Source: Bacilli bacterium (GTDB lineage Bacteria; Bacillota_I; Bacilli_A; RF39; UBA660). From it: a stretch of 64,000 nucleotides of DNA. Below, one piece after another: positions 1 to 64,000 of the stretch. The DNA is taken from positions 5,442-69,441 of the forward strand of contig JAFUBW010000014.1 of NCBI GenBank assembly GCA_017459965.1, read 5' to 3'. Position numbers and translations under genes: made by a program. Under the pieces are notes generated by a model, which was not told where the DNA came from, did not search any database, and saw nothing but the letters and a program-made list of their open reading frames with translations. The number at the start of each line of letters is the position of its first letter. Within the stretch, counting starts at the first letter, position 1.

Positions 1-1
1 A

Positions 2-436
2 CATGCAGGTGTTATATTGGGCCTTGGTGGAGTAGCATCACATGCATATATTGGTTCAAATCGACATGATGTTGGAATGTATGGAAGACTTAGAGTTCCA
101 TATGATTATTCTGCAGTTACAGCAGCATGTTTAGTAGTATCAAAGAAAAAATATATTGAGGTTGGAAAACTAGAAGAAGAATTAAAGGTTGCCTATAATG
201 ATGTTGATTTTAATATAAAACTATTAGAAAAAGGTTATAACAATATATTTATTCCACAAGTTCAATTATTTCACTATGAATCAAAATCAAGAGGACTTGA
301 TACAACTACTGAAAAATATCAAAGATTTTTATCAGAATCTGATTATATGTGGAAAAAATGGTCTGATCAATTAAATAATGATAAATATTACAATCCTAAT
401 TTTAGTAAAAAAGGATGGTTTGTATTAGATAAATAA
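2..436 (+). CDS. Glycosyltransferase family 2, C-terminal fragment (5' end lies outside the window)
   Basis: The frame is open from the window edge (HAGVILGLGGVASHAY...) to the stop at 434-436. The tail (VAYNDVDFNIKLLEKGYNNIFIPQVQLFHYES) is typical of GT2 C-terminal regions. It sits in a glycosylation cluster. Confidence 0.6.
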   Translation, partial: HAGVILGLGGVASHAYIGSNRHDVGMYGRLRVPYDYSAVTAACLVVSKKKYIEVGKLEEELKVAYNDVDFNIKLLEKGYNNIFIPQVQLFHYESKSRGLDTTTEKYQRFLSESDYMWKKWSDQLNNDKYYNPNFSKKGWFVLDK

Positions 437-492
437 AATAAAGATATTTATTATCTTTATTTTTTTTATTTATAATGATATAATCATTATAG

Positions 493-2610
493 GTGAGTTT
501 TGTGAAAAAAAATATGTTAAATAAAAAGAATATAATAGTTTTGATTTTAACAATAATAACTTCAATATTTTTAACATTAATAATTCAGAATAATAGTATT
601 AATTTAGGTGATGTTTTTAATATAAATATTTGGTTATTATTACTATGTTTAATATTTATGTTCTTTATTGTCTCACATTTTTTATTTAAAATAAATGATA
701 TATATGATTATATATATAAAAAGAGATATATTATTTCAATAATTATTTTATTAATCCTAGTTTTAGGTAAGTTTAATGGTTCATCAATTAGTGTTTGGAA
801 CGACTATATAGAACCATCAAATAATATTGATACTACAATAGTAGGTAATGGAAGATCTATAAGATCTGATGAATGGCTTGTAAATACCCCATATGCATTA
901 TCACAACAATATAATGATTATAATTATTATAATAATCTACCTAGAGCAACAAAAACCGATATGTTTGCATCTATTTTTACGCCAATAAAAGATATATTAA
1001 TAATATCTAGACCATTTAATATAGGTTATTTGTTATTTGGAGAAGAATATGGATTATCATTTTATTGGTATGGAAGATTAATTGCATTATTTCTTGTTTC
1101 ATTTGAAATGTGCATGTTATTAAGTAAAAAGAATAAATTATTTTCATTTGTTGGAGCAATGTTGATTGCTGGTTCTTCAGTTGTTACTTGGTTTTATTCA
1201 AATTATATAGTTGATTTATTAATAAGTGGTCAATTATGCTTATTATTATTTGACAAGTATTTAACTAATAATAAAAAAAGTAATAAAATTATTTTATCCA
1301 TATTAATAGGTTTAACATTTAGTTGGTTTGCGCTTACTATATATCCAGCTTGGCAAATTCCACTTGGATATATGTATTTGGTATTTGCTATATGGATTTT
1401 TATAAAAAATTACAAAAATAATAAATCTATAAAAGACTATTTATATTTATTAATAAGCATTTTAATAATAATGTTTTTTGTATTTAGATTTTTAAAACTT
1501 GGAAAAAATACGATAGATATAATTATGTCTACTGTCTATCCGGGAAAGAGAAATACTTTCGGTGGTGGAGTTTTTAATCTTTTGTTTATATATCCTTATA
1601 CAGTTTTATTTCCATTTAAAAATTTTATTAATCCATGTGAGGTATCAGGTACATTTTCATTATTTCCAATTCCAGTAATTTTATCAATGATATTGATTAT
1701 TAAAAATAGAAAACAAAAAGATGAAAATAAATATAATGTTTTGTTGATTTCGTTGGTAGTATTAAGTATAATATTCACATTATATACTATATTTCCATTC
1801 CCTGGTTTTATAGTAAAATTAACATTATTAAATATGGTACCAGCTAAAAGAATTTTACCAATTATACAAATAATAGATATTTATTTATTAATACTTACAA
1901 TAGGAAAAATAAAACCAAATAAATTAATACATTATATTGTTATTGTAATCATTTGTATTATTATTGGAGTAATAACAATATATTTAGGAAATAAAATAGA
2001 ACCATCATATTTAGTAAATTATAAATATATGTATGTAGCATTATTTATAATGGTTTTTACTATTAGCATTTTATATTTTACTTCAAACAAAAAAATTCCA
2101 TATTACTTATTTTGCTTTATAATGATTCTATTATCGTTAATAAATATTATATTTGTTAATCCTGTTAATATAGGAACAGATGTAATCTATGATAAAAAAG
2201 CATCTAAAGAAATAAAAAAGATTGTTAAACAAGATAAGGATGCTAGATGGATTGCAACTAATAGTTTTGTTTTACCAAATTATGCATTGATGCAAGGTGC
2301 AAAAGTAATAAACAGTACAAATATATATCCAAATTTAAAAATATGGAAAAAAATAGATTATGGTAAAGATGATAGTGATATTTATAATAGATATTCACAT
2401 ATTCAAATTGAATTAACAGAATCACAAACAGATTTTGAATTAATGCAGCCAGATTATTTTAAGTTATATTTAAATTATAATGATATAAAAAAATTAAGAA
2501 TTGATTATATAATTAGTGACAAACAACTTATTTTTCCGGATTATTATATTCAGCATATTAATGAAATATATAATAATGATAATATTTATATTTACAAAAT
2601 AAAGGAGTAG
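493..2610 (+). CDS. Large polytopic membrane protein, candidate GT-C-type glycosyltransferase / polysaccharide-modifying enzyme
   Basis: 705-aa ORF with more than 12 hydrophobic segments and a soluble C-terminal domain. It lies between GT2 genes and is followed 3 nt later by a GtrB-like GT2. The family assignment comes from context only. Confidence 0.5.
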   Translation: MSFVKKNMLNKKNIIVLILTIITSIFLTLIIQNNSINLGDVFNINIWLLLLCLIFMFFIVSHFLFKINDIYDYIYKKRYIISIIILLILVLGKFNGSSISVWNDYIEPSNNIDTTIVGNGRSIRSDEWLVNTPYALSQQYNDYNYYNNLPRATKTDMFASIFTPIKDILIISRPFNIGYLLFGEEYGLSFYWYGRLIALFLVSFEMCMLLSKKNKLFSFVGAMLIAGSSVVTWFYSNYIVDLLISGQLCLLLFDKYLTNNKKSNKIILSILIGLTFSWFALTIYPAWQIPLGYMYLVFAIWIFIKNYKNNKSIKDYLYLLISILIIMFFVFRFLKLGKNTIDIIMSTVYPGKRNTFGGGVFNLLFIYPYTVLFPFKNFINPCEVSGTFSLFPIPVILSMILIIKNRKQKDENKYNVLLISLVVLSIIFTLYTIFPFPGFIVKLTLLNMVPAKRILPIIQIIDIYLLILTIGKIKPNKLIHYIVIVIICIIIGVITIYLGNKIEPSYLVNYKYMYVALFIMVFTISILYFTSNKKIPYYLFCFIMILLSLINIIFVNPVNIGTDVIYDKKASKEIKKIVKQDKDARWIATNSFVLPNYALMQGAKVINSTNIYPNLKIWKKIDYGKDDSDIYNRYSHIQIELTESQTDFELMQPDYFKLYLNYNDIKKLRIDYIISDKQLIFPDYYIQHINEIYNNDNIYIYKIKE

Positions 2611-2613
2611 TGT

Positions 2614-3330
2614 ATGAAGAGAGTTTTGATAATAATACCAGCTTATAATGAAGAAGAGAATATATTAGATACTTATAAGTCTATAATTGATTATAATAAA
2701 AAATATAAGACTAATTATGATGTTATAGTTATAAATGATGGTTCAAAAGACAATACAAGTAAAATATGTCATGAGAATAATATACCTGTTATTGATTTAA
2801 TTAATAACTTAGGTATAGGAGGAGCAGTTCAAACTGGATATAAATATGCATGTTATAGTAATTATGATATAGCAGTGCAATTTGATGGGGATGGACAACA
2901 TGATGTAAATTATGTTAAAGATATAATAAATCCTATTATAAATGATAATGCTGAATTAGTAATTGGATCTAGATTTATTGATAAAAAAGCAGAGGGATTT
3001 AAATCATCATTTTCAAGAAGAGTAGGAATAAAAATAATATCTCATTTAATAAAATTTGCTAGTCATAAAAAAATATATGATACAACATCTGGATTTAGAG
3101 CTTGTAACAAAAAAATAATAAAAGATTTTGCTAATTCTTATCCTAGTGAATATCCCGAACCAGTTACAACAGCTGAAATAATAAAAAAGGGATATAAAGT
3201 TGAAGAGGTTCCAGTAAAGATGAAGGAAAGACAAGGTGGAGAATCTTCAATAAAAGCATGGAAAAATGTATATTATATGCTAAATGTGTCTTTATATTTA
3301 TTAATAATTAAATTTAGGAGGTATAAATAA
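2614..3330 (+). CDS. GT2 polyprenol-phosphate glycosyltransferase (GtrB/CsbB/DPM1-like)
   Basis: Classic GT-A N-terminus (VLIIIPAYNEEENI), then INDGSKDNT and a DGDGQH (DxD-type) motif. At 238 aa its size is typical of bactoprenol glycosyltransferases. Confidence 0.85.
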   Translation: MKRVLIIIPAYNEEENILDTYKSIIDYNKKYKTNYDVIVINDGSKDNTSKICHENNIPVIDLINNLGIGGAVQTGYKYACYSNYDIAVQFDGDGQHDVNYVKDIINPIINDNAELVIGSRFIDKKAEGFKSSFSRRVGIKIISHLIKFASHKKIYDTTSGFRACNKKIIKDFANSYPSEYPEPVTTAEIIKKGYKVEEVPVKMKERQGGESSIKAWKNVYYMLNVSLYLLIIKFRRYK

Positions 3331-3677
3331 TGTCTAAATCTTTAATTATAACTTTAGTTGTAGTTTCAATATGTTTAATAATTATAACTTCTCATTATTT
3401 AAAAAAGGATAGAATTCCAATAAAATATTCTTTATTATGGTACTTGTTTTCTCTTTTGATTTTAGTAGTAGCATTATTTCCAGGTTTATTTACTATTATA
3501 TCTAAAACACTTGGTTTTGAAGCTATGTCAAACATGGTTATAGGTATAATAATAGGTTTATTACTTTTATTAACAATGGCACTAACTATTATGATTGCAG
3601 GTCAAAAGAAAAAAACAATATTGTTAATTCAAGAATTATCATTATTAAAAAGTGAAGTAAAGGAGAAAAATAAATGA
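3330..3677 (+). CDS. Small membrane protein (DUF2304-like), coupled to the GT2 gene
   Basis: The start overlaps the upstream stop (TAATG). 115 aa with 3-4 TM segments. This arrangement is commonly seen after GtrB-like GT2 genes. Confidence 0.55.
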   Translation: MSKSLIITLVVVSICLIIITSHYLKKDRIPIKYSLLWYLFSLLILVVALFPGLFTIISKTLGFEAMSNMVIGIIIGLLLLLTMALTIMIAGQKKKTILLIQELSLLKSEVKEKNK

Positions 3678-4021
3678 AATATATTTTAACAATAATTTAT
3701 CTATTTTGTACAACTGGTGGAATAACTTTTATGAAACTTGGTGGTGATTCTCTTTCATTGTCATTTAAAAATGGATTTACATTTAAAATAGGTGCAGTTA
3801 CATTTTTAGGTTTCTTCTTATATTTAGTAAGTTTTCTTTTATGGCAAAGAATGGTAGTTAAATATGATTTATCAACTATGGTTCCAATAGTAACTGGAAT
3901 AGTTCAAATATTAGTATTATTAGTAGGTCATTTTATATTTAAGGAATCATTAAGTGTAATATCAATTGTTGGAGCAATTCTAATAATAGGTGGAATTATT
4001 TTAATGGCATTTGGTAAATAA
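3674..4021 (+). CDS. Small 4-TM EamA/SMR-like membrane protein, possible lipid-linked sugar flippase subunit
   Basis: 4-nt overlap with the upstream gene. 115 aa with four hydrophobic helices. The function is inferred from context. Confidence 0.5.
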   Translation: MKYILTIIYLFCTTGGITFMKLGGDSLSLSFKNGFTFKIGAVTFLGFFLYLVSFLLWQRMVVKYDLSTMVPIVTGIVQILVLLVGHFIFKESLSVISIVGAILIIGGIILMAFGK

Positions 4022-4036
4022 AAAGAAAAGTATTTA

Positions 4037-5068
4037 TTACTTTTCTTTTTTTATTATATTTGTATAAAATTCTTTCCACATTTTATAAATATTATCTTTA
4101 CTATAAAACTTAGATATATATTTAGCATTTTCAACTGCTTCTTTATATAATTTTTTATCATCTTTTAAATTCTTTATTATTTTTGCAAAATCTTCATTAT
4201 TATCTGCTTTTAAATATTTTTTAAATAATATATCTTCATATAATTCTAAATCTCTTAACAAAATAGGAGTATCAGTAGAACATGCTTCAAGTATAGTCAT
4301 AGGAAATAATTCATTATAAGATGGAACAAATAATAAATCACATGCATTAAATAAATCATTCATATCTGATCTTGGAATTATTCCTAAGAATTTAACATTT
4401 TTAGGAGGATTATCCATAACTTTTTTTAACTTTTCATGACCATCTGTAATTGCACCAAAAGAAAATCCACCAGCCCATATAAATTTAATATCAGGAAGTT
4501 TTTTTGCAACCTCTACAAAATCTAAAACACCTTTTCTGTTTTGTACTTGACCAGCTCCTAAAACTACAAAATCATTTTTATCTAAATTATATTTTTTTCT
4601 AATATCTATTATTTCTTTATCAGTTTTTTTATAAAATTTTTCTTTAGATACAAAATTAGGAATATAAGTTATTTTTTCTTCTTTTAAACCAGCTTTAATC
4701 ATATCTTTTTTAAAAATAGGGTTAACAACTACTAAATTATCAGCACTTTTATAAAAAGAAATAACATATTTTTTAAATATTTTAAAAATAGGTTTAGGAA
4801 GTTTAATTGATCCATCCAAAGTATCAGGTAAAAAATGAACATAAGCTACTGTTGGAACTTTAGCTCTTTTTATTTTTAAATAGTTTCTAGGTTCAACAGT
4901 ATGTGCATGAATAATATCACTATTTTTAATTTTATCATTTAATAGTATTTCAAAAGTATCTTTACCATCTTCCTTTAAAAGCTTCATTAATTCTAAATAT
5001 GCACTTCCAACACCTTGTCCATCAACACTATCTGCCATAGAAAGCATATTAACTCTTATTTTTTTCAT
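4037..5068 (-). CDS. GT-B fold glycosyltransferase (family 4/1-like)
   Basis: 343 aa. The C-terminal half (NRKGVLDF..., FVPSYNELFPMTILEACSTDTPILLRD) matches the conserved Glycos_transf_1 E-x7-E region. Confidence 0.8.
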   Translation of the reverse strand: MKKIRVNMLSMADSVDGQGVGSAYLELMKLLKEDGKDTFEILLNDKIKNSDIIHAHTVEPRNYLKIKRAKVPTVAYVHFLPDTLDGSIKLPKPIFKIFKKYVISFYKSADNLVVVNPIFKKDMIKAGLKEEKITYIPNFVSKEKFYKKTDKEIIDIRKKYNLDKNDFVVLGAGQVQNRKGVLDFVEVAKKLPDIKFIWAGGFSFGAITDGHEKLKKVMDNPPKNVKFLGIIPRSDMNDLFNACDLLFVPSYNELFPMTILEACSTDTPILLRDLELYEDILFKKYLKADNNEDFAKIIKNLKDDKKLYKEAVENAKYISKFYSKDNIYKMWKEFYTNIIKKEK

Positions 5069-5152
5069 TTACATCACCATAATAATTATATCATATATTG
5101 TTGAATAAATAATATAATTTTGTTATTATATATTTATAAGGAGTTGATAAAT

Positions 5153-5950
5153 ATGTATTGTCCAAAATGTGGAGAAAAAAATAATGAAAATGTTAAATAT
5201 TGTTCAAAATGTGGAGCATCTTTAACTGAGGGCGTAAAAGAAACAAATAATAAAAAAGAAGGCTTAGGAACAGCATCATTAGTAATTGGTATTATATCAT
5301 TGATACTATCATTTACATGTATAATACTTTTTCCTATATTTATAACAATACCTCTTTCAATAATTGGTTTAATATTAGGAATAGTTAATAAAGTTAAGAA
5401 AGGAAAAAAAATATCAGGTATAATATTAAATGTATTCGCATTTATAATTTCAATTATATGTTTTATTATTTCAATTGTATTAATAGGTGCTTTAGTGGAT
5501 GAGGCATCAAATAATATAGATAATGATGAATTTAAAAAATCTCTAAATCAATTTTATAATGAACTAGATAGAAGTACATCTGATAATTATGTAGCAGGTA
5601 AATATAATTGTAAAAGTTTTGATGGTTCAGGAGAAAAAGGAGATTATATAGTAAGATTTGAACTTAATAATGATAATACTTTTATGTGGGGAAAATATAA
5701 TGAAACTGATAAAAATTATGTAAAAGGAACTTATACATTTACAGATTTAGATAAAACTAATGGTGATAGATCATATGCTTATTATAATGTTAAACTAGAT
5801 GGTGATGAATATTATAATGAAGGTATTAAACAAGAGGAAGACTATAATTCAGAATATGAATTTGGTATAACTGCAGTTGCTACTAAAAAGCAAGGTATTC
5901 TTATGAATACTAAAACTTATAATATGTATTATTGTTATGAAGAAAAGTAA
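5153..5950 (+). CDS. Zinc-ribbon membrane protein
   Basis: Start chosen at the ATG preceded by AAGGAG. N-terminus is CPKCGEKNNENVKYCSKCG (a CxxC...CxxC zinc ribbon), then 3 TM segments and a soluble C-terminal domain. Confidence 0.6.
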   Translation: MYCPKCGEKNNENVKYCSKCGASLTEGVKETNNKKEGLGTASLVIGIISLILSFTCIILFPIFITIPLSIIGLILGIVNKVKKGKKISGIILNVFAFIISIICFIISIVLIGALVDEASNNIDNDEFKKSLNQFYNELDRSTSDNYVAGKYNCKSFDGSGEKGDYIVRFELNNDNTFMWGKYNETDKNYVKGTYTFTDLDKTNGDRSYAYYNVKLDGDEYYNEGIKQEEDYNSEYEFGITAVATKKQGILMNTKTYNMYYCYEEK

Positions 5951-5991
5951 TTTTCTTCTTTTTTTTGCATATTATAAAGTAGCCATATTTT

Positions 5992-6020
5992 TTGACAAAA
6001 ACACTAAAATATGGTAAGAT
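5992..6020 (+). promoter_or_regulatory. Sigma-A-type promoter for the large ncRNA
   Basis: TTGACA (5992-5997), a 17-nt spacer, then TAAGAT (6015-6020). Confidence 0.55.
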
Positions 6021-6026
6021 TATATG

Positions 6027-6637
6027 CGTATGAAGGGTGCAGTATCCTAGTTGATACATCTATTATGAAGACGAGCCTAAAAATTCGTTAAAGAGCATAC
6101 CTGTGAAACTTCTTGTGCTTGCTTGTTTCGCCCAGATTCGGGTGGGTGCTGGAAGGATAGTTATATGGGGAACTTATAATGGCATATAAGCAGATCCCAT
6201 ATAGCGTAGAGACTTAATCTTGTGCTAAACCGAAAACAGTACGAATTAAGATTAAACCTACTTTGAGGCGAAAGCTTTGGGTAGAGTAGCTTGCCTTGAG
6301 TGAATATATTGGGATTATAAAGAGTGTAAATTAATTAATGGCCAAAATTATTTATACGGATTATTTATATGAAATTGTATTTGCAAAAAAGACTAATAAT
6401 AGATAAATCAGTGAGGAAATCTCCTAGGCTGTATATCAATATAAGTTTGCAGTGCGTACTAAGTGGCAATCAAGTCGTATACTTAGGTGACTGTATATAC
6501 AATCATTAAAGGGGAACCGCTTTTTGGTAACGAAAAGTTGATTCGTGGGAAATCCTACTTGACCTATGACGCAAAGTTAATTATATTGATACCAATCATA
6601 TTTTTAAGTAAACAAACCAGATATAACTGGTTTTTTT
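6027..6637 (+). ncRNA. ole: Large structured ncRNA, OLE (ornate large extremophilic) RNA-like
   Basis: About 610 nt with no ORF and visibly higher GC than the flanks. It contains many nested hairpins, for example atatgggg...cccatat enclosing cttata/tataag, and a GAAA-capped stem at about 6258-6285. It has its own promoter and an intrinsic terminator at 6614-6637. An OapA-like gene follows 25 nt downstream. Confidence 0.6.
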
Positions 6638-6662
6638 ATGTTATAATAGAAGTGGTGATAAA

Positions 6663-7190
6663 ATGAAAAAACAAGAAAGTAGATTTGGTTGGCTTATAAC
6701 AGTATGTGCATTATCTTTTTGTTTATCGATAGTAATGTCATTAACAAGTGAAAGTTTAATACCAAAAATTAATGTTATATTTGGAATTATTATAATATTA
6801 TTATTTATATTTATAGCTATTATATTTGATATGATTGGAGTAGCAATTACTGCACAAGATGAAACACCATTTCATTCAATGGCATCAAAAAAAGTAAAAG
6901 GATCACATCATTCAGTAAAACTTTTAAAAAATTCAGATAAACTAGCTTCTATTTGTAATGATGTAGTAGGAGATGTATGCGGTGTTGTATCTGGTTCTGC
7001 TGGTGTATTAGTTGCAACTACATTATCTGTTAAATTTAATATAAATACATCTTTTATGGTACTTATAATAACAGCCTTAATCGCATCTCTTACAATAACA
7101 GGTAAAGCTTTTGGTAAATCAATCGCAATAAAAAACTCTGAAAAAATAACATTTAGAGTAGGTAAATTTTTAAATTTTTTTAAAAAATAA
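6663..7190 (+). CDS. oapA: OLE-associated membrane protein OapA-like (4 TM, DxxxD motif)
   Basis: 175 aa with four predicted TM helices. NDVVGD gives a DxxxD motif at ORF residues 100-104. It lies immediately downstream of the OLE-like RNA, which is the canonical ole-oapA arrangement. Confidence 0.6.
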   Translation: MKKQESRFGWLITVCALSFCLSIVMSLTSESLIPKINVIFGIIIILLFIFIAIIFDMIGVAITAQDETPFHSMASKKVKGSHHSVKLLKNSDKLASICNDVVGDVCGVVSGSAGVLVATTLSVKFNINTSFMVLIITALIASLTITGKAFGKSIAIKNSEKITFRVGKFLNFFKK

Positions 7191-7252
7191 TGTATAAAAA
7201 AAATTTTTAAGATAATAATATAAATGTCATATGAAAATATGACATATTTGAA

Positions 7253-7281
7253 AAGACCTAATAATTAAATTAGGTCTTTTA
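7253..7281 (+). terminator. Intrinsic terminator after the oapA-like gene
   Basis: aagacctaat / attaggtctt stem followed by a T-run. Confidence 0.6.
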
Positions 7282-7324
7282 TTTAATTGAAAATATGTTA
7301 TTATATATATAAGGTGAGTGTAGT

Positions 7325-7594
7325 ATGAAAGATAAGATTATAGGTATTATATTATTTGTTTTAATTGTATTTATTATATTTGTATTTGTTTCATCAAATA
7401 TAACAATTAATAAATATGATAAAATATCTAAAAATATTGATAAACAAATTGAAAATAAAGAAAGAAAAATTAAAATAAAAGAAAATGAATATAAAAAGAT
7501 AAAAGAAGAAAATATTGCAAAGAAAAAACAATTAGATAATATGAATAATTATATTAATACTTTAAGTGAAAAGGTAAAAGAATATGAAAAATAA
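7325..7594 (+). CDS. Small membrane-anchored coiled-coil protein
   Basis: N-terminal TM helix followed by a K/E-rich coiled-coil-like sequence. It overlaps the next gene by 11 nt. Confidence 0.5.
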   Translation: MKDKIIGIILFVLIVFIIFVFVSSNITINKYDKISKNIDKQIENKERKIKIKENEYKKIKEENIAKKKQLDNMNNYINTLSEKVKEYEK

Positions 7595-8486
7595 AATAGT
7601 ATTTTTAATTTTATCACTAATCTTTATTGTAACAATATCAATAACTGCAATATTTGTAAAAAAAATATATCAAGAAAAAATAATACCTGTTAATGAAAAA
7701 ATTGCTATATATGAAAAATTAGAAAAAAAAGAAAATAAAATAGATAAAAAAATACAAAATGAAATAAGAGAAAGTAAAAATATTCAAAAACAAACAAAAG
7801 AAAATCAAAATACAAAGCAAGAATTAGAAAAAAAATTAAATAAATATCAAGTCACTTATAATAAAAAAGTAATATATTTAACATTTGATGATGGACCTTC
7901 TGAATATACAATGGATATATTAAATACACTGGATAAATATAACATAAAAGCAACTTTTTTTGTAACATGTTCTGATAATTTAGAAAATATTAGTAAAGAA
8001 ATAATTAAAAGAGGCCATACTATCGCACTTCATACTTGTACGCATAAGTATAGTTATGTATATTCATCAGATGAAGCATATTTTGAAGATTTAAATAATA
8101 TTAGTAATTTAGTTTATAAATATACTGGTATTAAAAGCAAATATGTAAGATTACCAGGTGGAAGTTCAAATACAGTTTCAAGAGCCTATAATCTAGGTAT
8201 TATGAGTAGACTATCAAGTTCTCTTCATGAAAAAGGATATAAATATTATGATTGGAATATAGATTCAAATGATGCAGGAGGAGCCAATAGTGAACAAGAA
8301 TATTCAAATGTAATAGGCGCACTTCAAAATAGTGATAGAGATATAAATATGGTACTTATGCATGATACTAAAGTATCAACTAAAGATTCACTAGATGGCA
8401 TAATAAAAGATGCACTTAATTTAGGATATACATTTTCAAATATAAATGAATATACTAAAGAAGTACATCATGGTATTAATAATTAA
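7584..8486 (+). CDS. Polysaccharide deacetylase (NodB homology domain), membrane-anchored
   Basis: N-terminal TM helix, then LTFDDGPS, and later HTCTH and LMHD motifs characteristic of CE4 deacetylases. Confidence 0.8.
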   Translation: MKNKIVFLILSLIFIVTISITAIFVKKIYQEKIIPVNEKIAIYEKLEKKENKIDKKIQNEIRESKNIQKQTKENQNTKQELEKKLNKYQVTYNKKVIYLTFDDGPSEYTMDILNTLDKYNIKATFFVTCSDNLENISKEIIKRGHTIALHTCTHKYSYVYSSDEAYFEDLNNISNLVYKYTGIKSKYVRLPGGSSNTVSRAYNLGIMSRLSSSLHEKGYKYYDWNIDSNDAGGANSEQEYSNVIGALQNSDRDINMVLMHDTKVSTKDSLDGIIKDALNLGYTFSNINEYTKEVHHGINN

Positions 8487-9348
8487 TATCATTAAATAAA
8501 TTTAAAGTTTTAATTTTACCAGAAGATACACATTTTAAATATTTATGTGTATCTTTATTTATAGAAAAACCAAGTAATAATTTATCTAGTTGTGTATTTG
8601 GTTTTTCTTTTTTTATTGTATCTATTATATTAGTATCAAAACTTACTTCAACATCATGCAATTTTAAAGTTTTAAGTAAATGTTTATATAATTTTAATGA
8701 ATTAACAATAGGAGTAGAATATTTATTTCTTTTATCAATATCACTATATAAATATAATAAATGTTTACTTAATATTTGATTAGTTAAAATTAAATCATTT
8801 TCTATATTATTTAGTTTATAAGCTTCAAGAAGTGAAATAACTTCATAATATGCCTCTATATTGGCATTATACTCATTATAAAATCTATCATGATATTTTT
8901 TATAATAAAATGATTTAAAAAATCTATCATCCATAAATTCAATTATTTTACCAAAAGAGAATAACTCTGATCTTAATTTATCATTATTATTTATAATTTC
9001 ATTTTTTTGAATCAAATGATTAATTTCATGATTAATAGTAAATAAATTATAAATATTTCCTAAATTTGGATTATCAAGTTTATATTTATTTTTATCTTCC
9101 TTACTAATTAATTTTAATAAATCAGGTATTTCTTCATCAATATTTTCTTCAAATATTTCTTCACTATTAATAACTAATTCTTTACTTTCTGGATTATAAT
9201 ATGATTCTCCATAATCACATATATTAATAAATGAAACTAAATCTTTTAAATTTTCTTCAGTTATTCTAGTGCTTATATAATCCATTAATTCATTATCACT
9301 AATAATTACATTATTAAAAAGATTATTTTTAATTAAACCATATGACAT
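8476..9348 (-). CDS. Hypothetical protein with an HExxH motif (possible zincin-like)
   Basis: 290-aa ORF containing NHEINHL. No other family signature was recognised. Confidence 0.45.
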   Translation of the reverse strand: MSYGLIKNNLFNNVIISDNELMDYISTRITEENLKDLVSFINICDYGESYYNPESKELVINSEEIFEENIDEEIPDLLKLISKEDKNKYKLDNPNLGNIYNLFTINHEINHLIQKNEIINNNDKLRSELFSFGKIIEFMDDRFFKSFYYKKYHDRFYNEYNANIEAYYEVISLLEAYKLNNIENDLILTNQILSKHLLYLYSDIDKRNKYSTPIVNSLKLYKHLLKTLKLHDVEVSFDTNIIDTIKKEKPNTQLDKLLLGFSINKDTHKYLKCVSSGKIKTLNLFNDINY

Positions 9349-9446
9349 ATTACCACCAACTTTAGTAGTATTATATATAATTAAATAATTATGTCAATGA
9401 ATAAATACTAAAAAATAGATAATAATAAATATAGGAAGGTGATAAT

Positions 9447-9884
9447 ATGGATGAAAATATTGAATTATTAGAATATATTTATAAAAATAGTGAAATGGGT
9501 GTATTTACAATAAAACAATTATTAAAAGATTTAAATGAAAAAGATAATAAAATAAAGGCTTTGGCAGATGATGAAATGAAAGAATATAATAAATTTCAAG
9601 ATGAATCGAAAAAACTAATAAAGAAACATGGTTATGAACTTAAAACAAATGGATTAATGGCAAAAATGGGTTCTTCTATGGGGATAAAAAAAGAGGTTAA
9701 GAACGATAATAGTGATTCTAATATAGCTCACATGTTAACAGAAGGAATTACTATGGGAATAGTAGATATGGAAACTAAATTAAAAAGATATAAAGATACT
9801 GTAGATAAAAAAATATATAATCTTGGTAAAGACTTTTTAAAATTCCAACAAGGTGAAATAGAAAAATTAAAAGAATTCATGTAA
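9447..9884 (+). CDS. Hypothetical helical protein
   Basis: 145-aa ORF preceded by GGAAGGTG. No motif recognised. Confidence 0.5.
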   Translation: MDENIELLEYIYKNSEMGVFTIKQLLKDLNEKDNKIKALADDEMKEYNKFQDESKKLIKKHGYELKTNGLMAKMGSSMGIKKEVKNDNSDSNIAHMLTEGITMGIVDMETKLKRYKDTVDKKIYNLGKDFLKFQQGEIEKLKEFM

Positions 9885-9978
9885 TTCTTTTTTACTTTAC
9901 ATTATATATTTTTTTTAATTGACAAAATTATTTGATAAAGTGTAAAATTGAAGTATAAAATAGAAAAGGAGTAAAAAA

Positions 9979-11109
9979 ATGGAAGGAAGAAATAAAAATA
10001 TACTATTAGGAGTATTAATAGTAGGAGTAATAAGTATGAGTGTAGCATTTGCAGCATTAAGTACAAGATTACAAATAAATGGAACAACAAATGTAGCCGC
10101 AACCAAATGGAATATACATTTTCAAAATTGGACAAATATGACACAAAACACAGTAACAGTAAGTGGAGTAACACATAGTAATACAGCCCAATATGATGAT
10201 ACAAAGATAGAGCAAACACTAGCACCAAATATAACAAAAATAGATAAAGTAAATGTAATATTAAAACAACCAGGAGACTATATAAAATATAATTTTGAAA
10301 TAATAAATGAAGGAACAATAGCAGCAGCGTTAAGTAACTTTACAACAACAATAACAAATAATAATGATAATGTAATAAATTATGAAGTAAAATGTTATGA
10401 ATCAAATGCAAGAGAAGGAACAGAAGTAACAACAAATAGTGTATTAGAACCAAATGAAATAACATATTGTTATTTAAAAGTAGAATATAAAGATCAAGAT
10501 AATAATAATGGAGTATATGAACAAAGTGAAATAAATACAAATATAAGTGCAAATTGGATATGGGAACAAGGAAGTAGTAGTTCATCATCAAGTGGATCAG
10601 GAGATTCAGGATCAAGTAGTGGTGATTCAGGTAATGAACAATCTGGTGGTAATGAACAATCTGATGATATAACATATTATTATACTAGCGGAGGAGCACA
10701 AGCACAAGCTTCATCATTAAACACAAGTACTATTCCATATTGGATACAAAATAATAATACAACAGGTGTAAAAGAAGTTTGTGGTAACATGAATGGAGAT
10801 ATAGTTTGTTTAAGAGCACATAATTGGGACTGTGGAACATTAAATGGAACATCGTGCTCAAATAGTAGTGGATATGTAGCAGCCTTATATAATAGATTTT
10901 TACAAGTTCCAAATGTAAACCCAGAAGATTTACATATAGATGATGATTCATATTATGGTAATGTCTCATTATCGGTAGGATTTCAACCAACTGATGATCA
11001 AGTAGAGTGTAGTTTGGATGTTGATGGCATAGCAATGTGTTATTCACCTCTTAGTAACTGTTATTGTTTGATTAATGCTGATGGTTCATCTGAATGTGGT
11101 TGTGATTAG
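9979..11109 (+). CDS. Secreted protein: TasA/camelysin-like N-terminal region, Ser/Gly linker, Cys-rich C-terminal domain
   Basis: Good RBS (AAAAGGAG). The signal-anchor ends AFAALSTRLQINGT. LKQPGDYIKYNFEIINEGT resembles the TasA-family LKPGD...F.N.G pattern. The C-terminal ~150 aa contain 12 Cys. Confidence 0.55.
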   Translation: MEGRNKNILLGVLIVGVISMSVAFAALSTRLQINGTTNVAATKWNIHFQNWTNMTQNTVTVSGVTHSNTAQYDDTKIEQTLAPNITKIDKVNVILKQPGDYIKYNFEIINEGTIAAALSNFTTTITNNNDNVINYEVKCYESNAREGTEVTTNSVLEPNEITYCYLKVEYKDQDNNNGVYEQSEINTNISANWIWEQGSSSSSSSGSGDSGSSSGDSGNEQSGGNEQSDDITYYYTSGGAQAQASSLNTSTIPYWIQNNNTTGVKEVCGNMNGDIVCLRAHNWDCGTLNGTSCSNSSGYVAALYNRFLQVPNVNPEDLHIDDDSYYGNVSLSVGFQPTDDQVECSLDVDGIAMCYSPLSNCYCLINADGSSECGCD

Positions 11110-11121
11110 TAAAAATATTAA

Positions 11122-11149
11122 AAACATTTCTTTAAGAAATGTTTTTTTT
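11122..11149 (+). terminator. Intrinsic terminator
   Basis: aacatttct / agaaatgtt hairpin followed by T8. Confidence 0.6.
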
Positions 11150-11229
11150 GTAAAGTAAATAATAAAAATATTTGTATTTTCTTTAAAATGTGCTATAATA
11201 TCATAGGTTTAAAAAAAGGGAGAAGTATT

Positions 11230-13047
11230 ATGGAAAAAAGAAATATAGCAATTATCGCACACGTTGACCATGGTAAAACTACACTTGTTGATCAATTACT
11301 TAAACAATCAGGAACTTTTAGAGAAAATGAACAAGTAGATGAAAGAGCTATGGATTCAAATGATATAGAAAGAGAAAGAGGTATAACAATACTTGCTAAA
11401 CCTACTGCAATTAATTATAAAGGATATAGAATAAACATACTTGATACTCCAGGTCATGCTGACTTTGGTGGTGAAGTAGAAAGAATAATGCATATGGTTA
11501 ATGGAGTACTTTTAGTTGTAGATGCTTATGAAGGAGTTATGCCACAAACTAAATTTGTACTTAAAAAAGCAATGGAAGCAGGCTTAAAACCAATTGTAGT
11601 TATAAATAAAGTAGATAAACCATCATCTAGATGCAGTGAAGTAATAGATGAAATATTAGAATTATTAATAGAACTTGATGCAACTGAAGATCAATTAGAA
11701 TTTCCAGTAGTTTATGCATCTGCTGTTAATGGAACATGTTCACTTTCTGATGATTTATCTACTCAAGAGAAAACAATGGATCCAATACTTGATTTAATTA
11801 TAAATGAAATACCTGCTCCAAATAGTGATATCGATAGTCCACTTCAATTTCAACCAGCACTACTTGATTATAATGATTATGTTGGAAGAATAGGTGTTGG
11901 TACAGTTACAAGAGGTAAAATTAAAGTAAATGAAATGGTATCATGTGTAAGATTAGACGGATCAATTAAAAAATTTAGAGTACAAAAAATATATGGTTAT
12001 TTAGGGCTTAAAAGAATAGAAGTAAATGAAGCTTCCGCAGGAGATATAATAGCTATTTCAGGACTTCCTGATTTAGAAGTTGGTGAAACTATATGTACAG
12101 ATGGAAAAGAAGAAGCACTTCCTCTTCTTAGAATAGATGAACCAACTCTTCAAATGACATTTGGTGTAAATTCATCACCATTTGCTGGTAAAGAAGGTAA
12201 ATTTGTAACAGCATCTAAAATACAAGAAAGACTTAGAAAACAAGCAGAAAGTGATGTATCACTTAAAATAAAAGAAAATGATGCTGAGAGCTGGATAGTT
12301 TCAGGAAGAGGAGAACTTCATTTATCAATATTAATTGAAAATATGAGAAGAGAAGGATATGAACTAGAGGTATCTAAACCAGAAGTAATATTAAAAGAAA
12401 TAGATGGTGTAATATGTGAACCATATGAAGATGTACAAATTGAAACTCCAGAAGAAAACGTAGGTTCAGTAATTGAAGCACTTGGAAGAAGAGGAGGTAC
12501 TATGGTATCCATGGATAATCTTCCAAATGTAGTAAAACTAAACTATACAGTGCCATCAAGAGGTTTAATAGGATTCTCAACTGATTTTATGACAATGACT
12601 AAAGGATATGGAATACTTAATCATACATTTAAAGAATATTTACCAAAAGCAGATGCTGATGTTGGAGAAAGATCTTTAGGTGTACTTGTATCTATGGAAA
12701 ATGGTAAGACAACTGCTTATGCACTTGGAGCATTAGAAGAAAGAGGCATAATGTTTGTAGAACCTGGTGTAGATGTTTATGAAGGTATGATTGTTGGTGA
12801 AAATAATAGAGAAAATGACCTTGCTGTAAATGTTGTTAAGGGTAAGAACTTAACTAATACTAGAAGTGCAGGTAAAGACCATACAGTAGTACTTAAAAAA
12901 CCAAGAGTAATAACTTTAGAATATGCACTTGAATATATAAATACAGATGAACTTGTAGAAGTAACACCACTTAACTTTAGAATGAGAAAGAAAATATTAA
13001 ACACTGAAGAAAGAAAGAAATTTGATGCAAAAGTTAAAAATAAATAA
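11230..13047 (+). CDS. typA: Translational GTPase TypA/BipA
   Basis: MEKRNIAIIAHVDHGKTTLVDQLL, then DTPGHADFGGEVER and NKVD. The ~605 aa length and C-terminal region are typical of BipA. The start was moved to the ATG after GGGAGAAG. Confidence 0.92.
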   Translation: MEKRNIAIIAHVDHGKTTLVDQLLKQSGTFRENEQVDERAMDSNDIERERGITILAKPTAINYKGYRINILDTPGHADFGGEVERIMHMVNGVLLVVDAYEGVMPQTKFVLKKAMEAGLKPIVVINKVDKPSSRCSEVIDEILELLIELDATEDQLEFPVVYASAVNGTCSLSDDLSTQEKTMDPILDLIINEIPAPNSDIDSPLQFQPALLDYNDYVGRIGVGTVTRGKIKVNEMVSCVRLDGSIKKFRVQKIYGYLGLKRIEVNEASAGDIIAISGLPDLEVGETICTDGKEEALPLLRIDEPTLQMTFGVNSSPFAGKEGKFVTASKIQERLRKQAESDVSLKIKENDAESWIVSGRGELHLSILIENMRREGYELEVSKPEVILKEIDGVICEPYEDVQIETPEENVGSVIEALGRRGGTMVSMDNLPNVVKLNYTVPSRGLIGFSTDFMTMTKGYGILNHTFKEYLPKADADVGERSLGVLVSMENGKTTAYALGALEERGIMFVEPGVDVYEGMIVGENNRENDLAVNVVKGKNLTNTRSAGKDHTVVLKKPRVITLEYALEYINTDELVEVTPLNFRMRKKILNTEERKKFDAKVKNK

Positions 13048-13107
13048 AATAACTAAACATTTAGTTATTTTTTTATTTGTGATATAATTATATAAAGGTG
13101 ATAGTAA

Positions 13108-13692
13108 ATGAACATGAAAGATTTCTTAAAAGAGAAAAAACAACAAATTCAAGAAAAGAAAAAAGAAAAAGAAGAATTACAAGAACAAGCTAATTATAAT
13201 GTATATTCTTGGTATCAATTATATAAAAATAATTCAAGAGCATGTGCTGTAGGATTTATTATGCCAGATAATTATGAAATACATACTTCAACATCAACAT
13301 ATAGACATGACTCAGCAGCACAATTCTTATTTGCAAAATATTTTTCTAAAGATTTACAAAAAGAAGAAATAGAAGAAGATATTACATGGTTTAATTTACT
13401 TCCAAAATATTATAATACAATTTGTTTTGAACTTGTTTCACCGCTATATAATACCGCAGGTTCTGATATATTAATATTCTTACCAGATAAAATAAATGAA
13501 TTTCAAAAAGAAATTTTATATAAAATTCAAAATGAAATGGATTTTTATAATGAAAATATAAAAGTAAAAGTTAAATATCATGCTGGATTTAAAAAAAATG
13601 AAGATGACTTTGAAAGAATTGATGATATGTTAGATGCATATTATAAACTTGATAGAATTAATGAAAGAAGTGAATATTATGGAAAATTATAA
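13108..13692 (+). CDS. Hypothetical protein
   Basis: 194-aa ORF with an RBS (AAAGGTGA). No recognisable motif. It overlaps the PFOR start by 14 nt. Confidence 0.5.
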   Translation: MNMKDFLKEKKQQIQEKKKEKEELQEQANYNVYSWYQLYKNNSRACAVGFIMPDNYEIHTSTSTYRHDSAAQFLFAKYFSKDLQKEEIEEDITWFNLLPKYYNTICFELVSPLYNTAGSDILIFLPDKINEFQKEILYKIQNEMDFYNENIKVKVKYHAGFKKNEDDFERIDDMLDAYYKLDRINERSEYYGKL

Positions 13693-16600
13693 AGTTATAG
13701 ATGGTAATGAAGCATGTAGTTATGTATCATACATGTTTACAGAGGTGGCAGGTATTTATCCAATAACACCTGCTTCTGTTATGAGTGAAAATATTGATAA
13801 ATGGTCACAAAATGGAAGAAAAAATATTTTTGGTAATACTGTAAAAGTTGTTGAAATGCAAAGTGAAGCAGGTGCTATTGCACTTTGTCATGGATCACTT
13901 AATTCTGGAACACTTGCAAATACTTATACTGCATCACAAGGATTACTTTTAATGATACCATCAATGTATAAAATAGCTGGAGAAATGCTTCCATGCGTTA
14001 TAAATGTAGCATCTAGAACAGTTGCAACTCATGCTCTTAGTATATTTGGAGATCATTCTGATATATATGCTGCAAGAAGTACAGGTTTTTCTTTTCTAGC
14101 ATCTTCATCAGTACAAGATGTACCATATATGACACTTATATCTCATTTATCTTCGATTGATGGAAGACTACCATTTGTAAACTTTTTTGATGGTTTTAGA
14201 ACAAGCCATGAAATAAATAAAATAAAAATGTTTGAAATGGACGATATTAAAGATATAGTACCTTTTGATAAAATAGATAATTTTAGAAAAGAAAGTATAC
14301 TTTCAAATAAAAAAATAAAGGGTACAACTCAAAATGAAGATGTTTATTTTCAAAATTTAGAAGTAAGAAATAAATATTATGAAAAAATGCCGGATATAGT
14401 TAATGATTATATGAAGAAAATAAATAAAAAGTTTAAAACAGATTATAAACCATTTAATTATTATGGAAGTAAAACTGCTACTAAAGTAATTGTAGCTATG
14501 GGTTCTATTTGTGATTCAATTAAAGAACTTATAGATTTATTAAATGATAAAGGTGAAGAAGTTGGTTTAATAGAAGTGCACTTATTTAGACCTTTTTCTA
14601 AAAAATATTTTATTGATGTAATGCCTAAAACAGTAAGAAAAATTGCAGTTTTAGATAGAGCAAAAGAATCAAATGGATTTGATGTACTATACTCAGATAT
14701 AGTTAATATATTTAATGATGTAAAAAATAAACCATACATAATAGGTGGAAGATATGGTATATCATCTAAAAATACTACTTTAGAAGATTTATATGCTGTA
14801 TATAAGAATTTAGATTCTAAAAATCCTATTAATTCATTTACAATAGGTATAAAAGATGATGTAACAAATAAAAGTTTAAAACCATCTAAAATAAAAAATA
14901 ATAAAAAGAATATAGAAATGCTTATATATGGATATGGATCAGATGGAATGATTTCGGCATCTAAAGATATAGTAAAACAAATAGGTGAAAGTACAGAAGG
15001 ATTTACTCAAGGCTATTTTAAATATGATTCTAAAAAATCAGGTGGAGTAACAATAAGTCATATAAGAATAGATAAAACTCCAATTAGAAGCACATATTTA
15101 GTAGAAAATCCACATATAGTTGTATGCACAAAAGATATATATTTAAAAAGATATGATATTCTTAAAGGAATAAGAAAAAATGGTATATTTATACTTAATA
15201 CTGATAAAGGTATTAAAGTAATTCCAAATAAAATAAAAAAAGAGCTTGCTAAAAATAATATTAAAACATATATAATAGATGCAAATAAAATTGCAACTAA
15301 AAATAATATTCCAAATAAAATAAGTACTATTATGGAAACAGCTATAATATATATTACTAAATTACTTCCATATGAAGAATACTTAGAAGGATTAGAAAAA
15401 TCTATTATTAATAAATTCTCTAAAAAAGGAGAAGAAATAGTTAATAATAATATTTCTTCTATAAAAGAAGTGGTAGATAATATTAAAGAAATAGAAGTTG
15501 ATTCTTCATGGAAAGAATTAGAAGTAAATGAAAAAGAATTAGCTGGTGTATTTGATTATATATCAAGTTTAAGAGGAGAAGAATTATCTGTTAAAGAATT
15601 TATTGAACATGAAGATGGAACATATGAATGTGATACATCTAAAAAAGAAAAAAGAGATATAGCAGAAAATCTTCCAAGATGGATAAAAGAAAATTGTATT
15701 CAGTGTAATCATTGTTCTATAGTGTGCCCACATGGATGTATTACTCCTAAATTATTAACTGAAGAAGAAATAAAAAATAATCCAAATGTAGTAGTAACTG
15801 ATTGTATAGGTAATAAAGATTTAAAATTTGCTTTAGAATTCTCTTATGAAAATTGTACTGGATGTGGAGTTTGTGCAAATACATGTCTTGGTAAATTAGG
15901 TGCTAAAGCAATAATGATGAAAGATGCTAAAGAAGTAGAAAGAATTAATAATGTTATTAAAAATGTTACTAATAAAAAATTATATTTAGATACAACAGCT
16001 AAAGGACTTGCATATAATGAAGCTTTATTTAAATATTCAGGTGCATGCGCAGGTTGTGGTGAAACTCCATATATAAAGATGCTTACTCAAATATTTAATG
16101 ATTCTATTATAATCGCAAATGCTACAGGTTGTTCATCTATTTATGGTGGTTCATTACCTGGAATACCATATAATGTATCATGGTCTAATTCATTATTTGA
16201 AGACAACGCAGAATATGGACTTGGTATGAGAATGACCATAGATGTAACAAAGAATAAAATAACTAATATAATGAAAGAAAAACTTACAGGTAAGCTAGGT
16301 ATTAAAAATATAGAAATGTTTAATAAATGGCTTATTAATAAAGATAATTCTAACATTACTAAGGAAATAATGGAAAATATTAATTATGATGAAGTACCTG
16401 AACTACTTCCTTATAAAGGATATATACAAAATAAGGATGTATGGATTATTGGCGGTGATGGATGGAGTTATGACATTGGTTTTGCTGGAATAGATCATGT
16501 AATGGCATCAGGTGAAAATGTTAATATATTAGTGCTTGATACTGAAGTATATTCAAATACTGGTGGACAATCAAGTAAAGCAACTAATATAGGTGCTGTA

Positions 16601-17068
16601 GCTAAGTTTTCATCAAATGGTAAAAAAACAAATAAAAAAGATCTAGCTAAAATGATGATGACTTATGATAATGTATATGTTGCTCAGGTATCATTAGGTG
16701 CTAATATGAACCAAACGATTAAAGCTTTTAAAGAAGCAGCTAAACATAATGGCCCATCTTTAATAATAGCTTACGCACCATGTATTAATCATGGTATTAA
16801 AAAAGGAATGAGTAAATCTATTGAGGAAGAAAGATTAGCTGTTGAATGTGGTTATTTTCCAATATTTAGATATAATTCAAATGAAAAAGAGTTTACTTTA
16901 GATTATCAAAATCCAGACTTTGATAAATATGAAGAATTCTTAGATGGTGAAAATAGATATACAATGATAAAAAGTGTATCAGAAAAACTAGCTAAAGAAT
17001 TACTTGATAAGAATAAACAAAATGCTATTAAAAGGTTTAATTATTATAAAAATTTAAAAATAAAATAA
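13679..17068 (+). CDS. nifJ: Pyruvate:ferredoxin (flavodoxin) oxidoreductase, single-chain PFOR
   Basis: About 1130 aa. The N-terminus (DGNEACSYVSY...IYPITPAS) fits PFOR. It has two ferredoxin-type 4Cys motifs (CIQCNHCSIVCP, CTGCGVCANTC) and the TPP motif GGDGWSYDIG. Confidence 0.92.
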   Translation: MENYKVIDGNEACSYVSYMFTEVAGIYPITPASVMSENIDKWSQNGRKNIFGNTVKVVEMQSEAGAIALCHGSLNSGTLANTYTASQGLLLMIPSMYKIAGEMLPCVINVASRTVATHALSIFGDHSDIYAARSTGFSFLASSSVQDVPYMTLISHLSSIDGRLPFVNFFDGFRTSHEINKIKMFEMDDIKDIVPFDKIDNFRKESILSNKKIKGTTQNEDVYFQNLEVRNKYYEKMPDIVNDYMKKINKKFKTDYKPFNYYGSKTATKVIVAMGSICDSIKELIDLLNDKGEEVGLIEVHLFRPFSKKYFIDVMPKTVRKIAVLDRAKESNGFDVLYSDIVNIFNDVKNKPYIIGGRYGISSKNTTLEDLYAVYKNLDSKNPINSFTIGIKDDVTNKSLKPSKIKNNKKNIEMLIYGYGSDGMISASKDIVKQIGESTEGFTQGYFKYDSKKSGGVTISHIRIDKTPIRSTYLVENPHIVVCTKDIYLKRYDILKGIRKNGIFILNTDKGIKVIPNKIKKELAKNNIKTYIIDANKIATKNNIPNKISTIMETAIIYITKLLPYEEYLEGLEKSIINKFSKKGEEIVNNNISSIKEVVDNIKEIEVDSSWKELEVNEKELAGVFDYISSLRGEELSVKEFIEHEDGTYECDTSKKEKRDIAENLPRWIKENCIQCNHCSIVCPHGCITPKLLTEEEIKNNPNVVVTDCIGNKDLKFALEFSYENCTGCGVCANTCLGKLGAKAIMMKDAKEVERINNVIKNVTNKKLYLDTTAKGLAYNEALFKYSGACAGCGETPYIKMLTQIFNDSIIIANATGCSSIYGGSLPGIPYNVSWSNSLFEDNAEYGLGMRMTIDVTKNKITNIMKEKLTGKLGIKNIEMFNKWLINKDNSNITKEIMENINYDEVPELLPYKGYIQNKDVWIIGGDGWSYDIGFAGIDHVMASGENVNILVLDTEVYSNTGGQSSKATNIGAVAKFSSNGKKTNKKDLAKMMMTYDNVYVAQVSLGANMNQTIKAFKEAAKHNGPSLIIAYAPCINHGIKKGMSKSIEEERLAVECGYFPIFRYNSNEKEFTLDYQNPDFDKYEEFLDGENRYTMIKSVSEKLAKELLDKNKQNAIKRFNYYKNLKIK

Positions 17069-17072
17069 AGAA

Positions 17073-17099
17073 AAGTGTTCTAAATAAGAACACTTTTTT
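17073..17099 (+). terminator. Intrinsic terminator of the PFOR gene
   Basis: aagtgttc / gaacactt hairpin followed by a T-run. Confidence 0.65.
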
Positions 17100-17102
17100 A
17101 AT

Positions 17103-17207
17103 AAAAAAAAAGAAGTCGCTCCCCCCTGAGAGGCGACTTCATAAAAAAGAATAAAAAGGGGTTGGCTAGTGTGATACTAGCACCAATTCGCCATTTGGGA
17201 ATTGGTA
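17103..17207 (-). ncRNA. Candidate ~105-nt small RNA (unassigned family)
   Basis: On the minus strand: TTGACA (17241-17236), a 16-nt spacer, then TATTAT. The transcript has two hairpins (ccaattc/gaattgg, gctagt/actagc), a single-stranded CCCC-U-rich segment, and a strong terminator (gaagtcgc/gcgacttc plus T9). It has no ORF. Confidence 0.4.
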
Positions 17208-17288
17208 GACATTATAATACTGATTTTTTGATATTTGTCAATACTTTTTTAAAAATATGTTATAATTATTTTATAAGGAGTAACATTT

Positions 17289-19250
17289 ATGAAACAACTT
17301 AAAGATATTAAAGGAGTAGGTCCTAAAACAGTAGACCTTTTAAATAAATTAAATATATTTAATATAAGTGATTTACTTGATTATTATCCATATAGATATG
17401 ATGTATTAAAACAAACTTCTTTATATGAAGAAACTGTTATTATATCAGGAATAATAGAAACTAATCCTACTATTAATTTCTTTAAAAGAATGAACAGATT
17501 ATCTTTTAAATTAAATACAAATGAAAAACTTATTAATGTAGTTATATATAATAGGGTATTTCTTAAAAATAATTTAAACATAGGAAAAACTATAACAGTT
17601 ATAGGAAAATATGATGAGGTAAAAAACATATTAACTGCTTCAGATATTAAATTATTTGATTTAGAGGGTAATACTATTATTGAACCAGTTTATCATTTAA
17701 CAAAAGGACTTAATAATAAAACAATTAATAAAATAATTAATCAAGAATTAATTGAAGAAAATATAATTGATTATATTCCAAATGAATATATTAATAAATA
17801 CAATTTTCCTTCTAAATTAAATTCATTAAAACAAATACATAATCCAACTAAAATTAATATAAATAAGTATTTAGATAGATGTAAGTATGAAGAATTATTT
17901 TTATTTATGCTTAAAATTAATGCTTTAAAAAGAAGAAATAATGAACTTAATATAGGTTATGAAAGAAATATAAAAATAGACAAAGTAAATAGTTTTATAG
18001 ATGAATTACCATTTGAACTAACTATTGATCAAAAGGAAGCTATTAAAGTCATTATAAATGATTTAAATTCAAGTAAAAGAATGAATAGATTACTTGAAGG
18101 AGATGTAGGATCAGGAAAAACAATAGTAGCTATTATTGCTATGTATTCTCTTTATTTATCTGGTTATCAATCAGCACTTATGGTACCAACTGAAGTACTT
18201 GCTAAACAACATTTTAATAATATTACAAATTTATTAAAAAATTATAATATAAATATAGAATTACTTGTTGGAAGTATGACTAAAAAACAAAAAGAAGAGT
18301 CTTATGAAAGAATAAAAGATGGTACTTCTAATATTATTATAGGAACACATGCAATTATTCAAGATGAAATAGAATATAATAACTTAGGACTTGTAATAAC
18401 AGATGAACAACATAGATTTGGAGTAAATCAAAGAAATAATTTAAGAAATAAAGGTAATCTTCCAGATGTACTTTATATGAGTGCAACTCCAATACCAAGA
18501 ACATATGCACTTACTATCTATGGTGATATGGATATATCTATTATTAATACGATGCCATCAGGTAGAAAGAAAATAATAACTAAAGTAGTCGATAATAAAG
18601 ATATTAAAAAGGTTTTATTTAAAATTAAAGAAGAATTAGATAATAATCATCAAGTATATATAATATCACCTTTAATAGAAGATTCAGAAGATGAACAAGA
18701 GGATATTAAAAAGTTAGAACATAAATTTAAATTAGCATTTAAAGATAAAAATATAGGTATACTTCATGGTAAAATGAAACCTAAAGAAAAAGATAAAATA
18801 ATGGATGATTATTTAAACCAAAAAATAGATATATTAATATCTACTACAGTAATAGAAGTAGGAGTAGATGTTAAAAATGCTACTATGATTGTTATATTTG
18901 ATGCATATAAATTTGGACTTGCAACTCTTCATCAACTTAGAGGTAGAGTAGGAAGAAATGATTTTCAGTCTTACTGCATATTAATGACTAATAAAGATTC
19001 AGAAAGATTAAATATAATGGAGACAGTATCAGATGGATTTACACTTGCACAAGAAGATCTAAAATTAAGAGGGTCTGGTGATTTATTTGGTATAAGACAA
19101 AGTGGAGATATGTCATTTAAAATAGCAAATTTAACAAAAGATTATGATTTGGTATTAAAAGCAAAAGATGATACAAATAAAATATTAGATAATATAGATG
19201 ATTATAAATTACTTAAAAATATACTAAAAGAAAATATAAATATGGATTGA
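17289..19250 (+). CDS. recG: ATP-dependent DNA helicase RecG
   Basis: 653 aa. Wedge-type N-terminal domain, Walker A (GDVGSGKT), DEQH box, and C-terminal LHQLRGRVGR and TRG-like motifs. Confidence 0.9.
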   Translation: MKQLKDIKGVGPKTVDLLNKLNIFNISDLLDYYPYRYDVLKQTSLYEETVIISGIIETNPTINFFKRMNRLSFKLNTNEKLINVVIYNRVFLKNNLNIGKTITVIGKYDEVKNILTASDIKLFDLEGNTIIEPVYHLTKGLNNKTINKIINQELIEENIIDYIPNEYINKYNFPSKLNSLKQIHNPTKININKYLDRCKYEELFLFMLKINALKRRNNELNIGYERNIKIDKVNSFIDELPFELTIDQKEAIKVIINDLNSSKRMNRLLEGDVGSGKTIVAIIAMYSLYLSGYQSALMVPTEVLAKQHFNNITNLLKNYNINIELLVGSMTKKQKEESYERIKDGTSNIIIGTHAIIQDEIEYNNLGLVITDEQHRFGVNQRNNLRNKGNLPDVLYMSATPIPRTYALTIYGDMDISIINTMPSGRKKIITKVVDNKDIKKVLFKIKEELDNNHQVYIISPLIEDSEDEQEDIKKLEHKFKLAFKDKNIGILHGKMKPKEKDKIMDDYLNQKIDILISTTVIEVGVDVKNATMIVIFDAYKFGLATLHQLRGRVGRNDFQSYCILMTNKDSERLNIMETVSDGFTLAQEDLKLRGSGDLFGIRQSGDMSFKIANLTKDYDLVLKAKDDTNKILDNIDDYKLLKNILKENINMD

Positions 19251-19281
19251 CAATTTAAAAAAAATATAATATTATTATTAT

Positions 19282-19371
19282 AGCGTAACGATATGTTACG
19301 TAAGCGCTTTTACAAGTTAAGGTGAAAGTGCAACCAAAACCCCCTGAAGGAGCCATTAGGCTCCATTTTTT
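19282..19371 (+). ncRNA. Candidate ~90-nt structured RNA or orphan leader ending in the island att-core terminator
   Basis: TTGACA (19247-19252), a 17-nt spacer, then TATTAT (19270-19275). The transcript has hairpins cgtaac/gttacg and gcgcttt/aaagtgc, then the ggagcc-atta-ggctcc terminator with T6. It has no ORF. Confidence 0.35.
19340..19371 (+). repeat. Island direct repeat, left copy (putative attL core)
   Basis: ccccctgaaggagccattaggctccatttttt, identical to 32294-32325. Confidence 0.7.
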
Positions 19372-19409
19372 GTTATAAAATAAGGGATTTTAGTAATTTA
19401 GATAGGTTC

Positions 19410-19429
19410 TACACACCCATCTACACACC
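19410..19429 (+). repeat. Tandem arm-type repeat, integrase-proximal copy
   Basis: tacacaccc-atc-tacacacc, identical to 32167-32186. It lies 38 nt inside the left core repeat. Confidence 0.6.
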
Positions 19430-19443
19430 CATATAGGGTATTA

Positions 19444-20565
19444 TTATACATTAAAAGTTATTTTATTTATTGAATTTACAACATCTATAAGTCTACTTTT
19501 ATACATGTGTGCATAGGTATTTAATGTCTCATCGATTTTAGAATGACCTAAATATTCTGCAACTACTGTTATATTTGCACCATTGTTAATTAATAGAGAT
19601 GCACATGAATGTCTAAAATCATGAACTCTAATACAATGTAATCCAGCTTCTTTTGCGATTTTATTCTTTCTATCTCGTATTTTAAAATTAGTAATAGGTT
19701 GATCTGTCCCAAATACAAACCATTTTTTATTAAAACCATAATATTTTGTATTTTCTTCAAATAATTGTTTTAAATGATTAATTAATATATCAGGTATTGG
19801 AAGTGTTCTAATACTTTTTTTAGTCTTTGGAGTAGTTAGATTATATGACTTAGAACCTTCACCACCTATAGATACGACATTTTTATTAATTCTAACTATT
19901 TTATTTTTAAAATCAATATCATTCCAAGTTAGACCTCTTAATTCACCTTTACGAAGTCCATCATAATATAGTGTTTCAAATAAACATATATATTTAATAT
20001 CTTTTTCTTTACTTATGAATTGTTGAAATTCATCAAAAGTATAAATTTCCATATCTTCTTCAATTTCATTAGGATTTTTAAAAGTTTCCATTTGCATATA
20101 AAACATATTGATTTCAAATCCATATCTTTTTATACCCCAATTAAGTACACTTTTAATAAATTTTTGAATATCATTTTTATAACTAGTTTTAATATCTAGT
20201 TTATTTATTTCTTTTCTCCAAATTTCATAATGCTTGTAAGTTAAATCTTTTACTTTAATTTTATCAAATATTTTCATATATCTAATTCTATCTTTATAAG
20301 TCTTTAAAGTAGTTTGTTTAACTTTATCTTCTTGATATTCGTAATATTGTGTATACAATTCTTTAAATGTCATATTTTTACAATCAATATAATTATTTGA
20401 ACTACTAACAAAATCTCTTTCAGCAATAAGAGCTTCTTTTTTAGTAAAGTATGCTTTAGATGTATATTTAGTTCTAGTTCCATTTAATGATGGAATCCAT
20501 TGATAAAAAATCCATTTTCTACCATCTTTAGTCCATCTATTTTGTGGTAATAGTTTTGTTGCCAT
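19444..20565 (-). CDS. int: Tyrosine-type site-specific integrase
   Basis: Start placed at MATKLL after GGAGG. The C-terminal catalytic region has LRKGELRGLTW (Arg), HDFRHSCASLL (H-x-x-R) and GHSKIDETLNTYAH (the Tyr region). Confidence 0.9.
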   Translation of the reverse strand: MATKLLPQNRWTKDGRKWIFYQWIPSLNGTRTKYTSKAYFTKKEALIAERDFVSSSNNYIDCKNMTFKELYTQYYEYQEDKVKQTTLKTYKDRIRYMKIFDKIKVKDLTYKHYEIWRKEINKLDIKTSYKNDIQKFIKSVLNWGIKRYGFEINMFYMQMETFKNPNEIEEDMEIYTFDEFQQFISKEKDIKYICLFETLYYDGLRKGELRGLTWNDIDFKNKIVRINKNVVSIGGEGSKSYNLTTPKTKKSIRTLPIPDILINHLKQLFEENTKYYGFNKKWFVFGTDQPITNFKIRDRKNKIAKEAGLHCIRVHDFRHSCASLLINNGANITVVAEYLGHSKIDETLNTYAHMYKSRLIDVVNSINKITFNV

Positions 20566-20684
20566 TTTACCTCCTTTTCTTACAAAACAATCACTCACTC
20601 CTAAATCTATTTTAACACGAAATTTAGACCGTTTAAATATAAAATTAGAAGTGATATGAATATTTTATTTAATATATTTTTTTG

Positions 20685-20753
20685 TGGGGTATGGGTCCTC
20701 CTATACAGCGAATTTTTAATGCTAGGAGTAAAAATTCAGAGCTGGCTAGGACA
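20685..20753 (-). repeat. 68-nt two-hairpin element, copy 1 (inverted relative to copies 2 and 3)
   Basis: The reverse complement reads atgtcctagccagctctgaatttttactcctagcattaaaaattcgctgtataggaggacccatacccc. It starts at the stop codon of the RepA-like gene. Confidence 0.8.
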
Positions 20754-21705
20754 TGATATCTTCGAATTCTATATTAGGTTCTTCATATAAAAAGTGATAT
20801 AATCTTTCATTACTTTTTCTATGATACTCAATTTTTAATCCTTCTTTTTCTAATTCCTTAATGTATTTATGAATTAATGTTCCATATACTGATGGAAGTA
20901 TAGGTTTATTATATTTGTTAGCAAGTTCAGTAGCAGTTATTGTAATATCTTTATGTTTAGAACAATAATTTACTAAAAATATTAATGCTTCAGGCATAGT
21001 ACTTTCATTTAATTCATTTGTAATATTTAAAATACAATTATCATCTTTTTTTAAATGAAACTCCTTACTTTCATAATCTCTATTTGTAATATTCAATTTA
21101 TAATATTTACTATTATTTTCAGATTGTTCTAATTTTAATATTCCATCAACCGATCCATCTAATGCTGTACTACCTAATGATTTACCTTTTTTGTTTAAAT
21201 GATGTAAAAATAGAATTGATATATTATACACATTACACAAATATCTAAGTTTTGGTAAAACATATTGACCAACATCTTGATAACTATTAATATCGTATTC
21301 AGTATCAAATTCAATATCTTTTAACATATCAACAATTACTAATTTACCATCTTGATTTCTAGCAAAATCACTAATATCTACTTCTAAATCTTTTAAAAAA
21401 AAATTAGAATATTCATTTCTATCAATATACTGAAAATCATTATCTTTAAATTTTATATTCATCATATTTATTCTTTCTAATAATTGATTACCAGAACTTT
21501 CAGTACTTATATATAAAATAGGTGAGTGATTTGTATTACATTCTAAAAAAGGTTTATTATTAGCAATACAATCTGAAATTTGAAGTGCTAACATAGATTT
21601 ACCAACTTTTGGATATGCAATTAAGCAGTATAATCCATTAGTTCTCATAATTTCATCAATAATATAATCTTTCTTTATGTATTTTATTTCATTTATAGAT
21701 TTCAT
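20746..21705 (-). CDS. RecA-fold AAA ATPase, RepA/AAA_25-like (island replication or primase-helicase-type protein)
   Basis: Walker A (AYPKVGKS) and Walker B-like (LVIVDMLKD), then LFLHHLNKKG, typical of RepA-like/AAA_25 proteins. A likely wHTH lies at the C-terminus. It is translationally coupled to the upstream small gene. Confidence 0.65.
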   Translation of the reverse strand: MKSINEIKYIKKDYIIDEIMRTNGLYCLIAYPKVGKSMLALQISDCIANNKPFLECNTNHSPILYISTESSGNQLLERINMMNIKFKDNDFQYIDRNEYSNFFLKDLEVDISDFARNQDGKLVIVDMLKDIEFDTEYDINSYQDVGQYVLPKLRYLCNVYNISILFLHHLNKKGKSLGSTALDGSVDGILKLEQSENNSKYYKLNITNRDYESKEFHLKKDDNCILNITNELNESTMPEALIFLVNYCSKHKDITITATELANKYNKPILPSVYGTLIHKYIKELEKEGLKIEYHRKSNERLYHFLYEEPNIEFEDIMS

Positions 21706-21706
21706 T

Positions 21707-21943
21707 TTATACTCCTTTCTTTATTCTTGATTCTAAATAATTAATATCTATATTAAGATACTTTATAACTTCATTCATTGGAATATGATGATTTGGAAGT
21801 TTATATCCTTTTTCTATTAAATTATTTCTAATTTCTTTTTTAATTTTTAATGCATTATTTCTTCCTATTTCACCTAATTTCATTAAATCTTCTAAATTAC
21901 ACCATTGTTTTGAAATTAATTTTAATGTTTCTTCAGCAGTCAT
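21707..21943 (-). CDS. DUF3173-like small DNA-binding protein (candidate excisionase or regulator)
   Basis: Start placed at MTAEE after AAGGAAAGGA. LEDLMKLGEIGRNNALKIKKEIRNNLIEKGYKLPNHHIPMNEVIKYL resembles the DUF3173 pattern found next to integrases in Firmicutes IMEs. Confidence 0.5.
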   Translation of the reverse strand: MTAEETLKLISKQWCNLEDLMKLGEIGRNNALKIKKEIRNNLIEKGYKLPNHHIPMNEVIKYLNIDINYLESRIKKGV

Positions 21944-21987
21944 ATCTTTCACATCCTTTCCTTTAAATTTTTTGAAAGATTTTTTGT

Positions 21988-22113
21988 CCTTCAATTGTTT
22001 GTACAAAAATCAGTAAAAAGTTAAGTCTATTTTTAAAACTTTTTAAATTTTTTTATAAAAAAATTAAATCTCCTTCAATTATTTGTACCGAAATTGGCAA
22101 AAAGTATAGTCTA
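21988..22113. repeat. Two ~42-nt direct repeats (iteron/operator-like) upstream of the DUF3173-RepA operon
   Basis: tccttcaattgtttgtacaaaaatcagtaaaaagttaagtcta (21988-22029) compared with tccttcaattatttgtaccgaaattggcaaaaagtatagtcta (22071-22113). They are spaced about 83 nt apart. Confidence 0.7.
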
Positions 22114-22244
22114 AAATCATATTTTAAATTCTTTTAATTTATAAAAATATAATTATGACATCAATGACACCATTAATTACTAGGGTATTATTGTAAAAAA
22201 AATAATATGATTTTCTCATATTATTAATTATTAAATTATTTTTT

Positions 22245-22312
22245 ATGTCCTAGCCAGCTCTGAATTTTTACTCCTGACACTAAAAATTCGCTGTATGGGA
22301 GACCCCATGCCC
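22245..22312 (+). repeat. 68-nt two-hairpin element, copy 2
   Basis: atgtcctagccagctctgaatttttactcctgacactaaaaattcgctgtatgggagaccccatgccc. It is the inverted partner of copy 1, and together they bracket 1.6 kb. Confidence 0.8.
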
Positions 22313-22528
22313 TAAAATAATAAATAGGGGTGGTAAACTACTGTCATGATGTCATAAAAATGTATTAATTAAAACTTCTTACTAATTACTTTCTGAAAAT
22401 AGAATCATTATTATATAGTTTTTATAAATAAAATAAAGTTGTTATACAATAAATAGTATTGTAGAGTAATTTAGTATATTATATATTTTATGTATGTGAT
22501 ATAATGTATATAGAGTAGGTGTTTTAGT

Positions 22529-23512
22529 ATGAAGATTAATAAAAATATTATTTTGTATTTATTATTATTTATTTTATTTATAATTCCAATAAATGTATTT
22601 GCAACAGGTGGTGGATTGAGAAAAAGTAGCATAAAAACATGTCCAAATGGAATAACTTATGGTTTACATAGTGATGGAAATGGAGGTACACATTGGCATG
22701 TTGCTGCAACTAATGGTAATGGATATTTTGCAAAAGGAGATGCAATATATTCTGATCCATGCCCTGGTCATAATACAAATCAGGGAACTGCAGGGCAAAC
22801 TAGTGGATCGAATAATTATAACAATTCTATGAAAAATGATTCGACTAACAATGTAAATAAAGAAGTAGTTAAAAGTAGTGATGTAAGTATCAAAAGTATT
22901 AAAATAGAAGATGATATAATTACTAATATTTCTGATGTTATGGAATACGAAGTGACTAAAAAATCAATAAGTATATATGTTGTTCTAAATGATATAAAAT
23001 CTAAATATGAAATAGAAGGAAATACTGATAATTTATCTAAAACAGGTATTAATAAAGTAAAAATAAAAGTAACTGCAGAAAATGATAACGAAAAAACATA
23101 TGAATTAAATATAAAAAGAAAAGTTATTGAATCTAATGTTGTAATAAATGAATTCAAGGTTAATGATAGTGTAATTGAATTTGAAAATAAAAAAGGAAGT
23201 ACATTTGTGTTTTATTGGACAAAAAAATTTGATTATGATTATATATTAAGTGATTCAAAATCAACTTTAAAATTATTTAATAATGGTAAGGAAATTAAAA
23301 ATACAAATTTAAAAGTTGGATATAACAAGTATGAACTAGTAATAATAGATGAAGATGGAAATGAAAATGATTATAAATTGGAAATTCAAAGAATATCCAT
23401 TATAGGATCTATAATATTGACAATTTTATCAATAGGATTCTTTGCATTAATTGCCATTGCAATAGTTATGCTATTAAAATATAAAAAAAAGAAAAATAGT
23501 AGAAAATATTGA
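22529..23512 (+). CDS. Surface protein: signal peptide, His/Cys-containing N-terminal module, cadherin-like beta-sandwich repeats, C-terminal TM anchor
   Basis: Signal peptide ends INVFA-TGG. GGTHWHVA and CPGHN motifs follow. Segments such as IKVTAENDNEKTYELNIKRK and the similar YELVIIDEDGNENDYKLEIQR match the clostridial cadherin-like domain pattern. The C-terminus is a hydrophobic helix plus KKKKN. Confidence 0.6.
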   Translation: MKINKNIILYLLLFILFIIPINVFATGGGLRKSSIKTCPNGITYGLHSDGNGGTHWHVAATNGNGYFAKGDAIYSDPCPGHNTNQGTAGQTSGSNNYNNSMKNDSTNNVNKEVVKSSDVSIKSIKIEDDIITNISDVMEYEVTKKSISIYVVLNDIKSKYEIEGNTDNLSKTGINKVKIKVTAENDNEKTYELNIKRKVIESNVVINEFKVNDSVIEFENKKGSTFVFYWTKKFDYDYILSDSKSTLKLFNNGKEIKNTNLKVGYNKYELVIIDEDGNENDYKLEIQRISIIGSIILTILSIGFFALIAIAIVMLLKYKKKKNSRKY

Positions 23513-23536
23513 CAAATTTTGGAAAAAATATATAAT
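23509..23536 (+). promoter_or_regulatory. Promoter of the RiPP-like operon
   Basis: TTGACA (23509-23514), a 16-nt spacer, then TATAAT (23531-23536). Confidence 0.55.
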
Positions 23537-23653
23537 AATTTACAAATTGTATAGGTATAATATGCTCTAAAGATAATACGTAATAATTTTTATAGTATAC
23601 AATGATATAAAATCAGTAATGATTTTATATAAATAAGAAAGGGAGGGAAGGCT

Positions 23654-23740
23654 ATGAAAAAAATTAATCCTACTATAACAATAGTAGAAGTTAAGAAAAA
23701 TGAAACTTGCATGGCAGTTGGTGTTTGTCACTGTAACTAA
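23654..23740 (+). CDS. Candidate RiPP precursor peptide (28 aa): MKKINPTITIVEVKKNETCMAVGVCHCN
   Basis: Not in the ORF track because it is too short. It has a strong SD (GGGAGGGAAGG) 3 nt before the ATG. A Lys/Ile-rich putative leader is followed by a 10-residue C-terminus with 3 Cys. It lies 76 nt upstream of a radical SAM/SPASM gene. Confidence 0.6.
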   Translation: MKKINPTITIVEVKKNETCMAVGVCHCN

Positions 23741-23760
23741 TATGCATCCTACTTTTCTAG

Positions 23761-23789
23761 TGCATTGGCTTTAATGCCAATGCATTTTT
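23761..23789 (+). terminator. Hairpin plus T5 after the precursor ORF (likely partial terminator/attenuator)
   Basis: tgcattggc / gccaatgca 9-bp stem, 6-nt loop, TTTTT. It sits between the precursor and the first enzyme gene. Confidence 0.5.
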
Positions 23790-23816
23790 AAAATAAAGAT
23801 TAAGTGAGGGGATAAA

Positions 23817-25028
23817 ATGAGAGTATATATAAACGATTCATTAGTTATTGTAAATAATAAATTTGAAAATAATATATTTGCCTATGACAGATTAAATAGA
23901 ATTCAATATAATATAAATTCTGACACATTTGATGTTTTAGAAGATATAAAAAATAATGAGTATAAAGAGGAAGATTTATTAAAAATATATGATTCTTCGT
24001 TTATAAATCAACTTTTTGATATGGGTATTTTAACAACTAAAAAACAAAAAAATATCAATAATGTAAAAAGATTAGAAAAATATAATAATGCAAGAATTTT
24101 TGCTGAAATAACAAATAAGTGCAATTTAAAATGTAAACATTGTTATGGAAGTTTCTCATATAATAATTCTACAATACTTGACATTGATATTATGAAAAAA
24201 ATAATTGATAATGCATCATTAAATGGAGTGTATCAATTTGATCTTACCGGTGGGGAACCTTTACTTTATCCATATTTTGAAGAGTTATTACAGTATTTAT
24301 ATGAGTCGGGGATGTTAGTTAGAATTTTTTCTAATTTAACAGTGTATAATGATAATTATAAAAATATGATATTAAAATATGGTGTTAAAGATATTGTAAC
24401 AAGTATAGATTCATGCGATAAAAGAGCACACGAAGAATTTAGAGGACAGATTGGCTGCTTTGATAAAACTATTAATGCAATAAATGATCTAAAAAGTAAT
24501 AATGTAACAGTATCAGTTAATACAATGATAGGTGAGCATAATAAGAATGATATTGATGATTTAGTTAAATTTATTGATAGTTTAAAAGTTAGAAGTGTAT
24601 TAGATGTAATTGTTCCTGAAGGAAGAGCCAAAAATCTAAATGAAAATGTTGTAGAATCTGCAAAGATTATTAAGAATATATATGATAAATATTTAAATAT
24701 AATAGATAAATCTGCCGTTACAGTATATTGTGGAATTGGTGATAGATTTATTTATATAAAATCAGATGGTAATATTTATATTTGCCCAAGTTTAATATAT
24801 GATCAATATAAAATTGGTAATATTAATTCATTTGATGTAAAGAAAATTTGGAAAGCAATGAATTCAAAATTTAAGAATTTGAATTGTAAATACAGAAATG
24901 AAAAATGTGGTAAATGTAGTGGGGGATGTAGGGCAAGAGCACTACAATTAAATGGTAGCATAGAAGCAAGAGATGATGTTTATTGCATATTAAATGAAGT
25001 AGGTGATTATATATGCGAAAATATTTAG
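23817..25028 (+). CDS. Radical SAM enzyme with an N-terminal RRE-like (PqqD-like) region and a C-terminal SPASM domain
   Basis: CNLKCKHC (CxxxCxxC) and GGEPLL motifs. The C-terminus has CGIGDRFIYIKSDGNIYIC (C-x12-G-x4-C), then CKYRNEKCGKCSGGC and a final Cys, which is SPASM-like. The first ~85 aa precede the radical SAM core. Confidence 0.8.
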   Translation: MRVYINDSLVIVNNKFENNIFAYDRLNRIQYNINSDTFDVLEDIKNNEYKEEDLLKIYDSSFINQLFDMGILTTKKQKNINNVKRLEKYNNARIFAEITNKCNLKCKHCYGSFSYNNSTILDIDIMKKIIDNASLNGVYQFDLTGGEPLLYPYFEELLQYLYESGMLVRIFSNLTVYNDNYKNMILKYGVKDIVTSIDSCDKRAHEEFRGQIGCFDKTINAINDLKSNNVTVSVNTMIGEHNKNDIDDLVKFIDSLKVRSVLDVIVPEGRAKNLNENVVESAKIIKNIYDKYLNIIDKSAVTVYCGIGDRFIYIKSDGNIYICPSLIYDQYKIGNINSFDVKKIWKAMNSKFKNLNCKYRNEKCGKCSGGCRARALQLNGSIEARDDVYCILNEVGDYICENI

Positions 25029-25831
25029 ATATGGAAAATGCTACTTTAGAAGTACAATTTAAAAATATAAAAGATTATAGTATTTTATTAGATAATAATT
25101 CTAATGAAATTATATTACAAAATTTTAAAAGAGTTATATTTCACATTGATGAAAAATATATTAAAGAGTTATATGATATATTAAAAGAAAAATTTGAAAA
25201 TGAAAATATCTTAGCAATGATTTATTCAAATATTACTAAAATTCCAAAATATGATGTTATTGATAATATTATTTTTGTTAATACTAATGAATCAAATATA
25301 ATTAAAAGTGATAATATATTTAATTTAATATCATTAAAAGATGATAATGTTAAAAAAGTTGCAGATATAATTAAAGATGATTCTAATATAATGATTAATC
25401 CTATCATAGATGTTAATAATATTTCAAAATTTTTTGAAACATTTAATGAATTAACAGAATTAATAGATGGGAAAAGAATCAATTTAAATGGTTATATTAT
25501 TCCAAGCTTTTTGATGAGAGAACATCCATGTAATGCATATTTATGCGATGGATGTCATTGTAAAAAAGAAATAAGTTGTTTGCCCAAATATATAACAATT
25601 AATAGTGATTTTGAAGTATATCCTCATGATTTATTTTATAATAAATTAAGAATCGGTAATATTAATAACAAAAAAATAACTGATGTATTAGAAAAATATT
25701 ATAGCTCAGATTCTTACAATGAATTTATTAAGTATAGTAAAAAAGTATTTATAAAATATTTATCTCACTATCCTTATCAATATATGCCTATTGTTGAATA
25801 TATTAGAATGGAGATAGAAAATGATAAATAA
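25013..25831 (+). CDS. Cys-rich SPASM/twitch-like accessory protein with no radical SAM core
   Basis: Overlaps both neighbours. It has a CNAYLCDGCHCKKEISC cluster followed by INSDFEVYPHD...LRIGNINNKKITDVLEKY, which resembles the SPASM beta-hairpin/GN-I region. No CxxxCxxC motif. The start could be 25013 or 25031. Confidence 0.5.
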   Translation: MRKYLDMENATLEVQFKNIKDYSILLDNNSNEIILQNFKRVIFHIDEKYIKELYDILKEKFENENILAMIYSNITKIPKYDVIDNIIFVNTNESNIIKSDNIFNLISLKDDNVKKVADIIKDDSNIMINPIIDVNNISKFFETFNELTELIDGKRINLNGYIIPSFLMREHPCNAYLCDGCHCKKEISCLPKYITINSDFEVYPHDLFYNKLRIGNINNKKITDVLEKYYSSDSYNEFIKYSKKVFIKYLSHYPYQYMPIVEYIRMEIENDK

Positions 25832-26729
25832 AGCAAATATTATACTAACTCATAATTGCAATTTAAGCTGTAAGCACTGTTACTTAGATGCTAAAAGTAG
25901 TAAAGAAGATTTTAAAGAAAATTATGAATTGGTAAAGGAATTAATTGACCAATTAAAAAAAGATAACATAAATAATGTAATGTTTACTGGTGGAGAATGT
26001 ATGACTTTTCCTTATTTAAAAGAACTGATTAAGTATGCAAAAGAATTAAATATGAAAGTATCTATATTCACAAATGGAATGATGTTTGATAAAGAAATAT
26101 TTGATATGATAGATTATATTAATATTAGTGTGGATGGGGATAAGAATATACATAATTTTATTAGACAAAATAAAAATTCTTATGATAATATTATAAGTCT
26201 TTTAGATTACCTAAAACAAATAGATAAAAATACTACAATACAGTATACTATTAATAATTTAAATATTGATAAATTAGATTCACTTATTGATTTAGCGTTA
26301 AATCATCTCAATATAAGAACTGTTCGATTAGTTTTTGTTTCAAATATTGGTAGAGCTAGGAAGAATAATATTTATTGTAATAAAGATGATATAGAAAAAA
26401 CGTATAAAAAACTTGATGAATTGTACTTAAAAACAAAATATCATATTCAATTTGTGCCAAATTTAGTAAAGAAATATGATTTTGAAAATTACTATTTGTC
26501 TGGAGATTTAGGATTTCCATTATGGTTTGATATACCATCTAATAAATACTATGTATTATCTGAAAAAGTGTCAAAGAGTAAAAAAATTTCAGAATATAAG
26601 AAGAGGGATGTTGAAGAAGAATCTAATCATTTCTTGGAAACATTAAAAAACAATAAAGAAAAAATAATAAAACAAGAATATATTGATGTAGAATATGAAA
26701 TAGAAAAATTAGTTAAGGGGGAAAAATAA
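25821..26729 (+). CDS. Radical SAM core protein (no C-terminal Cys-rich domain)
   Basis: CNLSCKHC (CxxxCxxC) at residues 12-19, then FTGGEC and IFTNG motifs. The C-terminal 150 aa lack Cys. Confidence 0.75.
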   Translation: MINKANIILTHNCNLSCKHCYLDAKSSKEDFKENYELVKELIDQLKKDNINNVMFTGGECMTFPYLKELIKYAKELNMKVSIFTNGMMFDKEIFDMIDYINISVDGDKNIHNFIRQNKNSYDNIISLLDYLKQIDKNTTIQYTINNLNIDKLDSLIDLALNHLNIRTVRLVFVSNIGRARKNNIYCNKDDIEKTYKKLDELYLKTKYHIQFVPNLVKKYDFENYYLSGDLGFPLWFDIPSNKYYVLSEKVSKSKKISEYKKRDVEEESNHFLETLKNNKEKIIKQEYIDVEYEIEKLVKGEK

Positions 26730-28675
26730 TGGAAAAAAAAGTGATGACATTAGGTGTTTTTGCACATGCAAATGCTGGGAAAACTACAATTACAGAACAA
26801 TTACTTTATCACACTAATGTTAAGAAAAAAACTGGAAGAGTTGATCATGGTGATACTACAACCGACAATTTAAAAGTGGAACAGGATAGAGGTATAACTG
26901 TAAGATCATCTATGGTAACTATGCCTTTAGACGACAGAATTATTCAGTTAATAGATACACCAGGACATGTAGACTTTTCTGCAGAAGTTGAAAGAGCCAT
27001 AAGTGTTTTAGATGGTGCAATATTAGTTGTATCAGGAGTTGAAAGAGTAGAACCTCAAACACAAGTAATATGGAAAATATTACAAGAAAGAAAAGTACCA
27101 ACTATCATATTTGTCAATAAAATGGATAGGATGGGAGCGGATTATGATAAAACAATTAGAGAAATGCAAACAAAATTGAATATAAATATATTACCTATTG
27201 TTAATGTAAAGAAAAATATTCAAACTAATGAATTATCTTATGAAGACGTAAAAATTGAAAATATTATAGAAGAACTTGCAAATGTCGATGATCACATATT
27301 AGAAAAGTATATTAATGAAGATAAAATATCTAGAGATTGGTTATATGATAAAGTAAAAGAACTATCATATAGTGGTAATTTACATTTTGTTTATGGTGGT
27401 AGTGCTTTAAATGATGATGGTATGTTAAGATTAATTGATGGAATAAAAGAATTTTTACCAACAGCTAGTAAAAAGAAAACAGATGAATTTTCTGGATATG
27501 TTTATACTGTTAAGAGAGATAATGGTGTTAGAGAATTATACGTTAAGGTATTAGATGGTGAATTAGAAAATAGAAAAGAATTTGTTGATTTAGAAGGTAA
27601 CAAACAAAGAATAAGAACTTTAACATATTTAGATGGAGATAAAAGGGTTAGAAAAGATAAATTAGAAACAGGAGAAATTGGAATAGTTACTGGATTAGAT
27701 TATAAGTGTGGACAAGTAATTGGTGCACCGCAACCTGATTTTAAATCTACATCATTCGTAAATCCATTATTTCATGTAACTGTAAGTGTTGAAGACAAAG
27801 CAAAAATACCAGAATTAGTTAATGCATTAGAAGCATTAAACGATGAAGATCCTGATTTGCATTTACAATTTGATAAATTTACTAATGAAATAAGCATTGA
27901 TCTAATGGGACCATTACAAACTGAAATAATTGATAATTTATTAAATGAAAGATTTGGAATTAAAGCTGATTTTTCAAAACCAATAATAATACATAAAGAA
28001 ACTCCAATTTCAATTGGTAAAGGTATGGCAACATTTGATAGAGTTTCAGGTGTTGAATTTGAAATAAAACCATTACCAAGAGGAAGTGGATTAAAATATG
28101 AATCTCATTTTTCAACAGATTATTTATTTACAAAATATCAAAAACAAATTGAAAGACTTGTTTATATGTATGCTCAACAAGGATTATATGGATGGCAAAT
28201 TACAGATGCTCAAATTAATTTGATTGGAGGTAAAAGTGATTCAGTTTGTTCAGATCCGTCACATTTTAATATTGCTGTGCCTCTAGCACTTATGAGAAGT
28301 ATTAAAGATGCAGGTATGCAATTACTTGAACCATTGATGGATTATGAAGTAAGTACTCCAAATGATAGTTTTAGAAAAGTATTAGCAGCATTATCGAATT
28401 TAGGTTTAAAATATGAGCAAATAAATGATAATGGAGAAAATACTATTCTTCCTGGAACTGCTCCTTTGAGTGAGATGCTTGAATTACCTACAACAATTAC
28501 TAGATTAACTGGTGGACACGGAAGTATGATAAAAAAGCCAGCAGGGTATGAATTGAAGGGAACAAATGAAATTTTAGAAAAAAGATATATAGGACCAGAT
28601 CCTAGAAATGAAGAAATGTTTGCTATGGAAATGAATAGTAGCATAGATCATATTGATAGAGTAAAACGTAGATAG
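26729..28675 (+). CDS. Tet(M)/Tet(O)-like ribosomal-protection-type translational GTPase (EF-G superfamily)
   Basis: 648 aa. GVFAHANAGKTTITEQLLY, then TTTDNLKVEQDRGITV, DTPGHVDFSAEVERAISVLDGAILVVS and NKMD. The size and N-terminal region parallel Tet(M) as I recall it. The start shares one nucleotide with the upstream stop. Confidence 0.75.
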   Translation: MEKKVMTLGVFAHANAGKTTITEQLLYHTNVKKKTGRVDHGDTTTDNLKVEQDRGITVRSSMVTMPLDDRIIQLIDTPGHVDFSAEVERAISVLDGAILVVSGVERVEPQTQVIWKILQERKVPTIIFVNKMDRMGADYDKTIREMQTKLNINILPIVNVKKNIQTNELSYEDVKIENIIEELANVDDHILEKYINEDKISRDWLYDKVKELSYSGNLHFVYGGSALNDDGMLRLIDGIKEFLPTASKKKTDEFSGYVYTVKRDNGVRELYVKVLDGELENRKEFVDLEGNKQRIRTLTYLDGDKRVRKDKLETGEIGIVTGLDYKCGQVIGAPQPDFKSTSFVNPLFHVTVSVEDKAKIPELVNALEALNDEDPDLHLQFDKFTNEISIDLMGPLQTEIIDNLLNERFGIKADFSKPIIIHKETPISIGKGMATFDRVSGVEFEIKPLPRGSGLKYESHFSTDYLFTKYQKQIERLVYMYAQQGLYGWQITDAQINLIGGKSDSVCSDPSHFNIAVPLALMRSIKDAGMQLLEPLMDYEVSTPNDSFRKVLAALSNLGLKYEQINDNGENTILPGTAPLSEMLELPTTITRLTGGHGSMIKKPAGYELKGTNEILEKRYIGPDPRNEEMFAMEMNSSIDHIDRVKRR

Positions 28676-28688
28676 GGGGGATATTAAT

Positions 28689-29819
28689 ATGATAGATCCA
28701 AGATTAGAAAAAATGGCTCATACTATTATTGAACATTCACTTAAGATACAACCTGGTGAAAGAGTGTTAATTGATTCAACCAAAAATTGTAGTGAAATGA
28801 TAAAATATATGGTTAGATTAATTGCATCAAAAGGAGCTATTCCTTTAGTTTCATTGAAAGAGACCGACATAAAAAGAGAATTGATAATTAATGGGAGCAA
28901 AGAACAATTTGAATTAATGAAAATTCAGGACGAAGCTATATTAAATAATGTCGATGTTTATATTAATATGATGGATTCTGATAATTGTTATGATATGTCA
29001 GATATTCCTGATGAAAAAAGAAGTTTATATCAAAAATACTATTTTAAACCTATAAACTTCGAAATAATTGTTCCAAAATTAAGATGGATAACTGTGGATT
29101 ATCCTTCAGTATCTTCAGCTCAACAATTTGGTATGAGTACAGATGCCTATGAAAAATATTTCTTTGATGCAATGACTGTAGATTATAAAGATTTGTATAA
29201 AAAAATGATACCACTTAAAGATATATTAGATAAAGGAGAACATGTAGAGATTAAATCTCCAAAAATAAATTTATCTTTTGATATTGATGGATTAAATTCT
29301 AATATATGTAGTGGTGAAATTAATTTGCCTGATGGGGAAGTATTTATTGCACCAACTTTGTATTCTGCAAATGGTGAAATTGTGTTTAATACACCAACAA
29401 GATATCAAGGAAGTTCATTTGAAAGCATAAAATTAATTTTTAAAAATGGTAAAATTATTGATTATAATTCAAAAACGAATTTAGAAAAATTAAAAAATAT
29501 TTTGGAAAGTGATGATGGAAATAAATACATTGGTGAATTTGCATTTGGTACAAATCCAAATATAGATATACCAAGGAGTAATATTTTATTCGATGAAAAA
29601 ATTTTAGGATCATTTCATATAGCATTAGGTAATAGTCATTCATTAAGTGATAATGGAAATAAGGCATCTATTCATTGGGATATGGTAAATATGTTGACCA
29701 AAGAATATGGTGGTGGTAGAATAATAATTGATGATAAAATAATACAAGAAGATGGAATGTTTATTCCAGAAGAATTAAAACCATTGAATGAAAAGGTATT
29801 ATCAAAAAAATATTTTTAG
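28689..29819 (+). CDS. Aminopeptidase, M29 (AmpS/PepS/aminopeptidase T) family
   Basis: MIDPRLEKMAHTIIEHSLKIQPGERVLI is a typical M29 N-terminus. The later ...PDGEVFIAP... and ...HIALG... segments also fit. Confidence 0.75.
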   Translation: MIDPRLEKMAHTIIEHSLKIQPGERVLIDSTKNCSEMIKYMVRLIASKGAIPLVSLKETDIKRELIINGSKEQFELMKIQDEAILNNVDVYINMMDSDNCYDMSDIPDEKRSLYQKYYFKPINFEIIVPKLRWITVDYPSVSSAQQFGMSTDAYEKYFFDAMTVDYKDLYKKMIPLKDILDKGEHVEIKSPKINLSFDIDGLNSNICSGEINLPDGEVFIAPTLYSANGEIVFNTPTRYQGSSFESIKLIFKNGKIIDYNSKTNLEKLKNILESDDGNKYIGEFAFGTNPNIDIPRSNILFDEKILGSFHIALGNSHSLSDNGNKASIHWDMVNMLTKEYGGGRIIIDDKIIQEDGMFIPEELKPLNEKVLSKKYF

Positions 29820-29829
29820 GAGGATTAAT

Positions 29830-30303
29830 ATGATAACTTTAAAAAAAATTAGTGAAGAAAATATCGATTTACTAGATAATTTATTACAATTATATTTACA
29901 TGATGTAAGTTTACATTTTCCAATTGATTTAAACTCTAAAACTTGTAAATATGAATATGATGATTTAACAAAATATATTGACAATTCAAATAATTATGCT
30001 TATTTTTTCATGAATAAAGATGAAATACTTGGTTTTACTTTGATTGATAGTGAAGATGATAGTATGGTTGTTCAAGAAATGTTTATCTTAAATAATTATA
30101 AAAATAAAGGTCTTGGTGAAGAAGCTATTACTAAAGTTTTTGATGAATTCAAAGGTAATTGGATAATTAGATCTTTACCTTGTTCTCCTAAGTCAGAGAA
30201 TTTTTGGAAAAAGACTATAGAAAGATATACTAATAATAAATACGACATTGAATATGTAGGAAAATTTAATAGAGCCGTATTTAGATTTAACAATAATGAA
30301 TAA
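29830..30303 (+). CDS. GNAT-family N-acetyltransferase
   Basis: Start placed at the ATG after AGGAGG. QEMFILNNYKNKGLGEEAI matches the acetyl-CoA-binding motif A region (Q/R-x-x-G-x-G/A). Confidence 0.65.
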   Translation: MITLKKISEENIDLLDNLLQLYLHDVSLHFPIDLNSKTCKYEYDDLTKYIDNSNNYAYFFMNKDEILGFTLIDSEDDSMVVQEMFILNNYKNKGLGEEAITKVFDEFKGNWIIRSLPCSPKSENFWKKTIERYTNNKYDIEYVGKFNRAVFRFNNNE

Positions 30304-31477
30304 TTATATAAAAAATAAAAATAAAGAAATTGATATCTTGAGTGGTCATAATAATATTACTAATTATGATAACATTTTTGATATTTTAAGTAAAAAAGAA
30401 GAATTTATTAAAAAATTAAGAGAACAAAATGAAAAAATATATTATCATAATTTGACTAATAATAATCAAACAAAATTTAATAGTGATACTTTTTCTTATG
30501 AATATACATATGAAAGATTTAATGGGTTTATTGAAATACCTAACTTTGTTAATAATTTTTACAAATTAAAAAAAACAATTATAACTGATAATTATTTTAC
30601 TAATTGTGGTATGAGTGCGATTGTATCTTTGTTAACTTCAATTGTTTTAGGTAATAATATATCTGTAGATTTATTATATGATGAAACATATTTTGAAACT
30701 ATTAAATATCTAACAATGGTTAGCAAAGAAACAAATAATAGTAAGTTTTTATATGTTGATTCAATAGCTAGTAATTTTAATTTTAAAATTGAGCAATATG
30801 ATTTATCAAATTATATTGGTGTTATAATAGATACTACATGTTTTAAAGGATATGAATTTAAAAAAATGATTGAAACAATATATTCGAAAAATTTATTATG
30901 CGTGTTAGTACGAAGTCATACAAAATTAGACTTATTGGCAACAGAATATTCTCATTTAGGTTCAGTTTCATTTATATATCCTAATAATATGTCAGACATT
31001 AATAAAGAATTATTTGAAAAAATAAAATTAAATTGTAGACACTTAATTGGTGTTTATGGGGCTTGTGTTCCACCAAATAGATTTCCTGAATTTATGTTGA
31101 ATAAAGAAGTAAAAATATTAAATGAGGATAGATTAGATAGAGTAAAAAATAATAATGAAGAATTATTTAACTATTTGAATAAAAGAAACATAAATATTGT
31201 ATTACCAAATCACAAACAATTTTGTTTAATTTATTTAGGTAATAAAGAATATGAATTAGATGACATGAAGCAAAAAATTATTAATTTTTGTAATAGTTTT
31301 AAAAATAAATTTCCAGTATACCATGCTGTAAGTTTTGGTTTTGATTATATAGCTTTAGATTGTTATCAAAATTATATAGATAATACATATAAGATAAGAA
31401 TATGTATGAGTGATTATCCGCGTGAAATTAATAATAATTTTTATGAAGAATTATATTCATTTTTAAAAAATATATAA
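30296..31477 (+). CDS. Hypothetical enzyme with distant fold-type-I PLP (Cys/Met-metabolism-like) features
   Basis: NCGMSAIVSLL is close to SGMAAI, IIDTTCF is close to VDNTFA, and VRSHTKLD is close to S-x-TK, the PLP lysine motif. All are in the expected order. It overlaps the GNAT gene by 8 nt. The assignment is weak and motif-level only. Confidence 0.4.
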   Translation: MNNYIKNKNKEIDILSGHNNITNYDNIFDILSKKEEFIKKLREQNEKIYYHNLTNNNQTKFNSDTFSYEYTYERFNGFIEIPNFVNNFYKLKKTIITDNYFTNCGMSAIVSLLTSIVLGNNISVDLLYDETYFETIKYLTMVSKETNNSKFLYVDSIASNFNFKIEQYDLSNYIGVIIDTTCFKGYEFKKMIETIYSKNLLCVLVRSHTKLDLLATEYSHLGSVSFIYPNNMSDINKELFEKIKLNCRHLIGVYGACVPPNRFPEFMLNKEVKILNEDRLDRVKNNNEELFNYLNKRNINIVLPNHKQFCLIYLGNKEYELDDMKQKIINFCNSFKNKFPVYHAVSFGFDYIALDCYQNYIDNTYKIRICMSDYPREINNNFYEELYSFLKNI

Positions 31478-31525
31478 GTTCTGATGAATAAACTATATTT
31501 TTTAAAATTTATGGAGGTATAGAAT

Positions 31526-32086
31526 ATGAAAATAACATATGTAACAGGTAACTGGGCAAAACTAGAAGTTGCAAAAAAATATTTAAATCCACTAGGAATA
31601 GAAATAGATAATATTAAAATGGATACAATTGAAATACAAGCAGATACAACTGAAGAAGTAGCTAAATACTCTGCTAAATGGGCAAGTGAACAATTAAAAT
31701 GTGATGTACTAAAAAATGATTCAGGATTATTTATTGAAGGATTAAAAGGTTTCCCTGGAGTATATACAAAATATGCTGATGAAACAATAGGTGAAGATGG
31801 AGTACTTAAATTACTTGATGGTGTAGAAAATAGAAAAGCATATTTTATAGAAGTGTTAGCATATTGCGAACATGGGAAAGAACCAGTAACATTTACGAGT
31901 TATACTTATGGAACTATAGCAAAAGAAAAACAAGGTAAATATGGATGGAGTTGGGATTTTATATTTATTCCAGAAGGATCAGATAAAACATTAGGATGCT
32001 ATCCAGATGATGAAAGATTTAATTTTTGGGGAGAAGAAGCATACACAAAGTTTGCAGAATATTTAAAAAATAAACAAAACAAATAA
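31526..32086 (+). CDS. Non-canonical purine NTP pyrophosphatase (Ham1/ITPase/RdgB family)
   Basis: ITYVTGNWAKLEVAK, then IEIQADT, NDSGLFIEGLKGFPGVYTKY and WSWDFIF follow the Ham1 family pattern. Confidence 0.7.
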   Translation: MKITYVTGNWAKLEVAKKYLNPLGIEIDNIKMDTIEIQADTTEEVAKYSAKWASEQLKCDVLKNDSGLFIEGLKGFPGVYTKYADETIGEDGVLKLLDGVENRKAYFIEVLAYCEHGKEPVTFTSYTYGTIAKEKQGKYGWSWDFIFIPEGSDKTLGCYPDDERFNFWGEEAYTKFAEYLKNKQNK

Positions 32087-32118
32087 TAAAGTATATAAAT
32101 TAGTATAAATAAAAAATA

Positions 32119-32148
32119 CAAGGATAAATTAATAACCTTGTTTTTTTT
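32119..32148 (+). terminator. Intrinsic terminator ending the cargo operon
   Basis: caagg...ccttg hairpin followed by T8. Confidence 0.5.
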
Positions 32149-32166
32149 ATTAATTTTACACACCCA

Positions 32167-32186
32167 TCTACACACCAAAATATATA
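32167..32186 (+). repeat. Tandem arm-type repeat, distal copy
   Basis: tacacacccatctacacacc, identical to 19410-19429. It lies 107 nt inside the right core repeat. Confidence 0.6.
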
Positions 32187-32293
32187 TTTTAAATGCTATA
32201 TAATTAAATTTGTTTAAATTCAAATAAACTATTTTGTCGTATTTTATAACAATATATTAATATTTAAATTTAAGAGTGAGTGATATTTTATAG

Positions 32294-32325
32294 CCCCCTG
32301 AAGGAGCCATTAGGCTCCATTTTTT
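32294..32325 (+). repeat. Island direct repeat, right copy (putative attR core)
   Basis: Identical 32-mer to 19340-19371. It is followed by the RBS and start of the pyrophosphatase-like gene. Confidence 0.7.
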
Positions 32326-32373
32326 TTATAAATTATAATTTGTGGTATAATTAAATGCAAGGAGGATTTGTAT

Positions 32374-32712
32374 ATGGATAGTAGAGAATATTTAGGTAAA
32401 GAATTATATATAAAAATTGATAGACCATTTGGAAGTAAACATCCAAAACATGGATTTATTTATCCAATTAATTATGGATATGTACCTAATACGATTAGTG
32501 GCGATGGAGAAGAATTAGATGCATATTTATTAGGAGTTTTTGAACCAGTAGATGATTATAATGGTAAATGTATTGCTATTATTCACAGAACAAATGATAA
32601 TGATGATAAATTAATAGTTGTACCATTAGGTAAAAATTATTCAGATGATGCAATAGAAGCATTAGTTGAATTTCAAGAGGAACATTTTAAACATGTAATT
32701 ATTAGAAAATAA
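32374..32712 (+). CDS. Small inorganic pyrophosphatase-like protein (family I PPase fold)
   Basis: YPINYGYVPNTISGDGEELDAYLL matches the family I PPase signature region (YP.NYGFIP.T...DGDP.D). It is only 112 aa. RBS is AAGGAGGA. Confidence 0.6.
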   Translation: MDSREYLGKELYIKIDRPFGSKHPKHGFIYPINYGYVPNTISGDGEELDAYLLGVFEPVDDYNGKCIAIIHRTNDNDDKLIVVPLGKNYSDDAIEALVEFQEEHFKHVIIRK

Positions 32713-32716
32713 AAAG

Positions 32717-32738
32717 GGAACCATTAGGTTCCTTTTTT
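32717..32738. terminator. Bidirectional terminator hairpin
   Basis: ggaacc-atta-ggttcc flanked by A5 and T6, between convergent genes. Confidence 0.6.
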
Positions 32739-34131
32739 ACATAGACTTTGAATAATTTTCACTATTATTTTTAATATTAATAACTATGTTTTCATTATTT
32801 CTTGTTTTCATAATAATGTTTGTATCATTTGGAAGATAACTAACTACATGTTCTAAATATTCGTTATCTCCATATGGTGTTTGTTTTATAAGATTCAATG
32901 TTTCATCAAAACTATATGTATTTTTTAAACAATTCTCAACTTGATTAATTCCTTTATTATGTGCCCATATACTAAGTAATTCACATTCTTCATCTGTTAA
33001 TTTATAATTGTATGCATTTTTATTGTTATTTTCAAGTATTTGATTTTCACAATATTCAAAAATCATACATCCGATTTCAATACTTTTTTCAGCATTTTCA
33101 AACTTTTTAATATCATCTTGATTAATACCATATTTTACATAATCATTTTCGTTTATTATACTATTTTTTAAATCATTTTTATAAATTGCTACTTTACTCA
33201 TTTTTTCATAGTCAGAAGATATATTATTTATTTCGTCACAATTTATTGTTACTAGATTTCCATCTATATCATTCATAGTATAATTATTCCAAATTTGTCT
33301 TTCTACTTGTAAAAGACCAACGCCTCCAACATCAGTATAATTAATATCTGATTTAGGATTTTCTTGACATATCATTGCGATTATTAATTTTTCATCAATC
33401 CCATATTTTTCAGAACAATGTCTTATACTATTTGAATATGAATCTATAATTTTTTGTATATATTCATTATTCGATCTATCTTCATAATTATATAAAAATT
33501 TATATATATCGTTTGATGAAGAAACTATTTCAGTTTGTAAAACACTTTCTTCAACCTTATCATCTTTATCACTATAAAATATAATTTTATAATTATCAGG
33601 ATTAGTATTAGTTTTCTCAGTATACATCATTGTTGTATCTATTTCATCAAATAATTCTTCAGCTTCTTTTTTTTCTTGTTTTTCCTTTTTTATTTCATTA
33701 ATATTATTATCTACATAAACAAAATCTAAATCATTATTTTCTTCATTATCAATATTGTTTTCTATATTAGTTTTGTTATATAAATCTGGATTTACCTTAT
33801 GGTCTATAAGTGAAGTAGAAAGAAATGTAACAGATAAAGTAGTTAAGAATGCAATTTTTTTAATATTCTTATTAATATGATTTACTTTTTTAGATGGAAT
33901 ACCAATATATTTTTTTAAAAAATCAATATCATAAATTCTATAATTTGAATCATTTTTAATTATATCTAATCGATTATTTCTTTTATAATCTTTAATTATT
34001 TTATTAATCTTTTTTACATCGTTATCATTATATTCATAGATTAATTTATTATAATTATATAATTGATAGTTGACGATAGCTTTTTTATTATTTTTATCTA
34101 TTAAATTAATTTGTAAATAATAATTATCCAT
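32737..34131 (-). CDS. Membrane-anchored protein with a lytic transglycosylase (SLT)-like domain
   Basis: TM segment near residue 95. The C-terminal region has LIIAMICQENP (catalytic Glu context), then GGVGLLQV and AHNKG, as in SLT/GEWL-type domains. Confidence 0.55.
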   Translation of the reverse strand: MDNYYLQINLIDKNNKKAIVNYQLYNYNKLIYEYNDNDVKKINKIIKDYKRNNRLDIIKNDSNYRIYDIDFLKKYIGIPSKKVNHINKNIKKIAFLTTLSVTFLSTSLIDHKVNPDLYNKTNIENNIDNEENNDLDFVYVDNNINEIKKEKQEKKEAEELFDEIDTTMMYTEKTNTNPDNYKIIFYSDKDDKVEESVLQTEIVSSSNDIYKFLYNYEDRSNNEYIQKIIDSYSNSIRHCSEKYGIDEKLIIAMICQENPKSDINYTDVGGVGLLQVERQIWNNYTMNDIDGNLVTINCDEINNISSDYEKMSKVAIYKNDLKNSIINENDYVKYGINQDDIKKFENAEKSIEIGCMIFEYCENQILENNNKNAYNYKLTDEECELLSIWAHNKGINQVENCLKNTYSFDETLNLIKQTPYGDNEYLEHVVSYLPNDTNIIMKTRNNENIVINIKNNSENYSKSM

Positions 34132-34372
34132 TTATTTGACTCCAATTATTATCAACAATATCCCATTCATTATCTTCAATAGGTAATAATGTTAATGTAT
34201 CTTTATTTATTAAAAATTTATTTGAAAAAACATTTAAAAAACCATCTTTATTTAAACTACCATCACTATAAATAATAAAATTATTGTTATCATATTTAAA
34301 AGCATGTAATATTTTACATTCTTTTTTTGTATTATTTTCTTTAATAAAAAAACTACCTTTCATATTCTTCAC
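34124..34372 (-). CDS. Hypothetical small protein
   Basis: 82-aa ORF overlapping the downstream gene by 8 nt (coupled). Confidence 0.45.
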   Translation of the reverse strand: MKNMKGSFFIKENNTKKECKILHAFKYDNNNFIIYSDGSLNKDGFLNVFSNKFLINKDTLTLLPIEDNEWDIVDNNWSQING

Positions 34373-34488
34373 CTATTATAATAATAACACATTTATTATT
34401 TTTATAAAAGAAATTATACAAAACAAAAGTAAATAATTATGATTAAAAAATTAATAATAGACCATATTATTATTGAAAGGAGATTATT

Positions 34489-34680
34489 ATGACACAAAAA
34501 GAATTATCATATGTAGAAGATGCGATTGGGCATGAAGAAAATATTATTAAAATTATTAATGATTCATTAAATAATTTAGAAAATGAAGAATTAATATCAT
34601 TTATTCAAAATGAAGTAAATAATCACACACAGATGAAAGAAAAATTAATGAATTTATTAAAGGAGAAAGCAAATGAATGA
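34489..34680 (+). CDS. Small helical protein paired with the CotF-like gene
   Basis: 63 aa, RBS AAAGGAG, overlaps the next ORF by 8 nt. Confidence 0.5.
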   Translation: MTQKELSYVEDAIGHEENIIKIINDSLNNLENEELISFIQNEVNNHTQMKEKLMNLLKEKANE

Positions 34681-34921
34681 TCAACTTATAATGGATAATT
34701 ATTTATTACTTCTAAAAAGTACAGTTGAAGTATATGTACATGGTACTCTTGAAAGTTCTAACGAAGATGTAAGAAGTAATCTTAAAGATTGTTTAAATGA
34801 AATATTAACTTCACAGGCAAATACATATAATTTAATGACAAAATTTGGATGGTATAATATTAATAATGTACAAACAAGCGAAATTACAAAAACATTAAAT
34901 AATATTAATAGTAATAATTAA
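34673..34921 (+). CDS. Spore coat protein F (Coat_F)-like protein
   Basis: DNYLLLLKSTVEVYVHGTLESSNEDVRSNLKDCLNEIL...NLMTKFGWY follows the Coat_F domain pattern. Confidence 0.6.
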   Translation: MNDQLIMDNYLLLLKSTVEVYVHGTLESSNEDVRSNLKDCLNEILTSQANTYNLMTKFGWYNINNVQTSEITKTLNNINSNN

Positions 34922-35000
34922 TGAGATAAAATCTCATTTTTTTAATTTGACATATCTTTCTTTTATGATAAAATATATATACACAAAGAGGGAATGAACA

Positions 35001-35300
35001 ATGAAAGATATAAATACATTAAGAAAAATAAGTTATTATAAATTACAGTCACAGTATTATCGTCTACTTTCTGATAAAGAAATTGAATTTGCTTGTTTAA
35101 AAGAAAACTATGAACTATATAAAAAAATATCTAAATCATATTTTCTAGAAGGGGGACATGATTTAGAAAATGATAAAATATATGAAAATGAAAGACAAAC
35201 ATTAAAATATTGTTTACAAAATATGAAAGAATGTAAAAGATTAGATAGTAAAATAAAAGAATCTAAAGAAAAAGTATTAAAAGCAAAAAGTAAATTATAA
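35001..35300 (+). CDS. Hypothetical protein
   Basis: 99-aa ORF with RBS GAGGGAATG. No motif recognised. Confidence 0.4.
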   Translation: MKDINTLRKISYYKLQSQYYRLLSDKEIEFACLKENYELYKKISKSYFLEGGHDLENDKIYENERQTLKYCLQNMKECKRLDSKIKESKEKVLKAKSKL

Positions 35301-35344
35301 GAGAATATAGTAATATTCTCTTTTATTTTTATGTTATAATTTTA

Positions 35345-36076
35345 ATGAAAGGTAATAATATGGGTGATAATATGGATTATAAAGATTTAAAAATACCTAA
35401 TCATGTTGCTATTATAGTTGATGGTAATGGAAGATGGGCGAAAGAAAGAAACTTGCCTAGAAGTAAGGGTCATGATACCGGGTTTGAAAATTTAAAAAAA
35501 TTAGGTTTATATATATTTTCAAAAGGAATAAAATATTTAAGTGTATATGTTTTTTCTACTGAAAATTTTAAAAGAGATAAAAAAGAAGTAGATCATTTAA
35601 TGAATCTATTTGTATTAATGTTTAAAAGAGATAAAGACTTCTTTATGAAAAATAATATTAAAGTAGTATTTTCTGGAAGAGATGAACCTCTACCTAAAAA
35701 AGTAATAGAAGCAAGAAATAAACTTACTGAAATGACAAAGAGTAATACAGGCGGAGTATTTAATGTTTGTTTAAATTATGGTGGAAGAGCAGAAATAGTA
35801 GATGCTGCTAAAAAAATAGTAAGAGAGGGATTAAGTGAAAAAGATATAACTGAAGAAACATTTAAAAAATATTTATATCAAGATCTTCCGGATGTAGATT
35901 TTATGATAAGAACAAGTGGAGAATTAAGGCTAAGTAATTTCTTACTTTGGGAACTATCATATGCTGAATTTTATTTTCCTGAAATAAAATTCCCATCTTT
36001 TACAACAGATGATTTTGATGATGCTATTTTAGTATTTAATAAAAGAGATAGAAGATTTGGAAATGCGAAGAAGTGA
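35345..36076 (+). CDS. uppS: Undecaprenyl diphosphate synthase (isoprenyl transferase)
   Basis: HVAIIVDGNGRWAKERNLPRSKGH, then FSTENFKR, IRTSGELRLSNFLLWELSYAEFYF and RRFG. The start is uncertain among three in-frame ATGs (35345, 35360, 35372). Confidence 0.9.
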   Translation: MKGNNMGDNMDYKDLKIPNHVAIIVDGNGRWAKERNLPRSKGHDTGFENLKKLGLYIFSKGIKYLSVYVFSTENFKRDKKEVDHLMNLFVLMFKRDKDFFMKNNIKVVFSGRDEPLPKKVIEARNKLTEMTKSNTGGVFNVCLNYGGRAEIVDAAKKIVREGLSEKDITEETFKKYLYQDLPDVDFMIRTSGELRLSNFLLWELSYAEFYFPEIKFPSFTTDDFDDAILVFNKRDRRFGNAKK

Positions 36077-36080
36077 TAAT

Positions 36081-36596
36081 ATGAAAATAGTTATACATAA
36101 TGAAGATAATTTAAAAGAAAGTGAAATAAATAAATTTGTATATCGTGCAAGAGGTGTAATAATTAATTCTAATAATGAAGTATTAATGGGATCTATGGAT
36201 AATGTATATCAATTTCCAGGTGGACATTTAGAAGGTAGTGAAACATTAGAAGAATGTTTAATAAGAGAAATAAAAGAAGAAACTGGAATAGATGTAAAAG
36301 GTAAATTTGGTAAACCATTTTATAAAGTAAAATACTATGATAGGGATTATGGCAAAAAAGGCATCAATAGATATTGTGAATTTAATTATTATATTATTAA
36401 TATAGATGATAAATATGATTTATCTAAAACTAATTATGATGATTATGAGAAAGAATACAATTATAAATTAGAATATATAAAAATAAACGAATTTGAAAAA
36501 ATATTAAATAACAATATTGATAAACATGAATTTAATAAAATAATATATCCAGAAATAATAGATGTAGTTAAAACATATTTAAAAAATAAAGAATAA
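36081..36596 (+). CDS. NUDIX hydrolase
   Basis: Nudix box GGHLEGSETLEECLIREIKEETGI (G-x5-E-x7-REUxEExGU). Confidence 0.8.
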   Translation: MKIVIHNEDNLKESEINKFVYRARGVIINSNNEVLMGSMDNVYQFPGGHLEGSETLEECLIREIKEETGIDVKGKFGKPFYKVKYYDRDYGKKGINRYCEFNYYIINIDDKYDLSKTNYDDYEKEYNYKLEYIKINEFEKILNNNIDKHEFNKIIYPEIIDVVKTYLKNKE

Positions 36597-36633
36597 AATG
36601 TATAAAAATGTCGAAAATATAATAGGTGATAAT

Positions 36634-37101
36634 ATGAAAAAACTTTTTATAATTTTGATATTTTTTTTGATTATATCATTATTAATACCAAAAAATAATA
36701 ATGTAAAGATGGTTATGTCTGATATGAATAATAACAATCATTATGAATTAATATTTAAAGATGAAAATTTAAACTTAAGAAATATTAAATTAAAATTAGG
36801 TTTATTTACATCTTATGAATATAATATACCTAAGATTTATATTAAGTATAATGAAAATATAAAAGATTACTTTAATAATAAAGATTATTTTTCTTTTGAT
36901 AGTTCTAATTTTAATATTGGAATAGAAAAGTTAATAGAAGAATATAATATAGTGTTACAGGATAATCATCTATATGATGAGCTTGATAAAGATATAAGTG
37001 ATATTATAATTGAAAAGGTTGAAATATATTGTGAACAAGACGCTTTGGATAAATTTAAAGATAAATATCCTAATGTAATAATAAATAGATTAGATGACTA
37101 A
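36634..37101 (+). CDS. Hypothetical exported or membrane-anchored protein
   Basis: Start at MKKLFIILIFFLIISLLIP (signal/anchor) after AGGTGA. Confidence 0.45.
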   Translation: MKKLFIILIFFLIISLLIPKNNNVKMVMSDMNNNNHYELIFKDENLNLRNIKLKLGLFTSYEYNIPKIYIKYNENIKDYFNNKDYFSFDSSNFNIGIEKLIEEYNIVLQDNHLYDELDKDISDIIIEKVEIYCEQDALDKFKDKYPNVIINRLDD

Positions 37102-37169
37102 AATATATCAAAAAAAGTAAAAATATGTATTGCATTAAAGAAAAAAATGTGATAATATTAAGTAGTCAT

Positions 37170-37246
37170 GGACCCTTAGCTCAGTTGGTTAGAGCATCCG
37201 GCTCATAACCGGGCGGTCATAGGTTCGAGTCCTATAGGGTCCACCA
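37170..37246 (+). tRNA. tRNA with CAU anticodon (elongator Met, or lysidine-dependent Ile2; the sequence resembles ileX-type tRNAs)
   Basis: Cloverleaf read by eye: acceptor ggaccct/agggtcc, anticodon loop ctCATaa, T-arm ggttcgagtcc, encoded CCA. Confidence 0.85.
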
Positions 37247-37256
37247 TTTTATTAGT

Positions 37257-37341
37257 GCAGGTGTGGCGAAATTGGCAGACGCGCTAGACTTAGGATCTAG
37301 TTCCTTACGGAGTGGGGGTTCAAGTCCCTTCACCTGCACCA
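37257..37341 (+). tRNA. tRNA-Leu (UAG)
   Basis: Acceptor gcaggtg/cacctgc, anticodon loop ctTAGga, long variable arm, T-arm ggttcaagtcc, encoded CCA. Confidence 0.9.
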
Positions 37342-37435
37342 GATTGATTGGAAACTCGAACTTTTCGAGTAGTAATAAACGAACTAACTAGAAATAGTTG
37401 GTTTTTTTGTTATCAAGAAAAGGAGAGTGGTATAA

Positions 37436-37708
37436 ATGTTAACAATAGAAACTAAAGAACTAGAAATAAGTGATAAATTAAAAAGAAAGGTAGAAATGGT
37501 ATGTAGATTTACAAATACTAAACCTATATATCAAAAAGGGAGTATTAAAAGTATAAAAGAAACAAATATTGCTTATGTAAGACCACATGTAATAACGATA
37601 AAAAATAATAAGTATTTAATGTTTGAAGAAACTGATTATGTGTTTGTTAATGGTTATGAAAAGAAAATAATGTTTAAAGATTTAGAAAATTATATCAAAT
37701 TAAACTAA
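37436..37708 (+). CDS. Hypothetical small protein
   Basis: 90-aa ORF with RBS AAGGAGAG. It lies between tRNA-Leu and the serine recombinase. Confidence 0.45.
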   Translation: MLTIETKELEISDKLKRKVEMVCRFTNTKPIYQKGSIKSIKETNIAYVRPHVITIKNNKYLMFEETDYVFVNGYEKKIMFKDLENYIKLN

Positions 37709-37801
37709 TACTCCCTATAATTAGGGGCTTGACAAATCTTTTTAATAAATATAATATAGTAAGCCAATAAAGGAAATATAAGCCTAAAAAGGTGGTAATT
37801 T

Positions 37802-37899
37802 ATGTTTTTATTGAAACAAAAGTTAATTATTAATATTGAAATTATTAGAGGAGTCAAAAGTATTAGTTTGAACTACTAGTCTTTTGACCCCTCTTTTTT
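37802..37899 (+). promoter_or_regulatory. Leader mini-ORF (25 codons) overlapping a strong terminator directly upstream of the serine recombinase
   Basis: RBS AAGGTGG, then ATG at 37802 and TAG at 37877-37879 (MFLLKQKLIINIEIIRGVKSISLNY). A 13-bp stem gaggagtcaaaag/cttttgacccctc (37848-37893) is followed by T6. The recombinase RBS follows immediately. Confidence 0.45.
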
Positions 37900-37904
37900 G
37901 ATAA

Positions 37905-39829
<1,925 letters not shown>

Positions 39830-39950
39830 TATAAAAAAATGGACAAGAATTTGGACCAATAATATTAAAAAATAAGGTTCATCAAATGGTACATTTGCCC
39901 ATTTTTTTGTTAATTTAAAGTAAACAAAATAGGCATTTTGTTATAACATT

Positions 39951-40110
39951 CGTCTGACAAGTTAACAAAAAGTATAGTTTTCTGTCTGACAAATGTTATA
40001 TTTTGCTGATACAAATGTCTGACAATTCAAAAAATGTCTGACAAAGAAATTTTGTAAAATCTTTGATTTTACGGGTTAAACTCGCCACTGGTGAGTTGTT
40101 TGTCTGACAC
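39951..40110. repeat. Array of five (T/C)GTCTGACA(A/C) palindromic 9-10-mers
   Basis: Copies at about 39951, 39983, 40016, 40035 and 40101. The core TGTC-T-GACA is a dyad. Spacing is irregular. The array is noncoding. Confidence 0.7.
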
Positions 40111-40240
40111 TTATCCCGATAAAAAAGCAATACAGAAATTGGTACAAAAAATCATAAAAAATTAAAGAATTTAGGTTCAAGTTTTTGATCATAAAAATAA
40201 TAAAAAATGAATAATAATTGTAAAGTTTTTTTATATACAT

Positions 40241-40268
40241 TTGACTTAAAAAATATCTATTGTATAAT
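40241..40268 (+). promoter_or_regulatory. Extended -10 promoter for the 40305 gene
   Basis: TTGACT (40241-40246), a 16-nt spacer ending in TG, then TATAAT (40263-40268). Confidence 0.5.
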
Positions 40269-40304
40269 TATATTGTAAAATATAATCGAAAAGGAGTTTG
40301 TAAA

Positions 40305-41474
40305 ATGAATAATAATGAAAATAATATTTTTGAAGAAAATGTAACAAACGAAAATATTACATCTGAAACAAATGATAATTTATCAAATCAAATGCCAATT
40401 AATGGAGTAAATCAAAATAATGATATTAATTCTATTAATAATCAATCTATTAATAATGAAATACCACAAAAATATAAGTTAACTTTAACACGAAAAAAAT
40501 CATTTGTTGGGGGTATGGTAGGCTTTGATATTTATATTGATAATGTTAAAGTTGGAAAAATAAAAAATGGTAAGACAGTAGAGTTAGAAATAACAGGTGG
40601 AGAACATATAATTTCAATTCATAAAAACAATCCAGTAAGTATTAATATAACTAAAGATACTACAGCAGATGTAGTGGTATTTGGTGCTAATAACTTTGGT
40701 ATTACTAATATTAATGGTCAAGGAACTGAATCAAATAATTCAATAAATAACAATTATATTGAAAAGAATAATAAAAAAACAAATATGACACTAATAATTA
40801 GTATTATATTACCTATAGTATCATTAATACTATTCATATTATTAAAATCATATATAACTCCTTGGGTATATGGATTAGTTATTGGTTTTGCAATTGTAAA
40901 TATGGTAGGATTAAAGAATTTTAAAGATAATGAAAAATATAAATCATTATTAATTAAAAATTTAATTGCAATAATAATATCACTTATAATGGCAGTAATA
41001 AGCATTTATATAAGTGTTAATGAAATAAGTAGTTTTGATGAAATAAGTTCAAATAGATCAAGTTCAAGTAAAATAAATAGTAAATTAAAATATACAATAC
41101 CTAATGGATATAAGTTAAAATCAAAAAATGAACTTGATTATAAGATAGCAGAGTACTATGAATATACAAAAGGAAATGAAGATTCCGATGATTATATAAA
41201 TTGTTTAATAGATATTAATATAATACCAACTAATAATAGTGAATATGATTATAAAGAAGATTCTTCATATAGTCCATTTACTTATGATTTTTATACAAAG
41301 TCTTATGAAAATATAAATGGTAATAAATGGTTGGTTTCGACTGATGGATATTCAGAATATAATTATGGTATTGAAAAAGATGGAATATATTATATTGTAG
41401 GAGTAAGTGCAGTAGACTTATCAGGATATTGTGAAAAATCATTGAGCAATTTTGTTGATTCACTAAAATTTTAA
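40305..41474 (+). CDS. Membrane protein: N/Q-rich N-terminus, beta-rich module, 3 TM, extracellular domain paralogous to the next gene
   Basis: Start at MNNNENN after AAAGGAG. The C-terminal ~130 aa (KLKYTIPNGYKLK...YNYGIEKDGIYYIV...GYCEKSLSNFVDSLKF) align with 41486-41995. Confidence 0.55.
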   Translation: MNNNENNIFEENVTNENITSETNDNLSNQMPINGVNQNNDINSINNQSINNEIPQKYKLTLTRKKSFVGGMVGFDIYIDNVKVGKIKNGKTVELEITGGEHIISIHKNNPVSINITKDTTADVVVFGANNFGITNINGQGTESNNSINNNYIEKNNKKTNMTLIISIILPIVSLILFILLKSYITPWVYGLVIGFAIVNMVGLKNFKDNEKYKSLLIKNLIAIIISLIMAVISIYISVNEISSFDEISSNRSSSSKINSKLKYTIPNGYKLKSKNELDYKIAEYYEYTKGNEDSDDYINCLIDINIIPTNNSEYDYKEDSSYSPFTYDFYTKSYENINGNKWLVSTDGYSEYNYGIEKDGIYYIVGVSAVDLSGYCEKSLSNFVDSLKF

Positions 41475-41485
41475 GGAGTGAGAAA

Positions 41486-41995
41486 ATGAAAAAAATATTA
41501 ATTAGTTTAATAGCAATTGTATCAGTATTTATGATAACAGGTTGTAGTAGTAAAGATAATAAAACAAATGAAAGTTATAATAATAATAATTTAACTAATG
41601 AAACATCATCTGATAAAGTTGATGATAAGTTAAATTACGCAATACCTCAAGGATTCAAAACTGTGTCTGAGGGTAAAACACTGTTTGAATATGAATATGA
41701 AAGTGATGATGCTAATGATTACTGTAGTATAACTATAGAAATAATGACTAGTTATTATGATTCTCTTGGAATGAAAAACTACAAGGAATATTTTGAGTCA
41801 CAAGTCAATTCAAAAGATATAAAGTCAAAAAATATTAATAATAATGAGTGGTATGTTAATGAAAATAATAATAAATATAATTATGGTATTGAAAAGAATA
41901 ATATAATGTATACAATTTCTTATGAAATAGATGATGATGCCACAGGATATTGTAGTAGTGCAAAAAATATTTTTGAAAATTCACTAGAATTCTAA
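41486..41995 (+). CDS. Lipoprotein, paralogous domain
   Basis: Lipobox LISLIAIVSVFMITGC. The domain KLNYAIPQGFKTV...YNYGIEKNNIMYTI...GYCSSAKNIFENSLEF matches the C-terminus of the upstream protein. Confidence 0.6.
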   Translation: MKKILISLIAIVSVFMITGCSSKDNKTNESYNNNNLTNETSSDKVDDKLNYAIPQGFKTVSEGKTLFEYEYESDDANDYCSITIEIMTSYYDSLGMKNYKEYFESQVNSKDIKSKNINNNEWYVNENNNKYNYGIEKNNIMYTISYEIDDDATGYCSSAKNIFENSLEF

Positions 41996-42012
41996 AAAAA
42001 GGGGTTGATATA

Positions 42013-42918
42013 GTGACACAACTAATTATTGCAATTTCAATTATAATAATTGCTATGTTTTGTGTAGTAGCTGTTTTATTAATAGGTAGTAGAAAAGCAA
42101 AAAATCCAAATGAATTCGTTATTATGTTTTTAGGCTCTTTTATTGGTGGATTATTTATGATTGCAGGGCTACTAAATGTTATATCTGATTTTAAAACTAT
42201 AAATTGGATTGAAACTGATGCTAAATTGATTGTATTATCATCTGATAGACAGTATAGAAAAAATATTGTTACTGATTATAGTAGATATGTTACAATTTAT
42301 CGATATACATATGAATATACTGATAAAAATGGTGTTGTTCATAGAGGCAAAAATATGTCAAAAGATAATAATTTACCAACAATTGATAAAGCTAGATATA
42401 ATCCAAATAATTATTCAGAATCTGAAGAAGGTACTTTTAAATCAAGTATAATAAGTGATTTAATATTCTTAATAATAGGGATAATATTTTTATTAATAAC
42501 TTGGATACCTTATTTTAAAAGAAAAATAAGAAATAATTATAGTAAAGAAAAATTAAAAATAGTAGTAAGAAGAAATAGTATTATAAAAAAAATATTATTA
42601 ACTACAATATTAACAATTTTACAGTTAGTATTATTCTTAGTTATGTCGACTGAATTAGAATATAGTTTAGATTATCCATTTTTAATTCCATATATAATTA
42701 TTTGGGTACCAATATTCCTAATACTAAAAAAAGATTATGTTAAATACTATATAGTATATTCTATTATTACATTTATTATTGGAATAATATTATTATCGGT
42801 TGGAAGAATAAATATGAATAGTATTTTGAGGTTATTATTTATAACATTTATTATTCCAATACTTGTTGGATTAGTATTAGATTATAAAAATAAAGAGGTA
42901 TATAAAAAAAATAAATAA
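42013..42918 (+). CDS. Polytopic membrane protein (DUF3592-like N-terminal module)
   Basis: 301 aa starting at GTG after GGGG. Two TM segments flank a soluble beta-rich insert, and several C-terminal TM segments follow. Confidence 0.5.
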   Translation: MTQLIIAISIIIIAMFCVVAVLLIGSRKAKNPNEFVIMFLGSFIGGLFMIAGLLNVISDFKTINWIETDAKLIVLSSDRQYRKNIVTDYSRYVTIYRYTYEYTDKNGVVHRGKNMSKDNNLPTIDKARYNPNNYSESEEGTFKSSIISDLIFLIIGIIFLLITWIPYFKRKIRNNYSKEKLKIVVRRNSIIKKILLTTILTILQLVLFLVMSTELEYSLDYPFLIPYIIIWVPIFLILKKDYVKYYIVYSIITFIIGIILLSVGRINMNSILRLLFITFIIPILVGLVLDYKNKEVYKKNK

Positions 42919-43171
42919 AACTGCATTATTTTTTATGAATCTATGTTATAATTAAATTAGTTGGTAAGTTTATTACTTGTTATTAATTTGGCTCAGTGGT
43001 TGTTATACTGCCACCACTTGGGCACCATTTAGTTAATAAACAGGGGGGACCTGTTTTTTTTATATCTATGACCACCTGGTTATGAGAAAAAAAGAAAAAA
43101 TAATTTTTTTCTTTTTTTAAGGGATTTTTTACTTTTTTTGATGAATATTTATTATAGGAGGTGAAAATTTC

Positions 43172-43316
43172 ATGAATTACTATGATAATATAGTAGAAAA
43201 ATTTAAAAAATTTCTGAAAAAAATTGGATAAAAAGTGTATCTAATAATCATGGGGGAGTTGGAATTACTTTTGAAAAAGAAATTGGTAAAAAATGTCTAG
43301 TAATTTCTATATTATG
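43172..43316 (+). pseudogene. Frameshifted remnant of a short N-terminal gene fragment (possibly a MutH/Sau3AI-type endonuclease)
   Basis: AGGAGGTG RBS plus ATG gives a 19-codon ORF that stops. The next frame reads ...SNNHGGVGITFEKEIGKK..., reminiscent of the G-x-x-G-x-x-x-E-x-x-x-G start of MutH/Sau3AI-like nucleases. No full-length ORF follows. Confidence 0.25.
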
Positions 43317-43408
43317 AAATAAAAATATCAAATCAAGTATTACAAAATAATAATTTACTATAATCATTTTAAATGATATAATAATTATATAATAATAGTA
43401 GGTGGGTT

Positions 43409-45280
43409 ATGGAAGTAATAGAAAAAATAAGAATTATATTAAAAGATGGTAATGTTGAAAAATTACAAAAGTATAGTAAAAATACAGTTTCAAATATCTT
43501 TGTTGAAATATTACAGAAAGATTTAACTAATTTTTCTTATGATAAAGATATTGATTACTTATATTTTTTAGTTAAATTATTACCAAATTATATGAAAGAC
43601 AAACATAAATTAGTTCATGCTGAAGATCAATTAAAATTAATTCATCAAAAAATGAAAACATATTTAGTTCAAAAACCTGGCAATATAGAAAAAACAAATC
43701 ATAATTATAAATTACTTAAAAATATGATAAATAATATTGAATTAATTCAAATGTCAATTCTTTATGATTATACAGATAAGTATGATGGTTCTAAATATAA
43801 ATTACTTGATTATATATTATTTGACTTAAAGAATATATCTGTATTTAATGATGCATTAAATAGATTTCCATATTTAGTTAATTATTTTGATAAAAATGAT
43901 AAAAATATTATATTAAGCGTATGTGAAGAATACATTAAAGAAGTAATGAATTATACAAAAGAAACAGGAATTGATAATATTATTTATTATGATGAAGTAA
44001 TTAATTCAATATTAAAATCTAAAGTATTTATGTTTGATATAGTTGATAAACAAACTATTTTAAAAAAGATAAAAGAATCATTAAAAGAAATAAGAAAAGA
44101 GAAATATAGAAAAACATTTTATTTGAATTCTCTAATAGAAAAAATAAATAATGAGGATAATATATTAGATAATTCATATTTAGAATATAAATATAATATA
44201 CCAACATATTTTAATGAGGCGATTAATTGTGAAGTAAGAAAAATTGTTAATAATTATTCAATATCAAAAGATAGAACTATAGTTGATGATTATATACTTA
44301 CTTTTGATGGAGAGGATGCGAAGGAAATAGATGATGCCTTATCTATTAAATTATTAGAAAATGGTAATATGTTACTAGGTGTACATATAGCAGATCCAAC
44401 TGATATAATTGATAAAGATAGTATTATATTTGATGAAGCGGCTAAAAGAACAACATCAATATATTTAAGTGATAAATCATATTCTATGTTTCCAGAAAAA
44501 ATATCAACCGATATAGTAAGTTTGAATGAAGGAAAGTATAGACCAGCTATTACATATTATTTTGAGTTTGATAAAAAAGGAAAAGTAATTAATTCTAAGT
44601 TTATTAAATCAATTATTAAAGTAAATAGAAATATGACTTATGATGATTTTAATAAAATTATGACAATTAATGGTAATGATAGATTAAAAATAACTGTAGA
44701 TAATTTAAGTAATGTTTCAAATATACTTCAGAGATATTATTATAAAGATCCTCTTTATGAAACAGTTAATAGAAGTGAAAATAATATTACTAACACAAAT
44801 ATAGTAGGTACATCAAGTGGTGAAAAAGTGATAGAAAGTTCTATGATATTTACAAATCATATGGTATCAAGATATTTTGTAGAAAATAAGTTACCATTTA
44901 TTTTTAGAAATCATAGTTCAAATATAGAAGTAATTAAAAGATTAGATAAATTAAAAAATAATATAATTAAAGAAAATAATGATAAAGCATATTTAGGATA
45001 CATAGAAATGCTTAAAAATATGTATCCAAAAGCATTTTACGATATAAAATGTAAAGGTCATGCAGGTTTAGGTATTGATACATATTGTCATATAACTAGT
45101 CCACTTAGAAGAATGGCAGATGTCATTGGACTTATCTGTTTAGACAATTTATATTTTAATCAATATGATGAAAAAAATATTGATAATGTTAAAAAAATGG
45201 TATTAAAATATTCTAAAAGAATTAATGAAAAAAGAAATTCGATAGAAAAATTTTCTAAAGAATATGAATTAATAAGATAA
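43409..45280 (+). CDS. RNase II/R-family 3'-5' exoribonuclease (RNB domain)
   Basis: LTFDGEDAKEIDDALSI (Asp cluster, RNB motif I), then GVHIADP and HITSPLRRMADV (motif IV). 623 aa. No obvious C-terminal S1 domain. Confidence 0.75.
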   Translation: MEVIEKIRIILKDGNVEKLQKYSKNTVSNIFVEILQKDLTNFSYDKDIDYLYFLVKLLPNYMKDKHKLVHAEDQLKLIHQKMKTYLVQKPGNIEKTNHNYKLLKNMINNIELIQMSILYDYTDKYDGSKYKLLDYILFDLKNISVFNDALNRFPYLVNYFDKNDKNIILSVCEEYIKEVMNYTKETGIDNIIYYDEVINSILKSKVFMFDIVDKQTILKKIKESLKEIRKEKYRKTFYLNSLIEKINNEDNILDNSYLEYKYNIPTYFNEAINCEVRKIVNNYSISKDRTIVDDYILTFDGEDAKEIDDALSIKLLENGNMLLGVHIADPTDIIDKDSIIFDEAAKRTTSIYLSDKSYSMFPEKISTDIVSLNEGKYRPAITYYFEFDKKGKVINSKFIKSIIKVNRNMTYDDFNKIMTINGNDRLKITVDNLSNVSNILQRYYYKDPLYETVNRSENNITNTNIVGTSSGEKVIESSMIFTNHMVSRYFVENKLPFIFRNHSSNIEVIKRLDKLKNNIIKENNDKAYLGYIEMLKNMYPKAFYDIKCKGHAGLGIDTYCHITSPLRRMADVIGLICLDNLYFNQYDEKNIDNVKKMVLKYSKRINEKRNSIEKFSKEYELIR

Positions 45281-45300
45281 ATTATAAAGGAGTAATAATT

Positions 45301-45834
45301 ATGAAAATATTTATAAGTTGTTCATCAAGTAATGAAATAAAGGATGAATATAAAGTAGTATCAAAGTATTTAATTGAAGAAATAAGTAAAGAAAACGATT
45401 TAGTGTTTGGATGTACTAATAGAGGATTAATGGGTGTCAGTTATAATGCATTTTTAAAAAATAATAGAAAAATAATAGGCGTATGTAATGAAATGTATAT
45501 AGATGAAATAAAAGATTTAAAATTAGATTCCGTAAAACATGTAAAGAGTTTAGAAGAAAGTAATAAAATGCTTGGAGAACTTTCTGATGTTATATTAATT
45601 TTACCAGGTTCTTTTGGGACTCTTGCTGAATTTATGGATTTACTAGAAGAAAAAAGAGTAGAAATTCACAATAAAGAAATGATATTATTTAATATAAATG
45701 GATTTTATGATGATTTAATTAAAATGTTTAATAAAATAAATAATAATATATCTAATAAATATGATTTTAATAGTCTTTGTAAAGTATTTAAAACTGCAGA
45801 TGAAATAATAGAGTATTTAAAAAATATTAAATAA
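45301..45834 (+). CDS. LOG/TIGR00730-family protein (Rossmann fold nucleotide-binding, lysine decarboxylase-like)
   Basis: PGSFGTLAEFMDLLE matches the PGGxGTxxE motif. 177 aa. Confidence 0.6.
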   Translation: MKIFISCSSSNEIKDEYKVVSKYLIEEISKENDLVFGCTNRGLMGVSYNAFLKNNRKIIGVCNEMYIDEIKDLKLDSVKHVKSLEESNKMLGELSDVILILPGSFGTLAEFMDLLEEKRVEIHNKEMILFNINGFYDDLIKMFNKINNNISNKYDFNSLCKVFKTADEIIEYLKNIK

Positions 45835-45887
45835 CTCTTTTTTTCTTGCAAAAATAATAAAAAAGATTTATAATTAGGTAGTCAGAT

Positions 45888-45963
45888 GTCTCCTTAGCTC
45901 AGTTGGTAGAGCAACTGACTCTTAATCAGTGGGTCTAGGGTTCGAATCCCTAAGGGGACACCA
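45888..45963 (+). tRNA. tRNA-Lys (CUU)
   Basis: Acceptor gtctcct/aggggac (one G-U pair), anticodon loop ctCTTaa, T-arm ggttcgaatcc, encoded CCA. Confidence 0.85.
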
Positions 45964-46126
45964 GATTGATACCAAACTCGAACTTTTAAAGTTCGAGTTT
46001 TAATATACTTTAAATTATGATAAAATATTTGTATAAATAAATTGAATTATGTCAATTTAGAAACACACTTGCATAATGTCATAAACATCATGCATATTTA
46101 TTAGGTATATATAAGCAGGAGGGAAT

Positions 46127-47044
46127 ATGTTTGATTTAGAAATTATAGAAAATGATTGGAAAGTTAATTCATTTAAATTGAGCGAAAACCAAATAATAGA
46201 AATTTATCAATCTGAAGGAGCAACATTTAATAGATATTTTAATGATATAAAAGAATATAATGAAAATACACATGTAAATATGACTGCTGAAGCAAGATTG
46301 CTAGCAGCTATATTTGGTAAAGATCAAAAAATAAAAACAGAAGAACAGAGTTTACGAGAAAAATATGAAGAACCAAAAAAAATACGATTAAGTGAAAAAA
46401 ATCAAAAAAGAGTTGTTGAAGGATGTTTAGATGTTGTATTTGATGATACTAAATATTGGTATTATTATTTTGATGGAAATATTGAAATGGAAAAAATATA
46501 TGATATATGTTTAGACTCTCTTATTAACTCAGTAAAATATTGTCTTCACAATGAAAAACAAACGTTTCGTAATTTCATTTCAAAAAGTATAGAGAGAAAT
46601 ATAATAAAATATATTGCCAAAATAGAACATATTTCATACAGAGATGCATGGTGCATAATTAATAATAATGGATTTCGGTTTACCGATGACTTTATTTTTG
46701 ATAAACCGGAAAGATTAAAATTTAATTTTGATTATGATAGGGAAACTGTTGAAAAACCTTCTAAGATATATAGTTATTTAAGAAAAGAAAAATATGATAT
46801 TGATTATATAAAAAATGTATCATCAAATGAATTTATGCAAGAGTATAATGACATACTAGGGAGTTTTGATGACTTAACAATTAGTGTAATGAGACTTATT
46901 TTTGATAGTGAGGGTAATCTTGGACTTACATACAAAGAAATTAGTGATTATTTAGGATTAACTTCTAATAAAATTTCAACTATTAAAAAGAAAACATTAA
47001 AAAAATTAAGTACCGATGAAAGAATTATAAAATATAGATTATAG
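46127..47044 (+). CDS. Sigma-70-family-like protein (divergent; region 4 HTH recognisable)
   Basis: The C-terminal LTYKEISDYLGLTSNKISTIKKKTLKKL looks like a region 4.2 HTH. The central part is loosely region-2-like. RBS is GGAGGGA. Confidence 0.45.
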   Translation: MFDLEIIENDWKVNSFKLSENQIIEIYQSEGATFNRYFNDIKEYNENTHVNMTAEARLLAAIFGKDQKIKTEEQSLREKYEEPKKIRLSEKNQKRVVEGCLDVVFDDTKYWYYYFDGNIEMEKIYDICLDSLINSVKYCLHNEKQTFRNFISKSIERNIIKYIAKIEHISYRDAWCIINNNGFRFTDDFIFDKPERLKFNFDYDRETVEKPSKIYSYLRKEKYDIDYIKNVSSNEFMQEYNDILGSFDDLTISVMRLIFDSEGNLGLTYKEISDYLGLTSNKISTIKKKTLKKLSTDERIIKYRL

Positions 47045-47174
47045 AGTTGTCGTACTTCTTTCTTTAGGGCACCATTTAATAAATAAAAAGATTACTTTAG
47101 TAATCTTTTTTTAGTTTACAATAATCTTTATAAAGTAATATTAATCATATTATAGAATAAAAGGGGGTGAAAAA

Positions 47175-47960
47175 GTGTTAACAATAAAACAAAGACAATT
47201 AAACCTTAGAACTTATTATTATTTTTATAAAGGAAATATAGATGGTATAGTAGGCAGTCAAACTAAACAAGCATATAGAGATTTTCAAAGATTTACAGGT
47301 CTTACAGTAGATGGAATATATGGAAAAAATACAAATTATAAATTAATAGAAGTAATAAAAGATTTACAAAGAAAATTAAATTCAAAAGGATTTAATTTAG
47401 CAGTAGATGGAATAGTTGGAAATGCTACTATAAGTGCTATTAAAACTTTTCAAAGAAATAATGGTCTTGCACAAGATGGAATCGCAGGTAAAAATACTTT
47501 TAATAAATTAAATAATACACCAGACACTTCAAATAAATATAGATATCCAGTTAATTATATTAATATTACTCAATATTATTCATCATCTCATAGGGCATTA
47601 GATCTTGGATGGAGTAGTAGATATTATGGATCTAACCAAGCAATTTATGCTTGTTTTGATGGGACAGTAACAGTTAATTCTTATGCATCAGATGCAGGTT
47701 ATTATGTAGCAATTAGACATGACAATGGGGATGTAAGTAGATACATGCATTTAAAAGATAAATCATGGGTTAAAGTAGGACAAAGAATAGGTAAAGGAGA
47801 ACATATTGGAACAATGGGAGATACTGGTAATGCTAGAGGAAATCATTTACATTTTGATTTAACTAAAAATGGATCTAGAGTAAATCCGATAGATTACTTA
47901 TATGTTTATTCTGGTCAAGTAGTATCGGATAAATGTAAAAGTGTAGTTAGATATATTTAG
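47175..47960 (+). CDS. M23 metallopeptidase with three peptidoglycan-binding (PG_binding_1) repeats
   Basis: Three repeats of the form DGI.G..T..A...FQ...GL..DGI.GK.T. The M23 motifs HRALDLG and GNARGNHLHFDL follow. Confidence 0.8.
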   Translation: MLTIKQRQLNLRTYYYFYKGNIDGIVGSQTKQAYRDFQRFTGLTVDGIYGKNTNYKLIEVIKDLQRKLNSKGFNLAVDGIVGNATISAIKTFQRNNGLAQDGIAGKNTFNKLNNTPDTSNKYRYPVNYINITQYYSSSHRALDLGWSSRYYGSNQAIYACFDGTVTVNSYASDAGYYVAIRHDNGDVSRYMHLKDKSWVKVGQRIGKGEHIGTMGDTGNARGNHLHFDLTKNGSRVNPIDYLYVYSGQVVSDKCKSVVRYI

Positions 47961-48006
47961 ACATTAATAATTTGCGAAAATGTATCTTTAACATCTAATA
48001 TAATAA

Positions 48007-48555
48007 GTGGTGATAAAATTGATAAAGAGGGGTTTAATTATTTCATCTGAGAATTGTTTAAATAACATTGATATTAATAATATAGAGTTTGTTATATTAA
48101 GAATAGGTTTTACAGATTATAATTTATCAAAAACAATACATAAAGATATTAATTTTGAAAATAATTATAAGTGGGCACATGATAATAAATTATATATTGG
48201 TTTATTTTATGAATCACGTGCTACTTCAATAAAAGAAGCTAAAGAAGAATTAGAATTTATTATTGATTTAATAAATAATAAAATAATAGATTATCCAATT
48301 ATTATTAGTTTTAGAGATGATCATAATACGGTTATTTATTATAATAAAAATCATAAAACAATTAGTAAAAATTTATTTAGTCGTATAGTTGATTATACTT
48401 ATAATGTAATAAAAAAGAATAATTATATACCAATTATATTAACAAAAAACATATTTTTAAATAAAGAATTTAATAAAAACAAATTTAATATTTTATTAGA
48501 AGAAGAAATAATTGATAATGTATTATATTTAGATATTCATAATTTATCAAAATAG
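48007..48555 (+). CDS. GH25-muramidase-like protein (divergent)
   Basis: IEFVILRIGFTDY...FENNYKWAHDNKLYIGLFYE parallels the GH25 pattern (F.IIKATEG..Y.D..F..N...A...GL..G.YH). The canonical N-terminal DVS motif is not evident. Confidence 0.35.
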   Translation: MVIKLIKRGLIISSENCLNNIDINNIEFVILRIGFTDYNLSKTIHKDINFENNYKWAHDNKLYIGLFYESRATSIKEAKEELEFIIDLINNKIIDYPIIISFRDDHNTVIYYNKNHKTISKNLFSRIVDYTYNVIKKNNYIPIILTKNIFLNKEFNKNKFNILLEEEIIDNVLYLDIHNLSK

Positions 48556-48684
48556 GTATTTTAATATAAAATATAATTTATAAAGATAAAAGTAAGAAAA
48601 AAGTAAAAATTTCTTACTTTTTTAATAAAATATCTTGATTTTTGTAATTTGATAGTGTAAAATTAAAGAGCGTTATGTGAATTT

Positions 48685-48761
48685 GGACCTATAGCTCAGC
48701 TGGTTAGAGTGCACGCCTGATAAGCGTGAGGTCGATGGTTCAAGTCCATCTAGGTCCACCA
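48685..48761 (+). tRNA. tRNA-Ile (GAU)
   Basis: Acceptor ggaccta/taggtcc, anticodon loop ctGATaa, T-arm ggttcaagtcc, encoded CCA. Confidence 0.9.
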
Positions 48762-48764
48762 TTT

Positions 48765-48841
48765 GGCCAGTTGGTGAAGCGGCTTAACACACCGCCCTTT
48801 CACGGCGGCATTCACGGGTTCGAATCCCGTACTGGTCACCA
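48765..48841 (+). tRNA. tRNA-Glu (UUC)
   Basis: Acceptor ggccagt/actggtc (one G-U pair), anticodon loop ctTTCac, T-arm ggttcgaatcc, encoded CCA. It lies 3 nt after tRNA-Ile. Confidence 0.85.
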
Positions 48842-48954
48842 TATTGATAATAAAGATTAATATAATATATATTAGTCTTTTTTATTTACATTATGGATTC
48901 GAACAAATTGAAAAAATGTTTAATTTTATATATAATTAAATAGTAGGTGATAAA

Positions 48955-50031
48955 ATGAATATTTTTGATTATGTAGATCATTACAAAGATTATACTTTTT
49001 TAGATAAAGGATTTAATGAAGTTGATAATGTTATTTTTTCAACACTTGCTTATGTAGATTATACTTTTATAGTTTCAAATAATAAAAGTAATAAATTAAC
49101 CATTAAAGAAGTTGGTGATAAATATTTTTCTACTCACAAAAAAATAGAAAAAATAAATATGACTGCAGTTAAAGAAGGAATTAAATTATTAAAAAAAGTA
49201 AAAGATACAACTAGATATAAAGATATACTTATGTATTCATATAGATATATTGGAAATAATGAAAGCCAATTTTCTGCTTTAACATTTGAAATAAATAAAG
49301 GTCTATGTTATGTTTCATTTGAAGGAACAGATCAATTAATAAGTGGTTGGAAAGAAGATTGTAAAATGGCATATGAGTTTCCAGTAGAAGCTCATAAATA
49401 TGCTACAAAATATTTAAATCATAATTTTCTATTTTCAAATAAAAGAATAATAGTAGGTGGTCATTCTAAAGGAGGGAATTTAGCATTAGTATCATCAATG
49501 TGTTGTAATTATTTTGTTAAAAATAAAATAATTAATATTTATAGTAATGATGGACAGGGACTAAAAAAAGCGCAAATTGAAAGTAGTAAATATGCGTCTA
49601 TTAAAGATAGATTTATACATATAATTCCTCAATATTCAATAGTTGGACTTCTTTTAAGACACGATCAAAATTATACAGTTATTCACTCTACAAAACCAGG
49701 TGCGATGGCACATTGTACATCATATTGGAAAGTAGAAGAAGATCATTTTAAGAGAGATGAACTTAGCTCATTTAGTAAAATCTTAGACAAAGGAATAATT
49801 ACATGGCTTGATAAATACGATGATGAAAAAAGAGAAAAATTTGTAAATAGTGTATTTAAAATTTTAGAAGAAAATAATGTTCAGTCACTTCTTCAATTAA
49901 GGAAACAAATAAAATTAGTTTTCAAAGTTTTAAAGTCATCTAAAGATTTAGATCCAATAGTAATTGAAATGATAAAAGATTTATTAAAAGTAATAAATGA
50001 TACAAATAAAGAATATTTATGGATTAAATAA
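48955..50031 (+). CDS. Alpha/beta hydrolase, DUF2974/Mbeg1-like (lipase class 3-like)
   Basis: Nucleophile elbow GGHSKGGNLA. 358 aa. Confidence 0.55.
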   Translation: MNIFDYVDHYKDYTFLDKGFNEVDNVIFSTLAYVDYTFIVSNNKSNKLTIKEVGDKYFSTHKKIEKINMTAVKEGIKLLKKVKDTTRYKDILMYSYRYIGNNESQFSALTFEINKGLCYVSFEGTDQLISGWKEDCKMAYEFPVEAHKYATKYLNHNFLFSNKRIIVGGHSKGGNLALVSSMCCNYFVKNKIINIYSNDGQGLKKAQIESSKYASIKDRFIHIIPQYSIVGLLLRHDQNYTVIHSTKPGAMAHCTSYWKVEEDHFKRDELSSFSKILDKGIITWLDKYDDEKREKFVNSVFKILEENNVQSLLQLRKQIKLVFKVLKSSKDLDPIVIEMIKDLLKVINDTNKEYLWIK

Positions 50032-50088
50032 AATTAAAAAAAGATATTGACCTATATAATTTAAAATGTTAAAATTATATTGCGTCAT

Positions 50089-50179
50089 GGAGACATACTC
50101 AAGAGGCTGAAGAGGCGCCCCTGCTAAGGGTGTAGGGTGGGTAACTGCCGCGAGGGTTCAAATCCCTCTGTCTCCGCCA
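50089..50179 (+). tRNA. tRNA-Ser (GCU)
   Basis: Acceptor ggagaca/tgtctcc, anticodon loop ctGCTaa, long variable arm, T-arm ggttcaaatcc, encoded CCA. Confidence 0.9.
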
Positions 50180-50242
50180 TTTTTTATTTAGAACTAATTG
50201 GTTCTTTTTTTAATTATTATATTCATTATAAAGGAGTTCAAC

Positions 50243-50383
50243 ATGAAAGAAAAAAAACAACTATATTGGGTTAAATTAGCTTTAGACGGTAATACTTATG
50301 ATACTGTTAAAATACAAGCAGAAAATCTAAATAATATTCCAAAAAAGCATAAAATTTTAGAATATAAACCAATAAAAAAGTAA
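50243..50383 (+). CDS. Small hypothetical protein (46 aa)
   Basis: ATG 6 nt after AAAGGAG. The upstream part of the tracked ORF overlaps the tRNA terminator. Confidence 0.35.
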   Translation: MKEKKQLYWVKLALDGNTYDTVKIQAENLNNIPKKHKILEYKPIKK

Positions 50384-50400
50384 TCTAGTGATTACTTTTT

Positions 50401-52212
50401 TTAAATTATTATAAATAATAAATTTATAATAAAACATATAATCATACCTATAAGTGTAGGTATGATTATTGATACAAACATCCATTTGAAACTATTAGTT
50501 TCTTTTTTTATAGTTATACATGTAGTAGAACATGGAAAATGCATTAATGAAAATATTATAGTACATAAAGCTGTTTTAATAGTCCATCCATTTGTTACTA
50601 AAATATTCTTTAGTTCGGATAAATTATTATAATCACTTATGGTGTTATTTTGTAAATATCCCATGAGCATGATTGGAATTACAATTTCATTGGCAGGGAA
50701 ACCTAAAATAAAAGCTAAGATTATTACACCATCTAAACCAATAGCCCTACCAAATGGATCTAAAAATTGAGTAATTATTTCAAATAAACTCATTCCATTT
50801 ATGTTTATGTTAGAAAATATCCAAATAATTATACCTGCGGGTAATGCAACACAAATTGCTCTAATAAGTATTTTAAGTGCTTTTTCATATAATGTATTAA
50901 TTATTGTTTTTATAAAATTAGGTCTTCTATATGGCGGGAGTTCCAAAGAAAAAGATGATGGAATTCCTTTTAATATAGTAATAGATAATATTTTTGAAAC
51001 AATAAAAGTCATTGTAATACCAAGCATTATTACAATAGTTAATATTACAGCTCCTAAAAAAGAATTATTAGAAGAATATCCAATTAAAAACATTGAAATA
51101 ATTGCTATTATAGTTGGAAATCTTCCATTACAAGGGACAAAATTATTAGTAATAATTGCTATTAATCTTTCTCTTTTAGAATCAATTATTCTAGCTGATG
51201 TAATACCAACAGCATTACAACCAAAACCCATACACATCGTAAGCGCTTGTTTACCACATGAATTACATTTTTTAAATATTTTATCTAAATTAAATGCTAT
51301 TCTAGGTAGTACACCATAATCTTCAAGTATTGCAAATATTGGAAAGAAAATACACATAGGAGGAAGCATTACGGATACTACCCAAGTAGTTGTTTTATAT
51401 AATCCATTTATAATAATACTAGTGATAATTGGATTAATATTTAATTTGTTAAAAAACTTAAATAAGTAATTACCAAAAGTATTAAATAATTTATAAAGTA
51501 AATCAGATGGATAATTAGATAAACTAATAGTTATCCAAAATATTATTAATAATCCAATTATCATAATAGGTATTCCAGTAATTCTACTTGTTAATATTTT
51601 ATCTATTTTACGAGTTTTTTTATTATAATTGTTGTCATGATAAGTAACTACATCTGAAGCTATTTTACTAGATTCATTATTAATTTTTTCAATTGTCATT
51701 TTATTTTTTTTAATTTTATCTTTTTTTTCATATGATTCTATAGTATCAAGTAAATTTTTAATACCAACATTATTTTTAGCACATGTTCCAATAACGGGGA
51801 CATTAAGTGTTTTGGATAATTTATTTAAATCAACATCAATATTTTTCTTTTTTGCTTCATCCATCAAATTAACTGCTATAATAACATTATTATTAATTTC
51901 TAAAGTTTGTAATACTAAATTAAGATTTCTTTCTAAACATGTAGCATCACATACAACTAAAGCAATATCATAATCATCGGATTCTATAAAACTTTTAGCA
52001 ATATCTTCTTCTTTAGAATGACTTACTAAAGAATAAGTACCAGGCAAATCATAAATAATATATTCATTTGATTTATAATTATATTTTCCAATTTTATTCC
52101 CAACAGTTTTTCCAGGCCAGTTACCAGTATGTACATTATTCTTGGTAAGAATATTAAATATACTAGATTTTCCAACATTAGGATTACCAATTAAAGCAAT
52201 TCTCTTAATCAT
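50401..52212 (-). CDS. feoB: Ferrous iron transporter FeoB
   Basis: N-terminal G-domain (IALIGNPNVGKSSIFN, DLPGTYS, NLMD) followed by a polytopic permease domain. 603 aa. Confidence 0.92.
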   Translation of the reverse strand: MIKRIALIGNPNVGKSSIFNILTKNNVHTGNWPGKTVGNKIGKYNYKSNEYIIYDLPGTYSLVSHSKEEDIAKSFIESDDYDIALVVCDATCLERNLNLVLQTLEINNNVIIAVNLMDEAKKKNIDVDLNKLSKTLNVPVIGTCAKNNVGIKNLLDTIESYEKKDKIKKNKMTIEKINNESSKIASDVVTYHDNNYNKKTRKIDKILTSRITGIPIMIIGLLIIFWITISLSNYPSDLLYKLFNTFGNYLFKFFNKLNINPIITSIIINGLYKTTTWVVSVMLPPMCIFFPIFAILEDYGVLPRIAFNLDKIFKKCNSCGKQALTMCMGFGCNAVGITSARIIDSKRERLIAIITNNFVPCNGRFPTIIAIISMFLIGYSSNNSFLGAVILTIVIMLGITMTFIVSKILSITILKGIPSSFSLELPPYRRPNFIKTIINTLYEKALKILIRAICVALPAGIIIWIFSNININGMSLFEIITQFLDPFGRAIGLDGVIILAFILGFPANEIVIPIMLMGYLQNNTISDYNNLSELKNILVTNGWTIKTALCTIIFSLMHFPCSTTCITIKKETNSFKWMFVSIIIPTLIGMIICFIINLLFIII

Positions 52213-52445
52213 ATTTTCTTCACCTTTATATATTTTGAAGTATCGTTTCTAATCGCAATAGTACATCCCTTAATCAAATATGCGGTCGGATCTTTAAAAG
52301 GAGATGTAAATTCACATTTTATTGTAGAACCTTTTATGATTCCTAAATCTTCCAATCTTCTTTTTAACTCACATTTTGAGTCAATACTAATTACTTTTGC
52401 TATCTCATTAATTTTTAATTTATCTAAAGTTATAATTTTACTCAT
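52209..52445 (-). CDS. feoA: FeoA family protein
   Basis: 78-aa SH3-like protein (LDKLKINEIAKVISI...RRLEDLGIIKGSTI). 4-nt overlap with feoB. Confidence 0.85.
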   Translation of the reverse strand: MSKIITLDKLKINEIAKVISIDSKCELKRRLEDLGIIKGSTIKCEFTSPFKDPTAYLIKGCTIAIRNDTSKYIKVKKI

Positions 52446-52525
52446 ATTAATACCTCTATATTAATATATGATTGATTATAAAATTCGACATATTTTTTTG
52501 TCATAATAATCATATAATATTTTAG

Positions 52526-52915
52526 GTGATAAAAGTGAATATTAATTTTGATAAATATTATGAAGATAAAAAGAAAAATATAACTTTTGAAACTTATTAT
52601 ATAGAAGGTGTTCAATATAATTTTAAGATGGAAGATATTGAAGAATTGTTGAATATAATCGACTTAGATATATGGAAAAAATATTTATATTATTTAGATA
52701 CTTATAGAACAAGTTATATTTATGTTGAAAACTATGAGGATTCAATTATTAAATTTATAGAAGTACTTACAAATGAAGATGAAAAAACTAAAAATAAATT
52801 ACTTAGAATATTTTTAAAACATGAAAATTTATTTAAAGATGAAAATGGAAGAAAACAACTAAGATTAGTACCCAAAGAATATGATAAAAGAATATTTCAT
52901 AGATCTTTTGTTTAA
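52526..52915 (+). CDS. Hypothetical protein
   Basis: 129-aa ORF starting at GTG after TAGGTGA. No motif recognised. Confidence 0.4.
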   Translation: MIKVNINFDKYYEDKKKNITFETYYIEGVQYNFKMEDIEELLNIIDLDIWKKYLYYLDTYRTSYIYVENYEDSIIKFIEVLTNEDEKTKNKLLRIFLKHENLFKDENGRKQLRLVPKEYDKRIFHRSFV

Positions 52916-52993
52916 AAGTTCAAAATTTGAACTTTTTTTCTTATATAAAAAAAATATCTTATGTTATAATAGTAAGTGTAGAAAGGGATTATT

Positions 52994-53464
52994 ATGAAGA
53001 AAATATCATTAATTAGTTTAATAGTATTTATAATAGATCGTATTACAAAAATATTAGTTAGTAATACTTTTACATTAAATGTTAGAAATAAAGTTATAGA
53101 TAAGTTTTTTTATATAACAAATTGTCATAATAAAGGCGCAGCTTTTTCAATATTTACAGGTAATATATTATTTTTAATATTAATTACTTTAATAGTTATA
53201 TATTTGATATATAAGACATTAAAAAATAAAAGTAATATGTCTAATATAACAATAATATCTTATGGATTATTACTTGGTGGTATAGTTGGTAATTTATTTG
53301 ATAGGATATTTTATGGTTATGTTATTGATTTTTTAGATTTTATAATTTTTAAATTTGATTTTGCAGTTTTTAATATTGCAGATATGGCTATTGTTATTGG
53401 AGCGTTCATGTTATTAGTTTTTGAAGGAAGTGATAAAAATGCAAATAAATCTAGTAGTAAATGA
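52994..53464 (+). CDS. lspA: Lipoprotein signal peptidase (signal peptidase II)
   Basis: DRITK, NKGAAFS, VIDFLDF and FNIADMAIVIG motifs. Four TM segments. Confidence 0.9.
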   Translation: MKKISLISLIVFIIDRITKILVSNTFTLNVRNKVIDKFFYITNCHNKGAAFSIFTGNILFLILITLIVIYLIYKTLKNKSNMSNITIISYGLLLGGIVGNLFDRIFYGYVIDFLDFIIFKFDFAVFNIADMAIVIGAFMLLVFEGSDKNANKSSSK

Positions 53465-54338
53465 AATAGAAGAAAAAATAAGAATAGATAAATATATATC
53501 TGATAATACAGAATTAACTAGAAATAAAATTCAAAAATTAATAGATAATGATAATATATTAGTTAACGGTAAAAGTGTAAAGAGTAGTTATAAAGTATCA
53601 AATAATGATGAAATAACTATAATAGATGAAAAAGAAGAAATTAATATAAAACCAGAAAATATTGAAGTAGATATAGTATATGAAGATGATGATGTAATAG
53701 TAGTAAATAAGCCATCAGGTATGGTTGTTCATCCTGCACCCGGTAATTATACAGGTACTCTAGTTAATGCTCTTATGTATAAAAGTAAAAATTTAAGTAC
53801 TTTAAATGGTGAGTTTAGACCAGGTATAGTTCATAGAATTGATAAAGATACTTCAGGACTTTTAATAGTTGCTAAAAATGATAAAGCGCATGCGATTCTT
53901 TCTGATGAATTAAAAGATAAAAAAATAAAAAGAAAATATATTGCGCTTGTAGATGGTATTATTAATCATGATACAGGTACAATAGATGCTCCTATAGGAA
54001 GAGATATAAATGATAGAAAGAAAATGTGTGTTACTAGTATTAATTCAAAGGATGCAATTACACATTTTACTGTAATAGATAGATATAAAAAAGCTACATT
54101 ACTTGAATGTATATTAGATACTGGAAGAACTCATCAAATAAGAGTACATATGAAATATATAAAACATCCGATAGTTAATGATCCAGTATATAATAAAAAT
54201 TTATATGGTGATTTTGGACAAATGCTTCATGCTAAAGAAATAGAATTTATTCATCCAATTACAAAAGAGATAATGAATTTTAAATGTGATGCTCCAAAAG
54301 AATTTTATGAAATATTAGAAAAATATAAAGAAGAATAG
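53439..54338 (+). CDS. rluD: 23S rRNA pseudouridine synthase, RluA family (RluD-like)
   Basis: N-terminal S4 domain, then catalytic HRIDKDTSGLL, and later GRTHQIRVH. Confidence 0.9.
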   Translation: MQINLVVNEIEEKIRIDKYISDNTELTRNKIQKLIDNDNILVNGKSVKSSYKVSNNDEITIIDEKEEINIKPENIEVDIVYEDDDVIVVNKPSGMVVHPAPGNYTGTLVNALMYKSKNLSTLNGEFRPGIVHRIDKDTSGLLIVAKNDKAHAILSDELKDKKIKRKYIALVDGIINHDTGTIDAPIGRDINDRKKMCVTSINSKDAITHFTVIDRYKKATLLECILDTGRTHQIRVHMKYIKHPIVNDPVYNKNLYGDFGQMLHAKEIEFIHPITKEIMNFKCDAPKEFYEILEKYKEE

Positions 54339-54347
54339 GTGAAAAAG

Positions 54348-55481
54348 ATGATAGATGAAAAAGAATTATTATCCATGAAAATAATTCATTACTTCATCAC
54401 AAATGAAAAATATAATCCAATAATAATAAAAGGAATAACTGATGAAGTATGGCTTGAAAATAGAAATGGTCCTTATAGTATAATTAGAATAGTAACAAGG
54501 CATATATTAAATGAAGAACAATTTGAATATGATTTATTAAAAACCAAACATATAACAAAACAAATAAGAAGAAAAACGCTTGATTTATCAATGAATATAC
54601 TTTCTATTTATTTAGACTCTGATTATAAAATAGATAATAATAATAATAAAAATATAAATATAATTGTAAAAAAAGATGAGGATTTTAGAAATAATAAGTA
54701 TGTATCAAAATACTATAAAAATGTTAAGGAAAAATTTATCTTTAATGAAGAAGGATTTGATTTAATCACAAAATTAACTTCTGAAATAGCAAGAGAAAAT
54801 ATAAAAGAAAATGAAAAGAGGGAAAAACTTATGAAAAATAAAAAACCAATAATAACACTTTCACTTATAAGTATAAATGTAATTATATTTGTACTTATGT
54901 ATTTATTTGGAAGTGGATCATTAAGTACAAAAACATTAATAGATTTTGGTGCGAATTATATACCATATACAAAAGCAGGGGAATATTATAGATTATTAAC
55001 AAGTGCTTTTTTACATATAGGTATAATTCATTTAGTCCTTAATATGTATTCGCTTTTCATAATAGGTACGCATATAGAGTTTTTCTATGGTAAATTAAAA
55101 TATATATTTATATATTTATATAGTGCTATAATTGGATCATTATTTACAGTTATATTATCAACTACAAATACAGTAGCAGCTGGAGCTAGTGGTGCTATAT
55201 TTGGTCTTCTTGGGGCAATGCTTTATTTTGGATATCACTATAGAGGATATATAGGCAATGCCATAATATCACAAGTGGTACCTATTGTATTACTAAATTT
55301 ATTTTTTGGATTTATAACACCTGGTATAGGTAATGCAGCTCATATAGGAGGTTTAATAGGTGGATATATAGTTTCTATGGCAGTTGGATTTGATAATGAT
55401 AATAAAACATCTAAAATACATGGAACTATAATATCAATTATTTTACTTTTATTCTTAATATATATTTCGTTCTTTAGATAA
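54348..55481 (+). CDS. Rhomboid family intramembrane serine protease with a cytoplasmic N-terminal domain
   Basis: YRLLTSAFLHIGIIHLVLNM, catalytic GASGAIFGLLGA, and AHIGGLIGG (His). Confidence 0.85.
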   Translation: MIDEKELLSMKIIHYFITNEKYNPIIIKGITDEVWLENRNGPYSIIRIVTRHILNEEQFEYDLLKTKHITKQIRRKTLDLSMNILSIYLDSDYKIDNNNNKNINIIVKKDEDFRNNKYVSKYYKNVKEKFIFNEEGFDLITKLTSEIARENIKENEKREKLMKNKKPIITLSLISINVIIFVLMYLFGSGSLSTKTLIDFGANYIPYTKAGEYYRLLTSAFLHIGIIHLVLNMYSLFIIGTHIEFFYGKLKYIFIYLYSAIIGSLFTVILSTTNTVAAGASGAIFGLLGAMLYFGYHYRGYIGNAIISQVVPIVLLNLFFGFITPGIGNAAHIGGLIGGYIVSMAVGFDNDNKTSKIHGTIISIILLLFLIYISFFR

Positions 55482-55589
55482 TACATTATGTATTATCTTT
55501 TTTTTGTAAAGTTAATTTACACTTAATTAAAAAATATATTGTAAAATAAAACTATATTATTTATAATTATAATAGAAAGAAGGTAGATT

Positions 55590-56660
55590 ATGGATAATAA
55601 TGAATTAAATAATAATTTAGGTAATCAAATATTAATGGGAGATACACAACCAATTGAAGATGTTAATAAACCAGAACAACCAAACAATAATTTAAATGTT
55701 AATCAAGGTTTAAATACGGTTTTACAAAATAATTTAAATCAAAATCAAGAACCACAACCAGTTCAACCACAACCACAAGAACCACAACCTCAAGAAACAA
55801 GTGTAGATACAAATGATAATATTTTTTCTGATATACAACCTGTAACTAATGAACCAAAAAAAGAAGAAATAAAAGAAGTAAAACAAAAGAAAAATAAAGG
55901 TCCAATAATTATAATAATTATTTTATTATTAATTGTTTTAGGATTATCTGGTTATATTGTATATGATAAGTTTTTATCAAATGAAACAAAATCAAACACA
56001 ACTGAAGAAACTAAAGAAACTAAAACAAATGAAGTTAAAACAGTTTCACTAAAAGATGATAGTAGGGAAGTTGTATATGCATCAATTGATGAAAAACATG
56101 ATGGAGTTATTAGAAGAATTCCATATGTAAATATTGAATCTAAATATGCAGATGAAATAAATAATGAAATAGAAGAATTAACTAAAAATGGTTATTTACA
56201 AGGTCAAGCAAGCCAAAATTATTATATATACAAAGTAGATTATCATTATTATGAAAATGGTGATATAGTATCAATATTATTCTCTTGGGAAATGGAAAAC
56301 GGATATTCAACTAGTAAAATATATAATATAAATAAAACTACTGGTAAAAAAGTAACTAAAGAAGAATTACTAAAACAAGTAAATATTGATGAAAATAGTT
56401 TTAATACTAAATTAGTAGATTCATATAAATTAGCAAGACCACTTGAATCAATTGAAAATAATACAGAGGCTATTATTAAAGAATGTTATCAAAAAGATAT
56501 AGATACACTAACAAATTCTAATATAAAAGGTATGTATATAAACAATGCAGAATTATATGTACTATTTGATGTTAATTATCCAGCAGGTGCAGGTATAGGT
56601 GAGGCAATACTTAATATCAATTCAAATACTATAGTATTAAATCCAATATTAATGGAATAA
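55590..56660 (+). CDS. Membrane-anchored protein with an N/Q/P-rich N-terminus and an extracytoplasmic domain
   Basis: PQ-rich repeats (QEPQPVQPQPQEPQPQE), one TM segment, and a ~230-aa C-terminal domain. Confidence 0.5.
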   Translation: MDNNELNNNLGNQILMGDTQPIEDVNKPEQPNNNLNVNQGLNTVLQNNLNQNQEPQPVQPQPQEPQPQETSVDTNDNIFSDIQPVTNEPKKEEIKEVKQKKNKGPIIIIIILLLIVLGLSGYIVYDKFLSNETKSNTTEETKETKTNEVKTVSLKDDSREVVYASIDEKHDGVIRRIPYVNIESKYADEINNEIEELTKNGYLQGQASQNYYIYKVDYHYYENGDIVSILFSWEMENGYSTSKIYNINKTTGKKVTKEELLKQVNIDENSFNTKLVDSYKLARPLESIENNTEAIIKECYQKDIDTLTNSNIKGMYINNAELYVLFDVNYPAGAGIGEAILNINSNTIVLNPILME

Positions 56661-56678
56661 CAAATAAAATAAAAAATC

Positions 56679-57605
56679 CTAATTATTTAGGATTTTTTCT
56701 GTGTTCTTAAAATTTAATTTAGCAACTTCTCTTAAAATATCCCTGCCAAATTTATTAACTATTTTCTTTCCATAATCATCTACCATAACAGATGCTCCTT
56801 TTGGAACAAATGAACCAAGTTTATTACCCATTTCTTCACATTCTTTTAAGAATATATATCTACTTATTATTGAGGAACATGCAACTGATAAACATTTATC
56901 TTCAGCCTTAGTTGTAAAAGTTATTTTTCTAAATACATTATCTTCACCCTTTATAAAATTAAAATAACTTCTAGGCGATGTAAATTGATCTATTACAACC
57001 ATATCAGTAATATAGTTATCTTTTTTCATAAGTGATAAAAGCACTTTATTATGAAGAACTGCTTTTATTTTATTCATATTATATCCTTTTTCTTGAAGAG
57101 TATTATATTCTGTATTTTTTAGTATATAAGCACTATAAGGTATTTTTTTCATAATATCAGGTGCTATTTTTAATATTTTTTCATCTGTTATTTTTTTAGA
57201 ATCTCTAACACCCAAATCTTCTAAAAAAGAAATATCTTTTTTATTTACATATGATGCACACACTACAATAGGACCAAAATAATCACCAGTACCAACCTCA
57301 TCAGAACCAATAGAATTTATAAAATAATAATCTGTTTTATCATTATCTTCTTTTTTCTCTTTCTTTTCTTTTTCTTCTGGAGCTTTACCATTTAGCATTA
57401 TTTCAGTTTCTCTCCATATATTTGCATCTATATCAGCACTTATTCCTTGAAATACAACTTTTCCTGATTCATATAATGTAATAACAGTATCTGCATCATC
57501 TGCTTGAAATATTGCATAAGCAGGTGTTTTAGGTCTTGTCATATATTTATAATGTTCAATCATTTTTTCTTTAGTATTATCAGATATTTTAAAAGAAATT
57601 GTCAT
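56679..57605 (-). CDS. rnhC: Ribonuclease HIII
   Basis: The N-terminal TBP-like domain is followed by IGSDEVGTGDYFGP (the RNase HII/HIII DEVG motif). 308 aa. Confidence 0.88.
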   Translation of the reverse strand: MTISFKISDNTKEKMIEHYKYMTRPKTPAYAIFQADDADTVITLYESGKVVFQGISADIDANIWRETEIMLNGKAPEEKEKKEKKEDNDKTDYYFINSIGSDEVGTGDYFGPIVVCASYVNKKDISFLEDLGVRDSKKITDEKILKIAPDIMKKIPYSAYILKNTEYNTLQEKGYNMNKIKAVLHNKVLLSLMKKDNYITDMVVIDQFTSPRSYFNFIKGEDNVFRKITFTTKAEDKCLSVACSSIISRYIFLKECEEMGNKLGSFVPKGASVMVDDYGKKIVNKFGRDILREVAKLNFKNTEKILNN

Positions 57606-57691
57606 AAGTTTTCACCTCTTAAATATATTTTATCATATTTCTTTATTTTTTAAAAAAAATATATTATAATTAAGTAAAGTAGGTGAAGTTT

Positions 57692-58387
57692 ATGTTAGAT
57701 ATAATTATTTTAATGATTATAGTTTTTGGTGCATTAATAGGTTTTAAAAGGGGTATAATAAAACAAGGGTTAGTTACAATAGGTATGGTACTTGTAATAA
57801 TATTATCATTTGCACTTAAAAATCCAGTATCAGCATTTATGTATAAGAATTTTCCATTCTTTTCATTTAATGGACTTTATGAAAATATAAGTGTACTTAA
57901 TATTTTACTTTATGAAGTTATTGCTTTTTCATTAGTATTTTCAATTCTTTCTACAATTTTGTTAATTGCAATTAGAATAAGTAAATCATTTGATAAAATA
58001 TTAAGACTTACTTTTATATTCGCACTTCCATCAAGAATTTTAGGTGCAATATTAGGTGCAATAGAATATTACTTGATAGTATTTATAGGATTATTTGTTT
58101 TAATGCAGCCAATGTTTGAACTTCAAAATAGTGATTTATTTTCAAATTCAAAATTAAAAGACACAATACTTTCTAATACACCATTTGTATCAAGTTATAT
58201 ACAACCTACAATTGATACAGTTGAAGATATAGAAAAATTAATTGAAAATAAAGATAATTATTCAGATAAAACATTTAATTGTAAAGTAACTAATATAATG
58301 GTTAAAAATAAAGTAATTGAAAAAAAATCACTTGATTATTTATATTCAAGTGGTAAAATAAAAAACAAATGCAAGATTGGAGATTAA
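57692..58387 (+). CDS. cvpA: CvpA family membrane protein
   Basis: MLDIIILMIIVFGALIGFKRGIIKQ is a typical CvpA N-terminus. Four TM segments. Confidence 0.75.
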   Translation: MLDIIILMIIVFGALIGFKRGIIKQGLVTIGMVLVIILSFALKNPVSAFMYKNFPFFSFNGLYENISVLNILLYEVIAFSLVFSILSTILLIAIRISKSFDKILRLTFIFALPSRILGAILGAIEYYLIVFIGLFVLMQPMFELQNSDLFSNSKLKDTILSNTPFVSSYIQPTIDTVEDIEKLIENKDNYSDKTFNCKVTNIMVKNKVIEKKSLDYLYSSGKIKNKCKIGD

Positions 58388-58389
58388 AA

Positions 58390-58698
58390 ATGGTAAAATT
58401 AGTTAATAGTGAAGAATTTAATAATGAAATTAAAGAAGGTATTACATTTGTAGATTTTTTTGCTACTTGGTGTGGACCTTGTAAAATGATTTCACCAATA
58501 GTAGATGAAGTTTCAAATGAAATAAGTGATGTAAAATTTATTAAAGTAGATGTTGATGTATCAAGTGATATAGCGGCTTCCTTTGGTATTATGAGTATTC
58601 CAACACTTATGATGTTTAAAGATGGAAAAGAAATAATTAAACATACAGGTTTTATATCTAAAGATGAATTAATAGATTTTATAAATAAAAATAAATAG
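58390..58698 (+). CDS. trxA: Thioredoxin
   Basis: WCGPCKM active site. 102 aa. RBS GGAG. Confidence 0.92.
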   Translation: MVKLVNSEEFNNEIKEGITFVDFFATWCGPCKMISPIVDEVSNEISDVKFIKVDVDVSSDIAASFGIMSIPTLMMFKDGKEIIKHTGFISKDELIDFINKNK

Positions 58699-58756
58699 TA
58701 GAAATACTATTTTTTTTGACAAAATTTTTAAAATAAATATGTATACTTTATATTAG

Positions 58757-59191
58757 GTGATAATATTGAGAACTTTTTATATATTTAAAATTAATAATAT
58801 GTTTCAAACTTTTTATAATGATAAATCTAATATTCTATATAAAATGTTTAATGAAATATATCATTCTAAAAGTGATGAATTAATAAATAATTTTAGATTG
58901 TTTGAACAAATAACTATTCCTTTTAATAAAAAAATATTTAATAATTATATTCTTTTAAGGCATGGTAATGACTTATATTATTCAAGAAAAGATTCTATTC
59001 ACACAATTTCATCAGCTTATGAAATATCAAGACTTTCTGTTAATACAACACATTTAAAAATAAAAACAAATAAAAATATTAATTCATTTATTAAAGATAT
59101 TATGAATACAAAAGAAAAGGTATTTGTTATAGATTTTAAAAATAAAGATTATTTTTGGCTTAATGAAATAAATAAAGAAACCCTTGTATAA
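58757..59191 (+). CDS. Hypothetical protein
   Basis: 144-aa ORF with no recognisable motif. The start is uncertain. Confidence 0.4.
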   Translation: MIILRTFYIFKINNMFQTFYNDKSNILYKMFNEIYHSKSDELINNFRLFEQITIPFNKKIFNNYILLRHGNDLYYSRKDSIHTISSAYEISRLSVNTTHLKIKTNKNINSFIKDIMNTKEKVFVIDFKNKDYFWLNEINKETLV

Positions 59192-59230
59192 ATTTTGGTT
59201 TTTTATTATAATATTACTGGAGGTACGAAT

Positions 59231-59440
59231 ATGATACAAGATATAATACTCGTAGTAGTAGGTTTAATAATAGGTGCAGTAATTGGTTTCTTTGTTGCTA
59301 GAAAATATATGGAAAAATATTTAAAGAAGAATCCACCTATTAATGAACAAATGATAAAAATTATGATGAGTCAAATGGGTAGAACACCAACTCAAAAACA
59401 AATTAATCAAATGATGAAAGCAATGAATAACGCTAAATAA
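59231..59440 (+). CDS. UPF0154 (YneF-like) small membrane protein
   Basis: [54 protein letters not shown] matches the UPF0154 family pattern. Start after GGAGGT. Confidence 0.75.
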
Positions 59441-59501
59441 TTCATTGCTTTTTTCTTATATTTATTTTATAATTGATTTATAGAAAGTGTAGGTGTGATT
59501 T

Positions 59502-60797
59502 ATGAGTGTAGTTAGTATTTTACCAGCTGATACATATACTGTTGTTAATAAGACAATTTTAAATGAAAATGATAATAAAATATTAACTATGTTATATCAA
59601 CCTATAATAGGAATAACAGCTATTAATTTATATATGACATTATGTTTTGATTTAGATAAAAATGAAATAATGAGTGATGAAGTATCACATCATCATTTAA
59701 TGACTAATATGAGAACAAAACTAGAAGATATAATAATAGCTAGAGAAAAATTAGAAGCTATTGGTCTTTTAAAATCTTATTTTAAAAAGAGTGATGATGT
59801 TAATAATTATATTTATGAAATATTTTCACCACTTTCAGCTAAAGAAATATTTTCTCATCCAATACTTAATATAGTTTTATATAATAATGTTGGAAAAAAA
59901 GAATATGAAAGGTTAGTTAATATATTTAAAGTACCTAGAATAAATTATGATGGATTTGAAGATATAACTAAAAATTTTGATGAAGTATTTGATTCTGTTT
60001 CAGGTACTATGTTTGAAAATTCACTTAAAGATATAAAAACTACACATAAGTTAAATATAAATATAGATAATGAATTTGATTTTGAATTATTAGAATCAAT
60101 TATGCCAAAAGGATTATTAAGTGATAAAGCACTAACTAGGGATATTAAAACATTAATTCAAAATTTATCTTTTGTATATAATTTAGAAGTAGAAGAAATA
60201 AAAAATTTAATAATAAATTCAGTTGGTGTTAAACACAATATAGATAAAACATTACTTAGAAAGAATGCTAGAAATTATTATCAATTTAATAATAGTGGTA
60301 AACTTCCATCACTTATATATCAAAAACAACCTGAATATTTAAAAAGTGCTACTGGTGATGATAGTAAAAGAGCAAAAATGATTTATACATTTGAAAGTGT
60401 TGATCCATATCACTTTTTAAAAAGTAAATATAATGGTGTAAAACCAACATCTAGAGATTTAAATATGATAGAAAGTTTAATGAACGATTTAGAACTTAAA
60501 CCAGCAGTTGTAAATGTTTTAATAGATTATGTTCTTAGAATAAATAATAATAAATTAACTAAGAATTTTATAGAAACAATTGCAGGTCAATGGAAAAGAC
60601 TTAATATAGAAACAGCAGAGGATGCTATGAATCAGGCATATAAAGAAAGTAAAAAGAAAACAAAAACAACTAATATCAATAATAAAGAAAAACAAAAAGA
60701 AATAATACCTGAATGGTTTAATAAAAATATAGAAAAACAAAAAATGACTAAAGAAGAAGAAGACGAAGTAAAAGGTTTATTAAAAGATTTTGTATAA
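59502..60797 (+). CDS. dnaB: Replication initiation and membrane attachment protein (Firmicutes DnaB, DnaD-domain family)
   Basis: N-terminal ...ENDNKILTMLYQPIIGITAINLYMTL... and C-terminal DnaB_2/DnaD-like repeats. It is followed by dnaI, as in Bacillus. Confidence 0.75.
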   Translation: MSVVSILPADTYTVVNKTILNENDNKILTMLYQPIIGITAINLYMTLCFDLDKNEIMSDEVSHHHLMTNMRTKLEDIIIAREKLEAIGLLKSYFKKSDDVNNYIYEIFSPLSAKEIFSHPILNIVLYNNVGKKEYERLVNIFKVPRINYDGFEDITKNFDEVFDSVSGTMFENSLKDIKTTHKLNINIDNEFDFELLESIMPKGLLSDKALTRDIKTLIQNLSFVYNLEVEEIKNLIINSVGVKHNIDKTLLRKNARNYYQFNNSGKLPSLIYQKQPEYLKSATGDDSKRAKMIYTFESVDPYHFLKSKYNGVKPTSRDLNMIESLMNDLELKPAVVNVLIDYVLRINNNKLTKNFIETIAGQWKRLNIETAEDAMNQAYKESKKKTKTTNINNKEKQKEIIPEWFNKNIEKQKMTKEEEDEVKGLLKDFV

Positions 60798-60807
60798 GGA
60801 GTATACT

Positions 60808-61722
60808 ATGATAAAAGCAAAAGAAAAATTAGATGAGAAAATAAATAACAACTTAACAGATATAAAATTAGAATATTTTAAATCAAGAAAAGATGATGGT
60901 TTTAAATCTTTTACTGATAAAATTGATTTAAGCGATGATTATTTAATGAAATATAATTTTGAACTTATGCAATGTTATAAAGAATGTGAAAATTGTAAAA
61001 AATGTAAAGGTTTAAATTATTGCTTAAATGAAGTAAAAGGATGTGTATATACTCCTAAAATTGTTGATAGTGAATTAATATTTAATTATAAAACATGTAA
61101 ATATAAAAATGATTTATTAAATACAATAGAATATTTAAAAGATAGTTATGTTTTTTCTGTATCAAGAGATGTTATGAATGCTAAAATGAAAGATATATAT
61201 ACTGATGATAAAAATAGAATAGAAGTTATTAAATGGATTACTAAATTTATAAAAGATTATAAAGATGGTAAAAAAGTAAAGGGATTATATCTAAGTGGTA
61301 ATTTTGGATCAGGGAAATCTTATTTAGTATCTGCTATGATAAATGAATTAATAAAAGATGGTAAAAAAGGTGCACTTGTATATTATCCTAACTTTTTGCT
61401 TAGTCTAAAATCATCATTTGGTAAAGATTTTAATGAACAATTTGAATATGCGAAAAATGCAGATTTATTATTATTTGATGATATAGGAACAGAAAATGTA
61501 ACTCCTTGGTCTAGGGATGAAATACTTGCAAGTATACTACAATACAGAATGGAAGAAGGATTACCTACATTCTTTACATCTAATTTAACAATAGAAGAAC
61601 TTGAATTACATTTAAGTGCAGATAATAAAAAAGTTGACAAATTAAAAGCAAAACGTATAATAGAACGCATAAGTTATATGTGCGATGAAATAAAACTGAT
61701 AAGTAAGAATAATAGGAGATAA
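60808..61722 (+). CDS. dnaI: Primosomal helicase loader DnaI
   Basis: N-terminal Cys-rich zinc module (CENCKKCKGLNYC), then an AAA+ core with GNFGSGKSYL (Walker A) and LLLFDDIG (Walker B). Confidence 0.85.
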   Translation: MIKAKEKLDEKINNNLTDIKLEYFKSRKDDGFKSFTDKIDLSDDYLMKYNFELMQCYKECENCKKCKGLNYCLNEVKGCVYTPKIVDSELIFNYKTCKYKNDLLNTIEYLKDSYVFSVSRDVMNAKMKDIYTDDKNRIEVIKWITKFIKDYKDGKKVKGLYLSGNFGSGKSYLVSAMINELIKDGKKGALVYYPNFLLSLKSSFGKDFNEQFEYAKNADLLLFDDIGTENVTPWSRDEILASILQYRMEEGLPTFFTSNLTIEELELHLSADNKKVDKLKAKRIIERISYMCDEIKLISKNNRR

Positions 61723-61727
61723 GAAAA

Positions 61728-63314
61728 ATGGGGGTTTTTATTATGCATAATGATGTAATAAAGATGTTTAAGAAAAATGTACCTAGACAAAAGAAGGTAT
61801 ATCAAACATATATGCAAGAAGTTAAAATTCAAAATTTTTCTTATGCAAGTTTTAAAGAAGAAAATATCGCACTTATTGAAATTAAAGATTATTTAATGAG
61901 AATAGATGAATATCATTATTTATCTGAAACACAAATTGAAAATATGTTTACTTATCTTAAACAATATCTTTCAATTGATAATTTTAACAAAATAAAAAAA
62001 GTGTTTAAAAATTTAAATGATTTATCAGATTTTTTAAGTGAAAGATATAATTCAAAAACATCGCTTCATGGTCCAGTATCTAAAAATAATTGTTTAAATA
62101 TTATTAATAAAATAGATGAATTAAAAAGCGAACTTGCTAAAAAGAAAGGTAAAAATCTTATTGAACTTGAAAAAACAATTTCACATGAACTTGCTATAAA
62201 AAAATTATTAACTCCAAAAACATATAAATTTGATGAGAATAAATTATTATATCTTATAGATTGTTTTCCTTTTTTATTAAACTGTGATCGAAATAATAAT
62301 ACTTTTAATGACAGCTTTTGCAAATATGTAGAAAGAGCTAAAGTAAATAGAGATAGAGAAAAATTAAATTATTACAAAAATATGTATAATTATTTATCAA
62401 CCTTAAAAGAATTAAATTTAAATACTAATTATTTAGAGTATTTATTTGATATAAAACATGAAAAGATAGATGAAAATATTATTGATAAAAAGATTCATTC
62501 TCTAAGAGTTGATCCGAGTACAGGATTAAAAATAATAGAAGATTATATTATTTCAATTGATACAGATATTACTAAGAAAATAGATGATGCATTTTCAATT
62601 GAAAAAATAGGTGGTAATTATTTAATTGGTATTCATATTGCATCTGTTGAATCACTAGGTTATTTTAAAGAAAATAGCATGGATATAAATGAAAGAGTAA
62701 ATGTAAATAAAAGTAAGGCATCTCTTTCAAGGAATAAAAAAAGAAATGCAACTACAATGTATATACTAATAGATAGTAATGGAATTGTCAGAGGATGTAG
62801 AGAATTACAAACAATAGTAAAAGCAGATGCTAATTTAGTATATGAAGATATACCAAAATTAATTAGAAATGATGATATAAATCCTGTTCTTAAAAAAACT
62901 ATAATTGATTTATTATCAGTTTATAATTTGCTTGAAAATGAGAAATTTCCAAATAATCCAACAATTAGTAATTTTGCTTATTTAATAACAAGTAAATTAA
63001 TGATATTATGTTGTACTTTGTATTCTGAAGAATTTAAGAAAAATGAAATACCGGCTATTTATTTATGTGGAGATAATAAAAATAATTATTATAGTTTATA
63101 TCATTTTAATTATTATACTGGATTTGATAATTATAATACATATACTAAAGTTACATCTCCAATATATGATAGAGCTTCTTTAATTAATCAATATTTTATT
63201 AATAGATTTTTAATTAAAAAAAGAAATATGAGTGATGAAGAAAAAGAAGAAATGATTTTAAAATTAAAACCAATAGTTGACAAATTAAATAAAAATAAAT
63301 ATTTAGATAATTAG
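61728..63314 (+). CDS. RNB-domain-like protein (divergent RNase II-family paralog, possibly inactive)
   Basis: ISIDTDITKKIDDAFSIEKIGGNYLIGIHIASV parallels RNB motif I. The motif IV equivalent reads VTSPIYDRASL rather than TSPLRR. 528 aa. Confidence 0.5.
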   Translation: MGVFIMHNDVIKMFKKNVPRQKKVYQTYMQEVKIQNFSYASFKEENIALIEIKDYLMRIDEYHYLSETQIENMFTYLKQYLSIDNFNKIKKVFKNLNDLSDFLSERYNSKTSLHGPVSKNNCLNIINKIDELKSELAKKKGKNLIELEKTISHELAIKKLLTPKTYKFDENKLLYLIDCFPFLLNCDRNNNTFNDSFCKYVERAKVNRDREKLNYYKNMYNYLSTLKELNLNTNYLEYLFDIKHEKIDENIIDKKIHSLRVDPSTGLKIIEDYIISIDTDITKKIDDAFSIEKIGGNYLIGIHIASVESLGYFKENSMDINERVNVNKSKASLSRNKKRNATTMYILIDSNGIVRGCRELQTIVKADANLVYEDIPKLIRNDDINPVLKKTIIDLLSVYNLLENEKFPNNPTISNFAYLITSKLMILCCTLYSEEFKKNEIPAIYLCGDNKNNYYSLYHFNYYTGFDNYNTYTKVTSPIYDRASLINQYFINRFLIKKRNMSDEEKEEMILKLKPIVDKLNKNKYLDN

Positions 63315-63355
63315 TTTATATTTACATAAATAAAAAAATATGATAATATTAACTT

Positions 63356-63550
63356 GTAAATCGTTGATGAAGACATGATTATTTAATCAATGTTAAATAG
63401 AGAACTAGTGATGGTGGAATACTAGTAAATATATTAAATAATTACTACTTCTAAGAGAAGCTAATAACTTCCGGGTAATACCGTTATATTAATTAAGTAA
63501 AATAAAGGATGGTACCGTCTTATAGACTCCTTAAGTACCATTCTTTTTAT
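63356..63550 (+). promoter_or_regulatory. T-box riboswitch leader (Thr specifier) for thrS
   Basis: Promoter TTTACA-17-TAATAT (63321-63349). GA-motif tgatgaag. AGAGA box near 63401. ACU specifier candidates at 63444-63449 followed by a purine. T-box sequence aaaggatggtaccgtc (63505-63520). Terminator ending in a T-run at about 63550. Confidence 0.75.
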
Positions 63551-63570
63551 TTTAAAAAAGGAGAGATAAT

Positions 63571-64000
63571 ATGATAAATATTAAAGAAAATGAAAGTTTA
63601 AATACTTTAAATCATTCATGTGCACATTTACTTGCACATGCAGTAAGACATTTATATCCAAATGCTAAATTTTGGGTAGGTCCAGTAATAGAAGATGGAT
63701 TCTATTATGATATGGATTTAGGTGAAGATGTTATAAAAGAAGAAGATTTACCAAAAATAGAAAAAGAAATGAAAAAAATATCAAAAAGTGATAAAAGAAT
63801 TACTAGACTTGAACTATCTAAAAGGGAAGCACTTGATATGTTCAAAGATGATCCATATAAAATAGATATAATACAAAACTTAGAAGAAGATGCTATTATT
63901 TCAGCATATAAACAAGATGATTTTACAGATTTATGTAGAGGACCACATATGCCTACAACTAAATCAATGAAATATTTTAAATTAACTAAAATATCAGGAG
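63571..64000 (+). CDS. thrS: Threonyl-tRNA synthetase, N-terminal part (3' end outside the window)
   Basis: HSCAHLLAHAVRHLYPNAKFWVGPVIEDGFYYDM and DLCRGPHMPTT are hallmark ThrRS editing-domain (second additional domain) motifs. RBS AAAGGAGAG. Confidence 0.9.
   Translation, partial: MINIKENESLNTLNHSCAHLLAHAVRHLYPNAKFWVGPVIEDGFYYDMDLGEDVIKEEDLPKIEKEMKKISKSDKRITRLELSKREALDMFKDDPYKIDIIQNLEEDAIISAYKQDDFTDLCRGPHMPTTKSMKYFKLTKISG

Follow-up and report, generated by a model that had tools for sequence, protein, structure and literature searches.

In the sactipeptide and ranthipeptide systems SkfA/SkfB, SboA/AlbA, PapA/PapB, thuricin and ruminococcin C, a short Cys-containing precursor is encoded directly 5' of a radical SAM enzyme with a CxxxCxxC motif and a full seven-Cys SPASM domain, with a hairpin behind the precursor gene. 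In the pathways to peptide-derived small molecules (mycofactocin, MftA-F; PQQ, PqqA-E; 3-thiaglutamate; pearlins), a small peptide bears its reactive residues at the C-terminal end and no exporter is encoded; a radical SAM/SPASM enzyme acts first, followed by release by a peptidase and then by tailoring. The ribosomal protection proteins (RPPs) Tet(M), Tet(O), TetB(P) and OtrA are five-domain EF-G-like GTPases of about 640-650 aa, and OtrA of the oxytetracycline producer is a precedent for a self-resistance GTPase inside a biosynthetic cluster. An operon from an uncultured gut Firmicute, carried on a small mobile island, shares these features, with the order of enzymatic steps being proposed here. 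The window, a stretch of 64,000 nucleotides, was analysed and contains the following elements:

19340..19371, no strand: attL, left copy of a 32-bp direct repeat, CCCCCTGAAGGAGCCATTAGGCTCCATTTTTT (repeat family D1, 100 %)
19444..20598, minus strand: tyrosine-recombinase integrase (PHROG 1 integrase, E = 3e-66; Pfam Phage_integrase on the called gene)
20746..21705, minus strand: AAA_25 / DnaB-like primase-helicase-type replication protein of the island
21707..22006, minus strand: small island protein in the excisionase/regulator position, without family match
22529..23512, plus strand: membrane-anchored protein with a cadherin-like domain, island cargo
23509..23536, plus strand: consensus sigma-70-type promoter, TTGACA-16-TATAAT (12/12 matches)
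23654..23740, plus strand: precursor peptide gene, 28 aa, encoding MKKINPTITIVEVKKNETCMAVGVCHCN
23759..23789, plus strand: stem-loop (23759-23786) followed by T5, after the precursor gene
23817..25028, plus strand: rSAM1, radical SAM enzyme with full seven-Cys SPASM domain and an N-terminal extension of ~95 aa
25013..25831, plus strand: p272, 272 aa, radical SAM-like fold without CxxxCxxC
25821..26729, plus strand: rSAM2, radical SAM core (C13/C17/C20) without SPASM or twitch domain
26729..28675, plus strand: Tet(M)/Tet(O)-like five-domain translational GTPase, its start overlapping the rSAM2 stop (ATGA)
28689..29819, plus strand: M29 aminopeptidase (162.8 bits, cut-off 27), conserved in the operons
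29830..30303, plus strand: GNAT acetyltransferase, 157 aa from the called start, CHCN subgroup only
30296..31477, plus strand: p393, divergent fold-type-I PLP-dependent enzyme, nearest to methionine gamma-lyase
31526..32086, plus strand: Ham1/RdgB-type non-canonical purine NTP pyrophosphatase, accessory, this operon lineage only
32108..32151, plus strand: weak terminator-like stem, then T8, after Ham1
32294..32325, no strand: attR, right copy of the 32-bp repeat and end of the 12,954-bp island

All elements of the original prediction were recovered (promoter, Shine-Dalgarno sequence, 28-codon ORF, hairpin with T5 and gene junctions), and its interpretation as a whole was supported in part. The eight junctions were reproduced as +76, -16, -11, -1, +13, +10, -8 and +48 nt, of which +10 requires the GNAT start at 29830 that is called in public assemblies. 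Within 16.5 kb, the promoter was the sole 12/12 match; only this perfect site is notable, since the total of promoter-like sites in the 16.5 kb was not above that of shuffled sequence. The terminator expected at the operon end is present as a 6-bp core within an A/U-rich stem followed by T8 (about 32108-32151; -12.9 kcal/mol, z = -3.1), but it is weak and did not pass a terminator scan.

To place the operon, it was compared with about 20 independent gut-metagenome loci. Their conserved core consists of the small ORF, the radical SAM/SPASM enzyme rSAM1, p272, rSAM2, the Tet(M)-like GTPase and the M29 aminopeptidase. Synteny of this core is kept with proteins only 40-70 % identical and in differing contexts, namely the island described here, an ICE (locus L032) and chromosomal sites. 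The nine-gene unit originally proposed was not upheld, as GNAT and the fold-type-I PLP enzyme are added in one subgroup and Ham1 in the lineage of the window. Subgroup loci add a further radical SAM/SPASM enzyme and a 67-74-aa protein without Pfam match. One relative, L034, carries two tandem copies of the precursor ORF beside its radical SAM genes. Searches of NCBIfam, Pfam, PADLOC, PDB and the literature revealed no homologous cluster that has been characterised, and the arrangement is undescribed in that no curated family or paper among those searched has it. With moderate confidence, we regard the operon as a new RiPP-like or peptide-derived-metabolite pathway that is carried as island cargo and whose GTPase protects the ribosomes of the producer. 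This reading is drawn from the conservation of the precursor, the motifs of rSAM1 and its likeness to SkfB, the additional RiPP-type parts, p272, the core synteny, the linkage of the GTPase including its sister clade, and the fold and motifs of p393.

The 28-codon ORF is preceded by the Shine-Dalgarno sequence AAGAAAGGGAGGGAAGG, and its product comprises a leader with PTITIV and the core MAVGVCHCN. A small ORF lies upstream of the rSAM1 gene at each homologous locus that has upstream sequence, a recurrence far beyond chance, and is conserved beside the radical SAM genes. It is explained by no Rfam or NCBIfam family. Among approximately 16 distinct homologues with synonymous codon changes, the leader carries KPTI[TS]VV, and the C-terminal core closes with CHCN or CHCSA. 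Residues PTI and CH(C) do not vary, while the Ala, Gly, Cys and His codons differ synonymously, and judging from these codons the amino acids of the precursor, including the C-terminal residues, are under purifying selection. Crosslinking at three Cys, as initially suggested, does not fit: homologues have Tyr, Phe, Lys or Val in place of Cys19, only the last two Cys (CHC) are widely conserved, and the most distant relatives keep Cys-His alone.

The hairpin behind the ORF is formed by nine Watson-Crick pairs and two closing pairs, and folding of the region gives -22.9 kcal/mol (z = -3.2). A hairpin 3' of the precursor stop codon was predicted in 10 distinct loci (15 entries folded), the hairpin sequences differing. 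The ORF might instead be a regulatory leader peptide and the hairpin with its T-run an attenuator of a drug-inducible resistance and detoxification module, with the peptide not being a substrate. The tet(M) gene of Tn916 is preceded by such a leader-peptide attenuator, and here too a 28-codon ORF is followed by a terminator-like hairpin with a Tet(M)-like gene downstream. However, no conserved antiterminator was detected: pairing of the 5' arm with the ORF amounts to 0/11 nt in the window and scatters from 0 to 11 across the 10 loci, and the hairpins begin 5-19 nt past the stop codon. Moreover, the GTPase gene is the fifth gene, after those for three radical-SAM-type proteins, and L034 has its tandem ORFs and radical SAM genes but no GTPase. 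Together with selection at the amino-acid level on the C-terminal residues, this renders the attenuator highly improbable. In the pathway that we favor, the hairpin would let precursor mRNA exceed enzyme mRNA.

The CxxxCxxC motif and the seven SPASM Cys of rSAM1 are conserved in 14/14 sequences (one Cys in 13/14). By sequence its best PDB relative, and thus the nearest solved structure, is the sactisynthase SkfB (E = 4e-18). The strongest whole-length NCBIfam alignments were obtained with models of peptide maturases (mycofactocin, StsB, AlbA, SkfB and PqqE), all below cut-off (mycofactocin 104 vs 265; PQQ 75.5 vs 381; AlbA 86 vs 850; SkfB 82 vs 300); the PapB model also stayed below its cut-off (70 vs 340). 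The radical SAM proteins reach no cut-off of a curated non-RiPP family either. An RRE, predicted for the N-terminus of rSAM1, was not detected by Pfam or profile comparison, which counts against the favored reading. The AlphaFold2 model of p272 (pLDDT 90.6) matched best to the radical SAM enzymes AbmM, SuiB and SkfB. Full-length radical SAM proteins have a C-terminal domain homologous to the C-terminal half of p272, which resembles an auxiliary-cluster domain with a conserved EHPCNAYLCxGxxC motif. Instead of two radical SAM systems, the operon is better described as encoding one complete radical SAM/SPASM enzyme and a split pair of the pseudo-radical SAM protein p272, carrying the auxiliary-cluster domain, and rSAM2, its presumed partner, carrying only the SAM cluster. 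The remaining domain assignments (Radical_SAM with SPASM, SPASM-less Radical_SAM, five-domain EF-G/Tet-like GTPase, M29, GNAT and Ham1) were borne out, whereas the PLP-like protein has no Pfam match and was confirmed by structure. Unlike sactipeptide and ranthipeptide systems, the operon has a maturase that reaches no curated maturase model, a core of ~9 residues with two conserved Cys, and the additional split pair; it embeds a translational GTPase, an M29 aminopeptidase, a GNAT and a PLP enzyme, and lacks an ABC exporter, an immunity gene and a dedicated leader protease.

The GTPase aligns over its full length to TetO (E = 1e-88) and TetM (E = 1e-83), and its GTP-binding motifs are intact, with G1, G3 and G4 invariant. 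That it is an ordinary tetracycline-resistance gene lying by chance within an unrelated biosynthetic operon would agree with the NCBI label of close relatives, 'TetM/TetW/TetO/TetS family' proteins, and with tet_protect as the best NCBIfam model, but the score is 516 bits against a cut-off of 775, and identity to TetB(P), the best plasmid-borne RPP, is 33 %. In Tet(M) and Tet(O), the tip of domain IV loop III (Y-S-P-V-S) contacts the tetracycline site. In contrast to their G-L-Y-Y-S-P-V-S-T-P, the GTPase has G-K-S-D-S-V-C-S-D-P, of which D-S-V-C-S-D-P is clade-specific, and it lacks the 9-residue insertion (EVPPNPFWA) before this loop. Unlike RPP genes on tet elements, its gene is tied to radical SAM peptide operons: co-occurrence with radical SAM genes was found in other loci across 40-100 % identity, at the same gene position and with overlapping or near-adjacent junctions even where operons have diverged to 40-70 % identity. 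An ordinary resistance gene lying there by chance has very little probability. In a sister clade of the GTPase (~48 % identity), operons of small peptide, radical SAM, GTPase and M29 genes were found in 2/3 sampled loci; the third (L040) has peptide, radical SAM and GTPase genes with no M29 called. Sister-clade precursors share only Cys-His with the core. Because a Tet(M)-like ribosome GTPase accompanies the operon, its product probably targets the ribosome, as a protective role of this GTPase would imply.

Downstream, the M29 aminopeptidase is the presumed leader-trimming enzyme. The model of p393 (pLDDT 88) matched methionine gamma-lyases in Foldseek (E = 6e-9), and its RSxTK lysine motif, DTT aspartate and GMS motif show no variation. 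Paralogues of p393 occur in another small-peptide operon together with ThiF and a decarboxylase-like protein. The favored pathway leaves unexplained why nucleotide pyrophosphatases of the Ham1 and NUDIX types are found repeatedly in these operons. The chemical steps and the immunity role of the GTPase, which we infer from the observed gene content, conservation, folds and motifs, would be as follows. The 28-aa peptide would be the substrate, with N-terminal KPTI[TS]VV as recognition leader and the C-terminal 9-10 residues (MAVGVCHCN) as core. The SkfB-related rSAM1 would introduce a radical-mediated crosslink at Cys-His-Cys, most likely a thioether, and rSAM2 with p272 would act as a split radical enzyme for a second modification. 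Starting at the N-terminus, M29 would digest the leader as far as the modified core, which would stop it. In this subgroup, the fragment so released may be tailored or detoxified by GNAT and the methionine-gamma-lyase-like enzyme, with N-acetylation and C-S or alpha/beta/gamma chemistry as candidate reactions. The GTPase, translationally coupled in the operon, would shield the ribosomes of the producer from the product, as OtrA does.

The main difficulty for this pathway is the exporter: the operon copies conserve neither an exporter nor a classical gene for bacteriocin immunity. Fold-type-I PLP enzymes usually act on free amino acids and not on peptides, L034 has no GTPase or M29 within 8 kb of its radical SAM set and tandem precursors, and all hosts are uncultured; these points also count against it. 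Alternatively, the product could be a peptide-derived small molecule or cofactor that is kept intracellular, by the logic of mycofactocin, PQQ and 3-thiaglutamate. Here the radical SAM enzymes would modify the C-terminal Cys-His, M29 would excise it, the PLP enzyme and GNAT would process the freed amino acid, and the GTPase would be a partner or target giving endogenous translation control, not an immunity factor. The exporter-less copies, the very short C-terminal core of which the sister clade shares only Cys-His, the fit of a free amino acid to the PLP enzyme, the operon context of the p393 paralogues and the alignment of rSAM1 with mycofactocin and PQQ maturase models over most of its length speak for this. 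Nevertheless, it appears rather unlikely: the scores of these two models lie far under their cut-offs, no operon-linked redox enzyme is present to use such a cofactor, and mobile carriage (the island; the ICE in L032) better fits a weapon with immunity than a housekeeping cofactor. Compared with the mycofactocin, PQQ, 3-thiaglutamate and pearlin systems, the enzymes are non-orthologous, with all scores far under cut-off, and creatininase-type MftE, PqqB/C/D and PEARL are missing from the operon; those systems in turn lack a ribosomal GTPase.

The claim that the operon is cargo of a mobile island was confirmed by the perfect direct repeat, whose copies lie 12,954 bp apart and enclose the integrase and primase/helicase-like genes. 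The left copy includes a terminator hairpin (terminator-like site 19349-19364). In comparison with homologous loci, the island genes lie outside the conserved system, and the cadherin-like-domain protein is missing from homologous operons elsewhere. Integrase and primase-helicase-like genes are found in phage satellites as well, and the operon might serve a satellite-like island as anti-phage or abortive-infection cargo, its radical SAM enzymes producing upon infection, like viperins, a toxic nucleotide or peptide, with Ham1 and the GTPase limiting self-damage. Both radical SAM proteins gave weak PADLOC pVip matches (73-77 bits), and the recurrent Ham1 or NUDIX genes would agree with this. However, these scores are at the level expected of any radical SAM core (NCBIfam viperin 63, cut-off 180), other PADLOC matches were marginal (TerY E = 0.006, LeoA E = 2e-4), no copy was found among 2.9 million viral contigs or phage records, and most homologous operons lie outside islands of this type. 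The conserved precursor would also be left without a role, and we consider a defense function quite unlikely.

Finally, a resemblance to microcin C (MccA-F) is taken as a lead only. The operon has no MccB/ThiF adenylyltransferase, and radical SAM enzymes are central to it and absent from Mcc systems. As in microcin C, the precursor is tiny and has Asn as its last residue, an aminopeptidase takes part in processing, a GNAT (cf. MccE) is encoded, nucleotide pyrophosphatases are nearby, and an S66 peptidase (cf. MccF) occurs in sister-clade operons.

The promoter, the small ORF, its Shine-Dalgarno sequence and the stem-loop followed by T5 were each found where the original prediction had placed them. 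Eight genes follow the precursor, and the junction lengths given for them (+76, -16, -11, -1, +13, +10, -8 and +48 nt) were reproduced exactly with the GNAT start at 29830, as called in public gene predictions, a start that this set of junctions requires.

Features of the operon (positions in the window)
23509-23536: promoter, TTGACA-16-TATAAT, 12/12 match
23654-23740: precursor ORF of 28 codons with a strong purine-rich Shine-Dalgarno sequence 5' of it; product MKKINPTITIVEVKKNETCMAVGVCHCN
23759-23786: stem-loop, then T5; region at -22.9 kcal/mol, z = -3.2
23817-25028, +: radical SAM enzyme rSAM1
25013-25831, +: p272, a protein of 272 aa
25821-26729, +: radical SAM enzyme rSAM2
26729-28675, +: Tet(M)-like GTPase
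28689-29819, +: M29 peptidase
29830-30303, +: GNAT protein
30296-31477, +: p393
31526-32086, +: Ham1 protein
~32108-32151: weak terminator-like structure at the operon end

When 16.5 kb were scanned, promoter-like sites occurred at background number and the site at 23509-23536 was the sole 12/12 match, so that only this perfect site is notable. Pfam searches confirmed the domains that had been called from sequence: Radical_SAM with SPASM in one protein and Radical_SAM alone in another, a five-domain EF-G/Tet-type GTPase, M29, GNAT and Ham1. The single terminator proposed for the operon end does exist as a structure, but it is weak; a stronger hairpin at 32303 is part of the att site of an island.

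The small ORF was present beside the homologous radical SAM genes in every locus having upstream sequence. About 16 distinct homologues of the peptide share an N-terminal K/N-P-T-I-[TS]-[VI]-[VI] and, beyond a variable linker, a core at the C-terminus, [MI/A]-A-[VI]-[GAS]-[VTS]-C-H-C-N or ...C-H-C-S-A. Synonymous codon variation is seen at Ala (GCA/GCT/GCG), Gly (GGT/GGA/GGC/GGG), Cys (TGT/TGC) and His (CAC/CAT), which indicates selection on the amino acids of the peptide. The original prediction had the peptide crosslinked at three cysteines. Cys19 of the window is replaced by Tyr, Phe, Lys or Val in other homologues, and the three cysteines are therefore not a conserved feature. In 15/15 folded entries, which represent 10 distinct loci, five entries repeating the window's own sequence, there is a stable hairpin just after the stop codon; the hairpin sequence differs among loci. 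Such a hairpin could also belong to a tet(M)-style attenuator. When the 3' arm was forbidden and pairing of the 5' arm with the ORF was scored in the 10 loci, no consistent pattern of antiterminator pairing was obtained, which argues against this reading; it was dropped as the main explanation and we regard it as very improbable.

As p272 belongs to no Pfam family, it was used as a marker and recovered 34 relatives. Scans of genomes and metagenomes with it yielded about 20 independent loci, in gut MAGs with such labels as Bacilli and Clostridia, whose proteins are only 40-70 % identical to those of the window. The p272 family is tiny: a search of 1.84 billion sequences at E <= 1e-3 yielded 165 representatives. 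The order kept in these loci is small ORF, rSAM1, an optional extra radical SAM/SPASM protein with a 67-74-aa protein, p272, rSAM2, GTPase and M29. GNAT and p393 come after M29 in a single subgroup, the one with CHCN-ending peptides, and no lineage but the window's own has Ham1, the integrase, the cadherin-like protein or the AAA_25 protein. The nine-gene unit first proposed does not hold as a conserved whole, and Ham1, missing from all other homologues of this clade, was discarded as a core component. One homologous locus, L034 (~7100-11732), contains two tandem precursors (…IAIGTCHCW and …IAIGVCHRSGP), rSAM1, an RRE-sized protein, a radical SAM/SPASM protein, p272 and rSAM2; neither GTPase nor M29 was found in the 8 kb downstream. 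In two further loci (L037, 12310-13370, and likewise L038) a TyrRS/TrpRS-like gene (tRNA-synt_1b) lies directly 3' of M29. In L037 it is seemingly split into ORFs of 67 and 288 aa; the gene may provide a further means of self-resistance or be a pseudogene.

rSAM1 contains a radical SAM domain (PF04055, E = 1e-20), in which the CxxxCxxC motif (C102/C106/C109) is invariant in 14/14 homologues, and a SPASM domain (PF13186, 31.1 bits against a cut-off of 21.5) with conserved Cys305, 323, 357, 364, 367, 371 and 390. Seven SPASM cysteines serve two auxiliary clusters. Its nearest solved structure is the sactisynthase SkfB (E = 4e-18). With the CxxxCxxC motif, the seven-cysteine SPASM domain and the adjoining short precursor, rSAM1 resembles sactipeptide and ranthipeptide maturases, but it stays below the curated score of every named maturase family: all 58 NCBIfam hits fell far below their cut-offs, among them AlbA, SkfB, StsB, PapB, WgkB, MftC and PqqE. 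A leader-binding, PqqD-like RRE was looked for in the N-terminal extension of about 95 aa (residues 1-98): it gave no Pfam hit at E <= 10, the SkfB model aligns from residue 36 onward only, and hhalign of the N-terminus against the stand-alone 67-74-aa proteins, from the loci with the extra radical SAM/SPASM protein, gave a probability of 0.3 %.

Neither single-sequence nor profile searches of the PDB gave a match for p272 or p393, and structure prediction and Foldseek were therefore used for these proteins. The p272 model was confident (pLDDT 90.6) and matched best the radical SAM enzymes AbmM, SuiB and SkfB (TM ~0.5). p272 has no SAM-cluster motif; it carries an invariant EHPCNAYLCxGxxC segment and a marginal SPASM hit, and over its C-terminal half it shows homology to the domain with which full-length radical SAM proteins end. 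rSAM2 has the SAM cluster only. p272 and rSAM2 may thus form a split radical enzyme.

The AlphaFold2 model of p393 (pLDDT 88) showed a fold-type-I protein with 464 structural matches in the PDB at E <= 1e-3, headed by methionine gamma-lyases (E = 6e-9). Across 29 sequences, R206, S207 and K210 (R-S-H-T-K), D179 (I-I-D-T-T) and G105-M106 do not vary, and H208 hardly does; from knowledge of the family we take the two motifs to provide the Schiff-base lysine and the aspartate at the pyridine nitrogen. The guess that p393 is PLP-like is borne out by this model, its top match and the motifs. p393 shares fold and motifs with the Cys/Met-metabolism PLP family but gave no hit to PF01053 even at E <= 10, and among its homologues only two distant ones hit PF01053. 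Paralogues of p393 occur in a different small-peptide operon, seen in two loci (L020, 5882-14158; L022, 2168-8830). There, a 29-aa peptide, M(I/V)KFIKSLF.KKLDK.DLELLAICE[TS]HRS, is followed by PPDK_N/PEP-utiliser, ThiF, Orn/DAP-decarboxylase-like, PLP-enzyme and SBP_bac_5 genes, and in L020 an ABC-F protein comes after SBP_bac_5.

The GTPase contains the Pfam domains GTP_EFTU, EFG_III, EFG_IV and EFG_C in the EF-G-like five-domain architecture of the ~640-aa class, as in Tet(M)/Tet(O). It aligned end-to-end with TetO (E = 1e-88) and TetM (E = 1e-83), in the structures 4v6v and 3j9y, and with EF-G the G domain alone aligned well. AHANAGKTT, DTPGH and NKMD (G1, G3, G4) are invariant, so that the protein should, as judged from its motifs, be an active GTPase. 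It shares these domains and motifs with Tet(M)/Tet(O) but scored 516.4 bits on NCBIfam tet_protect (cut-off 775) and 285-371 on the tet subfamily models (cut-offs 900-1425). In published structures, the Y-S-P-V-S tip of loop III in domain IV of Tet(M)/Tet(O) displaces tetracycline. The GTPase lacks this tip: GGKSDSVCSDP is aligned to GLYYSPVSTP, the clade-wide consensus is G-[KQ]-x-D-[SN]-[VM]-[CG]-S-[DE]-P, and a 9-residue Tet insertion that precedes the loop is absent. The clade is automatically annotated as TetM/W/O/S-family tetracycline resistance. That a tet gene merely hitch-hikes in the operon is highly unlikely. A tblastn search of plasmids with the GTPase returned genuine tet genes only, at 33 % identity or less (best, TetB(P), 33 %), and the sampled clade members with at least 50 % identity lie in this operon (2/2). 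The branch is probably mis-annotated, and since it has no tetracycline-displacing loop and stays below the curated cut-off, resistome surveys may over-call where they include it among the tet genes.

A sister clade of GTPases (~48 % identical, 670-688 aa, named TetM/W/O/S-family by NCBI) was found in related operons in all three loci sampled (3/3). Each encodes a 32-aa peptide, a 450-aa radical SAM protein, the GTPase, a methyltransferase and an alanine-racemase-like protein. The peptide, MKSINKKVVVKAENVTTSNASCHYHI, ends in SCHYHI, with two SCMYH repeats in one variant.

Operons of the sister clade
L039, 5442-15678: LysR regulator first; S66 (MccF-like) peptidase(s), M29 and NUDIX at the end
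L040, 6475-14587: ABC-F and Ham1 in place of S66, M29 and NUDIX
L041, ~6450-15494: LysR regulator first; S66 (MccF-like) peptidase(s), M29 and NUDIX at the end

The window's family is therefore far from the only one in which a peptide with C-terminal Cys-His is linked to a radical SAM enzyme, to this branch of GTPases and, in most cases, to M29. House-cleaning nucleotide pyrophosphatases stand at the 3' ends of the operons, Ham1 in the window (31526-32086) and L040 (13946-14587) and NUDIX in L039 (15148-15678) and L041 (15099-15494); their recurrence may mean that an intermediate or by-product is nucleotide-linked.

On the most economical reading, the operon encodes a RiPP-type or peptide-derived-metabolite pathway. 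Gene content, conservation, folds and motifs are observed, and every chemical step and the immunity role are inferred: the Cys-His-Cys core would be crosslinked or modified by the radical SAM enzymes, the leader would be trimmed by M29, the released piece would be tailored or detoxified by GNAT and the PLP enzyme, and the GTPase, translationally coupled in the operon, would shield the ribosomes of the producer. Such a shield would imply a ribosome-directed product. The recurrent Ham1 and NUDIX proteins have no explanation in this pathway, a PLP enzyme normally needs a free amino acid, and L034 has the radical SAM set without the GTPase. These difficulties, together with the lack of a conserved exporter in the operon, lend some weight to an alternative that we consider unlikely: a small intracellular molecule would be cut from the peptide C-terminus, in the manner of mycofactocin and PQQ, with the GTPase as a partner rather than an antidote. 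Anti-phage defence has hardly any probability: PADLOC gave only weak, generic pVip-level hits to the radical SAM cores (72-77 bits) and matched no defence-system model beyond them. The operon differs from microcin C-like systems in that an MccB/ThiF-type adenylyltransferase is missing beside the precursor; none of the nine operon proteins has a ThiF domain.

Peptide-maturation clusters that combine radical SAM enzymes and a putative self-resistance gene are a known kind. For the combination of a split radical SAM enzyme, an embedded Tet(M)-like GTPase, M29/GNAT/PLP tailoring and a 9-residue CHC core no described precedent was found in NCBIfam equivalogs, Pfam, PADLOC, solved structures or searchable literature (open-access full text). 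Embedded self-resistance genes are used to prioritise antibiotic discovery. If the pathway is read correctly, the embedded resistance-type GTPase flags a ribosome-targeting natural product of uncultured gut bacteria, here on a RiPP-like scaffold without described relatives. For enzymology, the operon offers a putative split radical SAM enzyme, with a pseudo-radical-SAM auxiliary-cluster subunit and a SAM-cluster subunit, and a PLP lyase-like enzyme within a peptide pathway. It is conceivable, if on balance doubtful, that the operon and the sister clade represent a sizeable unrecognised class in anaerobic Firmicutes, making peptide-derived, translation-directed metabolites from a C-terminal Cys-His motif by radical chemistry, each tied to its own Tet(M)-like GTPase, which would sense a new ligand or ribosome state and not tetracycline. 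A whole branch annotated as tetracycline ribosomal protection proteins would then act as partners of, or give immunity to, endogenous natural products. This would point to the binding of small molecules at a new ribosomal site, or to a new mode of action there.

The operon had also been described as the cargo of a mobile island, and perfect direct repeats indeed bracket it together with an integrase, as is typical of tyrosine-recombinase islands.

The island and its surroundings (positions in the window)
19340-19371 and 32294-32325: perfect 32-bp direct repeat (att), copies 12,954 bp apart
19408-19432 and 32156-32177: CTACACACC(C) repeats near both island ends
19247-19371 and 32294-32712: insertion target
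32368-32712: 114-aa PPase-like gene
32717-32732: terminator hairpin
32737-34131, -: gene of a 464-aa Asn/Lys-rich protein

Inside the repeats lie a tyrosine integrase (PHROG 1, E = 3e-66), a DnaB/primase-like AAA_25 protein, a small protein without family, a surface protein whose domain is cadherin-like, and the operon. GC content is ~23 % both within and beyond the island, and identical copies were found in several ruminant-gut metagenome assemblies. With the operon on an integrase island here and one homologous locus on a conjugative element, the operon spreads by horizontal transfer. The 8.6-kb operon had no megablast match in plasmid or phage collections and p272 none in a scan of viral contigs, so that carriage by phages is unsupported. 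The att repeat contains a terminator hairpin and lies 3' of recG and 5' of the PPase-like gene, so that the island does not include this gene. The insertion target was a unit of promoter, ~65-nt leader and terminator hairpin, originally 5' of that gene, and the att core is the hairpin itself. Because no RNA family in Rfam matched the leader, hairpin or att region, at gathering thresholds or at E <= 1, the leader could be a cis-regulatory RNA of a new kind. The CTACACACC(C) repeats look like arm-type integrase binding sites.

Just beyond attR, the 464-aa protein matched no family in Pfam, PHROG or PADLOC; its gene ends at the hairpin at 32717-32732, which is 63 % identical to the att hairpin. 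At 6018-6611 (+) the window further carries a full-length OLE (ornate large extremophilic) RNA (RF01071, 361 bits), the host here being an uncultured gut Firmicute of 23 % GC.
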